A DNA stretch of 60,758 bases, counting the filler, from Dimargaris cristalligena (lineage: Eukaryota): assembly GCA_003614675.1 (NCBI GenBank). It is 12 parts of 12 records of this genome, joined end to end, with 100 filler letters (N's around TTAATTAATTAA, not from the genome) between each part and the next. Parts side by side here need not be neighbours in the genome. Positions count along the whole stretch, not along the records: positions 1 to 5,001 come from ML003695.1; 11 more parts are not named here. One strand, written 5' to 3'. Position 1 is the stretch's first letter; each line of letters opens with the position of its first letter. The notes under the pieces were generated by a model, which worked only from the letters and a program-made list of their open reading frames with translations, made no database searches and was not told the origin of the DNA. This document shows positions 1 to 60,758 of the stretch, in pieces. A program made the position numbers and the translations under genes.

Positions 1-141
1 GAAAGAATGGGTTAAAAGGGAAGGGAAAAAAACTGGATATACCAGACAAAAAAGCCGCCTCATACCTTGTATATAAATATAATAATCAAATAGTAATAAT
101 TCATACCTGTGGCAATCAAGGGGACACTCCACCTTGCCACA
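1..141 (-). mobile_element. Terminus of LTR-like element family B, inserted into the gag of the contig-1 retrotransposon (truncated by contig start)
   Basis: Positions 1-141 match the reverse complement of about 18847-18980 (gaaagaatgggttaaa...cttgccaca). The similarity stops exactly at GCCACA (141). Confidence 0.75.
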
Positions 142-1058
142 CCACCAGTACCACCCAACATGCTGAATCGACCACCCAGTACACTGAGATTACTGCCCAA
201 CAGGCACAAGCTACTGTAGGACAGGCACCCCATCCACCTAATCCTTCAACCATTTTAGCTACCCCAAGCTCCCTAGTTTACAAGCTTAAGCCTCAGGATA
301 TTATCCCTTACTCTGGACATCAGCAGGAGAGTTTTCAGGCCTGGAAAACAATGGCCGAGATTGCAACTGATGGCCGCTGTACATCTGAGTTAGAGCAAGT
401 TCAACACTGTGCCCTGTTTCTTCGAGGAAATACCATGAAGTGGTATGCCCAGACCATTCAGACCCATCAGCACTTTCAGTCATGGGATTCCTTTTGTTCT
501 GCTTTATCGAAGGCTTTTCATGACCCTGACACTACTGCATGTCTCCATCAATAGCTTAACAATATGTCTTTCAATCGTAACATTATTCAGTTCACCGACA
601 GGTTCATAGAGATTACTACTCAAATTAACGACTTGGCTCCTGCAGAAGGCATCTTTTGTTATCTGAGTAAACTACTGACCACTGTGGCTACTATTGTTTG
701 ATGTGAAGGTCCCGAGACCCTTCAGGAGGCTGCCCATAGTGCTCAGAGTGTGTATGCCAGTATGCACCCTAATACTTCTACCGTTCATCCGTATACTGCA
801 CCAATGGACCCCCAAAATAGTCTGACACCCATGGAGTTAGATTCCTTCACACCTCTGACACCCTAAGAGTGCAATCACCTGAGACGAGAGAAAGGATGTT
901 TTTATTGTCACAAGACTGGCCATATGTGTTCCAACTATCCCCAGTTGATAGGTCAAGCAAATCGTCAAGCTAGACCTAACCCTCCACTGAATAGACCATC
1001 GGAAAATGCCAGTACCTTGGAAGTCATCTCAGGCTCCTCTGATGTAACTCCTCTCTAA
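142..1058 (+). pseudogene. gag (retrotransposon capsid-like region plus CCHC zinc knuckle), decayed
   Basis: Same frame as the ORF at 351, reading ALFLRGNTMKWY...SWDSFCSALSKAF. PMELD motif at about 828. Knuckle CFYCHKTGHMCSNY at 897-938, with the last Cys changed tgt>tat. The frame ends at TAA 1056-1058. Confidence 0.8.
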
Positions 1059-1147
1059 TTTCTTCCATAACTATTCCCAATATTAGCAGCTCTTCAATTC
1101 CTACATTGCACCCTCTACATCTACAATATACTAAAAATGATCCTTTG

Positions 1148-1525
1148 CTTCCTGACTTGAGATGTACTTATAAACGAGCTACTGGTTTTGATATTCCTTG
1201 TGTAAGAAACTAAGACTTATTGCCTGGGACAACTTCTGTTATATCCTCAGGGATTTGTATTGAACCTCCTGATGGACATTTTATTCAGCTCCATTTATGA
1301 TCCAGCTCTGCTAAACAAGGTCTCATATTACAGGCTGGAATTATTGATTCTGACTACTGGGGTATTATTCAATTTATTATTTATAATTCCAGTCCTAGTG
1401 TATTTTCCATTTGTAAAGGGGATTATATTGTACAAGGTATTCTTAATTAGTATTATCTTGTTTCCCCCATTATTTCTAACACACTGTCTACAACTTTACG
1501 CCAAAATCAAGGGTTCAGCTCTAGT
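1148..1525 (+). pseudogene. dUTPase domain (trimeric dUTPase family) at the start of retrotransposon pol
   Basis: The pol frame reads LPDLRCTYKRATGFDIPC...ISSGICIEPPDGHFIQLHL*SSSAKQGLILQAGIIDSDYWGIIQFIIYN...KGDYIVQGIL...LRQNQGFSSS. All five dUTPase motifs are present in order (AGxDL, RSS, AGxIDxDYRG, GDRIAQ, RxxxGFGSS). Stops at 1211, 1298 and 1448. Confidence 0.9.
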
Positions 1526-1561
1526 ACCATGGCTCTACATGCCAGTTATTCTTGTCCCCTT

Positions 1562-4500
1562 CTACTTTTAACTGGCAGTATTAATACTACAGTAGTAACA
1601 GCCTTATTCAATCCTAGTGCCACTAACAATTTCATTTCTCATTAAATAGCACATCAAGCCCAATTATTACTAACTCCTTTAAGTCAGCCTCAAGAAGTAT
1701 GCTTAGGAGATTCTACCACTTTATTAATTACCCATACTACTACTTTTCATCTTACATTAGGAACATTTTATCAATCTTTCACAGCTTGTGTGTTAAACAA
1801 AGCTCCATATGGTATTCTTTTAGGCCAACCATAGATTCTGGAAAATACCCCCCAGCCACAATGGCATAAGTATTCTTTATTTCTTCCTAAGTCCAATACC
1901 TATTTAGAAGGATATCCTAGTTTTACTTTAAGATCCCCACCTAATAATACTACTTTATCTGTTGTTGAGGCCTCTGATATTTTAAATGACTTAAAAACTC
2001 ATGAAGGTTTCCTTATATTAGTACAACCAGTAATAGAGGAAGCCCCTTCAATTCCTAGTGTGTATCAATCCACTCTTGCCCCATTTTGATCCACTATTTT
2101 AGGCCCATTACCTAGTGGACTTCCTCCAGCTAGAACCATTGACCATCACGTAGATACTGGAGATGCAACCCCCATTTATCGCCATCCCTACAAATTTCCT
2201 CATTCTGACCTCCAGGAACTACATACCCAGTTGGATGACTACTTAGCTAAAGGATTGATTCAACCAGGAGCTTCTCCTTGGGGTGCTCCCATCATCTTTG
2301 TCCCTAAAAAAGATGGATTATGCCGAATGTGCATTGATTATCAGGCTCTAAATTCAAAAACGGTAAAAAATCGATATCCTCTACTCCATATTGATGAAAC
2401 CTTTACTGGTTTGGCTGGTGCTCACATATTATCTAAAATTGATTTAAAATCAGGATATCATCAAATTTGTATTCATCTACCTGATATACCTAAAACTGCT
2501 TTTAATACTAGGTATGGCCAATTTGAATTCCTTGTATTACCCTTTGGATTAACCAATGCCCCCGCTACTTTTCAAACACTTATGAATGGAGTACTTCACC
2601 CCTTTCTTGATAAGTTTGCTATGGTTTACCTTGATGATATTCTTATTTACAGTCCAGATGAAAGTACACATCAGCAATATTTACGGCAAGTTTTAACCCT
2701 TCTGGAATAGCATCATCTCTATGCTAATCTTGCTAAATGTGTCTTTGGCCAAACTTCTTTAGAATACTTAGGCCATATCATTTCTACTGCTGGTATATCT
2801 GTAGATCCCCGTAAAGTTCAGGCTATGCAAACTTTTCCTGTTCCCGCCACTGTTAAAACTTTACAATCTTTTTTAGGACTCACCAATTATTATTGTAAAT
2901 TCATTGCTAATTATTCTTTTATTGTAGCACCACTTACCAGTGCACTTCATAACAAACTAAAAGAACTCCTTTGGATACCTTAGTGTCAATCAGCTTTTGA
3001 ATCACTATGCCATCAATTAAGCAGTACCCCTCTATTAGTTTACCCTGATTATACCTTACCTTTTCAAGTATATACAGATGCCTCTAAGGTTGCTTTGGGT
3101 GCTGTTCTAATGCAGGATTAAGGCCAGGGATTACAACCTATTGCCTATGAATCTAAAAAATTATCTGATCCTGAATCTCATTATACTCCTCATGAGTTAG
3201 AATTATATGCTATTATTCATACTTTAAAAATTTAGTGTCACTACTTATATAACCATCCTTTTACTGTTCACACTGATCATAGAGGTCTTCAATTTCTTTC
3301 TACCACACCTAAGATTCCTATTTGCCTACATCATTGGCTTGAACTTCTCCTGGATTTCGATCCTGATATTAAGTATCTACCAGGGGCTAAGCAAGTTGTT
3401 GCAGATGCACTATCCCAATGTCACAAAACCCCAGCTCTTAATCAACATATATCTATAGCTGCTACCTTGGCTTAATTACCCACTGATTGGCCACAGTACA
3501 TGACACAGCTCTTATGGCAGGAACCATTACCACCAGATACCTCCGTTACCACTTGGGAACATTTGGATTGGGAAATATCCCACTTCACATTAGATCCTGT
3601 ATCAGGCTCCCTATGTTGACTCATCAATGGAAAACCAGTACCCTATATCAAACCCATTGCTCGTAACCATTGGATTCGATGGTTTCATGATAACTATGGA
3701 CATGAAGGGTACCAACGCACCCATTATCAATTACAAATACAAGTTTAGTGGCCACAGCTTCTTAGTTCAGTTCACCAATTTGTTTGTGCTTGTCCTCGTT
3801 GTCAAATTCATTGTCGAGCATATCCTCTTACCACTGTTGAGCCTACACCCCTGGACCCTGTAGCCCAACCTTTGGACCAATGGGCTCTTGATTTTGTAGG
3901 ACCACTTATTTCATCAGTGAAGGGTAATAGATATATTATTACAGCTATTGACCAAGCTAATGGATTCCCTGTTTGCAAAGCTGTTTCTGAAGCTACTGCA
4001 GAAGTTGCTAAATCTTTTCTAGGTGATGATATTATATCTATTTTTGGATTACCTTGAGAAATACTTACTGATCGAGGTACCCAGTTTATGAGTAATACTT
4101 TTGAATCCTTTTTGCAACACCATAATATCCACCATCTAACTACTTCCACTTATGATCCTCAGACTAATGGCTGAGTAGAATGATTTCATGCAGAACTCAA
4201 AGGAGCTATCACATATCAAAATACAGGAGCATGTCAAAATTGGGATACTTTTTTACCTATGGTACTATTAGTTATTCGGACTTGCTATTCTCAGGTAACA
4301 CAAAGTACACCATATTATTTGGTATTTGGTCATTACCCTTGGATACCTGGTGACCGAATCTTACTATTGTTACCGGAGTCAGATATTAACACACTGCAAC
4401 ATCATGCTCAACAATGTCTACCTAGTGTTCAAGAACATCATAAACAGGTATTCTCAATTCACCAGCTCACACAGGCTCATACTCGATAATGATTTTGGGA

Positions 4501-4795
4501 TAAACAACTACGATCTTGTCAATTCAAAGTCAATGATGCCATTTTATTATGAGATCCCACAGCTAGGTCCTTACAATCTCATTGGTTTGGACCTTTTCAT
4601 ATTCACCAGGTTCTACAACATAACACATATTTATTAATGTCCCCTAACATGACTATCAGTCCTGTTCCTATCTATGCCTCCCGATTAAAACCAGCTGTAG
4701 TATCAGATGCTAATTATCATGCTTGGCACTTACCTCCACAGTATATACGCACCCTTGGGGAGGATGGTGTTGTGGTAGGACCTGAGACTACTTAG
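1562..4795 (+). pseudogene. pol: aspartic protease, reverse transcriptase, RNase H, DDE integrase (decayed)
   Basis: Protease ALFNPSATNNFI at 1601 (from ALFDxGA). RT motifs [39 protein letters not shown] and [10 protein letters not shown]. RNase H VYTDASKVALGAVL. Integrase HDNYGH...CPRC, WALDFVGP, TDRGTQF, PQTNG*VE* and WFGPF. No chromodomain seen. Confidence 0.95.
4757..4767 (+). promoter_or_regulatory. Polypurine tract (plus-strand primer)
   Basis: GGGGAGGATGG lies immediately before the LTR start TGTTGTGG. Confidence 0.75.
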
Positions 4796-5001
4796 TCAAT
4801 CATAGTATTCCCTTTTTTAATTACATTCTATTTTTATATCCTTTTATCAGCAAAGTCATGATTTATTATTTTATAGCCTTGCAATATCATAGCAAGCGAG
4901 AGATACATCAAATACCACTCACATTTATATTTGATATCATCATTAGCTAGATATATTTGTAAACTCCTCATTATTAATCAATTTAAGCAGTAATACCACG
5001 T
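4768..5001 (+). repeat. 3' LTR (family A), truncated by contig end
   Basis: Starts TGTTGTGGTAGG. A second copy at 10201-10392 (minus strand) begins at the same base. Confidence 0.85.
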
Positions 5002-5101
5002 NNNNNNNNNNNNNNNNNNNNNNNNNNNNNNNNNNNNNNNNNNNNTTAATTAATTAANNNNNNNNNNNNNNNNNNNNNNNNNNNNNNNNNNNNNNNNNNN
5101 N
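5002..5101. other. Artificial contig spacer (44N-TTAATTAATTAA-44N); 11 identical spacers in the window
   Basis: The same spacer occurs at 10101, 15192, 20281, 25366, 30441, 35515, 40582, 45637, 50684 and 55722. It contains stops in all six frames. Confidence 0.99.
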
Positions 5102-5190
5102 GGATGAAAATTCCAATTGATGTAGCAGTACTATATTTTTTTCAAACAGAAGATAAAAAGCGGCTATCAGCATTATATAAATTAACTTAC

Positions 5191-5688
5191 TGTGTCCGTG
5201 ACTTCCAGCCGAATGCCCAGCGACCGCAGGTAGTTTTGCAAAGCGACCGGCAGGGGGCGGAAGGAGCGACCGGTACCAACCACCAAGATTTCGGGCTTGG
5301 GGGTAACCACCTCCAAAATCTTCCAAATATCCTTATTGGCCTCCGTCAATTCATAGGCGCCACTAGGACCCGGTTGGATTTTCCACTCCAACACGGTGCT
5401 GCCCACGATAAACGTCGGTCCATTGACCTGGACCCCATTGGTGAATATGAAGCCCTGGGGGGTGAAGGCCTGCACGCGCATGGTGGGCTCGGCTCCCATT
5501 TGGTCAAAGATGTTGGTCATGGTGGCCCCACCCGCACTCGGACCGTTACGGCGCGTAGCGGATGTTGTGAACAGGCGGGTGATACCGGTTGGGAAGGTGA
5601 TGTGGGCGGGGGGGGCCCGCAGCCGGTAAACCGGTGCCGAACGGGCAAGGCCCAGCCGTGCAAGAGAGGAGGTGATCGACATATTCAT
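5191..5688 (-). CDS. NDUFAF3: Mitochondrial complex I assembly factor NDUFAF3 / Mth938-like, exon 1 (3' part missing)
   Basis: Arg/Ser-rich presequence, then GFIFTNGVQVNGP...LEVVTPKPEILVVGTG...LRSLGIRLEVTDT. The exon ends at a GTAAGT donor (5190-5185). Confidence 0.85.
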
Positions 5689-6630
5689 TTGGCCAGCAGT
5701 GGGGTTTGTTAAAAGGGAAAGGGAACGTAGCTAACTAATCGCACTACCCTGTGTCGCTGTAAAACTCCGGTTGATAGTTACAGAATGTGTTTAGAAATGC
5801 TAATGACAAATGGGAAGTGTGCAGAGACCTCTCATTCACCCTAATGTGGCCTGAATCTGAGAGCTATGTGGCCTTCCTCCCCCCAGCCACTACGGCACTG
5901 AGTTTATTGACAATGAAGTCAAAGTGGGTGGTGAGTTGGCTATTTCTATAGTCTCTTCTCTCCCTCTAGCAAAGATATGGCCAGTACGTATTACTAAAGT
6001 CATATCACGTGGTTCCGCTTACGAGGCCCAAGGTAGACGATACTAATGGAAGCTCTGAGGTGTGTGCTCACGGCAGGGCCCAATACGTATTCCTAGTGTG
6101 ATTGGAGCTCCAGATATAAGTATGCTGATATTAGTAGTCAATATACCAGGATTTAATGGCATACCTAGATGGTTCTGGAACAAGCAGTAGAGATGTTGAA
6201 GTATTTATATTAGTCAATGGGGTAACTTTGGTCATTGCCAAGTAAACCTATCCTAATGTTGCTATTGCCGTAGCTCCTCCAGTCCAGTAAGTGCGGAGCC
6301 TCAATTGGCCATAGAGCAGATCGATAGGCCTGCCCAAGTTACAGGGTTGCTGCGGTCATACTGGGTGGAGGAGGGCTTCACCATCTAATGGTAGAACTGG
6401 GAAGAAGGTCACTTTCCCCTTCCTTAATATCAACGCGCCCTCACCCTGCTTACTATATGCCTCAACCACACCAGCGGTACTTGGACAACGTAGCAGTATT
6501 AGTCTCTACTTGCCTCCAACCTTCCCTCCTTTCCCCCTTAGCCTCTTCCCCATCCGCCATTCAGTTCCGTAGTATTCCCCGTTATTGCATTCTTTCTCGC
6601 CTTTACTTATTTACTACCCTTTAGTCCCAC

Positions 6631-8458
6631 ATGTCGCCCATCAAAGGTACATTCCCCTCTATCACAGCCTACCCTTCGCCTTACAACCCATATTCTCTGA
6701 CGTGTACCACTCTCCCCACCTTCCCATGCTTAGCCAGTGAACCCACAGTCACCGCCTTCTAACTGCATCCCCTCTATTCTCCCCATTACACTGGCACCTC
6801 TTTATTACGCCACAGTCAATGTCAAATGGAGCGGACAGAAGTTCGACAATATCGAACTTGACCCCCAAGAACCCGCCCTCACCTTCAAAACCCAGCTGTT
6901 TAGCCTAACCGGGGTCCAACCCGAGCGGCAGAAGATCTTCGTCAAAGGTGGCATGCTCAAAGATGACACCGACCTCGCCTCTCTCCATCTGACCGACGGA
7001 CACACCTTCATGATGATGGGTACTGCCGGGGAATTGCCCAAAGTTCCCGAGAAGAAAGTCATGTTCGTCGAAGACATGTCCGAAAAACAGCTGCAAACCG
7101 CCTATAGCATTCCCAGCGGCCTCCAGAATTTGGGCAACACCTGCTACCTTAATGCCACGCTACAGTGTATGCGCGTTATTCCGGAACTCCGCCAGAGTTT
7201 GGCTCAGTTTACCGGGGGGATCAACCAGGGTAGCCCGGCCGCTAATTTAACCGCTGCTCTACGTGACCTGTACAAGGAGCTGGATCGGAGTTCCGAGGGC
7301 TACCCGCCTCTGGTCTTTCTGCAACTCTTCTTCGCCCTCTTCCCCCAGTTTGGGGAACGGGATCGGCATAATGCCCTCCGTCAGCACGATGCCGAAGAAT
7401 GCTGGACCCAGCTGTTCACCGCTATGAGGGAACAGCTCGGCCAAACCACCTCGTCCTCTAGTTCTACGCCTACCCCGACCTTGGAGAAGCTTACCATGGG
7501 TAAGATGGAAGTCACCATCCAGTGCGATGACAACCCCGAGGAACCCCCCCAAACCATGACCGAGTCCTTCGCCAAACTGAGTTGCCACATCAGCAAAGAT
7601 ACCAACTTCCTGCCCAGTGGCATCGCCGCCGCCCTTACCGAAAAAATCCAAAAGCGGTCCCCGTCGCTGGACCGTGACGCTACCTACACCCGCCGGTGCC
7701 AGATTACCCGGCTACCGGCCTACTTGACCGTCAATTTTGTCCGGTTCTTCTGGAAGGCCAGCGAGCAGGTTAATTCCAAGATCCTCCGCAAAGTGACCTT
7801 CCCCACCACCTTTGACGCCACCTCGTTTTGCCACCCGGATCTGGTGGCTAGAATGCGGCCCGTGCGCGAAGCTATTCGTGAGGCCGAGGAGAAGACCGCT
7901 TTAGAAAAGGTAAGCATATCGGGTTGATCTTTATTGGTGACTCGGTTGATTTTGCTTCTTCCCTCCCCCCTCCGTATTCTGCTCCAGTTCATTCCCAACA
8001 TTTGAGCGTCTACCTTGTATGATCCATGTAGAGACTAATGCCTTAGTATTCCCCGTATATTTTTATCTTGTTTTCCTATTCACCAGAAACTGAAGAAGCA
8101 GACCTCCGGGCAGTCTGATGCTATGCAAGTCGATGGTGCCGATGGTCAGACCGGTTCCACCGGTACTCTGCCCGAACCTAGTCCCAAGTTCGAATTGGAC
8201 TCGGCTTTCAAACAGGACCCTGGTTGCAACCCGAGTGGCCAGTACGATCTCTGCGCCGTCTTAACCCACATTGGCCGTTCCTCGGATGAAGGTCATTACG
8301 TTGCTTGGATTCGTAAGGATAATTCGGACGAGTGGTACAAGTACGACGACGACCGAGTATCCATCGTTAAGGAGGCCGAGATCATGAGGCTTAGCGGCGG
8401 CGGTGACTGGCATACGGCCTATATCTGCCTGTACCGCGCCAAAGATCTACCTGCCTAG
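6631..8458 (+). CDS. UBP6: Proteasome-associated deubiquitinase Ubp6/USP14; exons 6631-6646, 6816-7909, 8087-8458 (493 aa)
   Basis: N-terminal UBL (VNVKWSG...QPERQKI...MMMGT), Cys box GLQNLGNTCYLNATLQC, QHDAEE, and His box GHYVAW...DDD...GGGDWHTAY. The GT-AG introns keep the frame. Confidence 0.95.
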
Positions 8459-9196
8459 GGATAGGTAAATGGTACCAGAGTAGGAATTTAAGATAATGGT
8501 AGCACTGTTCAGAGGATTTAATTTCTCCCTCCTCTCGCTTAAAAAAACCTACCTTATTTGACATACTGTATTTTCACTTGGTGGAACTTTATTTCCTCGT
8601 AGTTGTATTTTGGTATAGGGCCCTTCATTTCCCGATGCAATGGTCTTCATCCCCGCTCTAATAACGCGGATGCCTGTCTCGATATGGAATTCTCTTGCGG
8701 TGTCGCGTTCAGTGCCATTATTTGACCGTTACTTCGATCAATTAGCCAACTGACCGACGGACCGTCCTGTATGCTGTTTATTCATTTGATTCCATGTACC
8801 CATAACCGCCATACTTGGTTTTTACAATTTTTATACAATATAAAGTGAAATTATTGAGACGGAGGTCTTTACTTTAACCGAAGTTCCTAATAGGATTGGT
8901 GATTGGTAGAGGTACCATATATGAAAAGTGTTAGAAATAACGTGATCTTTCGTGATTCTCTTCTAGCTCCTATGAGTGGTATTTTATTCACCCTTTATAA
9001 CTGCAACCCCTTCATTCTTATGGGCGCATCCTCTATTCAATAAAACAACTCAACTGGAGTTGTTGTTTCTCTTTGCGGCTTTCTTCCTTATTCATTACTA
9101 TTTCTACTAGTGATTATATCCTTATACAATAAAGCTTGCGGTTATCACTCTTTAAATATTCTAATAAAAGGTTTAATGTAACTATATAATGATTTG

Positions 9197-9250
9197 GATG
9201 AAAATTCCAATTGATGTAGCAGTACTATTTTTTTATCAAAACAGAAGATA
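9197..9250 (+). repeat. Short dispersed repeat; second copy at about 5102-5154 inside the NDUFAF3 intron
   Basis: ggatgaaaattccaattgatgtagcagtactat...acagaagata occurs twice in contig 2. Confidence 0.7.
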
Positions 9251-9391
9251 TAGGAGTAGTTCAATAAGGCTATATAACGAAAAATCCATTTGATGAGGCA
9301 AATACTACAGGTTGAAAATAAACATCCCACCGATTTTCCCATACACATATCAGTTAAACCCTTATACAGCCAAGCTGAACTTCACCCATAT
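9248..9391 (-). mobile_element. 144-bp MITE (family E), ATAT-flanked, with about 30-bp imperfect TIRs
   Basis: ATAT-aggagtagttca...tgaacttcaccc-ATAT. Homologous to the copies at 33332, 44155, 47971 and 55822. Confidence 0.8.
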
Positions 9392-9489
9392 GCACATCGA
9401 TGGGATTTTTTTTTAAAATGAGGGAAAAATGATCACTGACCCTGTGATCAATCAAAAGACCTATAATAAATCTATGAATAATGACTCGG

Positions 9490-10100
9490 AAAAGCCAAAA
9501 AAAAAACTGTACTATATAAATTGATATCTGGTAACTGGACTAGTGGCAAATTAGCTTTCTTTAACTACTTTCCACTATTTTTCAATACTTTTAAGTTATT
9601 TTCTACTACTTTTTAAAGGATTATTCCTATATTAAATTAAATTACAATAAACCTAAACTTTCTTTTATATATAATCTTGCAGCTAGTGTATAGAAACTGT
9701 GTTTTAATAATTAAACTACCCTTCTAATACTTTAAAATTTCTTACTAATCCCTACCCCCTTTCCTTTGGTGATTAATTACCTAACAAATAATTCTAAATG
9801 GCAAATATACACAATCTACACTGGCTGCATTATAAAGTAAGTAAACCCTTTTCACAGCAGAAAACTGGCCAATGAGGGGCTATACTTAAGAAATTTTTTG
9901 AGCTGTCCAGGAATCTGGCAGGGGATGATGACCTTTTTGATCTCTTTTCATCTATTTTAATAAAAACCAGCTCTGGGATGGCCCTATTTACTAGGTTAGT
10001 TATAGTATCCCCTTTTTTTAGGATTGTTTTATCTGTGGTAGACCACTTCCAATCTGCCAATTACCTTGATAAGGTGGTTTGGTCTTCCCTCCTTGCTCCC
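9490..10100 (+). mobile_element. Probable decayed repeat or TE fragment with a remnant reading frame from ATG 9798
   Basis: No CpG found over about 600 bp. The frame from 9798 is open to the contig end except for one TGA at 9873. No recognisable motif. Confidence 0.3.
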
Positions 10101-10200
10101 NNNNNNNNNNNNNNNNNNNNNNNNNNNNNNNNNNNNNNNNNNNNTTAATTAATTAANNNNNNNNNNNNNNNNNNNNNNNNNNNNNNNNNNNNNNNNNNNN

Positions 10201-10392
10201 CGAATATATCTGGCTAATGATGATATCAAATATAAATGCGAGTGATATTTGATGTGTTTCTCACTTGCTATGATATTGCAAGGTTATAAAATAATAAATC
10301 GAGACTTCACTGATAAAAGGATATAGTAATGAGAATTGATTAATAAAGAAATACTGCGGTTTAACTAAGTAGTCTCAGGTCCTACCACAACA
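10201..10392 (-). repeat. LTR family A, 5' end (5' LTR or solo LTR), truncated by contig start
   Basis: The reverse complement matches 4768 to about 4960. There is no PPT upstream, so this is an insertion junction. Confidence 0.85.
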
Positions 10393-11332
10393 AAAATATT
10401 ATGGATTATTTAGTATGTATAGGTTAAACTTTAAATAGGGGGTTTGGAAGGGATGATTTTAGTGCACATACCTGCCTCATTCCAATATGATGGTGCATAG
10501 CCCAGACAGACCCTACATTTGAGTGTACCCGTAGGGCCGCCCCCATTGTACCTACTAATTTCTAAAACTGCTAATTGGGTATATTTTTGAATTTTGCCCA
10601 TACCGTACATGTAGTAACAAATCTGGGTAGAATCATAAATGAAATGTAACAAGTCAAAGAGCACAGGCCAACAACGCATCTCTTTATCATCCGTTTTATA
10701 TTTTTACGCACCTAAATCCGTCCATCTGAAATAGGGTAAGCATAAACACGGGCCTAGTCGGAGAGTGAGATGAGGGGGGGGGAGGCACGGGTTTTTACCC
10801 TAATCAATCGACGAATACATTGTTACACGTGAAATATTCCAATAGTTCGTAGCGAATCCATCGTCGACTACACTTCACCCTCTCCCTCTATATCGGGATG
10901 AGTTGATTGGTAGATTAAACAGGATCAGGAAACATATGAAAGAGACGCCGATTGGCAATCACTGAACGGGTTGATGGGCATGGCTGGGTCAAAGAGCACC
11001 TCCTCCATATTAGCCAAATAAAATTTACTAAATAGCAATATGCCCCATTGGTATTAGAACCAAGTCACCACGCTTCAATTTGACTACTGCGTCTGACCCA
11101 ATGAAAATCCACCCGCTTTCCTTTCAAGCCACCTGTTCCTATCCTACAATAGTATACATTTTCTACGCAAGTGTACAAGGGGATTAGACCGTAGTAGTCT
11201 AAGGATTCCCACTATCTTTTGAGTATAATGGCAAGTTCTCCGGGCTCCAACTGTCTATCCATCCCCTCCCCCTAAAATAAAGAAAAGCCCTTAAATAGGC
11301 AGTCTTCATTAACAAATACCCATGGCAGCACC

Positions 11333-13042
11333 TTAAAATGCCGGAGGGTTGAATTCATCCGCTAAATTGAACCCAGTGAGTTCCATTCTAATCAATTCCA
11401 TCGTTTCGGCGCGGCTGAAATCCGACTTGATCGATCCAAACAGCATATGCGGTTTGGTCGAGTTCAAGAACGCTTGAAGGTACAAGCAGTCCAAAGTGTG
11501 CCCGTCGTGTTCGTAAGGAAATATGGGATATACCGTACTCGTTTGGGGATCGATACCCAGGATGAACATAAACTCCCGTTTACGCATCGCTTCACGGACC
11601 GCTTGGATGGTTTCGAGACGGTCCGTCCGGGACTGAAGGCCCTGGGAGAGGGGCATGGGCGAAGCTCCTGCCAGGTTGGTACTCTCTACTCCACTATGCT
11701 GCTGGATGTAGCGATTGAGAAATTTATCAAACGTACGCCAAAAGGTATCCTTGTCAAACAAAGTTGACACTGACTGACTCTCGGGTAGTAAATTATTATT
11801 TGAGTACGCTGGTAGTAGGTCATTAGTACCGAATGGCGTGAGTCGAAGGATATCGTCTACCGCGTATTGCCGACATTCTTGGGCCAGTTCAACTCCTCCG
11901 GGAAGGGTGGTGAACAACTCTGTATCCATTAAGGAACCAGCGGCCGCTTCCGTCGCCCCTTCATCCAAAGGCCAGTTGGCGATGGCTTCATTGGGCAGAG
12001 CGTAGTCCAGGACATCCGCGGTTTCACTGGGCCAGTAGTACATCGGGGGAGACTCGGCTGACGGTTGCTGGACCTCGGGGTAGCTATGCTCAGCGAGGCT
12101 GCTGGAAGCCGGTGGTGGAGGGCTCGCGGGACTATCGCTTCGGGATTTCATGTTACTTCTTCTACGGCGACGACCGTCGGTAGTAGGTACCAAGTAGGGC
12201 CGCACGTGTTCTTGCCGGGCGGTGTTTGACCGCGACCGGGCCGTTGCGGAGCTTCCGGGGTGGTGGTGTTGTGAGTCCGTAATGGTGTCAACTGATTTTC
12301 CGAACAAGAAGGAATGACCATTCATCCAGTCCAACGAGCCGTGATCATCGATTGCCGAAGACGAGGACAGCGGCATAGCATTATTGCCTAAGGGCCCCCC
12401 ATCAAGTAGATCAGATGGGGTATCGGCAACGGCCAGTTCGTTGGGTGGGGGCGGATAAAGATGGTCGTACACGCCCACTTGACTACGGGCGGCTTCATTC
12501 GCGGAGAAATCAGCCAAATGCCATGCAACAGAAGAAGACGGCGGCGAGACCAATCCCCCATCTTCCTCGAGTAAACCACGACTACCATCACCTTGTGGGT
12601 CACCATTGCCCTCGGGAGTATAGTAAAATGGACTCGTCAATAGTAGGCTAGGTCCGTTCAAGCCAGACTCGCGAAGAGGCTCACTGGCCCAGGCAGGTGG
12701 TGGTGAACTATTGGGTTCCGCGAGCGACTCCCTAAACTGTAGTCCGGTCGACTCTACACCGAAGTTCCATGGATTATCGTTATTCTGGTTATCCGTTGAA
12801 CTGACCGACGACGGGATGTCGCCCCCCCAGGACCAGTCGTCTTCCGCCTGGTCATTGTCGGTCGGGATACGGTCGTTGTTGGCGCTGGTGCGAACCAGGT
12901 AGTTGGGCGCCACTGCTGGGGTCCGCAACTGGTCGATTGCTCCAAGGACGACACTACCACTATTGGGACCCCACTGACTTCCCATAAATAATACGGCTGC
13001 ATAGCCAAAACACCAGACCCGTTGGTACTTTAGTGAGGTCAT
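11333..13042 (-). CDS. Hypothetical 569-aa protein, probably secreted; long low-complexity N-terminal region and an ordered-looking C-terminal domain
   Basis: Long intact CpG-rich ORF with a hydrophobic N-terminus (VWCFGYAAVLFMG). AT-rich TATA-like tract upstream at about 13221-13238. No family recognised. Confidence 0.7.
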   Translation of the reverse strand: MTSLKYQRVWCFGYAAVLFMGSQWGPNSGSVVLGAIDQLRTPAVAPNYLVRTSANNDRIPTDNDQAEDDWSWGGDIPSSVSSTDNQNNDNPWNFGVESTGLQFRESLAEPNSSPPPAWASEPLRESGLNGPSLLLTSPFYYTPEGNGDPQGDGSRGLLEEDGGLVSPPSSSVAWHLADFSANEAARSQVGVYDHLYPPPPNELAVADTPSDLLDGGPLGNNAMPLSSSSAIDDHGSLDWMNGHSFLFGKSVDTITDSQHHHPGSSATARSRSNTARQEHVRPYLVPTTDGRRRRRSNMKSRSDSPASPPPPASSSLAEHSYPEVQQPSAESPPMYYWPSETADVLDYALPNEAIANWPLDEGATEAAAGSLMDTELFTTLPGGVELAQECRQYAVDDILRLTPFGTNDLLPAYSNNNLLPESQSVSTLFDKDTFWRTFDKFLNRYIQQHSGVESTNLAGASPMPLSQGLQSRTDRLETIQAVREAMRKREFMFILGIDPQTSTVYPIFPYEHDGHTLDCLYLQAFLNSTKPHMLFGSIKSDFSRAETMELIRMELTGFNLADEFNPPAF

Positions 13043-14114
13043 AACTATAGCTCTATCGAATGCCCAAATAAAAAATGGAATCGGGAAAATCTAACAAACT
13101 GCAGTATAAGTCTTAAAAATTTGGGTGTTATCCAGAAAAGAACACCCCAAGTTAAAAAATATAAAAAATAATGAGTTCAATAATACAGTTGGGGCGGGCC
13201 TAAAGCGACCGCTGGGTCCATTATATATATATATATATCGGTTATTAGTAAGCCACCAACAGGCTCGTTCTTCTCGTATCCAACTTGAATGCTCTGTATT
13301 ACTCGACGTACGAACGGATTCTACCGATTTGACGGACCGAAAGGCGTGCCTATCCCGGCCAATCGTAGTTGTTGCACGGTCACGGTGTGGTATCACTTCC
13401 AGTGTAAGGTGGCCAAGCATATCACCTGCAAGACAGCCTAAAATAGGAGGTATTGTAGGACCGTTTCGCCCCGCCTCGACCACTCCTAGCCTGTTCGACT
13501 TAAACAGTATGCCTTTATGGTCAACCCTTGCCCCCTCCTCTTTATATTTTTTTGCCCAACTCGGCCTCCATTACCCTGCCATTATCATGGCGGGGTAGGG
13601 TTTTACCAGCGGCCCAATAACAAGCGGAATGTGATATCTGGCTGTAGGCAAGAGGGCCCAACAAGCCGGTACTTTACTTACCTACACTCACATACCCCCC
13701 TTTGACCCTAGAGGTCAAGACATCTCCCCCCCAACCGTTTAATCTCCCCCCAAGCAAGGTCAGGTGAGCCACTTGCCTCTCCCGTTTCATACGCGGATAT
13801 TATTCCCCAAGGAAGTGTTCTCAAGCAAGATGTGTAACAGGCATCCACCAACCATAAACTGACGCGGCTCCATGCGCTTGCTATGGTAGCCCTATATCAA
13901 TTAGCAGTCTTGGCGTTTATCACGAACAGGGGAACTATGGTTTAGGCGATTATTTTTTCGGCTGTACACAGCTGTTGCAAATGACCCAGCTTGGTCTGTA
14001 GAACCATGCGGGCTTTTAACGGCTTCCACCCTAATTATGGGGCCTGTATTGATACATAGTCTACTGATCGGATCGTATCGGGTAATCCAATGAAGTTGTG
14101 GTGTAAAAGGTATT

Positions 14115-14118
<4 letters not shown>

Positions 14119-14144
<26 letters not shown>
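14119..14144. repeat. (TA)13 microsatellite
   Basis: Read directly from the sequence. Confidence 0.9.
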
Positions 14145-14145
<1 letters not shown>

Positions 14146-14613
14146 GGAAATATAATTTTTAATAGGCGAAATGGATAAATGACAAGTGGCTATAATAATT
14201 CGAATGTAAAACGAAGCGATAATAGAATGCTAAGGAAGTTTTGAACCAGTAAATAGCTATTATACCTAACGTTGGCAGGGAGTGTGGGGGGGAGTGATAT
14301 CGAAGAAGGAAGAAGTGCGGAAGGGTTACACATTATTATGGAATGGATGAGAGGTGGAGTAAAGCGCATATGAAGACCTCTTTGTATAGCAATAAGGGGG
14401 AGAGAAGCTAGAAGTAAGGGATGTTATGTTATGTAGGAAGAATCTGTGGATGGGCATCCCCTAGTATAATTATATAGAAAAAAACCTTGAATAGGGAGAG
14501 AGGGGTATTGTAAAGCGGGTGGTATAATTGAATGGTTCAGCAAGAGTGGAAAAGGGGAGGGGGAGGCGCAAATATGTGTTTGGGTGTGTTTGATGGACTC
14601 GTTACAAACAGAT

Positions 14614-15191
14614 TTAGCGAGTTCCATCCCGAACTTCCATAATACCACTATCCCGAGCGGCGGATGCAGTGTCCTGTCGCCTATCTTCGGGCACAGTGGT
14701 AGTCTCCTCCGTATCCGAATCCGAATTGTAGTCCAGCGGGGACAGACTCTTTCTAAACCGGTCCAGATGCCGCATGAAGGACGTAAACCCTGTGGAGTGC
14801 GAACTGCCGCCGCTGTGTTTGGTCGCACTGTGACCCCCGCCGGGCGATACATCGGTCGCCTCGTCCTCGGGAAAAATAAGCGGTGCCGTCCGGTCCCCTT
14901 GGGTAAGGGAAGCGCGTGACGATTGGGCCAGGCAGTGGTGAGTCGGGGAGGACGGCGGTTCACTACTCAGCTCAATAGCCGGAATGGTATTATGGGAAGG
15001 GTTAGTGGAGGAGGCCGTCGGGCCCGCCGAAAGGGAATGGCTAGGGGCATTGAAAAAGCGCATGGGATGCGGTGTATCATCCATATCGGAGATATCCGAC
15101 TCGGAAGCTAGACCATGGTGGGAATCAATGGACATGTTGGCCGACCGCAGGTGGATGCTACTATTCGGGGAGGACATGAGTTCGTTATCGT
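14614..15191 (-). CDS. C-terminal low-complexity (Ser/Asp/His-rich) part of an unidentified protein, 5' truncated
   Basis: GC- and CpG-rich frame open from the contig end to the stop at 14614, followed by AT-rich UTR-like sequence. Confidence 0.6.
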
Positions 15192-15291
15192 NNNNNNNNN
15201 NNNNNNNNNNNNNNNNNNNNNNNNNNNNNNNNNNNTTAATTAATTAANNNNNNNNNNNNNNNNNNNNNNNNNNNNNNNNNNNNNNNNNNNN

Positions 15292-15414
15292 AGTATAAAT
15301 ACTCCCCCTTGCTACCACCTCTTGGAACAGCAAGTCTATCATCACCCTTCCCCTTTTATTATCTTTCTTTCAAATAAAGTTCAGTTTTCAAGGATTTGAG
15401 TTCAGTTCTTTACA
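15292..15414 (+). repeat. LTR family C, 3' portion
   Basis: Contains TATAAATA and AATAAA and ends ...TTCTTTACA. Further copies at 20138, 30386 and 55661. Confidence 0.8.
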
Positions 15415-18400
15415 TCAGGAAACAAGTAAAGGTGGTAGAGAGGCCCAAAGAGTTAGCAGCAGTTACTATTAATAAACTAGTATTCCATACTACACTTAAT
15501 ACCACTGATAATACACATACCCATTGGAGGATATTGGACAGAGCCACCTTAGGAAGAAAGCCAATCAAGGCCACCACAGACCAGGTAGCTGCCACCAGTA
15601 TTGTCACCCTCCAGGCTGCAAACCGCCTAGACCTCAGTGTTAATCCATCTCAAAAACCTCACTTCCAATCCTTTGGAGTGACCCACTAACTTTCTACAGT
15701 GGGTATGGCTAACAGCTTATTCATAATAAGCAAGTCAACCCGAAAACACTGGATACAATTTACTATTCTAGATGTTAAGGCTGATATTGATGCCTTAGTG
15801 GGTCAACATGACTTGGACAAGCTTGGGTTAGACCTCATCCAACTATTACCAATCCCCAGCAAAACCACTAGTAACCAGGACTTAGCTGTGTCACCAACTG
15901 GTGTTTCCCAGAAAGAAACCCAGTGGCTTCAGGGAATCCCAGCTGAAACCTTTGTCAAAATGGACCCAAAAACTAATAAGGAATTTCAAGATGCTGACAC
16001 CCAATACCCCATTCCTAGCTAAGCAAATGTAGAGGCACACCTACAGGTGCAATGGGAAGGAGAATCCTATTGGGCCCAAATTCTGGACAAGCTAATGTCA
16101 GGGAAACTAGCACTTTGGGAATATCCTCCAAGCTGCCCATCCCCTTGTTTACTCAAACCACTTGAGCCAACCATGTGAGAGGAAGCCCAGCTCCTATATG
16201 TCCCTCAGGCTCCACAAAGTAGAGCAGACCAGGAATTTATGGCAGGATACATCAAGACCCGACTCCAATATGGTGCTGATGAACCTGGGTAGGTGCATGC
16301 TAATCTACCAGTCTATTCATTACCTAAACCAAACACAGACGTTCACTGAGTTATTCTTGATGACATTCTGGGTAGTACTATTAATATGTATTCCCTTGGT
16401 ATGCATTTACCAAAGCTCCACAAGATTCAATCCTTTGTGTCTGATGCCTAAATAATCACTAGCATTGACTTAGCCTCATACTTTACACAAATCTGAATTA
16501 CCCCCCAGGTCCAGGATTATTGGACATTTAATAGTGGTATTCATGGTAAATTTTGGGCCACCAGACTTGTCCAAGGCAACAGTCAGAGCCCAGCCATTGC
16601 ACACACGTTCCTTGAGTACATACTTAATAGCATTATTGGGTTATGGGGCTGCCTCCTATGTTACATAGATAATATCTATTTAAAAAGTACAACAGGAGAT
16701 ATAAAAGAACACATTGAGGACATTGGCCAGTTAGTACAAACCCTAGCGGATTGGAGGCTCACTATCAATATGCCAAAGAGTAAATTTGCTGGTACCAAAG
16801 ATATTGACATCCTCAGCTACCACTGGTCAAAGGGAGGAAGCTGGACAATTACTGATCACCAAACCCAGGAACTCCAAGACTTACCAATGCTTCAAACAGT
16901 TAAAGACATCTAATGTCTCACTAGGGGTGTAAATGCCATCTCAGCACATCTACCCTGGTCTGCCGCCCTCTTAGCACCATTTTATGCCCTCACTGGAAAG
17001 GTCTGTTTAACCAAAGCTGACCACACTCAACTAGAGCCCCACTGGCTGGACCTCCAATGTGCCTTAACCAACCCAGCTAATCTGTATGAACCCAGTGGGG
17101 ATGAACCACTTACCCTATAAGTAGATGCAGCAGAAGCAGGAGTCAGGGCAGTCCTATTAGCACACAAGTTAGGAGAAGCTAAAGGCAGTAGAGTAGTAGC
17201 CTACTATAGCAAGGCCAAAGACACCCATGATTCCGGGAGGCCTGGGGATTAGTGAGAGCTGTCTGCCACTTTTACACTTACCTGGATGGCGCAGCCAACC
17301 TGCAGATCAAAGTGGATGCCACCACAGCCCTGGGATTATTCAACCACAAAGACCTCTGTCAGGTGGATGAACTGGGAGGCTTTAGAATGGAGCTAGCATC
17401 CATGGGAATCCATGCCCACATGGTACACCACTGCCCAGGTGACACCCATCTAACAGCAGACTGGTTATCAAGAGCAAGACAATGCCAGTGACCTAGGAAA
17501 ATAAAAGGGGAGCCAGGCCTGACAATTACAGCCCTCCAAACACCTCTCATCACCATCAACAATAGCACTAGTCTCAACCACAATCCAGATACTGATGACA
17601 ACATAAGTACTGGGGAATTCCTTAAATCAGATAATGAGGGAGACACTATTGACCTATCCTTCTCCTCCAATGAGGAAGACAAACTAGACCACCAACCTGA
17701 TAGCCAGCCTCCAGGGGAATCATTCCTAAGAGCAGCAATACCATTGGCATGGACCTAGTCCCTTACCCCAGAAGACTAACAAGTGGATGAACAGCTAAAC
17801 AAATGGATACAATTATGTCAGGGCTGAGATCTCAAAGTGGGGCATGATGATAGATTCTTTACTGAAGTCTGTGATATGAGTTTCAAGGATGGTCTATTGG
17901 GGTCAATTAAAAGATGAAGACTGGCAGGAGCAATGGGGATCTGGGCTCCCTTAGCCCCCACACTCAATATGAGAGAAGCCATTAAAACTTGGCACCATGA
18001 TCTCTGCCATCCAGGTCAAGAATGTCTCCTGGCCTATGCCTGAACAAAGCTATTACACTCACACCTATATAACACAATCAATGCTTATACCCGGGCCTGC
18101 CATACCTGCCAGATTAATGCAATCCCAACTACCCAAAATACACCTCAATCCACAACCTACAACCAGCAATAGCCCGGGAAACACCTCTACATAGACTTGG
18201 GATATGTAGGCTCTATTAGAGATGATGAGGAATCACAATTCTGAATTATTGCAGATGCCAATAGCCACTTCTACCAGGCTATACCAATCCTACAAGCAAC
18301 TGGGAAGGAAATTACAGAAGTAATTGATAATAACTGGGTTAGGATATTTAGTAAACCCACTCACCTCACAAGTGATAATGGACCACAATTTGTCTCCAAT

Positions 18401-19900
18401 GCATTCCAAGAGTACTTACAAGGACGGGGAATTATCCACATTCAGTCATCAAAGTATTGGCCCATAGCAAAACTGGCAGAATGGTACATAGGGCTATTGA
18501 AGCAATCTCTGAGAAAGTGCTTAATGGAAAACAGCACTCAAGGCAGCTGGATATAATACTTACAACAGATAACAATGGCACACATCCTACTGCCAGATCC
18601 ACACACTGGGCTGACACCTTGGGCCATAATACAAGGGGCTCAAGTTATCACTGAAGAGACCCACTGATGGCTGCATCCAGACAACAAGAACAACCCGGCA
18701 GGCATAGCAGAGTGGGTGATGGCCCAAGCAGAAGAATGTAGGGCCAGAGTCTAAAAGTGAGCCATGGAGAAAATAAATGAGCATATTACAAGGAGAAGGT
18801 ATGAAGAGGGCATCCTTGTAACTGTCAAAATCCTCCCTAAACCTGCTGTGGCAAGATGTACTGTCCCCCTATAAGCCACACTAATTATATTACTAATATT
18901 ATTATTATACAGGGTATGAAGTGGCTTTTTTTCTGGTATAACCAGTTTTTTTCCCCTCCCCTTTAACCCATTCTTTCCATACAACTTTTTCCTTCAATTT
19001 TATTTATATTTCTATTAGTGAATATATGCTATCCCTACAAATGGATATGTATATTCATGCTTGATTATTAGTGGTTATTTGATTTTATTCCTATCCTCTA
19101 CTATATTAGTTCTACTTTATGAATCCACCTTTTCTTTTTTATTAGTTATACAAGTTCACTGTATGCTTACTGGCTTTAAAAATTCTGTACCTTATACTAA
19201 GGATAGCTTGGTATTCTTGGCTATAGAGCCAAAAGTCTTGGCATTATTTAGATAAGATATGCACCATTGATGCACTCAATTGGGCTATACATGCAAATAA
19301 TTAGCACACTCATGCAAGTGATTGGGGATGTATTAGTGTACATATTATTCTATAAATAGGAAACTTTTTCCCCTCTTTTTTTTATGTATGTCATTTGCTT
19401 TATATCAATGTTTGGATACCAATTTTCTTCTATATTTTACTATACTATAAACCACCATTACTATTACTTTGGATTTCTTAGATTTTATATACTTTTAAAA
19501 GTTGTAGATGCCAAGGAAATGGTCCTCTTGAGCTTATAAACTAGTATGACATTTACTTAGTTTAAACTGGTCTTTTATTAAAAGTATTATATATTGAATT
19601 TTTATCTGAGTGATAAACCAGTTTACCTAGAGAAGCTACCCTGCCCTTTTGATATATTTTTGTTGTTCTATTTGTGGCTTAACACTACCACACTGTGACA
19701 GCACTGCCATCTAAAAGCCATCCCCCTGGCTCAGCGCACCTTGGGATCTACAGGGTACAACTAAGCCTGCATAATAGTATTTAATCTGTCACTATACCAA
19801 TGCACTATAGTAGCTACAGGTTGGGCACTCCAAATTAAGCCCCCCATGATAGTGCTCTGCTGTGGTCAGCTGGCCAGAGGCCGCGTAAGCCCCAGTACAC
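15415..19900 (+). mobile_element. Decayed, divergent LTR retrotransposon pol (PR-RT-RH-IN, Ty3/gypsy order), interrupted at 18847-19692; 3' boundary approximate
   Basis: Protease IKATTDQVAATSIV...DALVG. RT SIDLASYFTQI, RLVQGNSQSPA (16566) and CYIDNIYL (16662). RNase H VDAAEAGV...VAYYSK...ADWLSR. Integrase HHDLCH...CHTC, YIDL and SDNGPQF. Many stops and one frameshift near 17235. Confidence 0.9.
18847..19692 (+). mobile_element. 846-bp family B insertion (solo-LTR-like, TG...CA) nested in the integrase 3' region
   Basis: Ends are TGTGGCA...TACCACA. Flanks CTGC / CTGT fit a 4-bp TSD with one CpG transition. TATAAATA at about 19351. The host reading frame resumes after the insert. Confidence 0.75.
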
Positions 19901-20137
19901 ATTACCAATCCAAGAAGAAGCCATACTTTGAATGAATTCAAGGTCCCCAGATAATTGACAAGTTATTTTAATGGGAACAGTCCGGGGTTATCAATGTTAT
20001 TTTATTTTTTTATGCTAGCTGATTCTCTTTTCCTTCAGCTTTCCAAATTATACTTCTATATACTTTTCTGTCCATTATTGATGAAGTTATAGGTTGTCAA
20101 AGTCAATGATGATATTAAAGCTATGATAATTGACCAC

Positions 20138-20280
20138 TGTAAAGAACTAAACTCAAATCCTTGAAAACTGAACTTTATTAGAAAGAAAGATGATAAAAAG
20201 GGGAAGGGTGATGATAGACTTACTGTTCCAAGAGGTGGCAGCAAGGGGGAGTATTTATACTTGAAAGAGGAAGCCTAAAT
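20138..20280 (-). repeat. LTR family C, 3' portion
   Basis: Reverse complement of 15292-15414, extending slightly further. Confidence 0.8.
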
Positions 20281-20380
20281 NNNNNNNNNNNNNNNNNNNN
20301 NNNNNNNNNNNNNNNNNNNNNNNNTTAATTAATTAANNNNNNNNNNNNNNNNNNNNNNNNNNNNNNNNNNNNNNNNNNNN

Positions 20381-20871
20381 TGCCATTCAACATGAACCAG
20401 CCCATGGCTGGGTCAATTACCAGCCTGGTTTTTCACGAGGTGGCTCTTGGTAGCTCCATTCTGAAAAAGGTAATTGACCTGGTCGGGTTGAACCTACGGA
20501 AACTGCGGTTGACTAATTGTGCCTGCGAAGAGCGGGAAATCAACTACGCACTGCGTTTCTGTCCGCGCCTGGTACATTTTGATTTGTGCCATCGCGATGC
20601 GATATTCACCAGGGATCTCATCCCTAGTGAACTATCGACAAATACCTTATCGTATGTGCGAATTGCAGTAAATTATATTGCGATTGCGTGGCTTTTACCA
20701 GCCCTACGCAATCAGTATAGTTTATTACAACTGAGCGTATACAAGCCCGGCCAGCCTATCTGCCGGGCCCTTCGCAATGCTCTGCCTCGGTTGAGGATAC
20801 ACTTCCTCTCAATCGAGGAATACAATAATCTCGTAAATCGAGATTATTTAGAGCAGGCTGCAGGTGGGTAG
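20381..20871 (+). CDS. F-box/LRR (RNI-like) family protein, C-terminal part, 5' truncated
   Basis: The frame is open from the contig start. It is a colinear paralogue of 25783-27027 (LRKLxLxNCxCxExEIxYALxxCPRLxHFDLCHRD; EExNNLVNRxYxEQ). Confidence 0.75.
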
Positions 20872-23048
20872 TATTTACTTCCCCGCCTGTAGCCTTTTAT
20901 TTTAGGCAATAAATATTTTTTTTGTATATGTTTTTGTTCTATTAAGTTCAAGGGAGTTGGTGGTCACTATTTATATCCAATTGTAGTCGGTCAAAGGGAG
21001 TTAGTTTGAAGAGTTTTTAGACATAATCTAGCCGCTGGTCACATTTCACCTGTGCTTCTTATGTCATGCGATGTAGTTGAACAATCGGGATAGTGGTTTA
21101 AAGTGGCTTCAAGTGGCGGCGATGAGGTGATTGATTGTCTAGTGGCTCATTTTACTAGTAACAATATTTGTTGCAAGTTGGCTGACCCTCCCGTCGCCCT
21201 TATGCAAGGGAATATATCCATGCGAGTAGCCCGGGTAGGTTGGGGTGGATAGGTAGCGGGCCTTACTATGGTTATTTGTTCAAAGAGACGTAATCATTCA
21301 TTAAATAGTTCGGTGGCTGTACGCAGTACAATGGGTCTTTACCAAAGCCGGTGCCTCACTGGCGCCCCTTTCCACATGTATTCGCGATACTTATATAGTG
21401 GTCTAACCAACACCCAACATATCCCCTAATTCAGTACTTGATATTGATTTTTATACTTTTGTTGACCCAGGGTTCAATCGGAATATAGGATTTCGAAATT
21501 CTAGGCAGGTGATTTCGATGATGCGTTATCCTTTGCAGCGAGATTAGTGGCAGAAGTTATCCAATAAATGAACACGCCTTTGCAACAGTATGTTGGCACT
21601 TTATTCCAAAATAGAAATATCGTACTATGAAAGGTCGTCTCGTATCTGATATTTCCCTTTAAAACCATAGTGATACTCGTAATTGTGTCCTTAGTAATCA
21701 ACTAGGCTACTTATGACTATTTGCTATCGCTATATTGATTAATTATTTAGCTCCACATTTGGTATCTTTATAACATGAATTTCTTTGGTACTGCTTATAT
21801 AAATAAAAATTTAGTTGATGATTTTAGTGTTGTTTGGATAATATACAGGGGGGGAGGGCTGATAATGACAGGTTCTGTGACTCTCGGGAAATGTTTATTT
21901 TAGGATACGTGAAAGATTCGTCTGCTATATATTATGTAGCTCTGGCTAATGGTATATTGTTGCACTAAACCCATAGTAAACTGCTATAATTGGTAAGCTT
22001 CGGGGGAAAATCGGTTGTCAACAACAATTTCACGCTCTCAGATACACTTGTCTCGGATACTACCGTACCTGAGGGTTACTTAAAGTGGGTTCTTTTTAAA
22101 CAGGCCTTTGAAAGATGGAGCGACTAATTTTCGCACAAGTATTGTTGACCTTGCACAGTAAAATAAAATCAGCTTTTACAATTATGTCCACCAACATCAT
22201 ACCCAATGTAATAGCCTGGTTACTATGGCATGTCCCAATATATGTAATAGATCAAATGTCATTTTCCAAGTGGATGTCTTCGTTATATACTCTCGAATCA
22301 CTCGCCAAGTCTTCGAATTTGGGGTTTTATATTTGCATTACAATCGAACAAACCCCACCAAGTTTGATTATTGTTTGTGATAATACAGGTTTATACATAA
22401 TGCTTCTCAGCATTGTGGTCCCTGTATGCCTCTCCCTGCCATTAGCGAAACAACGTTAGCGTCCCCCATAGAAACCGAACTGTCCAGTCTGGTATATTCC
22501 CTATTTTCTGCGTATAGGGAGCCAGCCACGGCTGTTTTACGCTGCACCGAGATGGAAGCCACACCCTCCAACCGCCTCCCCAAGGCCAACAGCTGTAGAC
22601 CGGAGCTCGACAGAAGTCCACGTGTGAAATTGTCCAATGGTTTTTTAGACCTTTTAGCCAGGTAGGTAGTCGGCAGGCCAATGAGAGTTGCTATTTATAT
22701 AAGCGATTGGTGAGCCCTTGGCGCAAATTTGAAATGCATATTCTATTGTTATTCTGTCGATTATAGAGATTGGTATGTGATTATTATACTCTGTCTCTCT
22801 ATTGGCATACAAATATATGTCTTCTACTTAGAGGTTTCTGCGGGACCTTTTTAATTTGAATTCATAATCGATAATGGTAAAAATAACACATTTTTTGGAA
22901 GAGCAAGGAGATTAAAGAACCAAATTGAACAAAATAGAGTGGTATTTTCACTAAATTCATGCTAATTACAGTGGAGAAATTTACAGTTGTACATACGACA
23001 AATATAAAAAAAAAGGCTGCTGGAGAGTCCATGGCCCTGAATGTTGAT

Positions 23049-24943
23049 TTATTGAGGCCTGTTAAATGGCAGAAGATTTCTAGCTCCGTTAATAGTGCCC
23101 CACCAGGACAGATCTTGAGGTTGGGTAGTGGTGGTGGTGGTAGCAGAGGTAGCATTCAATGTGGTTGCGGACGCGGTATCTGAACCCGAAGAGGGGGTGG
23201 GTTGTCTCCAGCGACTTAAAACCCCGGGTAGACCATAACCCCATCGGCTGGTAGTTAAAGGTCTACGTTTGGGGGTATAATTGTACTCAGTGATGTCCTC
23301 CGCGGGGTTGGCATGGGTGTCTTCGTGCTGATTGGTTGGTTCAATCGTTCTGACACTCATACCTGAGGAAGAGGAACTAGAGGCCACTTGAGGAATTTGG
23401 GTGTCTTCGAAGTTATTAATAGCCGTCATATGGAGAAGACTTTCTTCATTGGAGTCACTAGTCAGTGATGGCTCAGAACTATGGGTCTGACTACCATTGC
23501 GAGAATTTCCACTATCAAGTGAGTTGGGGGTATCATATACTTCACTAGAATCTTCCTTGTCAACCGTGTTGAGATTAATGGATCCATCACTGGAGTTCCT
23601 ATTGTTATTTATGTCGAGGTTATCAGGTCCACCACCGGAACTTTCGTTGTGAATTGGGTTGTGATTTCCTGATTCTGGGACGAGTTCGAGGGCTTCTAGT
23701 TGCTCGTCAGAATAGGCATTCAGTGGTGGGGCCATCAATGGTTCATCATTTCCCGCTACTTCATTGTTGACTAGGTGTCGGGTTGTTAGATCAATGCCAG
23801 GGGCACTGTCGATTAAGTTAGGGTACTGGTTACCCAGGGAATTGGCCTTCTCGGGTGACTCAGCCTCAGTTAGTTCCCAGATCCGCCTCTCGGACATAAT
23901 AAATGTGGGAGAGGCTTCGCTTTCGGAATCAAATGGATACGTCTCCCTCGAATCAACACTAGAGAATTGCTGAACATCATTGCTATCACTACCATGCCTT
24001 TGTTGGACATTGTGCATTGATTCAAAAGGCTGTGAAACTAACGGTATGCCCTGGTTAACGGATTGGTCCAATGGTTGATTGGATCCACTGGTGTAATCAT
24101 AGAGGGGCTGTCTCATTTCAAATGGATACCCATTCGATTGATTTTGGGGTTCCGTGACTGTGTATTGTCGCCCCCCATATGTCCATTATTCTGTTGATAT
24201 GGATAGGCACCGGTAGGCAGCGGGTTCATCCAACACTGCAGATGGTAGCGTCTAGGCTGATACTGGGAAGCCCTAGGACTGGTGAGCGTTGACTCAGTGT
24301 TGTAGGAGGGAAAGGGATAGTGTTCCTGTTCCAGTCCCATTAGCCAAATAGCCTCAGGATTCGAAGGGTTCACAGGGAATGCTGGTGGATGGTAATACAT
24401 ATAATTATGGTAAGTCAACTGAATGCCCGGGTTCTGTTAGATACCCCCAAACTGTTGTTGGAAACTGGCATCCGATCTCAACTAATGATTCGGCTGGGAT
24501 AGATTTGGGTAGTATTGGTGTGTAGGGCATGTCGGCTGGTCTGAGTACATTCCTGAGTGATTGGGGTGGAGGGGGACTGCGTGAGAGGGGAATTCCGAGG
24601 GCTGTACCACCATATAACCCCCCAGATGAGTGCCAGGATTATTAGCCAAGGGCTGGGCTGGAGAGTAATCCTGGGTGTGAGCTTGTCCATACGGGTAGGT
24701 GGGATAGGTGTGTCCTTGGTTATAATGCCCTGGTCTGTTCTGGCTGTAGTATAGAGTCGAAGATTCACCATAGGTAGGGCCAAAGTGGCTGTCAGCACTG
24801 TTGGTAGGGTATTGTCCATATCCATAAACTCTGGACTATTGTGATTGGGCATATTGGGGTGGTCCATAATTTCCTGGAGCAGCATTTGCAGCCAAAGCCA
24901 CTAGGGCAAGGAGCAAGAGGGTGACTTTGGCCTACACATTCAT
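23049..24943 (-). pseudogene. Pseudogene of an approximately 630-codon secreted Tyr/Pro/Gln/Asn/Ser-rich protein
   Basis: ATG at 24943 gives MNV*AKVTLLLLALVALAANAAP, a signal peptide. In-frame stops at 24934, 24838, 24484 and 24439. The same frame continues into ORF 24113-24418. A probable 1-nt frameshift in the homopolymer at 24171-24176 joins it to ORF 23049-24116. Confidence 0.75.
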
Positions 24944-25017
24944 AGCAGCTCTTGAATAGGCTTAAAATGGTGGGCAGAGCTACTATCAGAAAAGTAAAAA
25001 AAACAATAACCAGATAC

Positions 25018-25365
25018 TGTCACCCAGGTTAACCACTCTTAGTCCATCAAGAGTCCCAAGGATAGGCTTCTAACAGTAGATGGGGCTCAGGCTTGGCCAA
25101 GTGGGTTTTTAGCATTAGGTGGGGGTGTAGTACTAACTAATAAAGGACAAGTGCAGGTAAATGCAAAAGATGTGCAGCAGGCACACTTACTAGTTAGTAC
25201 AAGGGGAGTGAGCATATATAGAGTTTATTGGGATAAACTATGGGGTAAGAATAAGCTAAAAAAATCTAACTAGTCCCAATGGGGCCCAGTTATATATATG
25301 CAAGGGCCACTCCAGAGAGAGACCCCAGGGGAAGAATACTACTAAGACTAAGGTATGATAAATAG
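25018..25365 (-). repeat. LTR family D, 3' portion (truncated)
   Basis: The plus strand starts TGTCACCCAGGTTAACCACTCTTAGTCC, the reverse complement of the 3' end of 29472-30051. Confidence 0.85.
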
Positions 25366-25782
25366 NNNNNNNNNNNNNNNNNNNNNNNNNNNNNNNNNNN
25401 NNNNNNNNNTTAATTAATTAANNNNNNNNNNNNNNNNNNNNNNNNNNNNNNNNNNNNNNNNNNNNTGAGCCAAACCTAATAGCCCCACTTGCCTGGTGGC
25501 TGACTTTCCAATTGACGCCGGTAGGGTGGCTCATTATAGCATCTATCGCGCTGCATTGTATTACTGATAACACCCAGCTGCTATTCTCATTGTTGAATGG
25601 CTTTCTATGTTTGTTCAAGCTGCATCACCCAAAGCGACAGCTGCTTCCAAAATACTACCAAACACATTGCCATCTCATACTTGTTCATTTTTCAGCCCCG
25701 GGTATAAATACTTGCTCTCATTCCAATCTTTACAAGTCAAGAAATATAAATGTTTATTAAAAATAAAAAATAAGGTAGCCAA

Positions 25783-27027
25783 CTACCCATTGGCTACCTG
25801 TTCAACGTACTCTCGATTAACGAGGTTGTTGAACTCTTCGGTGGTGATAAAATGAATCACCAGCCGAGGAAGCGCTCTGCGGATCCCTGGGAGCTGGGGC
25901 CGCGAGCACTTGTATATGCTAAGCTGCCTTAGCCGATGTAGTTTGCACAGTGCCGACTGGAACCATGCAAAGGCTACAAAGTTTATGGCCAGCCGCATGA
26001 ATGAAATGTTTGTCGAAGCAAATTCGCCAGGGAAAAGAGCCCTAGTGAAAACTTCGTCCCGATGACACAAGTCGAAATGTGTCAACCGGGGACACCGGCC
26101 CAGGGCATACTGGATCTCCTTCTCATCGCAGATGCAGTTTATTAACTGCAACTTGCGAAGTCCAGATCCTAGGAGATCCACAATGCTCTTCAGCAACCCA
26201 CCACCAAGACCCACTTCGTTAAAAACGAGGCAAGTGAGTAGGCTTGGAATTTCAGTAGTTAAGTAACTGAAGCCGGTGTGGGTACTGGCGGCTGATACCA
26301 CTGAATGGTATGCAAACACGCCCTTCATAACCACCTTCCTCAAACCACCACGGCAAATGGTGCTAATGAGGCCAAGGGTGTTATGGATGATCATGTCCTG
26401 GAAAGTCAGGGACTGGAGCTGAGGGAATACATGTAAAAATGTAGCCCAATCTATAGCGTCACAGTCGACTCCACCTCCCAGGACGATCTTCTGGATCCTA
26501 TTAACGCCAGCTGTTCTGGGCATATTATAGGGGACCAGGCAAGGTGGCAAAAGTAGCCGAAATGGGACGTTGGCCAGGCAAATAATGCGCAGCTGTCTGA
26601 TAAACCGGACAGTGCTTTGCAACAGCCGCCCCACCCAATTCAACAATTCGAGATGATGGATCTCAATAGTCAGGCATTGTAGACTGCCCAAGCAACCCAT
26701 CATCATCCCGAATAAACCAAAAAAAAGTTCGTCTTGGATGCCCCGACTTTCCATAACCAGCCTCAGATGCTCAATCGAGGCCCGGTGATTGACTAGGGTT
26801 CGGTAAGTATCTTGGACCGAGTGGGTTGCAGTGGATACGCGCACCTTTTTGAAGCAGTGGGGGCGTAGGGCCTCAGCATGGGCCCGGTTGGTGGACGCCA
26901 ATGCCAGGATGTCCTCATTTCGGGCATATCGGTTTAGGCGGACCCAGAATGTACGGCGAAGCTGGCGGGTTTCGGTCTCATTGACGTTGGGGACGGTGAG
27001 GAATGGGGCGGTTGAGGTTGAAGACAT
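25783..27027 (-). CDS. F-box-like / leucine-rich-repeat (RNI-like) protein, 414 aa, intronless
   Basis: N-terminal F-box-like segment FWVRLNRYARNEDILALASTNR...HCFKKV, followed by repeated LxxLxL units (LQCLTI, FPQLQSLTF, LRKLQL, CPRLTHFDL). Confidence 0.75.
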   Translation of the reverse strand: MSSTSTAPFLTVPNVNETETRQLRRTFWVRLNRYARNEDILALASTNRAHAEALRPHCFKKVRVSTATHSVQDTYRTLVNHRASIEHLRLVMESRGIQDELFFGLFGMMMGCLGSLQCLTIEIHHLELLNWVGRLLQSTVRFIRQLRIICLANVPFRLLLPPCLVPYNMPRTAGVNRIQKIVLGGGVDCDAIDWATFLHVFPQLQSLTFQDMIIHNTLGLISTICRGGLRKVVMKGVFAYHSVVSAASTHTGFSYLTTEIPSLLTCLVFNEVGLGGGLLKSIVDLLGSGLRKLQLINCICDEKEIQYALGRCPRLTHFDLCHRDEVFTRALFPGEFASTNISFMRLAINFVAFAWFQSALCKLHRLRQLSIYKCSRPQLPGIRRALPRLVIHFITTEEFNNLVNREYVEQVANG

Positions 27028-29471
27028 GGTGAGTTGGTAATTGCGGGTTAGTTTCTTGGAAACGAGCGGGCGATTGTTGAAAGATATGAATATTGGAAAC
27101 TTTGAAAATGATAGAGTTGAAATACAAAATACACTGGCGGATGTTGCTTAGAGCGATCGATAGAGCGAGAGACTCGGTGATATAAGTAGTCAGATAACGG
27201 TGGTTGAAATGAGCTGATGATGAGTATAAACGGTGGGCATATCCTTGTCTCTTTATATTCTAACCTTCGACTAGTGACATATAGCAAGTGGATAAAACCG
27301 GCTGGACTTCGCTCATTCCACGGAGGTGGTACGCCTCGTCGTCAATTCGAGAAGGGTGAATAGTCAGCCACTCGAACATCCTGGCCCCGGACTACCCACT
27401 TTTGCTTGTGTTTAGGAATGCCCGTCGAACCCATCGAATCCCATCGGCATTTCCCCACCCAAGTGAAAATAAGTCCATGCAGCGAAGATATCCATGTACC
27501 CCGCCCGGAAAAATGGATAAGGCATTCGTTATTCAAAAGGTGGCTTAGGATTGCCGCTGATCATGTTCCTATCTTCTCGGACCTCACCTATCGGGGTTGT
27601 TAACTTTCGCTATTTCCCACCTTTTTAAAACCCGTGGATATGGACAGACTACCCTCTTCACATTCCCAGGTTCGGCTACATAAAAATATAAAGTTTTAGT
27701 TCGGTCAGTAGATAGGCTAGTCAACGTCAAAATTTAGTAACTTAATCTACTTGCTCGATACGTCGTCGGAAAATCAGTTATTACATTCATGGTTGGCTAC
27801 GCAGTCTCCCCTATTTACCAATCCATCACCCAATGAGAAAAACGATGGACACTGCCTCATCTGTGTTTAGAATTAAATAGATAGGCTTTGGGCACTGTAA
27901 TATTTTCAAGTATACTAACCATGTCTACTAGTACCCGCGATTAAACGGCGCTGCCATCACAACTAGTATACGGCCCAAGTCTACTCCAAAACGATTAAAG
28001 AGCCATGGAAACCTTAAAAAACGATATAACTACCGGCCAAACACGACAACGGTTTTATCAGACGTGTGATTATCGGCTTGGGCTTCATTATCACCGTGGC
28101 AACTTTTATCGGGACTACCATATTTTGACCCGCTATCATATCTCACGATATCACCACCGAGTAAGGTAGGCCCAGTTATCACATATTCTAGGTGTGGGTA
28201 TAACCGGATTCTTCCGGTCTCATCTTTCTCCCATCATAATAGATTCCCATTAGTAGCAAGTTGCAATGTGGACACAGCCGACCAATGCTGGGTTAAACTA
28301 TAGCTACCCAGTTGTGGGTATATTCTGCCAACATGGGACCCATTCACTGACATGGTCATCGTACATTAGTGGGTAGGGCTCATTCAAGGCCGGAAGTAGA
28401 ACAGCAATTACCGCACTGACCCACTGCTGGTTGAAGGAGTCGACCATTCTTTAGCCTTCTGAACTCGTGTCTACATATAATTAATCATGTACTGTCGGGG
28501 TAAAATGGTAGTCTATATAGGTACAGCGATGACACTGACGAGTAAGCCGTTAAAGACCAAGTGCCGCACATGAGGTATTCAAGGAGTTATTCACACGCTA
28601 TCAGGAACAAGGCCTATATAACCCATCCGCCTATATATTTATTCATGGGTCAACCCACCATCCCAGTCTTTGTATTCACCATCATAGAAGCCTAGAAGTT
28701 ACTAGCATATAGGCACTACATTGGACCGATAGGATAGCCAATGGGGTAAATAAATGATATCGGCTGGGATATATGAACAGGATAGTTTAGGGATATTAGA
28801 TATATTCATACCTCGCTGAATCCCCACTTAAGGTGGAGTATCTGACTTTGGCCGGTTGATCGTAGCACCCAATACTCGTGGCTTACGGGGCCGTGATACC
28901 CTGCTCACGAAAATAAAAGAACCCCAGCTCCCCCCGACGCATTGGGCTTGAATATCTACAATGATTAGTGTTCACCTTCTCAATCAATTTATAAGAGTAC
29001 GGACTGCTGGAGCTTTGGGTCAGCTACTCTGAAATCTTACAATATTATACCTATTCAAACATCATAACTAGTGTGAATGAAATAACTGCTATCATTTTCT
29101 AAACTTGTGGGTTTTGCCATCAATAAGTATAGGCATGTTGATTAAGAGGATTGCAGTGGCTAATGGTTGTGGTATCTGCTACCTTTAGGCCTGCCCTAAA
29201 TTAAATGCATCTAAATTTCGAGGAAGTCCAATATTACTGAATATCACCTCTGGTAGATTATAAACCAATATATCGGCAGTACAATTTGCTTAGCTGATCG
29301 TCTTAATACAAGATGAATTATTGGCTATATTGATTAAGTTGACTTGTTCTATTTGCATAGCTGTATATTTATTATTAGAACCAAATTCCCGGGTATTTGT
29401 TTCAAATTGGGATAGTTAAGCTAAAATCGTGCATGACCAAGGTGAAGAGTACCCCAAATCTACCTACATAC

Positions 29472-30051
29472 TGTCAGCCCCTGTAATCTGACTTAATCTG
29501 GATGAAGCAATTGTCCATCCCAACTAGGCTATATAGCGCCATATGTAACTTCCTATGGTCACCCCCAGTACTATGGGATCACCCTATTAAATATAGCTGT
29601 CCCCCATCTGGACTCTTGGGTTTACACCACTCACTCTGGTGCTGATCTAATAACTCTTCCAGTTACTACTCGAGTCTTCCAGACCCTCATGACCATCCAG
29701 TCAGCTTATTTAGTATACCCTAGTCCTAGTAGCATTTCCCTCAGGGACCTCCCTCAGGAGCTGTCCCCTATATATATAACTGGGCCCCATTAGGACAAGT
29801 TTAATTCCTTAGCTTATTCTTATCCCCCCTAGTTTATCCTAATAAACTCTATATATACTCACTCCCCTTAGACTAACTAGTAAGTATGCCTACTATATGT
29901 CCCTTACATATACCTGCATGTAGCCTTTATTAATTAGCGCTATGCCCCCCGCCTAATGCTAGGACCCACTTGGCTAAGTCTAAGCCTGCCTACCATTAGA
30001 AGCCTACCCCCAGGACTCTTGACAGACTAAGAGTGGTTAACCCGGGTGACA
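29472..30051 (+). repeat. LTR family D, full-length 580-bp copy
   Basis: TGTCA...TGACA termini, with internal TATATATAA and AATAAA. No clean TSD. Confidence 0.85.
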
Positions 30052-30385
30052 ATCATACCTATGTGTTTATGATAGAGTCCTTATTACTTAACTCACAATT
30101 CATCTCATCAAATACAGCACCACACTTCAACCTTCAAGGCTTGTACTATATTTGCCAACTTCCCTGAGCAGGAATTTAGTCTCATTGAAGGGCATGTCTA
30201 AGCTTATGGTTTGTGTAGATTATAGAAGTTTTAACCCACCCCCTGTGCCATGTCTTAGTCTAATATATGCCCGTGTATTATCCAACCATATAATTTACAT
30301 GGCATAGGTTTTCTAGACTACCATCTCCTAGCTAAACCAGTTTGCCATATGCATCCAATAACATACCACGTCAACATTTGGTTAC

Positions 30386-30440
30386 TGTAAAGAACTGAAA
30401 TCAAATCCTTGAAAACTGAACTTTATTTGAAAAGATAGAT
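30386..30440 (-). repeat. LTR family C end
   Basis: tgtaaagaactgaaatcaaatccttgaaaactgaactttatttg at the contig end. Confidence 0.8.
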
Positions 30441-30541
30441 NNNNNNNNNNNNNNNNNNNNNNNNNNNNNNNNNNNNNNNNNNNNTTAATTAATTAANNNN
30501 NNNNNNNNNNNNNNNNNNNNNNNNNNNNNNNNNNNNNNNNT

Positions 30542-30934
30542 GGAAATGCATTCCCTGTTGACGACAAGTGTGTTTCACTGGCTAGCTTCCATGATAGATT
30601 ATGTCAAGGAATTTCTGACGTCGTTAGCAAACCGGACGTCTATACTCTGTTCCAGGGAATGTTTGGTGATAATAGCCATAAGGTGGTCCTTACTCACAAC
30701 GATCTCTTCCCCCGCAACATCATTATAGACCCAACCACTCTGGTCATCCAAGCCGTCCTGAACTGGGAGTATAGTGGCTTCTATCCCGAGTACTGGGAAT
30801 ACGCTAAGCTCTTGACGCTGGAGGCCTGGGGTAGCCTGTGGGGTGGGATGGCAATTAAACATCTGCGACGATATCCTCGGGAATATTTAGCACTCGATGA
30901 GGTCTTTATACAATTTCCCCAGCGCGGTAACTAG
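30542..30934 (+). CDS. Aminoglycoside-phosphotransferase/choline-kinase-like (APH) protein, C-terminal part, 5' truncated
   Basis: The frame is open from the contig start. VLTHNDLFPRNIII matches HxDLxxxN, followed by LNWEYSGFYPEYWEY. Confidence 0.8.
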   Translation, partial: GNAFPVDDKCVSLASFHDRLCQGISDVVSKPDVYTLFQGMFGDNSHKVVLTHNDLFPRNIIIDPTTLVIQAVLNWEYSGFYPEYWEYAKLLTLEAWGSLWGGMAIKHLRRYPREYLALDEVFIQFPQRGN

Positions 30935-32391
30935 TGTTTTATAAAGTACTTTTTCCGAAAGCTATTAAAACCGACGTGCAGACTCCGGTCTTTGGGTGGT
31001 AATGTACTGCCATGGGCAGTGGGAACTTGATCACATAGGCGTTGGCACCGATCGGACATCAAAGTATAGCAATTATATGGACGGGTTCAAGGTCGCCGGG
31101 TACTAGTAAGTGCATTCCATGCAAGTAACCGGGAGTTGTAATTTTTCCGTTCTCTTTCTATAGACTGATTCTCTTTCTCTGCAGCTTTCCAGTTCTTAAA
31201 TTTTATTATATTTCTCGGTACTATTCGATGGAGCTATCGTCAGTCGAGGTTGGCGGTAATAGTGATTTAGGTACATAATACTTTCCTACTTTGAGGCGCT
31301 GTTTTAGTATATCATTAATCCTCTTTTCTGCTATGTTTAAGAAATACCCAGCTGTCTTGTGGATTCCTTTTCGGAATTACGCCAATTAATCTTTTATCAT
31401 GGAGTATTTCGTATACCATCAATATCCGGCGTTTAGGAGTCTCGGGAACACCGCCACTCTACAAGCCTTCCAGTCTTCCAATATTATTGTATTCCAATTA
31501 CCTATTTACGATTACAGTTAAGCAGATAGATCAATTTTTCCCTACCGCAGGTTTTTATGATCTATAGCCTTTAAGTGTATTTTGAGATATTCAAATAAAT
31601 ACACTTTAAACTTGCCCAGTATGGCTGATGATTCCTAATAATTCATTGATTGTTTTGTTCTATTTTATATATGTTTAGTCCGACTTGATGCCTTATCTAT
31701 CAACTTTTACACCTCTTTTAAACCCAACAACGCAGTAACGTAGTTCTCAAGCAACAATGCTGGAATCCCTAACCCCCGACCAGCTGAAGTGCATTTCAGT
31801 CTCAAGACCCTCAAACCCCGAGTTTTACATATCCCCCTGCGCGTCGCCAAACTCTAGGAGCCAGTGTCAAGTGATACGCCGGGACCTCTCAAAGTGTCAG
31901 TGCCGTACACCTAGGCCCATTGCACCCCCCCCCCTCCACAGGTATATGATACCCGCACCCTAATGCATAGTGTGAAAATGTCATTTCATCTCGTTCATTT
32001 AGCAATTTCAGAATAAATGGCCCTAAAATGTCCAATTTATTGTAATAATATTAATATGAGATAACTACAGAAGTTCAATAGCTAATTTAAACATGTGAAT
32101 AGGTCCCTCATAAACGGTGACAAGGGTTTCAAATTAATTGCTCAAGATGAGAACGTGTATATTTTGTTTTTAAAACTACTCCCTACTGATTATATATTGT
32201 GTATTGCCCATTCTCACCAATTTTGATAAGAGTACAGCTGTCTAAATAGGGGCACCCTGAGTATCCCCCAATTGGGGTTCTTTATGCATATTATACAGCC
32301 TTACCATGCTACTGACAGCTAATACAGACCTATTAATTGATAATCCATTACATAGAGCATGCACCCCAATTTGATATTTTTGAATCCGGGA

Positions 32392-32974
32392 TATTGGACC
32401 ATCTAATCTGCCTTAATCCTATGGGCTTAGACATCTAACCATAATAGGCCATATAGTACCCTATTAGTCTTCCTATAGTATATTGAGTACCATAGGATTA
32501 TCCTTATCCTATAACCTTTCCCCTTCCAGACCCCACCTCTTTGTACTAATTACTTAAGTACTGATCCGAAGAGTCTTCCGGCTACCAACTGAGTCTTCTG
32601 GATACTTGTACCATCTGGGTAGCCTATTTATCCATACCTTAATTTAGTGGTATCTTTTCCTCAGGACCTTCCTCTAGAGTTATCCCCACATATATATAAC
32701 TGGGTCACATCGGGACCAGTTAGTTTCCTTAGCTAATTATTACCCCCCTAGTTTATCCTAATAAACTTACTATATATTCACCCCCTTATACTGACTAGTA
32801 AGTGTGCCTACTGCATATCCCTTGCATAACTAATTGCCTAAAGCCTTTATTTGGTTAGTACCATACCCCATACCTGATGCTAATAACCCACTTGGCTGAG
32901 CCTAAGCCCCACCTACCATTGGAAGCCTACCCCCAGGACTCTTGATGGACTAAGAGTGGATAACCTGGGTAATA
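32392..32974 (+). repeat. LTR family D, heavily mutated copy
   Basis: Colinear with 29472-30051 and 47327-47914. Termini have decayed to TATTGG...GGGTAATA. Confidence 0.8.
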
Positions 32975-33331
32975 GATTTAGTAACTATGTTTTTCAGGAT
33001 AGAGGGATATTAATATTTAAAAGTGTTTAGTAAGGACTCTATCTAAGGTATCCCATTATTGATCTCCAATAATACGGCCTGTCTACTCCGTTCTCTTCAT
33101 GCATGTGTCCCTTCTTCCGTTTCTCTGTTCGACTCCCTTCCCCTTCCCCTATTTATATGTGTATCTCGGGGATCATTAATATATAATCATTTTTTTATAA
33201 TAAAAAACTGAATAATCGGATTTGGTAATATGCTGAAAATCCCGGGATTTACTTATGATTGGATGTGCAAGCATCTCGATAAGGATCGAACTATTAATAG
33301 GCATCAGTGGAGGTTGGTGGTTTATATATTT

Positions 33332-33475
33332 ATATGGATGAAATTCAAACCAGCTGTATAAGGTTTTACATAATACGTGTATGGGCGAACATATGTGAGA
33401 ATAGCTTTTAACCAGTAATATTGGCCTCATCTAATGGATTCTTCGTTATACAGCCTGAATGAACTTCTCCCATAT
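33332..33475 (+). mobile_element. 144-bp MITE (family E)
   Basis: ATAT-ggatgaaattcaaaccagctgtataa ... ttatacagcctgaatgaacttctccc-ATAT. Confidence 0.8.
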
Positions 33476-33973
33476 GTATTTGCTAGTATAATTGCTAATA
33501 GCCGCCATATTTACTGACACTCAACTTATGTCCTTACGCACGAGTAGGCAAACCATCCAATACATTGGCCAAAAATCGCGACACGGTGTATGAGGCCAGC
33601 ATTGCTACAGCCTGACCATATGATTAGAATTGGGTGTACGTGTTCATTTTACGAATTATCCAACGCAGCTCTCCATCAACGGCTGGATAAACCGTAAACT
33701 TCTTTTCGGGCATTTTGGACTGAGGGGCGACCTTCATGACACATATATGATCCTTTATTAGAAACCAAGTATTATAGAGGACAAGGCTAATCCGCGCAGA
33801 CACGACCCGTTCCATAGGCCACCCGGTTAATAATTATAGGTCTTAAATAATATTTTGCTAGTCGTTGAAATATCAGAGTACGATTAAGCATTAAATAATC
33901 TACTTACTCTCCATTAAGGGACAATGGAAAATGTAAAAGAGATATAGCGTTTACTCCCTATATTTTACCTGGC

Positions 33974-34833
33974 CTATAATAGTTTCAAATGACCCACGAG
34001 ATCGTTTAGCACGTGTTTGGGCGCTGGTCCAATTGCCAGTACGGTAAGGGACCCCGCAGCAATCTGGGTGCGACCCGCATCAGCAACGATATAGGTGACC
34101 AGTCCGGCTGCACGGGCCTGGGCCTCGAGCGCCAGCATCGTTTCTTCATCCTCAACTTTCACCGCCACTTTAGTTTGGCCCGAGCGGGACCAGCGTAGGA
34201 CATTTGCGGGAGCCATTTTAAGGGCCCGTTGGTAACAGCCTAACGTAGCGTGACTGCATTGGGCGGCGATTTTACCCTTGCCCATGCGAAGGTCGTTCCG
34301 CACAAGTAGGTTCTAATCATTATGATAGCAACCATGAAGGGTAAGAAAAGTCGGTAATAACGGGGTAAGAGAATTAAAAAGGATTGGCTGTGGTAGAAAC
34401 TCAAATTAGTACATAATTCGAATAATAACAGCACTTTACAGTCCGGGCTAGTTGATACATAAAAATAATATTCTGTTAAGCAGAGCCAAGGTCCAATAGG
34501 CTCGGGGAAAGGGGGGAAAACCCCCTCGCTTTCAGTAAACCAGCCGGGTCTAATATACCCCTAGTAACGGTATTTGGGCATACGTACCATTTTCAATTCC
34601 TGGTTGGGATCAATCTCCTCATCGTCGTCCTCCCAATCGCTGCCGGACAGGTCGGCGGGGTTCTCATTCTTGGTCGGGGAAGAGCCGGGTGGGGAAATGG
34701 GGCTCGTCCGTAAGGCGGAGGCTGCTTGGAAGCGACTGTGAATGTAACCGAGAAACAGGCCGGCTAGGCCAGCCGTCAGAACGTGCCAGAGCGTGAACTG
34801 CTGGGATAGAAAGTAATGCTCGTAGTCGGACAT
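33974..34833 (-). CDS. PTH2: Peptidyl-tRNA hydrolase 2; exons 34833-34588 and 34312-33974 (194 aa)
   Basis: N-terminal membrane anchor and acidic linker, then ELKM|NLLVRNDLRMGKGKIAAQCSHA...GQTKVAVK...DAGRTQIAAGSLTVLAIGP...GHLKLL. The GT-AG intron is in phase. Confidence 0.95.
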
Positions 34834-35414
34834 GATGGGGAGCGGCACGAGAGGGTGGGAAGTCAGAGAATGGCAGGATGGAAGGGACAATAAACCGACA
34901 CAAACACTGCGGGCTACTCAGTGGATTTTAAAACGGCTAGATTGCGGCCCCAGCGGCTTTAACGAGGTTTACCAATGGCTGAATGAGCAACTATCGTTCC
35001 AAAGTGAAAGACTTTGGTACCTTGCGACGGCAAAATCAATCAGTGTGGGCCAACTAGCTCGGTCCGCGAGATCCAATGTGACTGGCCCCACTGGATCACG
35101 TGTATCAATTACTATTCCTAGTTGAGCCTAGTAACTTTACATATAAAAGGGCTCGTGGGTTAAGTTGGCCTAGAAATAAATGAATCCCCGCTATCCTATG
35201 TATTCCCATGTCCCTTTAGCGGTTTGCGTCTGTTGTTTGCCACTTATGAAAGAGAGCAAGCAGGGGGACAATTTACTAGCTGGTTAAACTGTGAAACACC
35301 TGTTTTGTACTCATTGCTTAGCAGTAGAAGCCTAAGACAATAGTGACTACATGTACAGCACTATGGTTACCAGAAGAGTGCAACTAGAAATTGGATACTG
35401 CGAAGATGGAGGTG

Positions 35415-35514
35415 TGTCGCCCGAGTTAACCACTCTTAGTCCGTCAAGAGTCTCGGGGGTAGGCTTCTAACAGTAGGCGGGGTGTTGGACATGGCCAAGC
35501 GGGCTACTAGTGTT
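35415..35514 (-). repeat. LTR family D end; least mutated copy (CpGs intact)
   Basis: tgtcgcccgagttaaccactcttagtccgtcaagagtctcggggg. Confidence 0.85.
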
Positions 35515-35614
35515 NNNNNNNNNNNNNNNNNNNNNNNNNNNNNNNNNNNNNNNNNNNNTTAATTAATTAANNNNNNNNNNNNNNNNNNNNNNNNNNNNNN
35601 NNNNNNNNNNNNNN

Positions 35615-38600
35615 CCGATGACCTCCGTGGGCAAGGCCGACCGCAAGACCCTTCAGGCACGGCCGTTGCCAGTGACTAATTATGGAGACGAAGCGATAAG
35701 CGGGTATCTCTCCGATACGTTCCAGGTAGCGCGCAATCTTTTGGCAAAAGTACTTGGTATCGATTCGGCCCGTGTAGCGCCATCGGCATCGTTCCTTCGT
35801 TTAGGGGGCGATTCCATATCGGCCATCCACTTTTCTTCAGTTTGTCGAGAACATGGTTGGCAACTGTCAATTAGCCAAATACTTCAATCGCGTTCCGTGA
35901 GCGATCTATTTCATCTACTTGAAGAACAGGTATTGAATAGCACGACTGATCCTATTTCGCCATACGAGCCATTTTCCTTGGCCAAATCAGTAGTCAGTAC
36001 GGCCGGTTTCTTAACATTACGCCACGAGGCTGCCTCACTGTTAAATATTACCTCAGAGAATATAGTAGACATCTACCCAGTGTCTAGCCTCCAACTCGGG
36101 TTCCTGATAAATACCTTGAAGGATCCGTCCGCCTACATGGTTCAACAATCGTTTGCCATCCATGGCCAACTCGATCTGAATCGTTTCCACCGGGTATGGA
36201 TGGAGGTCGCCCAGAACCACCCTATTCTGCGCACCAAGTTTATTCAAACCGACAGCATTGAGGGCATTCCATTCCTACAGGTCGTTACATCCGACAATGA
36301 TGTTGAGTGGTCGACTCATGTTGGTAGCTCACAAGAGGCGGACGAGGCCCAAGTGGCAAAGGGATATTTCGCACTGGACCGCCAGCGTGGTTTTGATTTG
36401 CATGGCCCTCTACTTCGTATACATACTCACTCTTTTAAGCCCGATTATCACATCTGTTTCCTGGCGTTCCACCATGCCCTACTCGATGCCTGGTCGGTGA
36501 ATGTCATTCTCAATGAGCTCGTCGGACAGTACCACGGCGTCCCTACTTCGCCCAGCACCCCATTTGCCGCCTATATCGAACATTTGCAGAAAATTGATCA
36601 AACAGACTGTCAGACATTCTGGGCATCTGCTCTCGAAAATACCAAACCCACGCCGGCTATTCGGTTCCCCGTCTACCATCCTGAATCCCCCCCTTACGAC
36701 TATGGAACTCGCCGATTTACCCTGTCCGTCGATTTACCGACTCTACACCAATTCTGCCATGACCAGCTTGTTACTCTCAACTCGCTGCTGCGCTGTCTGT
36801 GGGCAATCACCCTAGCCCACTACCTCAGTGAAACCCACGAGGTTACTTTCGGCGGACTGGCCTCCGGTCGAAATGTACCAGTAGCCGGTATTCAGGACAT
36901 GGTAGGCATGTGCATAAACACTCTGCCTATTCGTGTTAGTCTGGCCTTGAATCAAACAGTCGCCCAATTCATCCAAATGGTCAACAGACAGTCCATCGAT
37001 GTGACTACTTACGAACAATGTAGTCTCCTTGATATCTATAAATGGGGGAAGGTTGACCCCGAGGTTCGACTATTCGACTCCATCATGATGTACGAGAATT
37101 TTCCGTCAACAATGTCCCCCGTCACCACTCCGGAGATTTCCTTTAACCTTAGCGATGGCCAGAATTTCACCGAGTATGCCTATGCTCTCAGCTTCTTTGA
37201 CAGTGACACTAGTCTGGACGGAAGCCTGATGTACAGCCACACCCACTGTGATGGAAATTTTGCCGGCTTCCTAATTCAATTTGTTGACCATTGCCTGACA
37301 ACGATGGTGAAGGATCCCTCGGCAACTCTGCATGAACTCATGAGTCTACCTGCCAACGAGTCCCGGCTCATTCAAAAATGGGCCCAGGGCCATGTTCGTG
37401 AGTTCCCCCAACGGCAGTGGCTAGCCCATCGGCTGTTCACCCAACATATCTCGTCACGGTCCAATCATATCGCACTGGAGACCACGAGCCAACAGTTCAC
37501 CTACGCCGAAATGTATCATCACTCGTGCTGTTTTGCCCTGGCCCTCCAACAGGCCGGATTCCGACCCGGTAACCACGCTGCATTGCTCCTCCCCAGATCA
37601 GCTGAGTTTATATTCAGTTATTTCGGGGCTCTGCTGGCTGGTGGTGTGTGCGTCCCCTTGGATGTGGCCAATGCTACTGACCGGCTGCTTTACATCCTAC
37701 ACCAGCTGGATCACCCCTGGCTGGTCACTTCCACTGTTCACCAAATGGAGCCAGCCGCTGATTTAAGGGTTGCCGATTCCCGCACTTTGTTTGTCGATGA
37801 TATTCTGATTGACGAGGTAGACACCTCCGAATTCCAACCAGATAGCTCACGTAGCCCTTCCGACGACATGTACATTCTCTTTACATCGGGAACCACCGGT
37901 CGGCCGAAAGGTGTACCCATTTGCCACCAGTCTCTTGTCAACTATATCGTGGATTTCAACGACACCACTGGGTTACGCGAGTCTTGCCGAATGCTCCAGA
38001 CAATGAATATTTCGTTTGACGTGAGTCTCAATGAGATTTTCGCGGTTTTCCATGCTGGTGGTACGTTGGTCCTCCAGGATGGTGACCTTTTCGATACTCT
38101 CCAGCGGGTCAATACGTGCTGCATGGTACCCTCGATACTCAGCGCCTTGAATCCGGAAGACTTTCCCAACCTGGAACTAATGGCCACCATAGGTGAGGTA
38201 CTCCCCACCGGTGTGGCCCATCGCTGGTGTACCCATGTCAGGTTATTCAATATGTACGGTCCCACCGAGGCCACTGTCACCAGTCACATGGACTTAATTC
38301 GACTGGATGAATCCGTCACTATCGGCCGCCCTGTCGCCAATGTTCAGGGATATATCCTTGATGACCAACTCCGACCTGTCCCAGTCGGTGTCCCCGGCGA
38401 GCTCTGCATCGGGGGTATCGGGGTTAGCGCAGGCTACTGGAAACAACCTGAGCTGGCAGCCAAATCGTTTGTTCCTAACCCCTTTGGTCCGGGTACACTA
38501 TATCTTTCAGGGGACATGGTGAGTTGGCTTCCCAACGGCAAAATCCACTTCATTTCACGAAAGGACTTCCAGGTCAAACTACTTGGCTACCGAATTGAGC

Positions 38601-40438
38601 TTGGTGAGATTGAAAATACGGCCTCGCTGACCAAAAACCTTGAAAACGCAGCAGCCTGTGTTATTGGAGACCGCCTAGTACTCTTTGTCTCTCCGAATAC
38701 AGTTGACACCGCGGCACTTCGAAGGCTCCTGGCTGCCAAACTTCCGCACTACATGGTACCCAACACCATTGTACCGCTGGATTCTATCCCATTGACCGCC
38801 GTGGGTAAGGTTGACCGTAAAGCCCTGTACAAGTACGATTTAGGGACTAGTATTACCAACACAGGCAATGTCATAGAAGTCAGCCCTGCCGAAGCCCGTC
38901 TCGTATCCTTGATTGCCGAAACTCTCCGCATTGACCCCAGTACCATCTCGCCCACCGCCACTTTTTTCCGAGTTGGAGGTAACTCCCTTTCGGCCATTCA
39001 GCTGGTGTCTCGCTGCCGCCGCCACGACATTACGTTACGCTTGGTAGATATCAATCAGACCAATACCATTTCCCGCCTCGCTGAACTGGCCTCAACCTCA
39101 TCCGATTTCACCCAGCTGCTCGTCGAGGATATGGATACCGACTATTATAAATCAAGACCGGCAAGACTGACCCCATCACAGCTGGAATTAAGGTCGCTTC
39201 AGTTGGCTGACCTCCATTTCTTTCCTCTGCCCGCCATGTTTGAGTCTAGCACTCGATTTACCCCTGGCCAGTGGCAAACCGCCTGGTCCAATGTGCTTCA
39301 ACGGCATGATATGCTCCGGGCCCGCTTCCAGTTCATCGACGGGGAAATGACAACCACAATTGCCGAGATTGATGACCCATCGTCAACCTGTTTCGAGTAC
39401 CACAAACTGGCAAATGTCCAGGATGCATTGATCCAACTCTATGGCATCAACCAGCAACTCAATTTTGAGACAGGGCCGATATCACAGGTTCGGGTATTTG
39501 ACATCAGCAACATTCAGTATGTCTACATCTCGGTTCACCACCTGGTCTTTGACCTTGTGTCGGTGGAAATTGTTCGTGAGGACCTGTCAGCCTTCCTAAC
39601 TGGCCAAGCCCTTGAGCCCATGACCCACTCGTACGCAGCGTGGGCTGACCATCTTTATTCTCTGGCCCAGTCCGTCGACCTCCACAGTATCGATTTACCA
39701 TTCGCAAACATCACCCTACCAGTGGAACTTCCCGCGGACGGAACCCTGGTTACTAATGAAACGCGAGAGTTTTCCGGGGATTGTATTGATCTGGCTGCTA
39801 CCCGGCAACTCATTTCCGCCGTAACCGACCAACTAGAAGCCGTTCCCGTTGAGCACATCTTGACCGCGTTGGTCTGCGCCTGCCAGCGTTACTTTGGACT
39901 GTCCCAAATGAATATGGCATATTCGAGCCATAATCGAAAGGATCCCCACGGCGAGCTCGACGTCTCTCGAACCGTCGGGTTCTTTGCCTACCAGTTCCCG
40001 CTGGTATTAAAAAGCTCCATGGATGGGGATTTGGTGACCACCCTCCACAACGTCCAAGATGCACTAAGTACGGGTGTTGACAATGGTTTTCTACAAGCTG
40101 CCATCAAACACCTGTATCGCTTTTCCGATGACCAAATTGAGCTACAGCAGCGGTTCAATGTCCAATCTCAATTCAGCTTCACGTATGTGGACAGTATGGT
40201 GTTCCACGATTCCTCGGATTCCCCTACTTTATTGATAGATCAACCGTCGATGCTTGATGGATTACTTACCATGAAGAGCCAAAATATTTTCCCTCATTTG
40301 TTTGACTTCACGGTTTGGAATACTTCACAGGGCCTGAAATTCACCACGCATTACAACTCTAAGCAGTTCCAGACGGAGACAGTCGCCGGTCTTCTGGTAT
40401 GCTGGAAGGGATGTCTTCTTGAGTTGACCCGTATTTAA
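35615..40438 (+). CDS. Non-ribosomal peptide synthetase, 3' part: (A end)-T-C-A-T-terminal E/C-like domain; 5' truncated, intronless
   Basis: A10 motif VGKADRKTL. T domain LGGDSI. C domain FHHALLDAWS. A domain YILFTSGTTGRPKG, MYGPTE, GELCIGG, YLSGD and GKVDRKAL. Second T domain VGGNSL. Terminal domain VHHLVFDLVS and SRTVGFF. Confidence 0.95.
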   Translation, partial: PMTSVGKADRKTLQARPLPVTNYGDEAISGYLSDTFQVARNLLAKVLGIDSARVAPSASFLRLGGDSISAIHFSSVCREHGWQLSISQILQSRSVSDLFHLLEEQVLNSTTDPISPYEPFSLAKSVVSTAGFLTLRHEAASLLNITSENIVDIYPVSSLQLGFLINTLKDPSAYMVQQSFAIHGQLDLNRFHRVWMEVAQNHPILRTKFIQTDSIEGIPFLQVVTSDNDVEWSTHVGSSQEADEAQVAKGYFALDRQRGFDLHGPLLRIHTHSFKPDYHICFLAFHHALLDAWSVNVILNELVGQYHGVPTSPSTPFAAYIEHLQKIDQTDCQTFWASALENTKPTPAIRFPVYHPESPPYDYGTRRFTLSVDLPTLHQFCHDQLVTLNSLLRCLWAITLAHYLSETHEVTFGGLASGRNVPVAGIQDMVGMCINTLPIRVSLALNQTVAQFIQMVNRQSIDVTTYEQCSLLDIYKWGKVDPEVRLFDSIMMYENFPSTMSPVTTPEISFNLSDGQNFTEYAYALSFFDSDTSLDGSLMYSHTHCDGNFAGFLIQFVDHCLTTMVKDPSATLHELMSLPANESRLIQKWAQGHVREFPQRQWLAHRLFTQHISSRSNHIALETTSQQFTYAEMYHHSCCFALALQQAGFRPGNHAALLLPRSAEFIFSYFGALLAGGVCVPLDVANATDRLLYILHQLDHPWLVTSTVHQMEPAADLRVADSRTLFVDDILIDEVDTSEFQPDSSRSPSDDMYILFTSGTTGRPKGVPICHQSLVNYIVDFNDTTGLRESCRMLQTMNISFDVSLNEIFAVFHAGGTLVLQDGDLFDTLQRVNTCCMVPSILSALNPEDFPNLELMATIGEVLPTGVAHRWCTHVRLFNMYGPTEATVTSHMDLIRLDESVTIGRPVANVQGYILDDQLRPVPVGVPGELCIGGIGVSAGYWKQPELAAKSFVPNPFGPGTLYLSGDMVSWLPNGKIHFISRKDFQVKLLGYRIELGEIENTASLTKNLENAAACVIGDRLVLFVSPNTVDTAALRRLLAAKLPHYMVPNTIVPLDSIPLTAVGKVDRKALYKYDLGTSITNTGNVIEVSPAEARLVSLIAETLRIDPSTISPTATFFRVGGNSLSAIQLVSRCRRHDITLRLVDINQTNTISRLAELASTSSDFTQLLVEDMDTDYYKSRPARLTPSQLELRSLQLADLHFFPLPAMFESSTRFTPGQWQTAWSNVLQRHDMLRARFQFIDGEMTTTIAEIDDPSSTCFEYHKLANVQDALIQLYGINQQLNFETGPISQVRVFDISNIQYVYISVHHLVFDLVSVEIVREDLSAFLTGQALEPMTHSYAAWADHLYSLAQSVDLHSIDLPFANITLPVELPADGTLVTNETREFSGDCIDLAATRQLISAVTDQLEAVPVEHILTALVCACQRYFGLSQMNMAYSSHNRKDPHGELDVSRTVGFFAYQFPLVLKSSMDGDLVTTLHNVQDALSTGVDNGFLQAAIKHLYRFSDDQIELQQRFNVQSQFSFTYVDSMVFHDSSDSPTLLIDQPSMLDGLLTMKSQNIFPHLFDFTVWNTSQGLKFTTHYNSKQFQTETVAGLLVCWKGCLLELTRI

Positions 40439-41455
40439 GCCGAATTTCTTTTAGCTATCTCGGCAGAATATCGAGTGTTTGGGTTTTTCCCCAAAACGGC
40501 ACCTGGAAATCTAATAAAGAACAATCAATATTCCAAACATAACCAGAAATATGTGAATGAAAGGGTTGGTGGGGTGAATTGNNNNNNNNNNNNNNNNNNN
40601 NNNNNNNNNNNNNNNNNNNNNNNNNTTAATTAATTAANNNNNNNNNNNNNNNNNNNNNNNNNNNNNNNNNNNNNNNNNNNNTGCAATGGATACCGGGTGC
40701 TTTTCTATTGGGGTTTACAGAGTAAAATTATTTTCTCGCAAGCCCAAATGGAATTCTAAGTCTCCTAAGCGGGAAAAGGGTGATGGTAGGGAAGTTATCC
40801 CCTCGAAAACGATACTTATGGTGCGTGTGTCCATATATATATTGCTCTAGCCAATCTTGGCACGGCGGATTCGAAAGAAAGGGTAGTACGGAAACCGCCG
40901 TACCCATCCCTTCCTTAGCCAGTGATACGTTAACAATGCATTTACTCCTCCCCCCCTATAAACCAAACCACCCAGTTGCGCCGCATCAGCCAGTCCATTG
41001 TAGGCCCATATAATCGGCGGTGCCTGGGGACCAGATTCATAATCCATATTTGGATACCTGTGCGACGGCTTTGTATAAAGCACTATATCCAATCAGCCCA
41101 TTCTAAGGAAGCAGCCGCCGCTAAAAATATATACATGAATATACCCAAGGCAAAAGGTTCAAGCATCCATTTTCCCCTTGGGAACATTCACCCCTCCATG
41201 GCAGGCCCAAGACCCGGGTAACCCGTGGTCCCCTGGTTATAAGTACTAGCCGTCTCCCATTTTTCGGATTTAGTTCTTGCCTTCACCTTGCCTTCTTTTA
41301 TAATTTTAGGGTTTTATTTCAACTGAACTTCCCTTGAAATATCTATCATTATACCACTTAAGACTCCATTCAGCCCCATTTTGACACTGTCTTCCTACTC
41401 GTTGCTCTCCGTCCGACCAAGGCTACACCAAGTCCCCGAGATTGTAATTTTCGCA

Positions 41456-43192
41456 ATGAAACCCATAAGCCATTCCGTCACTCTGGTGGGTATGATGGTC
41501 GTGCACTGTGCCGTCGCTTACCCTCAGCCCGTCAATGAGGGTTTCACGCAAGAGCCGACTGGACTGAGGTCGTTTTGGCGGGCTAAGTATGAAAAATATG
41601 TACGACCTGTTTTCCGGGGTCCGATGGAACTTCGCAGCACAATACCTGGCGGATTCGACAGCCAATCTGCCGACGAGTCATTAGCCCAACAAATTAATGG
41701 GCCCGTGAGTTCTAACCAAGCCCTGCCTAAAAGGCCTTCGGAGCTGCCTTCCGTGGACTCGCGGCCGCCAAACCTCGGAGCAGCTGATAGGCCATTCAAC
41801 CCATCTTATTTAGCCCTGGGTGTTAAAGAAAATGAAATAACCTCGCAAATGTCTCCCGGCGACGAATATTATCCTGGAGCTGTCCAAGTATCCAAAGTAA
41901 TTCAGTCAGCATCACCCATCAACGCGGACTATCCCGAAATGGAAGAGGTAAGTTTTCACTTATTATTTTTCCAAATATAACCAAATTCCTATCTGTCATT
42001 TCGTGCTATTCATTAACAAAATGCGAGTTACGCCCATTCATTATATAACCCCCTCCTTACAAGATAATCACGTAACTACGAACCAGCTATACTTGTTTCT
42101 AAGCCATTCCTATACCTGTTGTCCCTATACTGTGGCCATTATACAATCCCCATTGTCTAGCCTAAAGATTACATTGCCCAAATGGCTGAAATGTTAGTCA
42201 AACGTAAGGACCAAATTCAAGAAAAAGACTTTGTCCAGAAATTTGTCCGTGTTGAGCTTACCAATACCATGTTAATTGATATTTACACTCAACTCCGCCT
42301 AAGAGGAAAATTACCGACTGGGGAAGATGATCCCAAACCTGATACTTATATGAGTAATTTCAACGCGGATGATGAATCCAACACCGACGATTATAGTTCT
42401 GATATTTCAGCCCTTGTGCCAAAGCTACAAGATATATATGCCGGCTGGGGCTATTTGCGCCTTGACCAACTGTCCCCCAAGCAGCTTGCTGACGTCTTTC
42501 CATTGGCTAAGGTTGTTAGTGACGCTATCGCCGATACTAGCGCTACAGTTGAGAGTACGGCCAAGATCCTCTTGACTATCGCGACTAGGTCCCAACAGTT
42601 TAAGGTTGAAACGGTAGATATCGGCAATCCGGTGTCATCGGAGGCCTGGTATTTATCTAATACCGAACTTTCCCCTCCCATGGAAAAAGGAAAGCTCAAC
42701 CTGCGAACGACAACGTTGAAGTTCTCGGTATTCACCGAGATTATCGGATTTTTGATCGCAAACCGGAAATTGGACGTACTCGAGAAGGTCATCGCTGAAA
42801 TTGTTCAAACCTCAAACAACCGAATTATGTTTGGCTTCGCCTATATGATGGTCCTGGAATTCGATTTCAAGAGTCTCCAGAGTCATGCAAGAAACCACTT
42901 TTATGGCATTCAACATGAAGCCATTCTGTGTTCCAAGTATTTGGGCTTCAAAAATGCTCACAGTATATTGGGAGAAACCGTTAGTGGAGATCAGATATGG
43001 GTTAAACACGCCGATTGCGTGGCTAATTACGGTGCACGGGGCACAATTCACCTAAGCTACAGGGCCGATTCGAATAATAGCGAGTACCCCTTGGTATCTC
43101 TTCTAGCCCACCGGTCCGCTCTGCCTAATTATGTCACATTGCCTGAATCCGCCTTTGAAGATAATTCTGTGGTCAGGAAACTGATTATCTAA
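41456..43192 (+). CDS. Hypothetical secreted protein; exons 41456-41947 and 42161-43192 (507 aa)
   Basis: Signal peptide MKPISHSVTLVGMMVVHCAVA-YP. A GTAAGT donor at 41948 and a CTAG acceptor at 42160 join two ORFs in phase. Confidence 0.75.
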
Positions 43193-44154
43193 TGACTGGC
43201 AAATCTAGTGCCGCAAGGGATAATCTACTCTATTACGGTTAGGCCTCTTGCGCCAGTCCTCTCACCTGAAGAATATATTAGTATGTTTTAACTTCCTTCC
43301 CCTGGCAACACCTATTGTCAAGACGACCATGCACCTACTTCCGACCAATGCTCGCAGAACTTCCCCGCCTTTAGTATTGATCCAATACCTCATCCGGTTC
43401 CTATGTAAGCCATCCGGATATCGGCAGATTCCTTCCGGTGTCGACAAGTTTGTTCGTGGGCCACTCTACGACGAAGTCCCTACGTATGGATATCCCCCTC
43501 GGTTACAACTTGTTGTCACCTTAGCTTATTTCTATTTAGATTATCCCAATAAAGTTCTTTAAACTCGCCCCTGATCCATACCCGCCGCTCTAGAGTGTCC
43601 CTATATTTGCATCTACCCTATTATTACCGTTCCCTAATAACAAGTGCCTGTTGAGAAAGCGCCTAGCGAAGTATTGGTTCGTAAACCTACCTATAAAAAC
43701 TCTGATGCGACACTGCTGTGTTAAACCACCACGAATCTAAGGCTAGCTGGATCTTGAACCCGACTAGAACCTTCCGAGGCTGTTCCTTGGCCATTACATT
43801 CTACGTCAACAATCACCTTCTAACATGGCTATTAGAAGATTGGCGGAACACCCCCATCAACTACATACCGATGCGCTTTCCCAATATCCATACTTCGTTG
43901 ACTAATCATCTAGTAGTACCACGAGTTCCTATTTTGCATTTTACCAGCCGCCACTCGAAGATCCTCGTTAGTTAATTGGGGGGTACCTGGTCTATAACTT
44001 CCTATATATAAATACGAAATAATACCATTGAAACAGTATCGAATAAATGATGACATTCAGTGTTAACAACTACATCGAGACCCGTTAATTAGACATGTCC
44101 GCAGGAGTCTGGGTCAGTTTAATAGACCCGCGGGACTTGGCGTTTTTAAACTCG

Positions 44155-44298
44155 ATATGGGTGAACGTCAACCCAACTATATATGATTTTACATAATATG
44201 TGTGTGGGATGATGTGTAGGAGAATAACTTTTGACCAGTAATATTTACCTCATCAAATGGAGTTTTCGTTATACAGCCTGGGTGAACTTCTACCATAT
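44155..44298 (+). mobile_element. 144-bp MITE (family E)
   Basis: ATAT-gggtgaacgtca ... ttatacagcctgggtgaacttctacc-ATAT. Confidence 0.8.
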
Positions 44299-44874
44299 TG
44301 AAAAAAATAGTTCTAGAACATCCTAGTTATCTTGATTATTGCTTTTGTCCAACTCAATATAACTAACTGCTGCCATCTAGCATTGGTCCTTGAGGTTCTT
44401 TCTCTCTTCCAACACTCTTTTAAATTGTATCTGAAAGCACCTGCATTTACCCTTTGATTTACCATTCCAGCACAAATAACGCAACGTCAGTTTAAATGCC
44501 CCTCACCCATAGGATACGTCAAAAAAATAGCAAGTTACATTTACCTACCCTTACACACCACCACCCACACAGCCGTTCTCCAATGGAAGTAACAGCTTGA
44601 GTGAATCTTAATACTCGGTATTTCCGATCGAATCAACCGTCAGTACATCTTACTTCGCCCCCTCAATCCAAGTTAAAAATAAATAAATAACTTGTTGTTT
44701 ACCGTCGGATTAATAAAGCTTTACTAAGATTTGTAAGACACAAAATTTAAAATACCAATACGGATTTTAGTAAAAGCCGATAGCAAGGTGTAAAAACTTT
44801 CGTCACCCCAAACCATTGTATAAAAATAATATAGCGAATAATAATGATGAATCAGAGTATGGTATAGCCCCGTT

Positions 44875-45636
44875 TTACGGCACTGAAGCCTTGTAGGACT
44901 GCATTTCATCGCTTTCGGTAACCAACCCGGCCCACTCCAGAATTTGGCGCTGGGCACGCGGATTGCTACCATCTTCGAGTGACGTAATTTTAGCGCGGCG
45001 TTCCGCTTCTTTTTCCTCGCTAATGCGGGCGCGCCGTTGGGTCCGCAGGGCCTGTTCGGTGCCCATGCCGTAGACTTCGATATCCAAAATATCCATGACG
45101 AGATTAAAGTCCTGGATCGGATCGGCCGGGACGAAAGGTAAGGCTCCGACCATGGATCCCCGCGTGGGGTTGTCTCCGCCGAGGGCGGCCGATTCGGTGG
45201 TGGTCGGGGCCACTGATTTGGGCCGCATACTCAAATGGCCTAAGCGAAGGGGGTCGTTGAACCACGTTAATTGGCGTAGATGGTTGTCAATATGAAACAC
45301 AAACGGGTAGGCGGGTGAATCGGTTAGGGAAAGGGATTTGAGGCCCCGGGTGGACTGGCCCAGTGAGTTTAGTTTGCCGGGGTGACCGCTGGAAGCCGTG
45401 GCCGTTATACTTGCGGGAATCGAGCCCAGGCCGCCCATACCGATGCCCACGTTGGGATGGCAGTAGGCGTACTTTTGGTCAGGCTCCCGGTCGTTTTGGA
45501 CCTTATCCGGTGGGGTGAATACACTCTGGTACTTGTCGGTAATGTGGGGTGCCCCCGAGGGCGACAGGGCCACGTTGTTGTTGTTGTTGATGATGTTGTT
45601 ATTGGTAGTGGTACCAATGTTGCCGCTGCTATTGGG
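44875..45636 (-). CDS. RTC5: TLDc-domain protein Rtc5/MEAK7-like, C-terminal part, 5' truncated
   Basis: GIGMGG...IDNHL...DIEVYGMGTEQ...EEKEAERR...RQILEWAGLV matches the Rtc5 C-terminal pattern. The frame is open to the contig end. Confidence 0.7.
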   Translation of the reverse strand, partial: PNSSGNIGTTTNNNIINNNNNVALSPSGAPHITDKYQSVFTPPDKVQNDREPDQKYAYCHPNVGIGMGGLGSIPASITATASSGHPGKLNSLGQSTRGLKSLSLTDSPAYPFVFHIDNHLRQLTWFNDPLRLGHLSMRPKSVAPTTTESAALGGDNPTRGSMVGALPFVPADPIQDFNLVMDILDIEVYGMGTEQALRTQRRARISEEKEAERRAKITSLEDGSNPRAQRQILEWAGLVTESDEMQSYKASVP

Positions 45637-45736
45637 NNNNNNNNNNNNNNNNNNNNNNNNNNNNNNNNNNNNNNNNNNNNTTAATTAATTAANNNNNNNN
45701 NNNNNNNNNNNNNNNNNNNNNNNNNNNNNNNNNNNN

Positions 45737-45998
45737 TTGGGACCAGTTAGTACCTCAGCTTATTCTTACCCCCATAGTTTACCTCAATAAACTCTGTATA
45801 CACTCACCCCCTAGTACTGACCAGTAAGTGTGCATCGGTGCACGTCCCCTGCATATGTAGTACGCTTGCTTTATTCGGTTAGTCTTATCACCGCCCCTAA
45901 CACTAGCAGCCCGCTTGGCCGTGTCCAATGCCCCACCTACTGTTAGAAGCCTACCCCCGAGACTCTTGACGGACTAAGAGTGGTTAACTTGGGCAACA
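45737..45998 (+). repeat. LTR family D, 3' portion
   Basis: Ends ...gactcttgacggactaagagtggttaacttgggcaACA. Confidence 0.85.
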
Positions 45999-46018
45999 CT
46001 TTAAAATAAGTTATTAAT

Positions 46019-46598
46019 TGTTGCCTGAGTTAACCACTCTTAGTCCATCAAGAGCCTCAGGGATAGGCTTCTAATGGTAGGTAGGGCTTAGACTCAGCCA
46101 AGCAGGTGACTAGCATCAGGTATGGAGCATAGTACTAACTAATAAAGGCTTAGGAATTGGGTATGCAAGGGATGTGCAGTGGGTACACTTATTTATTAGT
46201 ATGAAGGGGTGAGTATATATTAAGTTTATTGAGGTAAACTAGGGGGTAAGGATAAGCTAAGGAATTTAACCAGTCCCAATGGAGCCCAGTTATATATACA
46301 TGGGGGACAACCCAGAGGGAGGTCCCAAAGGAGAATACTATTAAGACTAAGGTATACTAAATAGGCTAACTGGACAGGCATGGGGGTCCAGAAGACTTGG
46401 GTGATAACTGGAAGAGTTGTTAGATCAGCACTGGAGTAAGTGGTGAAAACCTAAGTATCTAGAAGGGGGACAGTTATGTTGAATAGGGTGATCCCATAGT
46501 ACTGGGGGTGACTATGGGAAGTTATATATGGTGCTATATGGCCTAGTCAGGATGGGTAATCACTATATCTGGATTAGGTTAGATTAGAAGGGCCAACA
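46019..46598 (-). mobile_element. Solo LTR, family D (580 bp), with a 5-bp TSD
   Basis: TGTTG...CAACA, flanked by TTAAT at 46014-46018 and TTAAT at 46599-46603. Confidence 0.9.
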
Positions 46599-46619
46599 TT
46601 AATAAATTAAAATAAAATA

Positions 46620-47326
46620 AACTGTATATTCCTAAAGGGAGTTTAATTACCCCTACAGTCAAAATTTAAAAGATTAAAGGATGAATAGATAGTATAAAGG
46701 AATACTACCTATTCTATTTAACTAGCTGGACTGGCCTAAAGTTCTGAATAAAATTACTTGAATATTACTACTTATGGGTAAAATTGGTCACCCACTAGGC
46801 TGGCAAGGAGCTAGTGAATAAACAAATAGGGTAGGAAGCTGGGGAGGGACAGGTTTTAACTAAAAACCTTTAATAAACACACTCAACTAGTAAGTGTCCA
46901 AAGCCCCATATGTAGTAATATGTAAATAAAATTAAACATCAATCCTTTAGGCTACCTATTTAAGAGAACCAGTTTGAAGGGCCTGCTTCCTTACTTGGAT
47001 AGTCCTTCTATATTGATCAGAAAAAGGCCTATAATCCCTTTTGGTGTCTGTGCTGACAGCAAAAGATGATTGTAAATTAATGTGGTAACTATTAGTATAG
47101 ACTGAGGCCATTAATACATTATCTTTACCTTGAAATAAGTGGAATAACTTCACTTTTTTGAAGTTTACTATATTATAGGACTCTGGCTACTGGTCCCTAC
47201 TGTATTGTAGGAAACTAACTAAAAGCTGATCAACTTCAGCTTTCCCAGTATTGTAATTTCTAATTAAATGGTCTAGATAGTGAATTACATCAGAAATTGA
47301 TGCAACTCTGTGCTGCTTTTCAGCAG
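46620..47326 (-). pseudogene. Decayed coding-like remnant between two LTRs, identity unknown
   Basis: The ORFs at 47187 and 46956 lie in the same frame, separated by one stop. The region is CpG-depleted and shows no motif. Confidence 0.25.
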
Positions 47327-47914
47327 TGTTAGACATTCTAATCTGCCCTAACCCAGAATCCTTAGTGTCCATCTATATAAGGCCTTATAGCACTATATTA
47401 ACCTTTACATGGTCACCCCTGGTACTATAGGATTATTCTCTATCATATAACCTTTCCCCTTATGGACTCTGCCTCTTTGCACTAATCACTTGAGTGCTAA
47501 TCTAAAGACTCTTCTAGTTACCATCAGAGTCTTCCAGGCCCTAATGGCCATCTGGTTGGCCTATTTTACCATATATTAGTCTTAGTAGTATTCTTCCCCC
47601 TGGGGCCTCCCTCTGGAGTTGTCCCACATATATATAACTGGGGCCCATTGGGACTAGTTAAATTCCTTAGCTTATCCTTACCCCCCCCCTGGTTTACCCT
47701 TAATAAAACTTATATATGCTCACTCCTCCCATACTAACTAGTAAGTATGCCTGCTGCATGTCCCTTTCCTACTCTTGCACCACAGCCTTTATTAGTTAGT
47801 ACCATACCTATACCTAATACTAGTGACCTGCTTGGCTAAGCCCAAGCCCCATCTACTATTAGAAGCCTATCCTTGGGATTCTTGATGGACTATTAGTAGT
47901 TAACCTAGGCAACA
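47327..47914 (+). repeat. LTR family D, full-length copy
   Basis: TGTTAG...GGCAACA, colinear with the other family D copies. No TSD evident. Confidence 0.85.
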
Positions 47915-47970
47915 AACCTATTTAATATTTTTCAACATTAATGCTCTAGTCACTCTATCTTCAGTCTATA

Positions 47971-48114
47971 ATATGGGTGGAATTCAGTATAGCTATATAA
48001 GGTTTTAAATAATGGATGTATGGAGAAATATGTGGGAGATTCATTTTTAACTAGTGATTTTTACCTCATTTAATAGATTTATTATTATGCAGTCTAGTTG
48101 AACTTTTTCTATGT
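47971..48114 (+). mobile_element. 144-bp MITE (family E), more decayed
   Basis: ATAT-gggtggaattca ... ttatgcagtctagttgaactttttct-ATGT. Confidence 0.7.
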
Positions 48115-48297
48115 TTTGCTCAAGCCATCTCCAATCAGTCTCTCCACAAGAGACAATGGCATTACCTTTGCCCTCCCAGTCTACATTCCTAAACTAATGG
48201 ATATTTGGGCCAATTTCTGTGTCCTGACCCTGGTTATCTCAACCTGGCAGGCTATCTCTAACCCCTCCCAGATCCCTGGGTCATGGGATTACACCTG

Positions 48298-48401
48298 TAC
48301 CTAATGCTAGTAGCCTGCTTGGCCGAGCCTAAGCCCCACTTACTGTTAGAAGCCTATCCCCAGGACTCTTGATGGACTAAGAGTGGGTAACCCAGGTGAC
48401 A
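48298..48401 (+). repeat. LTR family D, 3' fragment
   Basis: ...agcctatccccaggactcttgatggactaagagtgggtaacccaggTGACA. Confidence 0.8.
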
Positions 48402-50783
48402 GGGGGCATAGCCTTAGCTGTTTTTAAATCAAATAGAATGAGCATATATTGAAATGTAAAAACACTCTTAGAGCTACAGAATGAGAGAGCCCAGCTAACT
48501 AACTAGTCCCCAGTTGCCACCAAACTGACAAATAATCAATCCACAAATTTACCCATCTTTCCTGTGCCTTCCCAGATTCAATTTCGGCCTTAGTTTTGGC
48601 TACCAACACTTCAGCAGGAGTGAGAATCTGACTGGAATTATTGTCTTAGCTCTGGGCATATTACTTAGCAATTAATTTACTACTACTGCTACCACTACTA
48701 TGGCTAGCTTTTTTTGACTTCCTGGATTTTTTACTTTTTATATAAGTAGTGGAGCAAGGGGTTATAAGGATGTATAGATGGGACACAGTTGGTACATGCA
48801 AGAGTTAGGCAAGTTACTTCAATGGGGTATGTCAAGTCTGAGGGATTAGTGTGGTTCTAGTTTCAATGTAAAATGGGTTTGCCTAATGCAATACTGAGGC
48901 AGGAGGTAGAAACCACCCTGGTATTTCATTGGAATATATGTAAACAAATCACCCTGGGATGGAGGTAGAACTTACTTAGTAACTCTCCCACCTTTTCCTT
49001 TCAACTTAAGGGAACCCCCAATGAGATTATTGTAGGCGCTCATAAGGCCCAATGAATCAGACAATGTGGTATAGCAAAAATAAATAAGTTACAAATTCAA
49101 GTGATGGGACTGTTGAATTAAGCGAGTAAGATGTACATTTTATTAGGGAAATATAGTGATGGAGATGTAATAAAGGAATATATTAGTAGTAGGAATGCTA
49201 ATAAACTGAAGAGTATCTATGGAGCAGCCGTAACACCTATTATATAGCCAGTCCTAATTCTTATGAAGCATGACTGCCAGTACTTACTAGATATGGGGTC
49301 ACTCCCATCAATAGTAGAGTTTTTGGGAGAGAGCCAGTGGACAAGAGGGGGCCGTGATAGCATCCTATCCTGCCTGCTTCAGGTGGTGAGTACCTTGGAA
49401 GTTGGGTTATTGACACGGTAGACTGGAGTCATTCTTCACCAAGGACCGGGGCTTCTATTTGTCTAACACCCTGGTCATTGTGGGTTTGAGGCATGTCATC
49501 ATCAGACAAGGGTGGTATCACATTGGTATCATTAGGACTGTGGTCGGTCCTTGGTAAGGATGTAATAAGACAGTGGGGTGGTGCTGAAGGGGAGGAGGGA
49601 GGGGGAAAACAAATACAGGCTGATTGTGCTTCCATCTCCTTACTGAGATTTCGAACTAAGGTCAAATACAGGGATCTAAAAATGGAGATAGTTGAATAGA
49701 AAGAGCTATGCTTAACTAAGTCATGCAAGAAATGTTACCATCCTAAGGCCCTTTGGTAAGTAGTTGGCGTGTTAACCAGAATAGGAAAATTGGCAGGTCT
49801 TAACACAGTGATTGCAGAAGCTCAGGTGAATCACGGGCTGTGAGGGATACGCCTTGCCGTAATCACTACTATTTGAACCCAACTTAATACATAGGCTTGC
49901 TACAAGACACCTTCATGCTCTAGCAGGTAATGTTACTATTATTAATAGGAAATTATAGAATGAGTTGATTTATTATTTAATATTAAAACCAAGATGCGAC
50001 AGTACCAGGTTAGGCACAGTGTATAGTGAACCTCAGAGAATTCTATACCTGTACGTCATTTTACCAATTTGTCGTTCCACATAGTAAAAAGGGGAGTGAA
50101 TGGGGAACAATGGTAGGTAGTGTAGGAGATATTACCCAGAGTGGTGGCACGGGGGCGGCAATTTCCAATTAGTAAATGGTAATGGCGGATGCCGGTTGGA
50201 GGTATTGTTTGAAAGTGGATTATGTTGCTGGGAGAGGAAATGAGGCAAAGCAATGGCCGGCCAAAATAGAATAGATGACTGATAGAACATAATAAATGAA
50301 TCCCCAGGGAACAGTTATTGATGGCATCCGTGTCCAGGGGGAAAGGATTAGGAAATTGTGACCAGTAAGGTCATATGTTATGGGGCTTAATAGCCCATTT
50401 GACGCAGTATGGGCGAGGCAGAGAGGTAAGGGGGGGAATCAGGGCTGCACTATAGGGCCGGTTACTTTCCAGACCTAAATACTTTTTTAATCTGTATAGG
50501 GGGGATAAGGTAGTAAAATAAAATAGATATAGCAACATTAGTTGGAATCAATTATGTATCTGAAAGAGGCCATTGTATATATACTTCTAACGCACTGGGA
50601 ATATAGAATTGGCCGTGGTGGCAAAGGAGACAAGGTTCATTATAACTCCTTGGAAACAAGCAGCCACCGCCCCAATTATCCTTNNNNNNNNNNNNNNNNN
50701 NNNNNNNNNNNNNNNNNNNNNNNNNNNTTAATTAATTAANNNNNNNNNNNNNNNNNNNNNNNNNNNNNNNNNNNNNNNNNNNN

Positions 50784-51554
50784 GGGCTTACTTGAGGGGT
50801 GTTGCTGCTGTTGTTGATGATGTTCGTGGGTGTGGTATTGATCTTGCAAGGATTCTGACTCGCCAGGGTCTGACTCCGGCCGCGGCAGCGGGGCGGGCAC
50901 CGTGCTAGCTGGTGGTGTGGGCAGCTGTTTGCGATGTCCGGATAGAGTAGAGGAAGGTCGAAGGAAACTCTCCTTATATTCTTGACGCATACCCGTGGGG
51001 TTAGTGATGGCCGCTACGGCCTGTTCATAGTAAGACAGGGGAGATTCCGTGGTAGCCGACTCGGTGGCCCCGGGTCGTGGAATGGAAAAGCGACGTGGCT
51101 GAAGTCCCCCGTGGTCACCGCCACCACCCTCAGCCCCCTCCGGATTATTCCATAACCGCCGAAACGAAGGGTGCACCGCCACTGGTACGGCATCAGGTAT
51201 CGGCACCCGCTGACTCGGGGTTTCGAAGGGGTAGTAGTGGGGGTGGGAGGTATGGTGCTGGAGGAGCCCTCCGAAACGGGCCGAGTAGGCGGACGCGGCG
51301 GCGGCGGATTCCAAATCGGAATCACAATCGGACAACTCGGAGGCCATAAACACGTGGTTCGCTAGGGGGGAATGGCGCTGGGGTTGGCTCGTTGAATACA
51401 TGGACGTGGGCGAATCCCGGTGGCCCAGAATGGGGGACCTTTGGCGGTCTACGGAGTCCGCACCTGCGGCATGACCACTACCACCACCTTCCCCACCCGC
51501 CGTGCTCTGATGGTCGTGCAGTCGTTCGTACCCAGTATGACTTTGGCCAATCAT
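50784..51554 (-). CDS. N-terminal low-complexity (Ser/His/Gln/Gly-rich) part of an unidentified protein, 3' truncated
   Basis: ATG at 51554 in an accATG context. The GC- and CpG-rich frame is open to the contig edge. Confidence 0.6.
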
Positions 51555-51734
51555 GGTCTAGTATGAAGGACTGCACTTAAGAGGAGGGGAGGGTTTGGAA
51601 GTTGGGGTGCTGCACCGGGCTGGGGAACGCGGGAAGGAGGAGGGTTTTAACAAAAATAGGCCAGAGACCGTAAAGGCAAGGTAACACGAATATCAGAGGA
51701 AGTGGAATAAGGCGGAGTTGGAAAGGCGTAAGTC

Positions 51735-51768
51735 ACTACTACTACTACTACTAACAACAACAACAACA
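51735..51768. repeat. Compound (CTA)n(CAA)n microsatellite
   Basis: Read directly from the sequence; lies upstream of the 51554 start. Confidence 0.8.
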
Positions 51769-54280
51769 AAAAGTGGTCTGGTTGGGTTGGAAATGGACAG
51801 AGCAGGAGAGAAGGAGACTCGGCGAACACGCGCTGGAACAATAAAGGTCGCGTTAGACACAGTAAACGAGGCTCTGGGATACGAGTCGCAGGGCAGCTGG
51901 AAAAGAACAGCAGTAGAACTGGGCCGGGAAATCGAAAATAATGCGGATGAAATAGATGGAACCCAAGTAAAAGGAGAAATGAAGGGTTGAAGGAAGAACA
52001 ATAGGAACCTTCAGTACTAGTCTACAGTTCCGTGCAGGGCTAGTTGACCGAGTATATGCAGGCTGCAAAGGGATTAGAGGAGAAGAGGGCTAGGGCCACA
52101 CTGGGTGACTATATGCCTATTATAAACAACTTCCCCCTTGACACTGCCAGCCGCGTTCGTAAGGTACGGTTTAAGGGACTTAAGGAGGTAGTGGTGGTAT
52201 ATAATACAGGGCCGGCTCAGGAGGGCACCGGCTGAGAAACGCTAGTAAAGGCAGGGGCAGTAAGCAGCCACGGCGGGAGAGTGGGTGGTGAATAGGCCTG
52301 GTTCGTCAACCGGCAAGAGTGAGCGGGTGGGCTATAACTACAACTATATCGATGTCTGTATTTGTGTCTATATCAGCATATATATAAAAACGCAAGCAGT
52401 GATTCAAATCAAGGTAAAGGGAGTCTAGCAGAGCTATATTAGTAGTAAGCGGACAGATGAGGGGCCCAGTAGCAAATAAGGGATGATCCGCCCATTCCTA
52501 ATCAAAAACAACGCGTAATGGGGAGACGCGTCTCCAAGGGTTGAGAAACGCCCTTCCCTGGCTGGATTGTATTACATAGTCGAGACCCTTCTCCCCCATT
52601 CCCCAGGTTGATTCCAGCCTAGGCTAAATAGAAGGTACTCGGGTGGGCTATAGAGACTGCTCCTCGACATTCCTCCTACCCAAAGTAACCCCAGGGAAGG
52701 TGCGATTCAGAAGGGTGCCTTGTACAAACCGAGGGTGAGCAGGTTACACTAACCCTATCCCTAGACTTGGTGTGGTTGTGGGGAAGTCTCTCCCCCTAGG
52801 TCAAAGGTGTCGATAGGTCTTTGTGCCACGTATCCTTCCATTTTTCACACTCCGCTAAACCGGCAATCACCAATCTCCCGGGGCCTGTTGTGAGTATGGG
52901 CAGGATCGGGCAGCTGTTGGTTCAATTCCGAAGAACACTCTGACGGAATACTACACCTATTACTGCATTTGGGGGAAGTGGCAGAAAAGAGGATTTATGT
53001 ACCACACACTGCCAAGATGCAGGGCTATTCCTTCGTGGTCTGGTCTTGTTCATCGGTATGCCCCATTGTATTTGAGAGCTAGACTCCCAATGTTTTAAAG
53101 AATCACTAGCAGATCCATTAGCCTCTATATTAACTAGGTGGGCATAGGTGTGTGTATCTGGACCTAGCCCAAAGTGCATCCCTTTGGCTTAGAACCCTTC
53201 CTATAACTCTACTCAGCCCAGGCTTCCAACCGCCCCGAATCCGATGCGAGCATCCTACCACACCGATGGGTGAGAGTGGAACAAACGATTACCTGATTTA
53301 TTGGCTAGCCTTACTGTGAATGAATGGGAATAGTTTATATAGTGAGGGGCTGTAAACAGCAGGCGAGCCGCTGGTATTGCCATCCTACTCAGCTGTTCCG
53401 TGGTTAAGATTCTGCAGCTCTATCCAATATGTATAAGGGGCTATTCCTCATATCACAGGTTGTCCCATAATCCCCTATTTAAACATAATTTTATTATGGA
53501 ATTTATTCAGATGCAATTAGCCTCTGACTTCTGGGGTTGCCAGGTACAACCTGGCCCTACATTTGCACCGGTCTAATTAGGATAGCCACACTAGTTTAAC
53601 AAGACATGTCACAAATAGTGCAGACCTCCCAAGTACCGGAAATCCCAGCCAATGGCTTGAGTATATTTTCATGTTGAAATGCCCGTGGTATTAATCTAAA
53701 AGACCGGTTCATTTTGGTTATAACTATAAGGAGCCCGCTACCTCATTTTATATCTCATAGTTAGGGACATTATTGAATAGAACGCCCTGTCTACCAAAGC
53801 TCGCATCTTTCAAGACTTATTTCGGGTAAATATACACACACCTAGCGAATTTTTCGCTAGTTACGCTAGATAGCTCAGTTTACAGCAATAACAGCACCTT
53901 AGTCTCAAAAATATCTTCCCCTTCCCCCTCCTTGTTCCCAGAAGAAAAAAGTCGGGTATGATGCACCATTTTGTGACTAGGTCTACCTAATAGTATTCAA
54001 ATTGAATTGTTCGAGGAATCCCTACAATACACTTGATTGGCTACTGTTGTACAGTTAAAGCACTGTGCTTTTACCTTTTCTTCCCTCTGCGATTATTTTT
54101 ACTTTGGCCATATCGTTATATTCTTGCACTTTGGGACATTTCTCCAACACTTCAGTGTGTATCTATGATACATCCCGTTTTTCTCTGCCATTTCTCGGCA
54201 GTTCATATGTAGGTTTGCTTAGTATTATATTTACCTGTAATTTACATTTCACCCATTTTACATTCCCGTATATCTTCACT

Positions 54281-55630
54281 GTGGCCCTGCCTAATTTTGG
54301 TATATCCACCCTGGCTTTGATCTGGCTCTTGACTGCTAACCATGGTTTCTGCCATCCAACTTTTAACTCCGATAATTTATCGGGCGCGCTCATGGAAGAG
54401 CAGGTGTACTCAAATTCTAGCCCTCCAAACGTTGCGGATTCCCAACCCCTTGGAGGCTATGCACACTTGGGAACTGATAGCAACTTACTATTTAATTTCA
54501 ACCCCACACCCAATCTCCACTTTGATAATCTACCCCCAGCCCAGTACCCCACTATCTGCAAACTCATCCAGTCCCAGCCCCAATGGGTTTTCCAACCCAG
54601 AAAATGAATTTACAGAACCATTCAACTCAAATGATTTATTGAGTAGCTACTATGGAGCAGCCATTTTAGAGTCAGTTGCCGAAAGCCAACCTGTATGATC
54701 TATAGCAACAGGGGATGCTAGTCATATGGAGAAATGACCAGTGGACTCGGAATCCGGTTTTCTGGACCATCAGCCAACTCCCAATATCCCTGCAGCAGAC
54801 CCTATTCTCAACCCCAACCAAGAGTACTTGGCCAACACCATACCCAAAGTCCCCCCTTTAAAATGCCGTAAAGGAAGTGATCAGGATCTGCCGCTGCCCG
54901 ACTTGGGTGGGCATGGTCGTCCTGAGCTTAGGTGGGTCAATACATCCCAGTCGAGTGAAATGACCACCCCCACCCTACCGCTATCCGTAAAATCACCTAG
55001 TGAGGTTGTTGAACTATTACCCCGGTCAGCCTATATACCCTATTTATTAGTGAGGCTATCCCTCGGCCTTTATAAAACATGTGCAACCTACTCAACCCTA
55101 GCTTTTGGTAGGCAGCTGGGGGCCAATGTCGGGGGGGGGGGGAGGGGGGCAATCTAGCACCACAGCAACCTCCCCTAAACTAGCTAGCAAGTAAATCGAG
55201 ACTTAATGTTTATTGCTGGGTACGGAAAAGTGTGCTTCAGTTCAGAGCCTCTATGTGGCAGTCAACAGTAGAATAAATGCAACCACTCAAGGTCTTGCCT
55301 CAACCCGCTTTACCACCATGCATACCTTTATTCATCATGCCCAATCTATGTTAAATTACAATGAGAAATTGCTGGCCCAATGACTGGCCCTTAGTTTCAC
55401 AGCATAATTCAACCTGGCAACTGGAGGTGTCGGTGCTTATTTCTTCACTACCCCTGAGGGATATTACTGTGCCCAGTTAGCCAATTTCAGAGTCAACTCA
55501 GACATTGTTTATAGGTTTTCGGTGATTCTGTTACCAGCCAATTCACTTGGGCCAGAAAGCGCAAGTGGTTATAACATGGCCCTGCTAATAATCGACGAAG
55601 TTATCCTTAAATGCAGGTCAAAATAAAATA
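54281..55630 (+). pseudogene. Probable pseudogene of a secreted Pro/Ser/Asn-rich protein
   Basis: Signal-like segment ALPNFGISTLALIWLLTANHGFC-HP. Frameshift near 54535. The ORFs at 54342 and 54741 share a frame with two TGA stops between them. A G-run at about 55131 is followed by more stop-interrupted coding-like sequence up to the LTR at 55661. Confidence 0.45.
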
Positions 55631-55660
55631 AACTGGACCAAACTAAACCTGCTATACATC

Positions 55661-55721
55661 CGTAAAGAACTGAAATCAAATCCTTGAAAACTGAACTTTA
55701 TTTGAAAAGATAGATAATAAA
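55661..55721 (-). repeat. LTR family C end
   Basis: Same sequence as 30386-30440, at the contig end. Confidence 0.8.
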
Positions 55722-55821
55722 NNNNNNNNNNNNNNNNNNNNNNNNNNNNNNNNNNNNNNNNNNNNTTAATTAATTAANNNNNNNNNNNNNNNNNNNNNNN
55801 NNNNNNNNNNNNNNNNNNNNN

Positions 55822-55881
55822 TAATATTGGCCGAATCTAATGGATTTTTCGTTATACGGCTTGGATGAACTTCTCCCATAT
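55822..55881 (+). mobile_element. MITE family E, right half
   Basis: ...tctaatggatttttcgttatacggcttggatgaacttctccc-ATAT. Confidence 0.75.
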
Positions 55882-56842
55882 AATTCAACATGGTTGCTGA
55901 TTACCCTCTGCTATTCAGTCGCTGTTAACGGATAAGCCGCAGCTCAATGTGGACGGAATCCCTTACTTAGGTCGGCAAGGTTTTAATGCAGGCTGGGTTG
56001 GGAACACCGAGCTGTGGTGGCTAAGCTGACAAATCTTCAAACAATCTCCCTTATTTCCAGATCACCCGGTGGCCATATGTTTATCCCCCGCTTATTACGG
56101 ATAGACTTGTATTTTCCCCGACAAGGACCCTCGTACTTTATCCGATCCAAGCCTTGGGATTGGTGGAAAAATGGGTGAACCACTTACCTAATGCGCATTC
56201 AGAGACTCTATGCTACTTACTAGAGACCAGACCGTCCGTCGTATGGTTTAGCCCCTACTGAGTGTATGCGGTTTTGAAGAAAAGATATAAAACGGTCTTA
56301 CCTATCCCCCCCCTTTCTTCCTTCCTAGCCTGAGTTAGTACGTTACGTGGCTTCCTCTTTGTCTCTCTGGCCCCAACCAACCGTCACTTAAATCAGTCCC
56401 TAGGTGTTGCAGAGTTGGCTTGCCCTTGACCCACTCTCCCCCTTCCTCCTTTTTTTTCTAACCTCGCTTCTACGTCAATCATTTTATATCTCGGCTATCT
56501 TAATCCGCCTTCACAGTCGCCAAACTACCCTGTCCTACCCCCGTAGCCCTTTTCCACCTATCCCTTGACTTGCTCCTATTTTCTTTATTCCCGCCAATAG
56601 CGGTGCTGACTAAGCCCACTTTCGCCTTTAGCCCTTAGTGCATTAAAAGGAGGTGCGCCATACCCTCTCCTTTCCTCCCTTTTTGAGACCAGCTAGTTTC
56701 CTCGCCTAATTAAGCCCCGGGGATAAATAGCTTGCTGTTAACTCTCGCTTGCTTGTTTAATACCTTTCTCGTTTTCTTATATATTTGTAAAACCGGCCAG
56801 GTCCGGCCTTTTGACCCTCCAACCCCTTTTCAGTCTCCCGCC

Positions 56843-59800
56843 ATGGTTAGCGACTTTTATAACCCGAAAAACCATTGCCTCGATTCCGAGGGCTGGGTAA
56901 GTAGTATTCTTTAGTAGTCCATTCCGCCCCTTAACTGTTATCTACTGTCCCGGTTCTTATGTAAACATTCTCTCTGTTATTTGGGTGTTCTTCTCCCCAA
57001 CGAAGTCGACCAGCCGGCCGTATTTTTCCTAGTTTTGACCCTAACATCCCCATTGCGCCTTTATGCCCTGTTCTTTACTCCCGTCCGCAGGGCCCTTGGA
57101 GCGACCACCGCGTAGTGGACCTTACCACCTGCTTCGAAGACGGTGTCGCAGTTCCCTCCCTATTCGCCCTTTTCCTACTGGTGGGCAGTTATCGCCTGTA
57201 TCAACTGCGGCAACGTCCTTCTTACCCCTGTGAGTTTACCAAAACCCTCTGGTACCGTCTCAAGCAACTGCTCAGCCTGGTGGCGATTGGCATCACTCTG
57301 TATCAACTATGGTGGAGTATCCGGGGCATCTCCCCCACCTTTTCTCTGGCTACTACTCTGGGCTACAGTTCCCAAACTCTAATCTTGGTAAGTTCATTGC
57401 TCACTCCAGCAGTCCCCCGGTATTTACCCCAACCCGCCCACCGTTTTATCAGAACCAGCCGCTCTGTCTCCGGTCTAACTGCCGTGGCCTGTCCTACTGC
57501 GCCCTCATTATTTCGCTAACTTTATCCACCGATTTCTGTAATATACCTACCTGGTGGGAGCGGCACTTTACTAATTCTATAGAATTTCCATTTGACCTTA
57601 TCATTCCCTTTTTCTCACACCGACCCCCAATTTAGATCTTCGCTCTCGTACTGGGTGCCTACGAACAATCCCATAGTCGGATTTCCTCGGGCACTCTACT
57701 GCTCTTTTACCTTGCCACCGTTACCCTAAATCTGATTCGTCTGCGTACCTGGTACCTCCTCGGTTTCCACCATACTCAAACCGCTGGGTTCTTCGCCACG
57801 GTGGCCTTCATCGGCACCATGGCTCTCCTCTTTGTGGTCGAACTTGTACCCAAGCCGCGTTCCGAATACCTGTTGCCCGACGAGGATATGGGCCATAACA
57901 GTCCCGAGGAAGAAGCCAATATCTTCTCCCGGATTTTCTTTACCTGGATGTCGCCTATGTTGGCCCTCGGTTATCAGCGGGTTCTAACCCCCGATGACAT
58001 GTGGGATCTACCCCGTGACACCCAGACCGCCCACGTTTCCGATAAATTCCAGCACTACTGGCAGGGTGAGCAACGCAAGCAGAAGCCGTCCTTAATCCGT
58101 GCCTGCGCAGTTGCATTTGGGGCCCCCTTCGCCCTGGCCGCCGTGTTCAAGGCTGGTCAGGATATCCTGGCCTTTGTCCAGCCCCAGTTGCTGAAACGCC
58201 TGCTCATCTTCGTGCAGAGCTACTACAGTGACAATCCCCAACCAGTGGCCAACGGCTATTTTATTGCCCTGACCATGTTTGCCACAGCCCTGTTTCAGAC
58301 CACTCTCCTACACCAGTACTTCCAAATGTGTACAATGGTGGGTGTCCGTCTGCGGGCTGCCCTGGTTACCGCTATCTACCAAAAAGCCCTGCGCCTGTCC
58401 AATGTCGCCCGCCAGCAGTTTACTATCGGTGAAATCGTCAACCACATGAGTGTCGACGCCCAGCGTCTATCAGACATGACTACCTACCTCCACGTCGCCT
58501 GGAGTGGCCTTTTCCAAATTGCCATGTGCTTGTACTTCCTCTACGACACGCTCGGCTGGAGCTCCTTCGCCGGTGTCGCCATCATGATTGTGACTATCCC
58601 CATGAACGGTTTCATTGCCACTCGGATGCGGGCCCTGCAGAAGAAGCAGATGATTAACAAGGATGCCCGTATCAAGCTTATGGATGAGATCCTGAATGGT
58701 ATCAAGGTCATCAAGCTCTACGCTTGGGAGGGCGCCTTTTTGAACCGTGTCAACCATGTCCGTAATGACCGAGAATTAGTCACCATCCGGGATTACGCCA
58801 AGGTCTTTGCCGTGCAAAATTTCGCCCTGACCTGTACTCCGTTTTTGGTCAGTATCGCAACCTTTGGCACCTACGCCCTGTTCGACGGTGAGTCCCGCGG
58901 CCCCCTCCGCGCCGACCTGATCTTCGTTGCCCTGACGCTTCTGAATCTACTGCGATTCCCTCTCATGATGGTCCCAATGATCATGACCTCCCTTGTCGAG
59001 GCCGGTGTGGCTTTTGACCGTATCCGCAAGTTTTTGGTTAGCGAGGAACTTGACCCCAACGCGGTTGAGCGCCTGGACTACGTTGATCGGCGTGGCAAGA
59101 ATACACCTTCCGGTTCTAGCGACTTGGTGACTGTGCGCGACGGTACCTTTACCTGGTTATCCGAAGATGAGACCCCCACCCTCCGGGATATTCAACTGAC
59201 CTGCGCCCCCGGCGAGCTCGTATCCGTGGTGGGCCGTGTGGGTAGTGGCAAATCATCCCTCATTTCCGCTCTTCTCGGAGACATGCACAAACTGAGCGGC
59301 AGCGTGGCAATCCGTGGTCAGGTCGCCTACGTCTCTCAGCAACCCTGGATTATGAACACTACCCTGCGGGAAAACATCCTGTTCGGTCACCGCTATGACG
59401 CCGACTTCTATCAAAAGACCATCGAGGTGTGCTCGCTGCAGCAGGACATTGACATGCTGACCTCGGGAGACCTGACCGAAATTGGCGAGAAGGGCATCAA
59501 CTTATCCGGAGGCCAGAAGGCCCGTGTCTCGCTGGCCCGTGCCGTGTATGCTCGCGCTGACGTCTATCTTCTGGACGATCCCCTTTCCGCCGTCGATGCT
59601 CATGTTGGCCGTCACATTTTCAACCATGTTCTGGGACCCCAAGGTCTGCTCAAGTCCCGGGCCCGTATTCTGGTCACCCACGCTGTGCAATATTTGCATA
59701 AGGCTGACCGGATCGTTATGCTGCGGGATGGGCAAATTCGTGAGCAGGGACCTTACCAGGACCTTATCGCCCGCCAGGATGGTTTGTTCAACCTAATTAA

Positions 59801-60758
59801 GGAGTTTGGCGACTTGGCTGGTTCCAATGGCCAGGATGGCTCCTTGACTGATGTCAGCAGCACTCCCATTCCTTCCTCTTCTAACTCCCCGCGTGCAGGT
59901 CCTAGCCGCTCGGACGAGGGCCCATTTGGTACCAGTCCTGTGCACCCCACATACCGGGATGACACTCCAATTTCCACTGACGAAACCGAAGGCGTGGAAC
60001 AGATTGGCGATTGCGAGGAATCTGGAAAATTGAACAAATACATCCCCTTACCCCGTCGCCACCAAAGTCTGCGCCGCGCGTCCATCGCATCCGTGGGCGA
60101 GATCAACCGTCGTAAACTACAGTCCCACCAGGAACGGGGCCAGATCATGACGGTGGAAGAATCGGCCAAGGGGAGTGTCGAATGGTCGGTCTACAAGGCC
60201 TACGCCCAAGCCTGCTCGTGGTCCTCCATTGCCCTGTACCTCGGCACTTTGGTGGCCAGCAAACTGCTTAATGTGGGCAGTAACCTGTGGCTCAAGCACT
60301 GGTCTAACGTTAACGAGTTCACCCCGCCCGGCGAAGTGGACAACGGCTACTATCTGGGGGTGTATGGCTCGCTCGGACTGGCATCGTCCATCTTCTCTGT
60401 GATTATGTCCATTGTGGTTTGGGTATTCTGCGCCATCCGCGCCGCCCGGGCTACCCATGATACTATGCTTAACCGGGTGTTACGTTCCCCAATGTCGTTT
60501 TTCGACACCACTCCCCTGGGCCGCATTCTGAACCGTTTCTCCAAAGACCAAAACACTATTGACGTTGTCCTACCTCGCTCGTTTACCGGGTATTTCAACA
60601 CCCTTACCAACTTGATTGTGGTGATGATGGTTATCATTTCGTCTACCCCCACATTTATGGCTCTCTTTGTACCCTTGACGGTCCTTTACATTATTATCCA
60701 GCGCTACTACCTGACTACCTCCCGCGAGCTGAAGCGCCTCGACTCGACCACCCCCCCC
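56843..60758 (+). CDS. YCF1: ABCC/MRP transporter, Ycf1-like; exons 56843-56896, 57091-57387, 57636->60758 (3' truncated)
   Basis: N-terminus CLDSEGW|GPW...DLTTCFEDG, then SPEEEANIFSRIFFTWM and GIKVIKLYAWE. Walker A GRVGSGKSS, signature LSGGQKAR, Walker B YLLDDPLSAVD. Linker LRRAS and TMD2 motif FFDTTPLGRILNRFS. Exon 3 is absent from the ORF track because it has no stop in the window. Confidence 0.9.

Follow-up and report, generated by a model that had tools for sequence, protein, structure and literature searches.

CpG-dominated C>T decay of a Ty3/gypsy-type retrotransposon in Dimargaris cristalligena, a fungus outside Dikarya

Canonical RIP, known from Neurospora crassa and other Pezizomycotina, produces C>T and G>A changes on both strands of repeats and stops without indels, as does the decay described here; almost only transitions result, and few near-identical repeats are left. 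To our knowledge, it is generally regarded as confined to Dikarya. Its preferred context is reported to be CpA. A related CpA-directed C>T process in repeats, the Dim2-dependent CA>TA mutation of Zymoseptoria tritici (Moller et al. 2021, PMC8016269), is linked in the cited passages to a DNA methyltransferase, proceeds without meiosis, and helps to inactivate transposable elements; there, >98% of C>T changes fall at CA and CG is unmutated. In the transposable elements of Agaricomycotina and Ustilaginomycotina, Horns et al. (2012, PMC3318451) describe CpG transitions as over-represented, ascribing the excess to spontaneous 5mC deamination, and saw no raised rate at cytosines in other dinucleotides. 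A TpCpG pattern characterizes Pucciniomycotina. The nearest hint of repeat-directed C>T within Zoopagomycota is the RIP-index signal of Entomophthorales (eLife 2024, PMC11105155), for which the evidence is a composition index only, with caveats that its authors stress in the part cited.

The wider setting is mixed. A 2025 kingdom-wide screen, as far as its cited portion goes, recovered repeat-directed mutation signatures in ascomycetes only, and early-diverging fungi have been described, in the passages concerned, as nearly without 5mC. A review lists Dim-2 as present in early-diverging fungi, and two Kickxellomycotina are reported to have CDCA7F, nearly all CDCA7-bearing species in the same account having DNMT1. 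In the main texts of the literature on Dimargaris with methylation or DNMT, and on RIP in Zoopagomycota, we found no description of RIP or repeat methylation in Dimargaris.

The window analysed here, a stretch of 60,758 nucleotides in which 12 records are joined with filler, comes from Dimargaris cristalligena, a mould-parasitic fungus (a Kickxellomycotina mycoparasite). A preliminary description of the sequence had suggested a host outside Dikarya, and the UBP6 exon that it contains matches a protein of D. cristalligena, a member of Zoopagomycota, at 100% identity. Positions 1-5001 carry one copy, old and dead, of a Ty3/gypsy-type LTR retrotransposon that is present in high copy number in this fungus (Table 1): gag is followed by pol, in which protease, reverse transcriptase, RNase H, and integrase appear in that order, with the dUTPase domain as an extra beside the Ty3/gypsy set. 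The piece begins within the 5' LTR, and the last nine pol codons fall within the 3' LTR, at whose first base a repeat match to piece 3 of the window begins exactly; the purine-rich tract before it is a likely polypurine tract. The two LTR parts do not overlap each other; each recurs elsewhere in the window and is very deep in the sequencing runs, where word depth is ~100,000 in the bin 1-167 versus 2,000-20,000 within the element, and climbs to ~22,000 and then 80,000 across the 3' part. The copy itself is real, as parts of it, among them 1418-2117 with four of pol's stops, are reproduced without a single difference by contigs from the runs of two studies. A tblastn search of the window found no second pol copy, an Rfam scan of the window gave 0 matches, and the database search returned no close protein relatives of pol (best identities 37-49%), so that the databases offered no nucleotide-level comparison of the family.

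Table 1. Parts of the element at 1-5001 and the comparator repeats, in window coordinates.
Feature	Coordinates	Strand	Evidence or remark
5' LTR, 3' end	1..144	+	79% match to 18844-18977, opposite strand
gag, frame of position 3	3..1058	+	Ty3_capsid E=6.4e-10; Retrotrans_gag E=2.7e-07
pol, single frame, -1 relative to gag	995..4795	+	19-20 internal stops; without frameshift
dUTPase domain within pol	1166..1525	+	PF00692 E=2.6e-15, residues 389-508 (translation from position 2)
Protease active-site triplet, decayed	1610..1618	+	D>N at 1610 (G>A after C), G>S at 1616
Reverse transcriptase domain	2300..2782	+	RVT_1 E=1.2e-32, residues 767-927
RNase H domain	2972..3358	+	RT_RNaseH_2 E=1.9e-30; RT_RNaseH E=9.9e-29
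Integrase zinc-binding and catalytic core domains	3662..4159	+	Integrase_H2C2 E=2.5e-09; rve E=4e-14
Purine-rich tract directly 5' of the 3' LTR	4757..4767	+	read from sequence
3' LTR, start (begins TG)	4768..5001	+	4768-4957 87.5% match to 10203-10392, opposite strand
TE2, second unrelated dead retroelement	15292..20280	+	CpG o/e 0.08
fam2, non-coding repeat family, reference copy	46007..46616	+	repeat comparison within window
fam2, other copy	47327-47915	-	
fam2, other copy	29469-30053	-	
fam2, other copy	32391-32964	-	
fam2, other copy	25028-25365	+	
fam2, other copy	45737-46013	-	

All 17 pol stops that had been listed lie in the frame of position 1001, and the absence of a frameshift likewise holds: the dUTPase, RVT_1, RNase H, integrase zinc, and integrase core domains share one frame, and the one-frame translation of pol aligns by BLASTP without interruption over residues 186-1243 (P0006) and 60-1236 (P0105). 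This frame contains 21 stops in total (the others at 1040, 1832, 4550, and 4793), compared with 60 and 110 in the other two frames. The stop at 4793 is probably pol's natural end, and that at 1040 may not be a decay stop because gag and pol overlap there (a stop at 992 precedes the open pol frame, and gag runs on to its natural end at 1056). In gag, three internal stops (552, 699, and 864) are present, and the zinc knuckle at 897-938, judged by eye against the motif CX2CX4HX4C, has a Tyr codon (TAT, 936-938) where the last Cys would be expected, as the proposed C>Y change would have it.

Ancestral residues in pol were inferred from 60 aligned relatives. At the TAG stops 1832, 3233, and 3746, the number of relatives with W is 54, 58, and 52 of 60, respectively, indicating TGG>TAG; at the TGA stops 3617, 4181, and 4550, the number with R is 48, 49, and 38, indicating CGA>TGA. 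The earlier proposal that the stops derive from these two changes is thus borne out for six of them, the remaining stops sitting at variable columns that leave their origin unassignable. The proposed D>N change in the protease is confirmed, its column being D in 54/60 relatives; that of the neighboring G>S is G in 53/60. Arginine codons are now scarce in pol (19 CGN and 9 AGR of 1265 codons), alongside 76 CAR, 65 CAY, and 29 TGY.

As had been suggested, CpG is scarce in the element and plentiful in genes, with an observed/expected ratio of 0.24 (43 CpG remaining versus 179 expected) against 0.88 in the NRPS, 0.89 in the ABC transporter, and 0.86 in UBP6. A protein search with this ABC transporter, as a separate observation, gave nothing closer than 45-48% identity, in Mortierellaceae and a chytrid. 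Across three repeats of the window, the ratio is 0.24, 0.08, and 0.09 (versus 0.86-0.89 across the three genes), the low-CpG kilobases fall together with repeats, and CpG is near expectation, at 0.75-1.05 per kb, in genes and other non-repeat stretches; repeats alone have lost CpG. Within the element, CA and TG are over-represented (o/e 1.17 and 1.20) and not depleted, as expected from CG>TG/CA.

RIP is usually indicated by a high TpA/ApT together with a low (CpA+TpG)/(ApC+GpT). In the element, these indices are 0.88-1.11 and 1.15-1.38, and the composite index, for which the cited part of PMC11105155 takes >0 as the cut-off, is negative in all five 1-kb windows, whereas fam2 at 46001-48000 has RIP-positive values (1.32-1.45 and 0.91-1.07). 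The TpCpG pattern of Pucciniomycotina is not evident among the remaining CpGs, where TCG shows no depletion (5' base T in 16, C in 15, A in 11, and G in 1; n=43).

The substitution spectrum of pol was measured as C>T loss per site at columns conserved in >=75% of the 60 relatives. Losses amounted to 19/44 at CpG, 10/82 at CpA, 2/69 at CpT, and 1/82 at CpC, versus 5/210 for the reverse change, T>C, at the same columns. The decay is therefore transition-dominated and polarized toward C>T/G>A (32 C>T versus 5 T>C), as had been claimed, and CpG loss dominates it, with 16/20 conserved CGN arginine codons destroyed. The further claim that a C>T process strikes both CpG and CpA stands insofar as both are changed, although CpG is far dominant. 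Decay does extend beyond CpG: sites that were never CpG are changed in 5/31 cases (three W TGG>TAG and two H CAY>TAY) versus 0/57 at sure CpC sites (p=0.004), and the CpA changes of certain context are all CAH (CAT and CAA). Both strands are equally affected, with changes at 13.7% of the C and 12.1% of the G on the plus strand; C>T occurs at 185 places and G>A at 106, in proportion to C and G content, and R>C/stop and R>Q/H changes alternate along pol.

Related sequence in the sequencing runs (four runs from two studies) points the same way. Related contigs of 300-730 bases reach a word depth of 2,000-12,000 versus 100-240 for contigs of this copy, a contig-derived comparison that serves as a rough guide, and relatives at 20-100x this copy's depth retain C/G at CpG sites that the window copy has lost. 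Among the best-supported differing places, the window has T/A and the deep contig C/G in 23/40 (14 CpG, 5 CpA, 2 CpC, and 2 CpT); over all places in run X1, this direction accounts for 291 differences and the reverse for 180, and transitions number 471 versus 119 transversions (Ts:Tv ~4). Deep contigs of 300-700 bases imply many near-identical copies with CpGs intact, and these argue against efficient RIP.

To place these rates, we compared other repeats of the window. In TE2, reverse transcriptase and RNase H share one frame, with integrase in another; the element has 20 stops, including TAA stops at R-dominated columns. A dedicated search supplied its reference, since the relatives of the element at 1-5001 were too distant (22-26%) and were dropped. 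Its C>T loss is 5/6 at CpG and little elsewhere, with no CpA excess (2/41 versus 2/60). In fam2, ancestral CpG pairs are now CA in 44 cases, TG in 40, TA in 28, and CG in 11, and the other rates are 19-21/134 at CpA, 17/307 at CpC, 11/316 at CpT, and 51/1256 for T>C; TA makes up 28/112 of the decayed pairs, somewhat above the plain CpA rate, and fam2 CpA trinucleotide contexts have counts too small to read. Although C/G sites are fewer, 64 C>T/G>A changes were counted against 51 T>C/A>G; transitions outnumber transversions 115 to 46 (Ts:Tv 2.5), and indels are many (singletons number 17, compared with 51 for T>C). A per-copy burst test in fam2 found no hypermutated copy, the changes being evenly spread among copies, and the similar relative rates in this older family fit a steady, time-proportional process. 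A further family, fam3, has no CpA excess (5/52 versus 7/92). Pooled over the four repeat sets, CpA is changed at 36/307 sites versus 40/926 for CpC+CpT (Mantel-Haenszel odds ratio 3.1, p=2.5e-6); the CpA component is clear in the element and in one unrelated family, fam2, but absent in TE2 and fam3, both smaller sets. Two pairs of LTR fragments, with few differences and without polarity, gave 6 CpG, 4 CpA, 3 CpC, 3 CpT, and 4 transversions in one and mainly transversions in the other.

Taken on sequence evidence, the decay of the element probably reflects 5mC deamination in repeats that had been silenced, with non-CG sites or second hits contributing more weakly. After insertion, the element would have been silenced, probably via cytosine methylation of repeats, and methylated cytosines on both strands would then have passed to thymine by deamination in the order CpG >> CpA > CpT, CpC, and T>C. 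CpG loss would replace the arginine of CGN codons by Cys, His, Gln, or a stop, and slower CpA loss would turn Trp TGG into TAG. With background substitution still at ~1-2%, few or no indels would be expected, leaving the frame intact. The composition of the element (CG o/e 0.24 with TG and CA in excess), the sparing of genes, and the equal effect on both strands are all as 5mC decay would have them; the reports of CDCA7F in two Kickxellomycotina and of Dim-2 in early-diverging fungi lend indirect support. We infer 5mC as the cause; the CpA part may come (i) from weaker non-CG methylation or (ii) from second hits at decayed CpG sites. Some observations pull the other way. A maintenance methylase is unable to keep CAH sites methylated, and the restriction of CpA hits of certain context to CAH counts against a maintenance-methylation origin, as the TA share of decayed fam2 pairs counts against plain methylation wear. 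In addition, the fam2 indel ratio predicts ~8-19 indels in pol, where 0 frameshifts are seen; the process may have been faster and purely deaminating, unless lineage-specific replacements have inflated the background estimate.

Methylation-type wear of this kind resembles the CpG decay of Horns et al. (2012, PMC3318451), a likeness under which RIP need not be invoked. The present case differs in that CpA is raised in 2/4 repeat sets, whereas that study found no such rise, and in that their hosts are basidiomycetes and ours a Zoopagomycota fungus. Compared with Zymoseptoria (PMC8016269), the order of contexts is reversed, CpG being dominant here and CpA secondary. Compared with Entomophthorales, direction and context are drawn here from a comparison with sister copies and relatives, and the element itself has a negative index.

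A RIP-like mutator, active and triggered by repeats, dependent on a DNMT-family enzyme and attacking the cytosines of duplicated DNA at CpG and then CpA, is a decidedly unlikely cause. The excess at true CpA sites, both in pol and pooled, would suit it, as would ~20 stops with zero frameshifts, the frequent CG>TA doubles (in fam2 pairs and as the TAA stops of TE2), the RIP-positive indices of fam2, and the Entomophthorales signal with its caveats (PMC11105155, in the part cited). Several results oppose it: the dominant context is CpG and not CpA, the element itself fails the RIP indices, Ts:Tv is only ~4 between copies and 2.5 in fam2, fam2 is indel-rich with changes evenly distributed over copies, the CpA excess is missing in TE2 and fam3, and the many near-identical, CpG-intact copies are unlike the outcome of efficient RIP, to which the cited portion of the kingdom-wide screen adds signatures in ascomycetes only. 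Canonical RIP differs from the present case in the same respects, and in its host. Framed more broadly, as a repeat-directed C>T mutator outside Dikarya that strikes CpG first and asymmetric CpA (CAH) second, often converts CpG to TpA, and leaves retrotransposon stops without indels, through either a RIP-like enzyme or a DIM-2/RID-type enzyme that densely methylates non-CG sites de novo, the idea is still unlikely for D. cristalligena. Of the two alternatives in the preliminary description, an undescribed genome-defence system is thus not demonstrated in view of the CpG dominance, negative indices, uneven CpA, and intact relatives, and methylation with some non-CG component appears the more economical.

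Ordinary neutral ageing in unmethylated DNA, in which CpG and CpA are simply the most mutable background contexts and the frame was kept by chance, is very unlikely. Although fam2 has a per-site C>T rate about two-fold that of T>C, as in many AT-biased genomes, and the CpA excess is modest and uneven among families, the CpG loss is found in repeats only, its rate is ~20-40 times that of T>C, and 0 frameshifts stand against the >=8 predicted. That the changes arose during retrotransposition and not on the chromosome, by cytidine-deaminase editing of cDNA or reverse-transcriptase error, would suit a transition-rich pattern without indels and is extremely improbable, since cDNA editing yields plus-strand G>A only, whereas here C>T and G>A occur in proportion to base content and intermix at Arg codons along pol, and fam2, non-coding and not a retroelement, has the same context order.

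The repeats of this Kickxellomycotina mycoparasite therefore carry a strong, repeat-restricted signature of CpG loss with a weaker CpA component, which implies that the transposons of D. cristalligena have been subject to cytosine methylation or to some related deaminating activity. If the CpA part is enzyme-driven, the origin of RIP-like defence would shift below the Dikarya split; if it is not, the pattern would represent ordinary methylation wear, and a caution against calling stop-rich, frame-intact elements RIP.

The twelve ~5 kb pieces of the 60,758-base window are joined by spacers of the form N44-TTAATTAATTAA-N44 (5002-5101 and ten more); therefore, the finding has to be judged inside piece 1 (1-5001) alone. 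The remaining eleven sample other, unlinked parts of this genome, and features lying across a spacer are not genomic neighbours. Within piece 1, the pol of a dead Ty3/gypsy-type retrotransposon copy lies in one frame, as the preliminary description had claimed, and this frame holds dUTPase, RVT_1, two RNase H models, and both the zinc domain and the core of integrase. Its one-frame translation gave single alignments to database relatives across residues 186-1243 and 60-1236. A dUTPase domain is likewise listed for one relative, P0105. All 17 in-frame stops reported previously were found in this frame, together with stops at 1040 (in the gag/pol overlap), 1832, 4550 and 4793 (probably the natural pol end), giving 21 in total; the other two frames hold 60 and 110.

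Features in the window and their positions
Feature	Position	Strand	Remarks
gag	frame of position 3, ending at stop 1056	+	Ty3_capsid, Retrotrans_gag; three internal stops
pol	opening after 992, ending 4795	+	-1 frame
dUTPase domain in pol	1166-1525	+	PF00692, E=2.6e-15; upstream of protease
LTR parts, piece ends	1-144 and 4768-4957		matches to other pieces; extreme depth in sequencing runs
Purine tract	immediately before 4768		
UBP6 long exon	6734-7927		
Inverted repeat, ends of piece 4	15292-15414 and 20138-20261		124 bases, 95% identical; portions recur at ends of pieces 6 and 11
NRPS	35615-40438		one open exon, 1,607 residues; condensation, AMP-binding, carrier, condensation
fam2 copies	45737-48400, 29469-30053, 32391-32964, 25028-25365		direct and inverted, ~590 bases
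fam3 copies	33332-33475, 44155-44298, 9248-9391, 47971-48120, 55822-55881		

To trace the origin of the stops, we aligned the first 60 of 98 relatives with an alignment of >780 residues, among 120 matches listed. Three TAG stops fall where 52-58 of the 60 relatives have W, and three TGA stops where 38-49 of them have R; the remaining pol stops lie in variable columns. CGA>TGA is a C>T change at CpG, while TGG>TAG, a G>A following T, is an other-strand C>T at CpA. At columns conserved to at least 75%, the window departs from the relatives in 82/290. These 82 columns comprise C>T at CpG (19; per site at risk, 19/44), CpA (10; 10/82), CpT (2; 2/69) and CpC (1; 1/82), T>C (5; 5/210), transversions (21, many conservative and perhaps lineage-specific) and changes requiring more than one step (24). 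When only sites with a context set by the codon itself were counted, 16/20 CGN arginine codons had been lost, and CpA was hit at 5/31 sites (three W>stop and two H>Y) vs 0/57 for CpC (p=0.004), with 1/16 for CpT. Among present pol codons, arginine is rare, and Gln, His and Cys are inflated.

Five sequencing runs of one organism match piece 1, and the contigs of four were compared at 80% likeness. The retrotransposon copy and its stops were recovered with 0 differences in run contigs from two studies. Word depth was ~100-240 for the copy's own contigs and 2,000-12,000 for related contigs 10-15% divergent from it. In run X1, the window has T/A where the reads have C/G at 291 places and the opposite at 180, with transversions at 119. 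At 23 of the 40 best-supported places, the window carries the derived T/A (CpG 14, CpA 5, CpC 2 and CpT 2), and the protein-inferred changes at 2291, 2468, 3323 and 4673 were borne out by read contigs.

The proposal of a C>T process at both CpG and CpA holds for CpA in pol and in the pooled repeats, where CpA exceeds CpC and CpT, but not in every family. In six copies of a non-coding repeat family (fam2; clear-majority columns, 447/630), rates were 21/134 at CpA (19 clean), 17/307 at CpC, 11/316 at CpT and 51/1256 for T>C, with 115 transitions and 46 transversions. Its ancestral CpG pairs now read CA (44), TG (40), TA (28) or CG (11), and its composition is low in CA and high in TA and CC/GG. 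A Pfam search of piece 10 in six frames gave no match for fam2. A second, unrelated dead retroelement (TE2, piece 4, 15292-20280), compared with 47 closer relatives from a dedicated search, showed no CpA excess (CpG 5/6, CpA 2/41, CpC 1/35, CpT 1/25 and T>C 1/99), and neither did a 146-base dispersed family (fam3; CpA 5/52, CpC 4/47 and CpT 3/45). Four of five fam3 copies still keep 2-3 CpGs each. In TE2, RT/RNase H occupy one frame and integrase another, implying at least one frameshift or programmed shift, and its 20 stops are TGA (10), TAA (6) and TAG (4). At arginine columns of its database relatives, C, H, Q or W replaces R, which suggests that these relatives have undergone the same CpG decay. 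With the four repeat sets pooled, CpA stood at 36/307 vs 40/926 for CpC+CpT (odds ratio 3.1, p=2.5e-6); given this excess and its absence from TE2 and fam3, the CpA effect is real overall, moderate and uneven from family to family.

Singletons in fam2 include 17 indels of 1-2 bases vs 51 T>C. Transferred to pol, with a background T>C of 1-2.4% of ~2,390 A/T sites, this ratio predicts ~8-19 indels, whereas no frame-shifting indel was seen in pol. Homopolymer content is alike in both. The shortfall would mean either that the background is overestimated via lineage-specific replacements or that C>T was fast relative to ordinary decay.

As had been noted, CpG is scarce in the element (o/e 0.24; TE2, 0.08; fam2, 0.09, with TpA o/e 1.31) and abundant in genes (0.86-0.89 in three). 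The element has an excess of CA + TG, and the usual RIP indices computed for it were negative. The composite index was also positive in the non-repeat kilobases 56001-57000 and 52001-53000, where CpG is normal or moderately reduced (o/e 0.75 and 0.58) and TpA/ApT is 1.33-1.42; therefore, this index alone is non-specific in this genome.

The UBP6 exon is 100% identical to a Dimargaris cristalligena protein (NCBI name) over 92% of its length, the next-best matches all being Dimargaritales (Tieghemiomyces 61%, Dispira 61% and D. xerosporica 55%). The host is thus a Zoopagomycota (Kickxellomycotina) mycoparasite, correctly placed outside Dikarya. The NRPS and YCF1-type ABC transporter named previously are both present in the window, and the NRPS exon fits the richness in secondary-metabolite genes reported for Dimargaritales (PMC10386755).

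Judged from sequence, ordinary methylation-type wear is the most likely cause of the decay. Methylated cytosines in silenced repeats would deaminate, giving C>T on both strands; we infer this mechanism, as it fits the rate order, the equal impact on both strands, the confinement to repeats, the comparable rate ratios of one young and one old family, and the abundant surviving relatives with intact CpGs. Transposable elements of basidiomycetes have been described as decaying in this way (PMC3318451), and Zymoseptoria has a CA>TA process linked to a methyltransferase (PMC8016269). DNMT1 is implied for Kickxellomycotina relatives of the host, and early-diverging fungi include Dim-2 carriers, according to a review. 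Our literature search on Dimargaris and Zoopagomycota found no description of such wear in the host lineage. The hits in CAH context, the frequency of CG>TA and the indels missing from pol speak for a RIP-like or non-CG component; however, CpG dominates, the indices are negative, Ts:Tv is just 2.5-4, fam2 contains indels and near-identical copies are numerous, all of which argues against efficient RIP. The undescribed genome-defence system suggested earlier is not established. Editing of cDNA is excluded because plus-strand C (13.7% changed) and G (12.1%) are equally affected. Overall, the observation of stop-rich, frame-intact C>T decay is sound, and the secondary CpA signal is worth a genome-wide test.

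What the first reader, a model, noticed from the sequence alone, without database searches (positions are those of the whole stretch)
1148..1525. Hidden dUTPase between gag and protease in a fungal Ty3/gypsy retrotransposon (betaretrovirus-like order)
Seen: the pol frame upstream of the protease encodes all five trimeric-dUTPase motifs in order (ATGFDI, *SSSAK, AGIIDSDYWG, GDYIVQ, RQNQGFSSS). Most deviations are explained by C>T or G>A changes. The domain is in frame with PR-RT-RH-IN and is missed by the ORF track because of three stops. Known: betaretroviruses place dUTPase between gag NC and protease, non-primate lentiviruses place it between RNase H and integrase, and dUTPases are rare in LTR retrotransposons. 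Inference: this is a retrotransposon lineage that captured a dUTPase independently and converged on the gag-dUT-PR layout, probably to limit uracil incorporation during reverse transcription.
Basis: partly seen in the sequence, partly recalled or inferred. Interest (0 to 1): 0.85.

Follow-up and report, generated by a model that had tools for sequence, protein, structure and literature searches.

The report
Decayed fungal retrotransposon carrying a dUTPase
A dead copy of a Ty3/gypsy retrotransposon in the fungus Dimargaris cristalligena does encode a dUTPase just ahead of its protease, but this layout has been described in fungal retrotransposons since 2008-2010, so it is a new example of a known thing.

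Summary
In the frame starting at 1001, window 1166-1525 matches Pfam dUTPase PF00692 (57-62 bits against a cut-off of 22, E about 1e-15 to 1e-17). All five motifs are in order and three stops interrupt it. Protease, RT, RNase H and integrase follow in the same frame. gag lies upstream in the frame that puts pol at -1. A neighbouring piece of the window identifies the host as Dimargaris cristalligena, Zoopagomycota.

The copy is dead. It has 21 stops in pol and 3 in gag. Key dUTPase arginines and the protease aspartate are lost, and CpG is depleted.

Novikova et al. 2010 describe Postia placenta elements with dUTPase at the N-terminus of Pol, and Llorens 2009 already drew the betaretrovirus parallel. 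An intact public polyprotein, P0031, has the same gag-dUT-PR-RT-RH-IN order. Of 120 dUTPase-bearing long proteins, 10 have dUT before PR and 49 have PR before dUT.

Whether this lineage captured the domain independently stays unresolved. It is a new member of a known kind and of low interest.

The parts
1..144 (+). End of the 5' LTR plus the leader/primer-binding region. The exact LTR end was not determined, and the piece of the window is cut here.
   Evidence: blastn gives 79% identity over 144 nt to 18977-18844 on the other strand of piece 4. There is no similarity to 4700-5001, so the two LTR parts held in the piece do not overlap.
150..1058 (+). gag (capsid-nucleocapsid) in the frame of position 3. 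It has 3 internal stops, ends at TAA 1056-1058, and its start codon was not determined.
   Evidence: Pfam on the translation of 3-1058: Ty3_capsid 39 bits (cut-off 29.1) and Retrotrans_gag 31 bits (cut-off 24.1). Frames are shown.
897..938 (+). Degenerate CCHC zinc knuckle (C-x2-C-x4-H-x4-Y; the last Cys is read as Tyr, codon TAT).
   Evidence: Read directly. No Pfam zf-CCHC hit was reported.
1001..1058 (+). gag/pol overlap. pol is in the -1 frame relative to gag. The pol frame has TGA at 1040-1042. No canonical slippery heptamer is present.
   Evidence: Three-frame translation. A frameshift site is inference only, and an indel in this decayed copy is not excluded.
1166..1525 (+). Trimeric-type dUTPase domain with all five motifs. 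It is inactivated by stops at 1211, 1298 and 1448, and motif residues R100, R120, R142 and G173 are changed.
   Evidence: Pfam PF00692 at 57.4-61.9 bits. Column-by-column comparison with 254 dUTPase rows. PDB sequence hits, best 3c3i_A at E=5.5e-14. Model pLDDT 91 and TM-score up to 0.85 to solved dUTPases.
1571..1873 (+). Aspartyl protease. The active-site triplet reads N-P-S at 1610-1618 where P0031 has D-S-G.
   Evidence: Pfam gag-asp_proteas 16.2 bits, below its cut-off. BLASTP alignment to the P0031 protease. Own PR HMM matches residues 192-291.
2300..2782 (+). Reverse transcriptase; the YLDD motif is kept.
   Evidence: Pfam RVT_1 114.3 bits, residues 434-594. Sequence.
2972..3358 (+). 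RNase H.
   Evidence: Pfam RT_RNaseH_2 105.7 bits and RT_RNaseH 100.5 bits, residues 658-786.
3662..4159 (+). Integrase: H2C2 zinc domain and catalytic core. No chromodomain follows.
   Evidence: Pfam Integrase_H2C2 38.2 bits (residues 888-936) and rve 53.6 bits (residues 956-1053). No PF00385 hit was found.
4757..4767 (+). Polypurine tract candidate directly before the 3' LTR.
   Evidence: Sequence. It abuts the sharp start of the repeat found.
4768..5001 (+). Start of the 3' LTR (begins TG). The pol stop at 4793-4795 lies inside it. It is cut by the end of the piece.
   Evidence: 88% identity over 192 nt to 10392-10203 on the minus strand of piece 3. The similarity begins exactly at 4768.

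Best explanation
Window 1-5001 is one decayed, non-functional copy of a multi-copy Ty3/gypsy LTR retrotransposon family. The genome is most likely that of the zoopagomycete fungus Dimargaris cristalligena. The family's Pol polyprotein began with a trimeric-type dUTPase placed between the gag nucleocapsid and the protease, giving the order gag / dUT-PR-RT-RH-IN, with pol in the -1 frame relative to gag.

The following is inferred from what is established for retroviral dUTPases. When the element was active, the domain would have hydrolysed dUTP to dUMP and pyrophosphate near the reverse-transcription complex. That lowers uracil incorporation into the cDNA. It would have been delivered as part of Gag-Pol and either released by the protease or left fused.

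The present copy does none of this. It carries 21 stops in pol and 3 in gag, has lost dUTPase motif arginines and the protease aspartate, and has been worn down mainly by C>T/G>A transitions with strong CpG loss. The architecture is a further example of dUTPase-bearing fungal Ty3/gypsy elements already in the literature.
For: Shown here:
- The dUTPase HMM match, the five motifs and the fold.
- The order dUT-PR-RT-RH-IN in one frame.
- gag upstream in another frame.
- 21 stops.
- Motif damage: R100 to stop, R120W, R142Y, A144V, G173S.
- Protease D-S-G read as N-P-S.
- In 282 conserved pol columns, 73 differ. Of these, 29 are explained by C>T/G>A only, against 4 by T>C/A>G only.
- CpG observed/expected is 0.24 in this piece, against 0.76-0.94 in five of the six pieces with annotated host genes (2, 3, 7, 8, 9). 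The sixth, piece 6, reads 0.67.
- The dUTPase segment has the same composition as the rest of pol: GC 0.347 against 0.379, and CpG o/e 0.19 against 0.21. It has therefore decayed together with the element.
- LTR pieces of the family occur twice more in the window, at 88% and 79% identity, so the family is repeated.
- Host: a USP14 exon in piece 2 is 100% identical to the D. cristalligena protein.

Precedent:
- PosPlaTy3-3 has dUTPase at the N-terminus of Pol (passage).
- The intact polyprotein P0031 has gag-CCHC-dUT-PR-RT-RH-IN-chromo and is 33% identical to the window over 1215 columns, including the dUTPase.
- 10 of 120 dUTPase-bearing long proteins have dUT before PR.
Against: - Only one copy with the dUTPase could be examined. 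No eukaryotic genome collection was available, so it is not shown that other family members carry the domain.
- The host assignment is shown for piece 2 only. That piece 1 comes from the same assembly is inferred from the window's construction and from repeats shared with pieces 3 and 4.
- In the RT-RH-IN tree the other 32 rows of the window's starred clade have no dUTPase. The domain is therefore not a general feature of its nearest sampled relatives.
- Enzymatic function of the ancestral domain is inferred from motif conservation and was not measured.
- The -1 frame relation could be an indel in a decayed copy. No canonical slippery heptamer is present.
Confidence: 0.85

Rival explanations
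1. The lineage acquired its dUTPase independently of other dUTPase-bearing retroelements and of betaretroviruses, and converged on the gag-dUT-PR order.
For: - In the RT-RH-IN tree the window lies in a clade with SH-aLRT 100 whose other 32 rows lack dUTPase.
- In the dUTPase tree the window groups, at 90 and not starred, with three short stand-alone dUTPases (P0128, P0135, P0254). It does not fall in the 23-row cluster (support 82) that holds 23 of the 32 other retroelement dUTPase rows in that tree.
- The five dUT>PR rows need 5 changes on the RT tree.
- Novikova et al. 2010 also argue for independent acquisitions from different sources (passage).
Against: - P0031, with the identical gag-dUT-PR order, is the sister branch (support 91) of the window's clade. 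The window sits in the basal polytomy of that clade. One gain followed by loss is therefore about as parsimonious as two gains.
- The AU test does not reject window + P0031 dUTPases as one clade (p=0.418).
- No starred branch holds the window's dUTPase anywhere.
- The window row is a long, compositionally odd branch in both trees.
- The non-dUT rows were picked as the best matches to the window, which is an ascertainment bias (32 of 81 used).
Confidence: 0.4
2. The dUTPase is a one-off: a host gene fragment captured by this single copy, or an assembly artefact. On this view it is not a feature of the family.
For: No second dUTPase-bearing copy was seen. tblastn of the read-through against the window finds only itself. 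The nearest pol relatives lack the domain.
Against: - The domain is exactly in frame between gag and the protease, with no flanking discontinuity.
- Its GC content and CpG depletion equal those of the rest of pol.
- It carries the same C>T/G>A damage.
- It is no closer than 42-44% identical to any dUTPase among 1.84 billion representatives. It is therefore not a recent copy of a host gene.
- The same placement exists in intact elements elsewhere.
Confidence: 0.07
3. The domain was a dUTPase-fold protein used for something other than dUTP hydrolysis, for example a regulatory or structural role as reported for some phage and herpesvirus dUTPase-like proteins.
For: Several motif residues are non-canonical in this copy. 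A weak overlap with dCTP-deaminase-like profiles is seen in relatives such as P0031 (PF22769).
Against: - All five catalytic motifs are recognisable in order.
- The residues that deviate at the most conserved positions are the ones reachable by C>T/G>A decay.
- The catalytic Asp of motif III, Gln of motif IV, and Arg and Phe of motif V are kept.
- The intact relative P0031 scores 121 bits on PF00692 over the full profile.
Confidence: 0.05

Closest known systems
PosPlaTy3-3 of Postia placenta, and the dUTPase-containing Metaviridae of Phanerochaete chrysosporium (Novikova & Blinov 2008; Novikova, Smyshlyaev & Blinov 2010, PMC2864245; passages read)
   Same: Fungal Ty3/gypsy LTR retrotransposon with a dUTPase domain in Pol. 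In PosPlaTy3-3 the domain is at the amino-terminus of Pol, ahead of the protease, as here.
   Different: Those are chromodomain-bearing elements of Basidiomycota. The window's element has no chromodomain and sits in a zoopagomycete. Their sequences were not on hand, and Additional files 1 and 2 of that paper are .DOC files I did not open. Relatedness was therefore not tested.
P0031, an unnamed 1767-aa polyprotein from a 6280-nt ENA contig
   Same: The order is gag - CCHC - dUTPase - protease - RT - RNase H - integrase. It aligns with the window from the dUTPase to the integrase at 33% identity. It is the sister branch to the window's clade in the RT-RH-IN tree (support 91).
   Different: It is intact, has gag and pol in one frame, and carries SH3 and chromodomain at the C-terminus. 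Its organism is unknown.
Betaretroviruses (MMTV, MPMV, HERV-K type)
   Same: The dUTPase is in frame with and N-terminal to the protease, downstream of gag NC (GyDB 2007 passage). Atlas clusters with dUTPase+RVP named after the HERV-K endopeptidase are feature neighbours of the P0031 dUT-PR segment.
   Different: Betaretroviruses keep dUT-PR in a separate pro frame between gag and pol (recalled, not from a call). Here dUT-PR-RT-RH-IN is one frame. The protease matches gag-asp_proteas/RVP_2-type profiles rather than RVP PF00077. No env was seen. In the RT tree the element lies among fungal-type Ty3/gypsy elements.
Tmt1 of Tuber melanosporum, rotifer Juno/Vesta/TelKA, and planarian giant gypsy elements
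   Same: LTR retrotransposons that carry a PF00692 dUTPase within Pol (passages).
   Different: The rotifer and planarian elements, and the fungal case that cite (Riccioni 2008, Tmt1), have the dUTPase between protease and RT. The same is true of 49 of 120 public dUTPase-bearing polyproteins. Here it precedes the protease.
Cellular and viral trimeric dUTPases with solved structures (for example 3c3i chlorella virus, 3f4f yeast Dut1p, 1f7d FIV, 1duc EIAV)
   Same: Same family by sequence: 45 distinct PDB sequences at E<=1e-5, best 5.5e-14. Same fold: TM-score 0.76-0.85.
   Different: Here it is a polyprotein domain, not a free-standing enzyme. In this copy it is a pseudogene with three stops and lost motif arginines.

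Membership tests
Trimeric (all-beta) dUTPase, Pfam PF00692 | Profile match above the curated gathering score over most of the profile | tested here: met
   57.4 bits (read-through) and 61.9 bits (finding's stretch) against a cut-off of 22, profile positions 9-128 of 129.
Trimeric (all-beta) dUTPase, Pfam PF00692 | Five conserved motifs in the canonical order | tested here: met
   All five are recognisable. 27 of 48 columns with >=60% consensus among 254 dUTPase rows are kept.
Trimeric (all-beta) dUTPase, Pfam PF00692 | Intact reading frame and catalytic or substrate-binding residues | tested here: not met
   Three in-frame stops. Motif II Arg is a TGA stop, motif III Arg is Trp, motif IV Arg is Tyr and motif V Gly is Ser. 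Asp116, Gln145, Arg167 and Phe172 are kept. It is a pseudogene of the family, not a working member.
Trimeric (all-beta) dUTPase, Pfam PF00692 | Jelly-roll beta fold of solved dUTPases | tested here: met
   AlphaFold2 with 61-row alignment A2: pLDDT 91.0, pTM 0.79. Foldseek PDB best hits are all dUTPases, TM-score up to 0.85, E down to 5.6e-9. The model leans on the alignment of real dUTPases.
Trimeric (all-beta) dUTPase, Pfam PF00692 | Homotrimer formation and dUTP hydrolysis | not tested
   No complex prediction was run, since the copy is a pseudogene. Activity needs a bench assay on an intact relative.
Ty3/gypsy (Metaviridae) LTR retrotransposon | pol order PR-RT-RH-IN with RVT_1-type RT and an rve integrase | tested here: met
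   Pfam domains in that order in one frame. The best relatives are Ty3/gypsy polyproteins at 33-40% identity over about 84% of the query.
Ty3/gypsy (Metaviridae) LTR retrotransposon | gag with Ty3-type capsid and a zinc knuckle | tested here: met
   Ty3_capsid 39 bits and Retrotrans_gag 31 bits. The knuckle is present but its last Cys is replaced.
Ty3/gypsy (Metaviridae) LTR retrotransposon | Two long terminal repeats with TG..CA ends, a PBS and a PPT | tested here: inconclusive
   The 5-kb piece cuts both LTRs. A repeat beginning TG at 4768, right after a purine run, recurs at 10392-10203. The first 144 nt recur at 18977-18844. The LTR end and PBS were not defined.
Fungal dUTPase-bearing chromoviruses (PosPlaTy3-3 type) | dUTPase at the N-terminus of Pol, before the protease | tested here: met
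   dUT residues 56-175, PR residues 191-291. The published description was read.
Fungal dUTPase-bearing chromoviruses (PosPlaTy3-3 type) | Chromodomain at the integrase C-terminus | tested here: not met
   No PF00385 or SH3_Tf2-1 hit in the read-through at E<=1. Decay could hide one.
Fungal dUTPase-bearing chromoviruses (PosPlaTy3-3 type) | Phylogenetic grouping with the published elements | not tested
Betaretrovirus-like organisation | dUTPase N-terminal to and in frame with the protease | tested here: met
   The feature as stated in GyDB 2007 was read.
Betaretrovirus-like organisation | Separate pro frame, RVP (PF00077) protease, env | tested here: not met
   dUT-PR-RT-RH-IN are in a single frame. 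The protease hit is gag-asp_proteas. No further ORF lies between the integrase and the LTR. The two-frameshift layout of betaretroviruses is recalled, not from a call.

The most novel reading that the evidence does not exclude
This would be the first dUTPase-bearing LTR retrotransposon documented in Kickxellomycotina (Zoopagomycota). It belongs to a chromodomain-less Ty3/gypsy clade whose other sampled members lack the domain. On this reading it represents a further, independent capture of a dUTPase that landed at the same gag-PR junction as in betaretroviruses and in some basidiomycete chromoviruses. That would point to a preferred insertion point for accessory enzymes in Gag-Pol.
Probability: 0.35. 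Interest if true: 0.35.

Novelty: new member of a known kind. Interest (0 to 1): 0.18.

Why it matters
It matters little on its own. The finding adds an early-diverging fungal lineage to the list of hosts whose Ty3/gypsy elements carry a dUTPase. It also gives one more data point for a recurring pattern: dUTPase appears at several positions of Pol (before PR, between PR and RT, after RNase H, after IN). If the independence of this acquisition were shown, it would strengthen the case that reverse-transcribing elements repeatedly recruit dUTPase to keep uracil out of their cDNA.

For annotation, it shows that stop-riddled, CpG-depleted TE copies in this genome hide recognisable domains that ORF-based tracks miss.

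Tried and rejected
- Other copies inside the window. tblastn of the read-through finds only itself. Only LTR fragments recur. Piece 4 holds a different decayed LTR element with RT, RH and IN but no dUTPase hit. Piece 10 gave no Pfam hit in six frames.
- Close relatives of the dUTPase. There are none. Against 1.84 billion representatives there were 7736 hits at E<=1e-3, 199 at E<=1e-10 and 0 at E<=1e-30, with identity at most about 42%.
- Origin of the domain by phylogeny. A FastTree of 255 rows and an IQ-TREE of 61 rows give no starred branch that holds the window's domain, so there is no conclusion.
- Neurospora-type RIP as the decay mechanism. I rejected this. (CpA+TpG)/(ApC+GpT) is 1.29 and TpA/ApT is 0.94, while CpG o/e is 0.24 with an excess of TpG and CpA. 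The pattern is CpG-centred. 16 of 33 inferred C>T/G>A changes are in a CpG context.
- A programmed -1 frameshift signal. No canonical X XXY YYZ heptamer lies in the 995-1055 overlap. The string at 1001-1007 is in the right register only if two transitions are assumed. That is speculation and I did not pursue it.
- One literature query failed on a term format and was re-sent in corrected form.

Full report
**What the window is.** The 60,758-base window is not one locus. It is twelve pieces of about 5 kb joined by N44-ttaattaattaa-N44 spacers. The finding lies in piece 1 (1-5001).
- Piece 2 carries a USP14-type deubiquitinase exon that is 100% identical over 92% of the query to the Dimargaris cristalligena protein. 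The next best hits are other Dimargaritales at 55-61%.
- Other pieces hold ordinary fungal genes, including an NRPS module with Condensation, AMP-binding and PP-binding domains, PTH2 and DUF498.
- That piece 1 comes from the same genome is an inference. It rests on the window's construction and on repeats that piece 1 shares with pieces 3 and 4.

**Checking the observation.** Translating 1001-4795 in the stated frame gives 1265 codons with 21 stops, all TAA, TAG or TGA.
- With stops read as X, Pfam finds dUTPase PF00692 at 57.4 bits (E=1.7e-15, residues 56-175, which is nt 1166-1525, profile 9-128 of 129). The finding's own stretch scores 61.9 bits (E=6.5e-17). The gathering score is 22.
- Next in the same frame is a weak aspartyl protease at 16.2 bits, below its cut-off. 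It is confirmed by alignment to the P0031 protease and by my own HMM.
- RVT_1 (114 bits), RT_RNaseH_2/RT_RNaseH (106 and 100 bits), Integrase_H2C2 (38 bits) and rve (54 bits) follow.
- Sequence search of the PDB gives 45 distinct dUTPase sequences at E<=1e-5. The best is 3c3i_A at 5.5e-14, and the list includes EIAV 1duc and FIV 1f7d.
- An AlphaFold2 model (alignment A2, 61 rows) has pLDDT 91.0. It matches only dUTPases at the top of the PDB fold search, with TM-score up to 0.85.
The three stops inside the domain (at 1211, 1298 and 1448) explain why an ORF track misses it.

**Anatomy of the element.**
- gag lies upstream in the frame of position 3. It scores Ty3_capsid 39 bits and Retrotrans_gag 31 bits, has three internal stops and ends at TAA 1056-1058.
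- A CCHC knuckle sits at 897-938, with its last Cys read as Tyr.
- pol is in the -1 frame relative to gag. No canonical slippery heptamer is present, and the pol frame has a TGA at 1040-1042. I therefore cannot tell a programmed frameshift from an indel in this decayed copy.
- No chromodomain is detected.
- A repeat begins sharply with TG at 4768, directly after a purine run at 4757-4767. It recurs at 88% identity at 10392-10203. The first 144 nt recur at 79% at 18977-18844. These are LTR pieces, so the family is multi-copy. The 5-kb piece cuts both LTRs.

**State of the copy.** It is dead.
- Besides the stops, the protease active-site D-S-G reads N-P-S.
- In the dUTPase I compared 48 columns with at least 60% consensus among 254 other dUTPase rows. 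The window keeps 27 and differs at 21.
- Nine of those 21 can be reached by C>T/G>A alone. They include the damaging ones: motif II Arg to TGA stop, motif III Arg to Trp, motif IV Arg to Tyr and Ala to Val, and motif V Gly to Ser.
- The other 12 are mostly conservative changes. The catalytic Asp116, Gln145, Arg167 and Phe172 are kept.
- Across pol, 282 columns are conserved in at least 80% of at least 10 of 15 reference polyproteins, and 73 of them differ in the window.
- Of those 73, 29 are explained by C>T/G>A only, 4 by T>C/A>G only, 2 by mixed transitions, 37 need a transversion and 1 is ambiguous.
- Stops fall on conserved Trp (278, 745, 916) and Arg (100, 873, 1061, 1184) columns.
- So 'most deviations' is too strong, but the directional bias is real.
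- The signature is not Neurospora-type RIP. CpG o/e is 0.24, TpG 1.20 and CpA 1.17, and the RIP index (CpA+TpG)/(ApC+GpT) is 1.29.
- Five of the six pieces with annotated host genes (2, 3, 7, 8, 9) have CpG o/e 0.76-0.94, and the sixth (piece 6) has 0.67. Pieces 4 and 10 share the depletion at 0.08 and 0.19.
- Sixteen of 33 inferred C>T/G>A changes are in a CpG context. This fits deamination of methylated CpG in repeats, but that mechanism is an inference.
- The dUTPase segment has the same GC content and CpG depletion as the rest of pol. That argues against a late insertion.

**Relatives.**
- The read-through finds 4958 proteins at E<=1e-3 among 8000 scored candidates. The full-length relatives are only 33-40% identical. 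They include Calcarisporiella P0007 at 40% over 84% of the query, plus Absidia, Mucor and Rhizopus.
- Of the 120 hits listed, only P0031 carries PF00692.
- P0031 is an intact 1767-aa polyprotein from an unnamed ENA contig. Its order is gag - CCHC - dUTPase (494-621) - protease (626-743) - RT - RH - IN - SH3 - chromo. It aligns with the window from the dUTPase onward at 33% identity.
- The dUTPase alone has no close relative among 1.84 billion representatives: 7736 hits at E<=1e-3 and none at E<=1e-30.
- A profile of the two dUT-PR segments (A1) searched against longer proteins gave 168 hits at E<=1e-5.
Forty-nine have PR before dUT and 10 have dUT before PR. Seven have dUT after RNase H with RT also detected (RT-RH-dUT or RT-RH-dUT-IN), and one further row is RH-dUT only. 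Four have dUT after IN.
- Thirty-six of the 120 show dUT alone. Many of these are Ty1/copia types that my HMMs do not cover, judging by the PF07727 entries.
- dUTPase in LTR retroelements is thus common in public data and occurs at every junction. The query favoured dUT-PR rows, so these proportions are not unbiased.

**Was the domain captured independently?** I could not decide this.
- I built a quick IQ-TREE tree (LG+G4) of RT-to-IN segments with 53 rows: all 21 dUT-bearing rows that passed the RT+RH+IN filter, and the first 32 of 81 dUT-less rows.
- The window falls in a clade with SH-aLRT 100 whose other 32 rows lack dUTPase. It sits in the basal polytomy of that clade, and P0031 is the sister branch at support 91.
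- That topology fits two capture events. It fits equally well one capture before the split followed by loss.
- The dUTPase trees are unresolved. In the 61-row tree the window groups, at 90 and not starred, with three short dUTPases of unknown origin.
- An AU test does not reject a window + P0031 clade (p=0.418).
- The window row is a long branch with deviant composition in both trees.

**Literature.**
[quoted passage not shown] They cite earlier cases in Phanerochaete chrysosporium and Tuber melanosporum, and they already propose independent acquisitions.
- Llorens et al. [quoted passage not shown]
- GyDB 2007 (passage) states the N-terminal-to-PR position for betaretroviruses.
- Rodriguez et al. 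2017 (passages) describe PR-dUT-RT in rotifers. Arkhipova and Yushenova 2019 (passage) describe it in planarians.
- A preprint on Entomophthora muscae, another zoopagomycete, lists PF00692 among TE-related Pfam families enriched there (passage).
- Two full-text searches listed no paper that links Dimargaris with dUTPase. One search listed 25 of 234 papers.

**Mechanism.**
- Shown: the domain is a dUTPase by sequence and fold, and it sits between NC and PR in Pol.
- Inferred from established knowledge of retroviral dUTPases (Payne and Elder 2001 as cited; Hizi and Herzig 2015 as cited; neither paper was read): in an active element the enzyme would lower the local dUTP level during reverse transcription. 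That limits uracil in the cDNA, which matters most in non-dividing cells.
- Whether the domain was cleaved off or acted as an NC-dUT or dUT-PR fusion is unknown.
- In this copy the function is lost.

**Verdict.** The element is an ordinary, decayed member of a known kind of dUTPase-bearing fungal Ty3/gypsy retrotransposon, in a host lineage where it had not been specifically described. Independent capture remains possible but is not shown.

Noticed in passing
whole window; spacers at 5002-5101, 10101-10200, and so on, about every 5.1 kb: The window is a concatenation of twelve pieces of about 5 kb, joined by N44 + ttaattaattaa + N44. Features cannot be assumed to be neighbours across pieces.
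   Followed up: yes
window 15292-20280 (piece 4): This is a second, different decayed LTR retroelement. RVT_1 and RT_RNaseH_2 lie in one frame, and Integrase_H2C2 and rve in another. No dUTPase was found. CpG o/e is only 0.08. The two ends of the piece look like inverted copies of one another in the translations.
   Followed up: partly
window 10203-10392 (-) and 18844-18977 (-): These are fragments of the LTR and leader of the dUTPase-bearing family, at 88% and 79% identity. The first starts exactly at the LTR's TG and may be a solo LTR or the LTR of another copy cut by the end of the piece.
   Followed up: partly
window 45737-50683 (piece 10): The piece is AT-rich and CpG-depleted (o/e 0.19, TpA/ApT 1.22). 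It gave no Pfam hit in any of six frames, but short peptide-like strings recur on both strands. It is probably an unclassified repeat.
   Followed up: no
pieces 1, 4 and 10, compared with the other pieces: CpG depletion with TpG/CpA excess is strongest in the repeat-bearing pieces (o/e 0.08-0.24). Five of the six pieces with annotated host genes read 0.76-0.94, and the remaining pieces read 0.60-0.86. This suggests repeat-targeted CpG methylation and deamination in this zoopagomycete rather than classical RIP.
   Followed up: partly
window 35615-40438 (+), piece 8: A long intron-free NRPS reading frame with PP-binding, Condensation, AMP-binding, PP-binding and Condensation domains. It runs off the start of the piece.
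   Followed up: partly
P0124 (767 aa) and P0122, P0123, P0127, P0145 among the hits: Public proteins with two or three tandem dUTPase domains in one chain gave the highest scores to the window's domain. P0124 also has a weak retroviral protease hit after them.
   Followed up: no
hits (for example P0416, P0436, P0455, P0240): Many Ty1/copia-type polyproteins (RVT_2 PF07727) also carry a dUTPase, placed after the integrase SH3-like domain and before RT. One is named from the diatom Chaetoceros tenuissimus.
   Followed up: no
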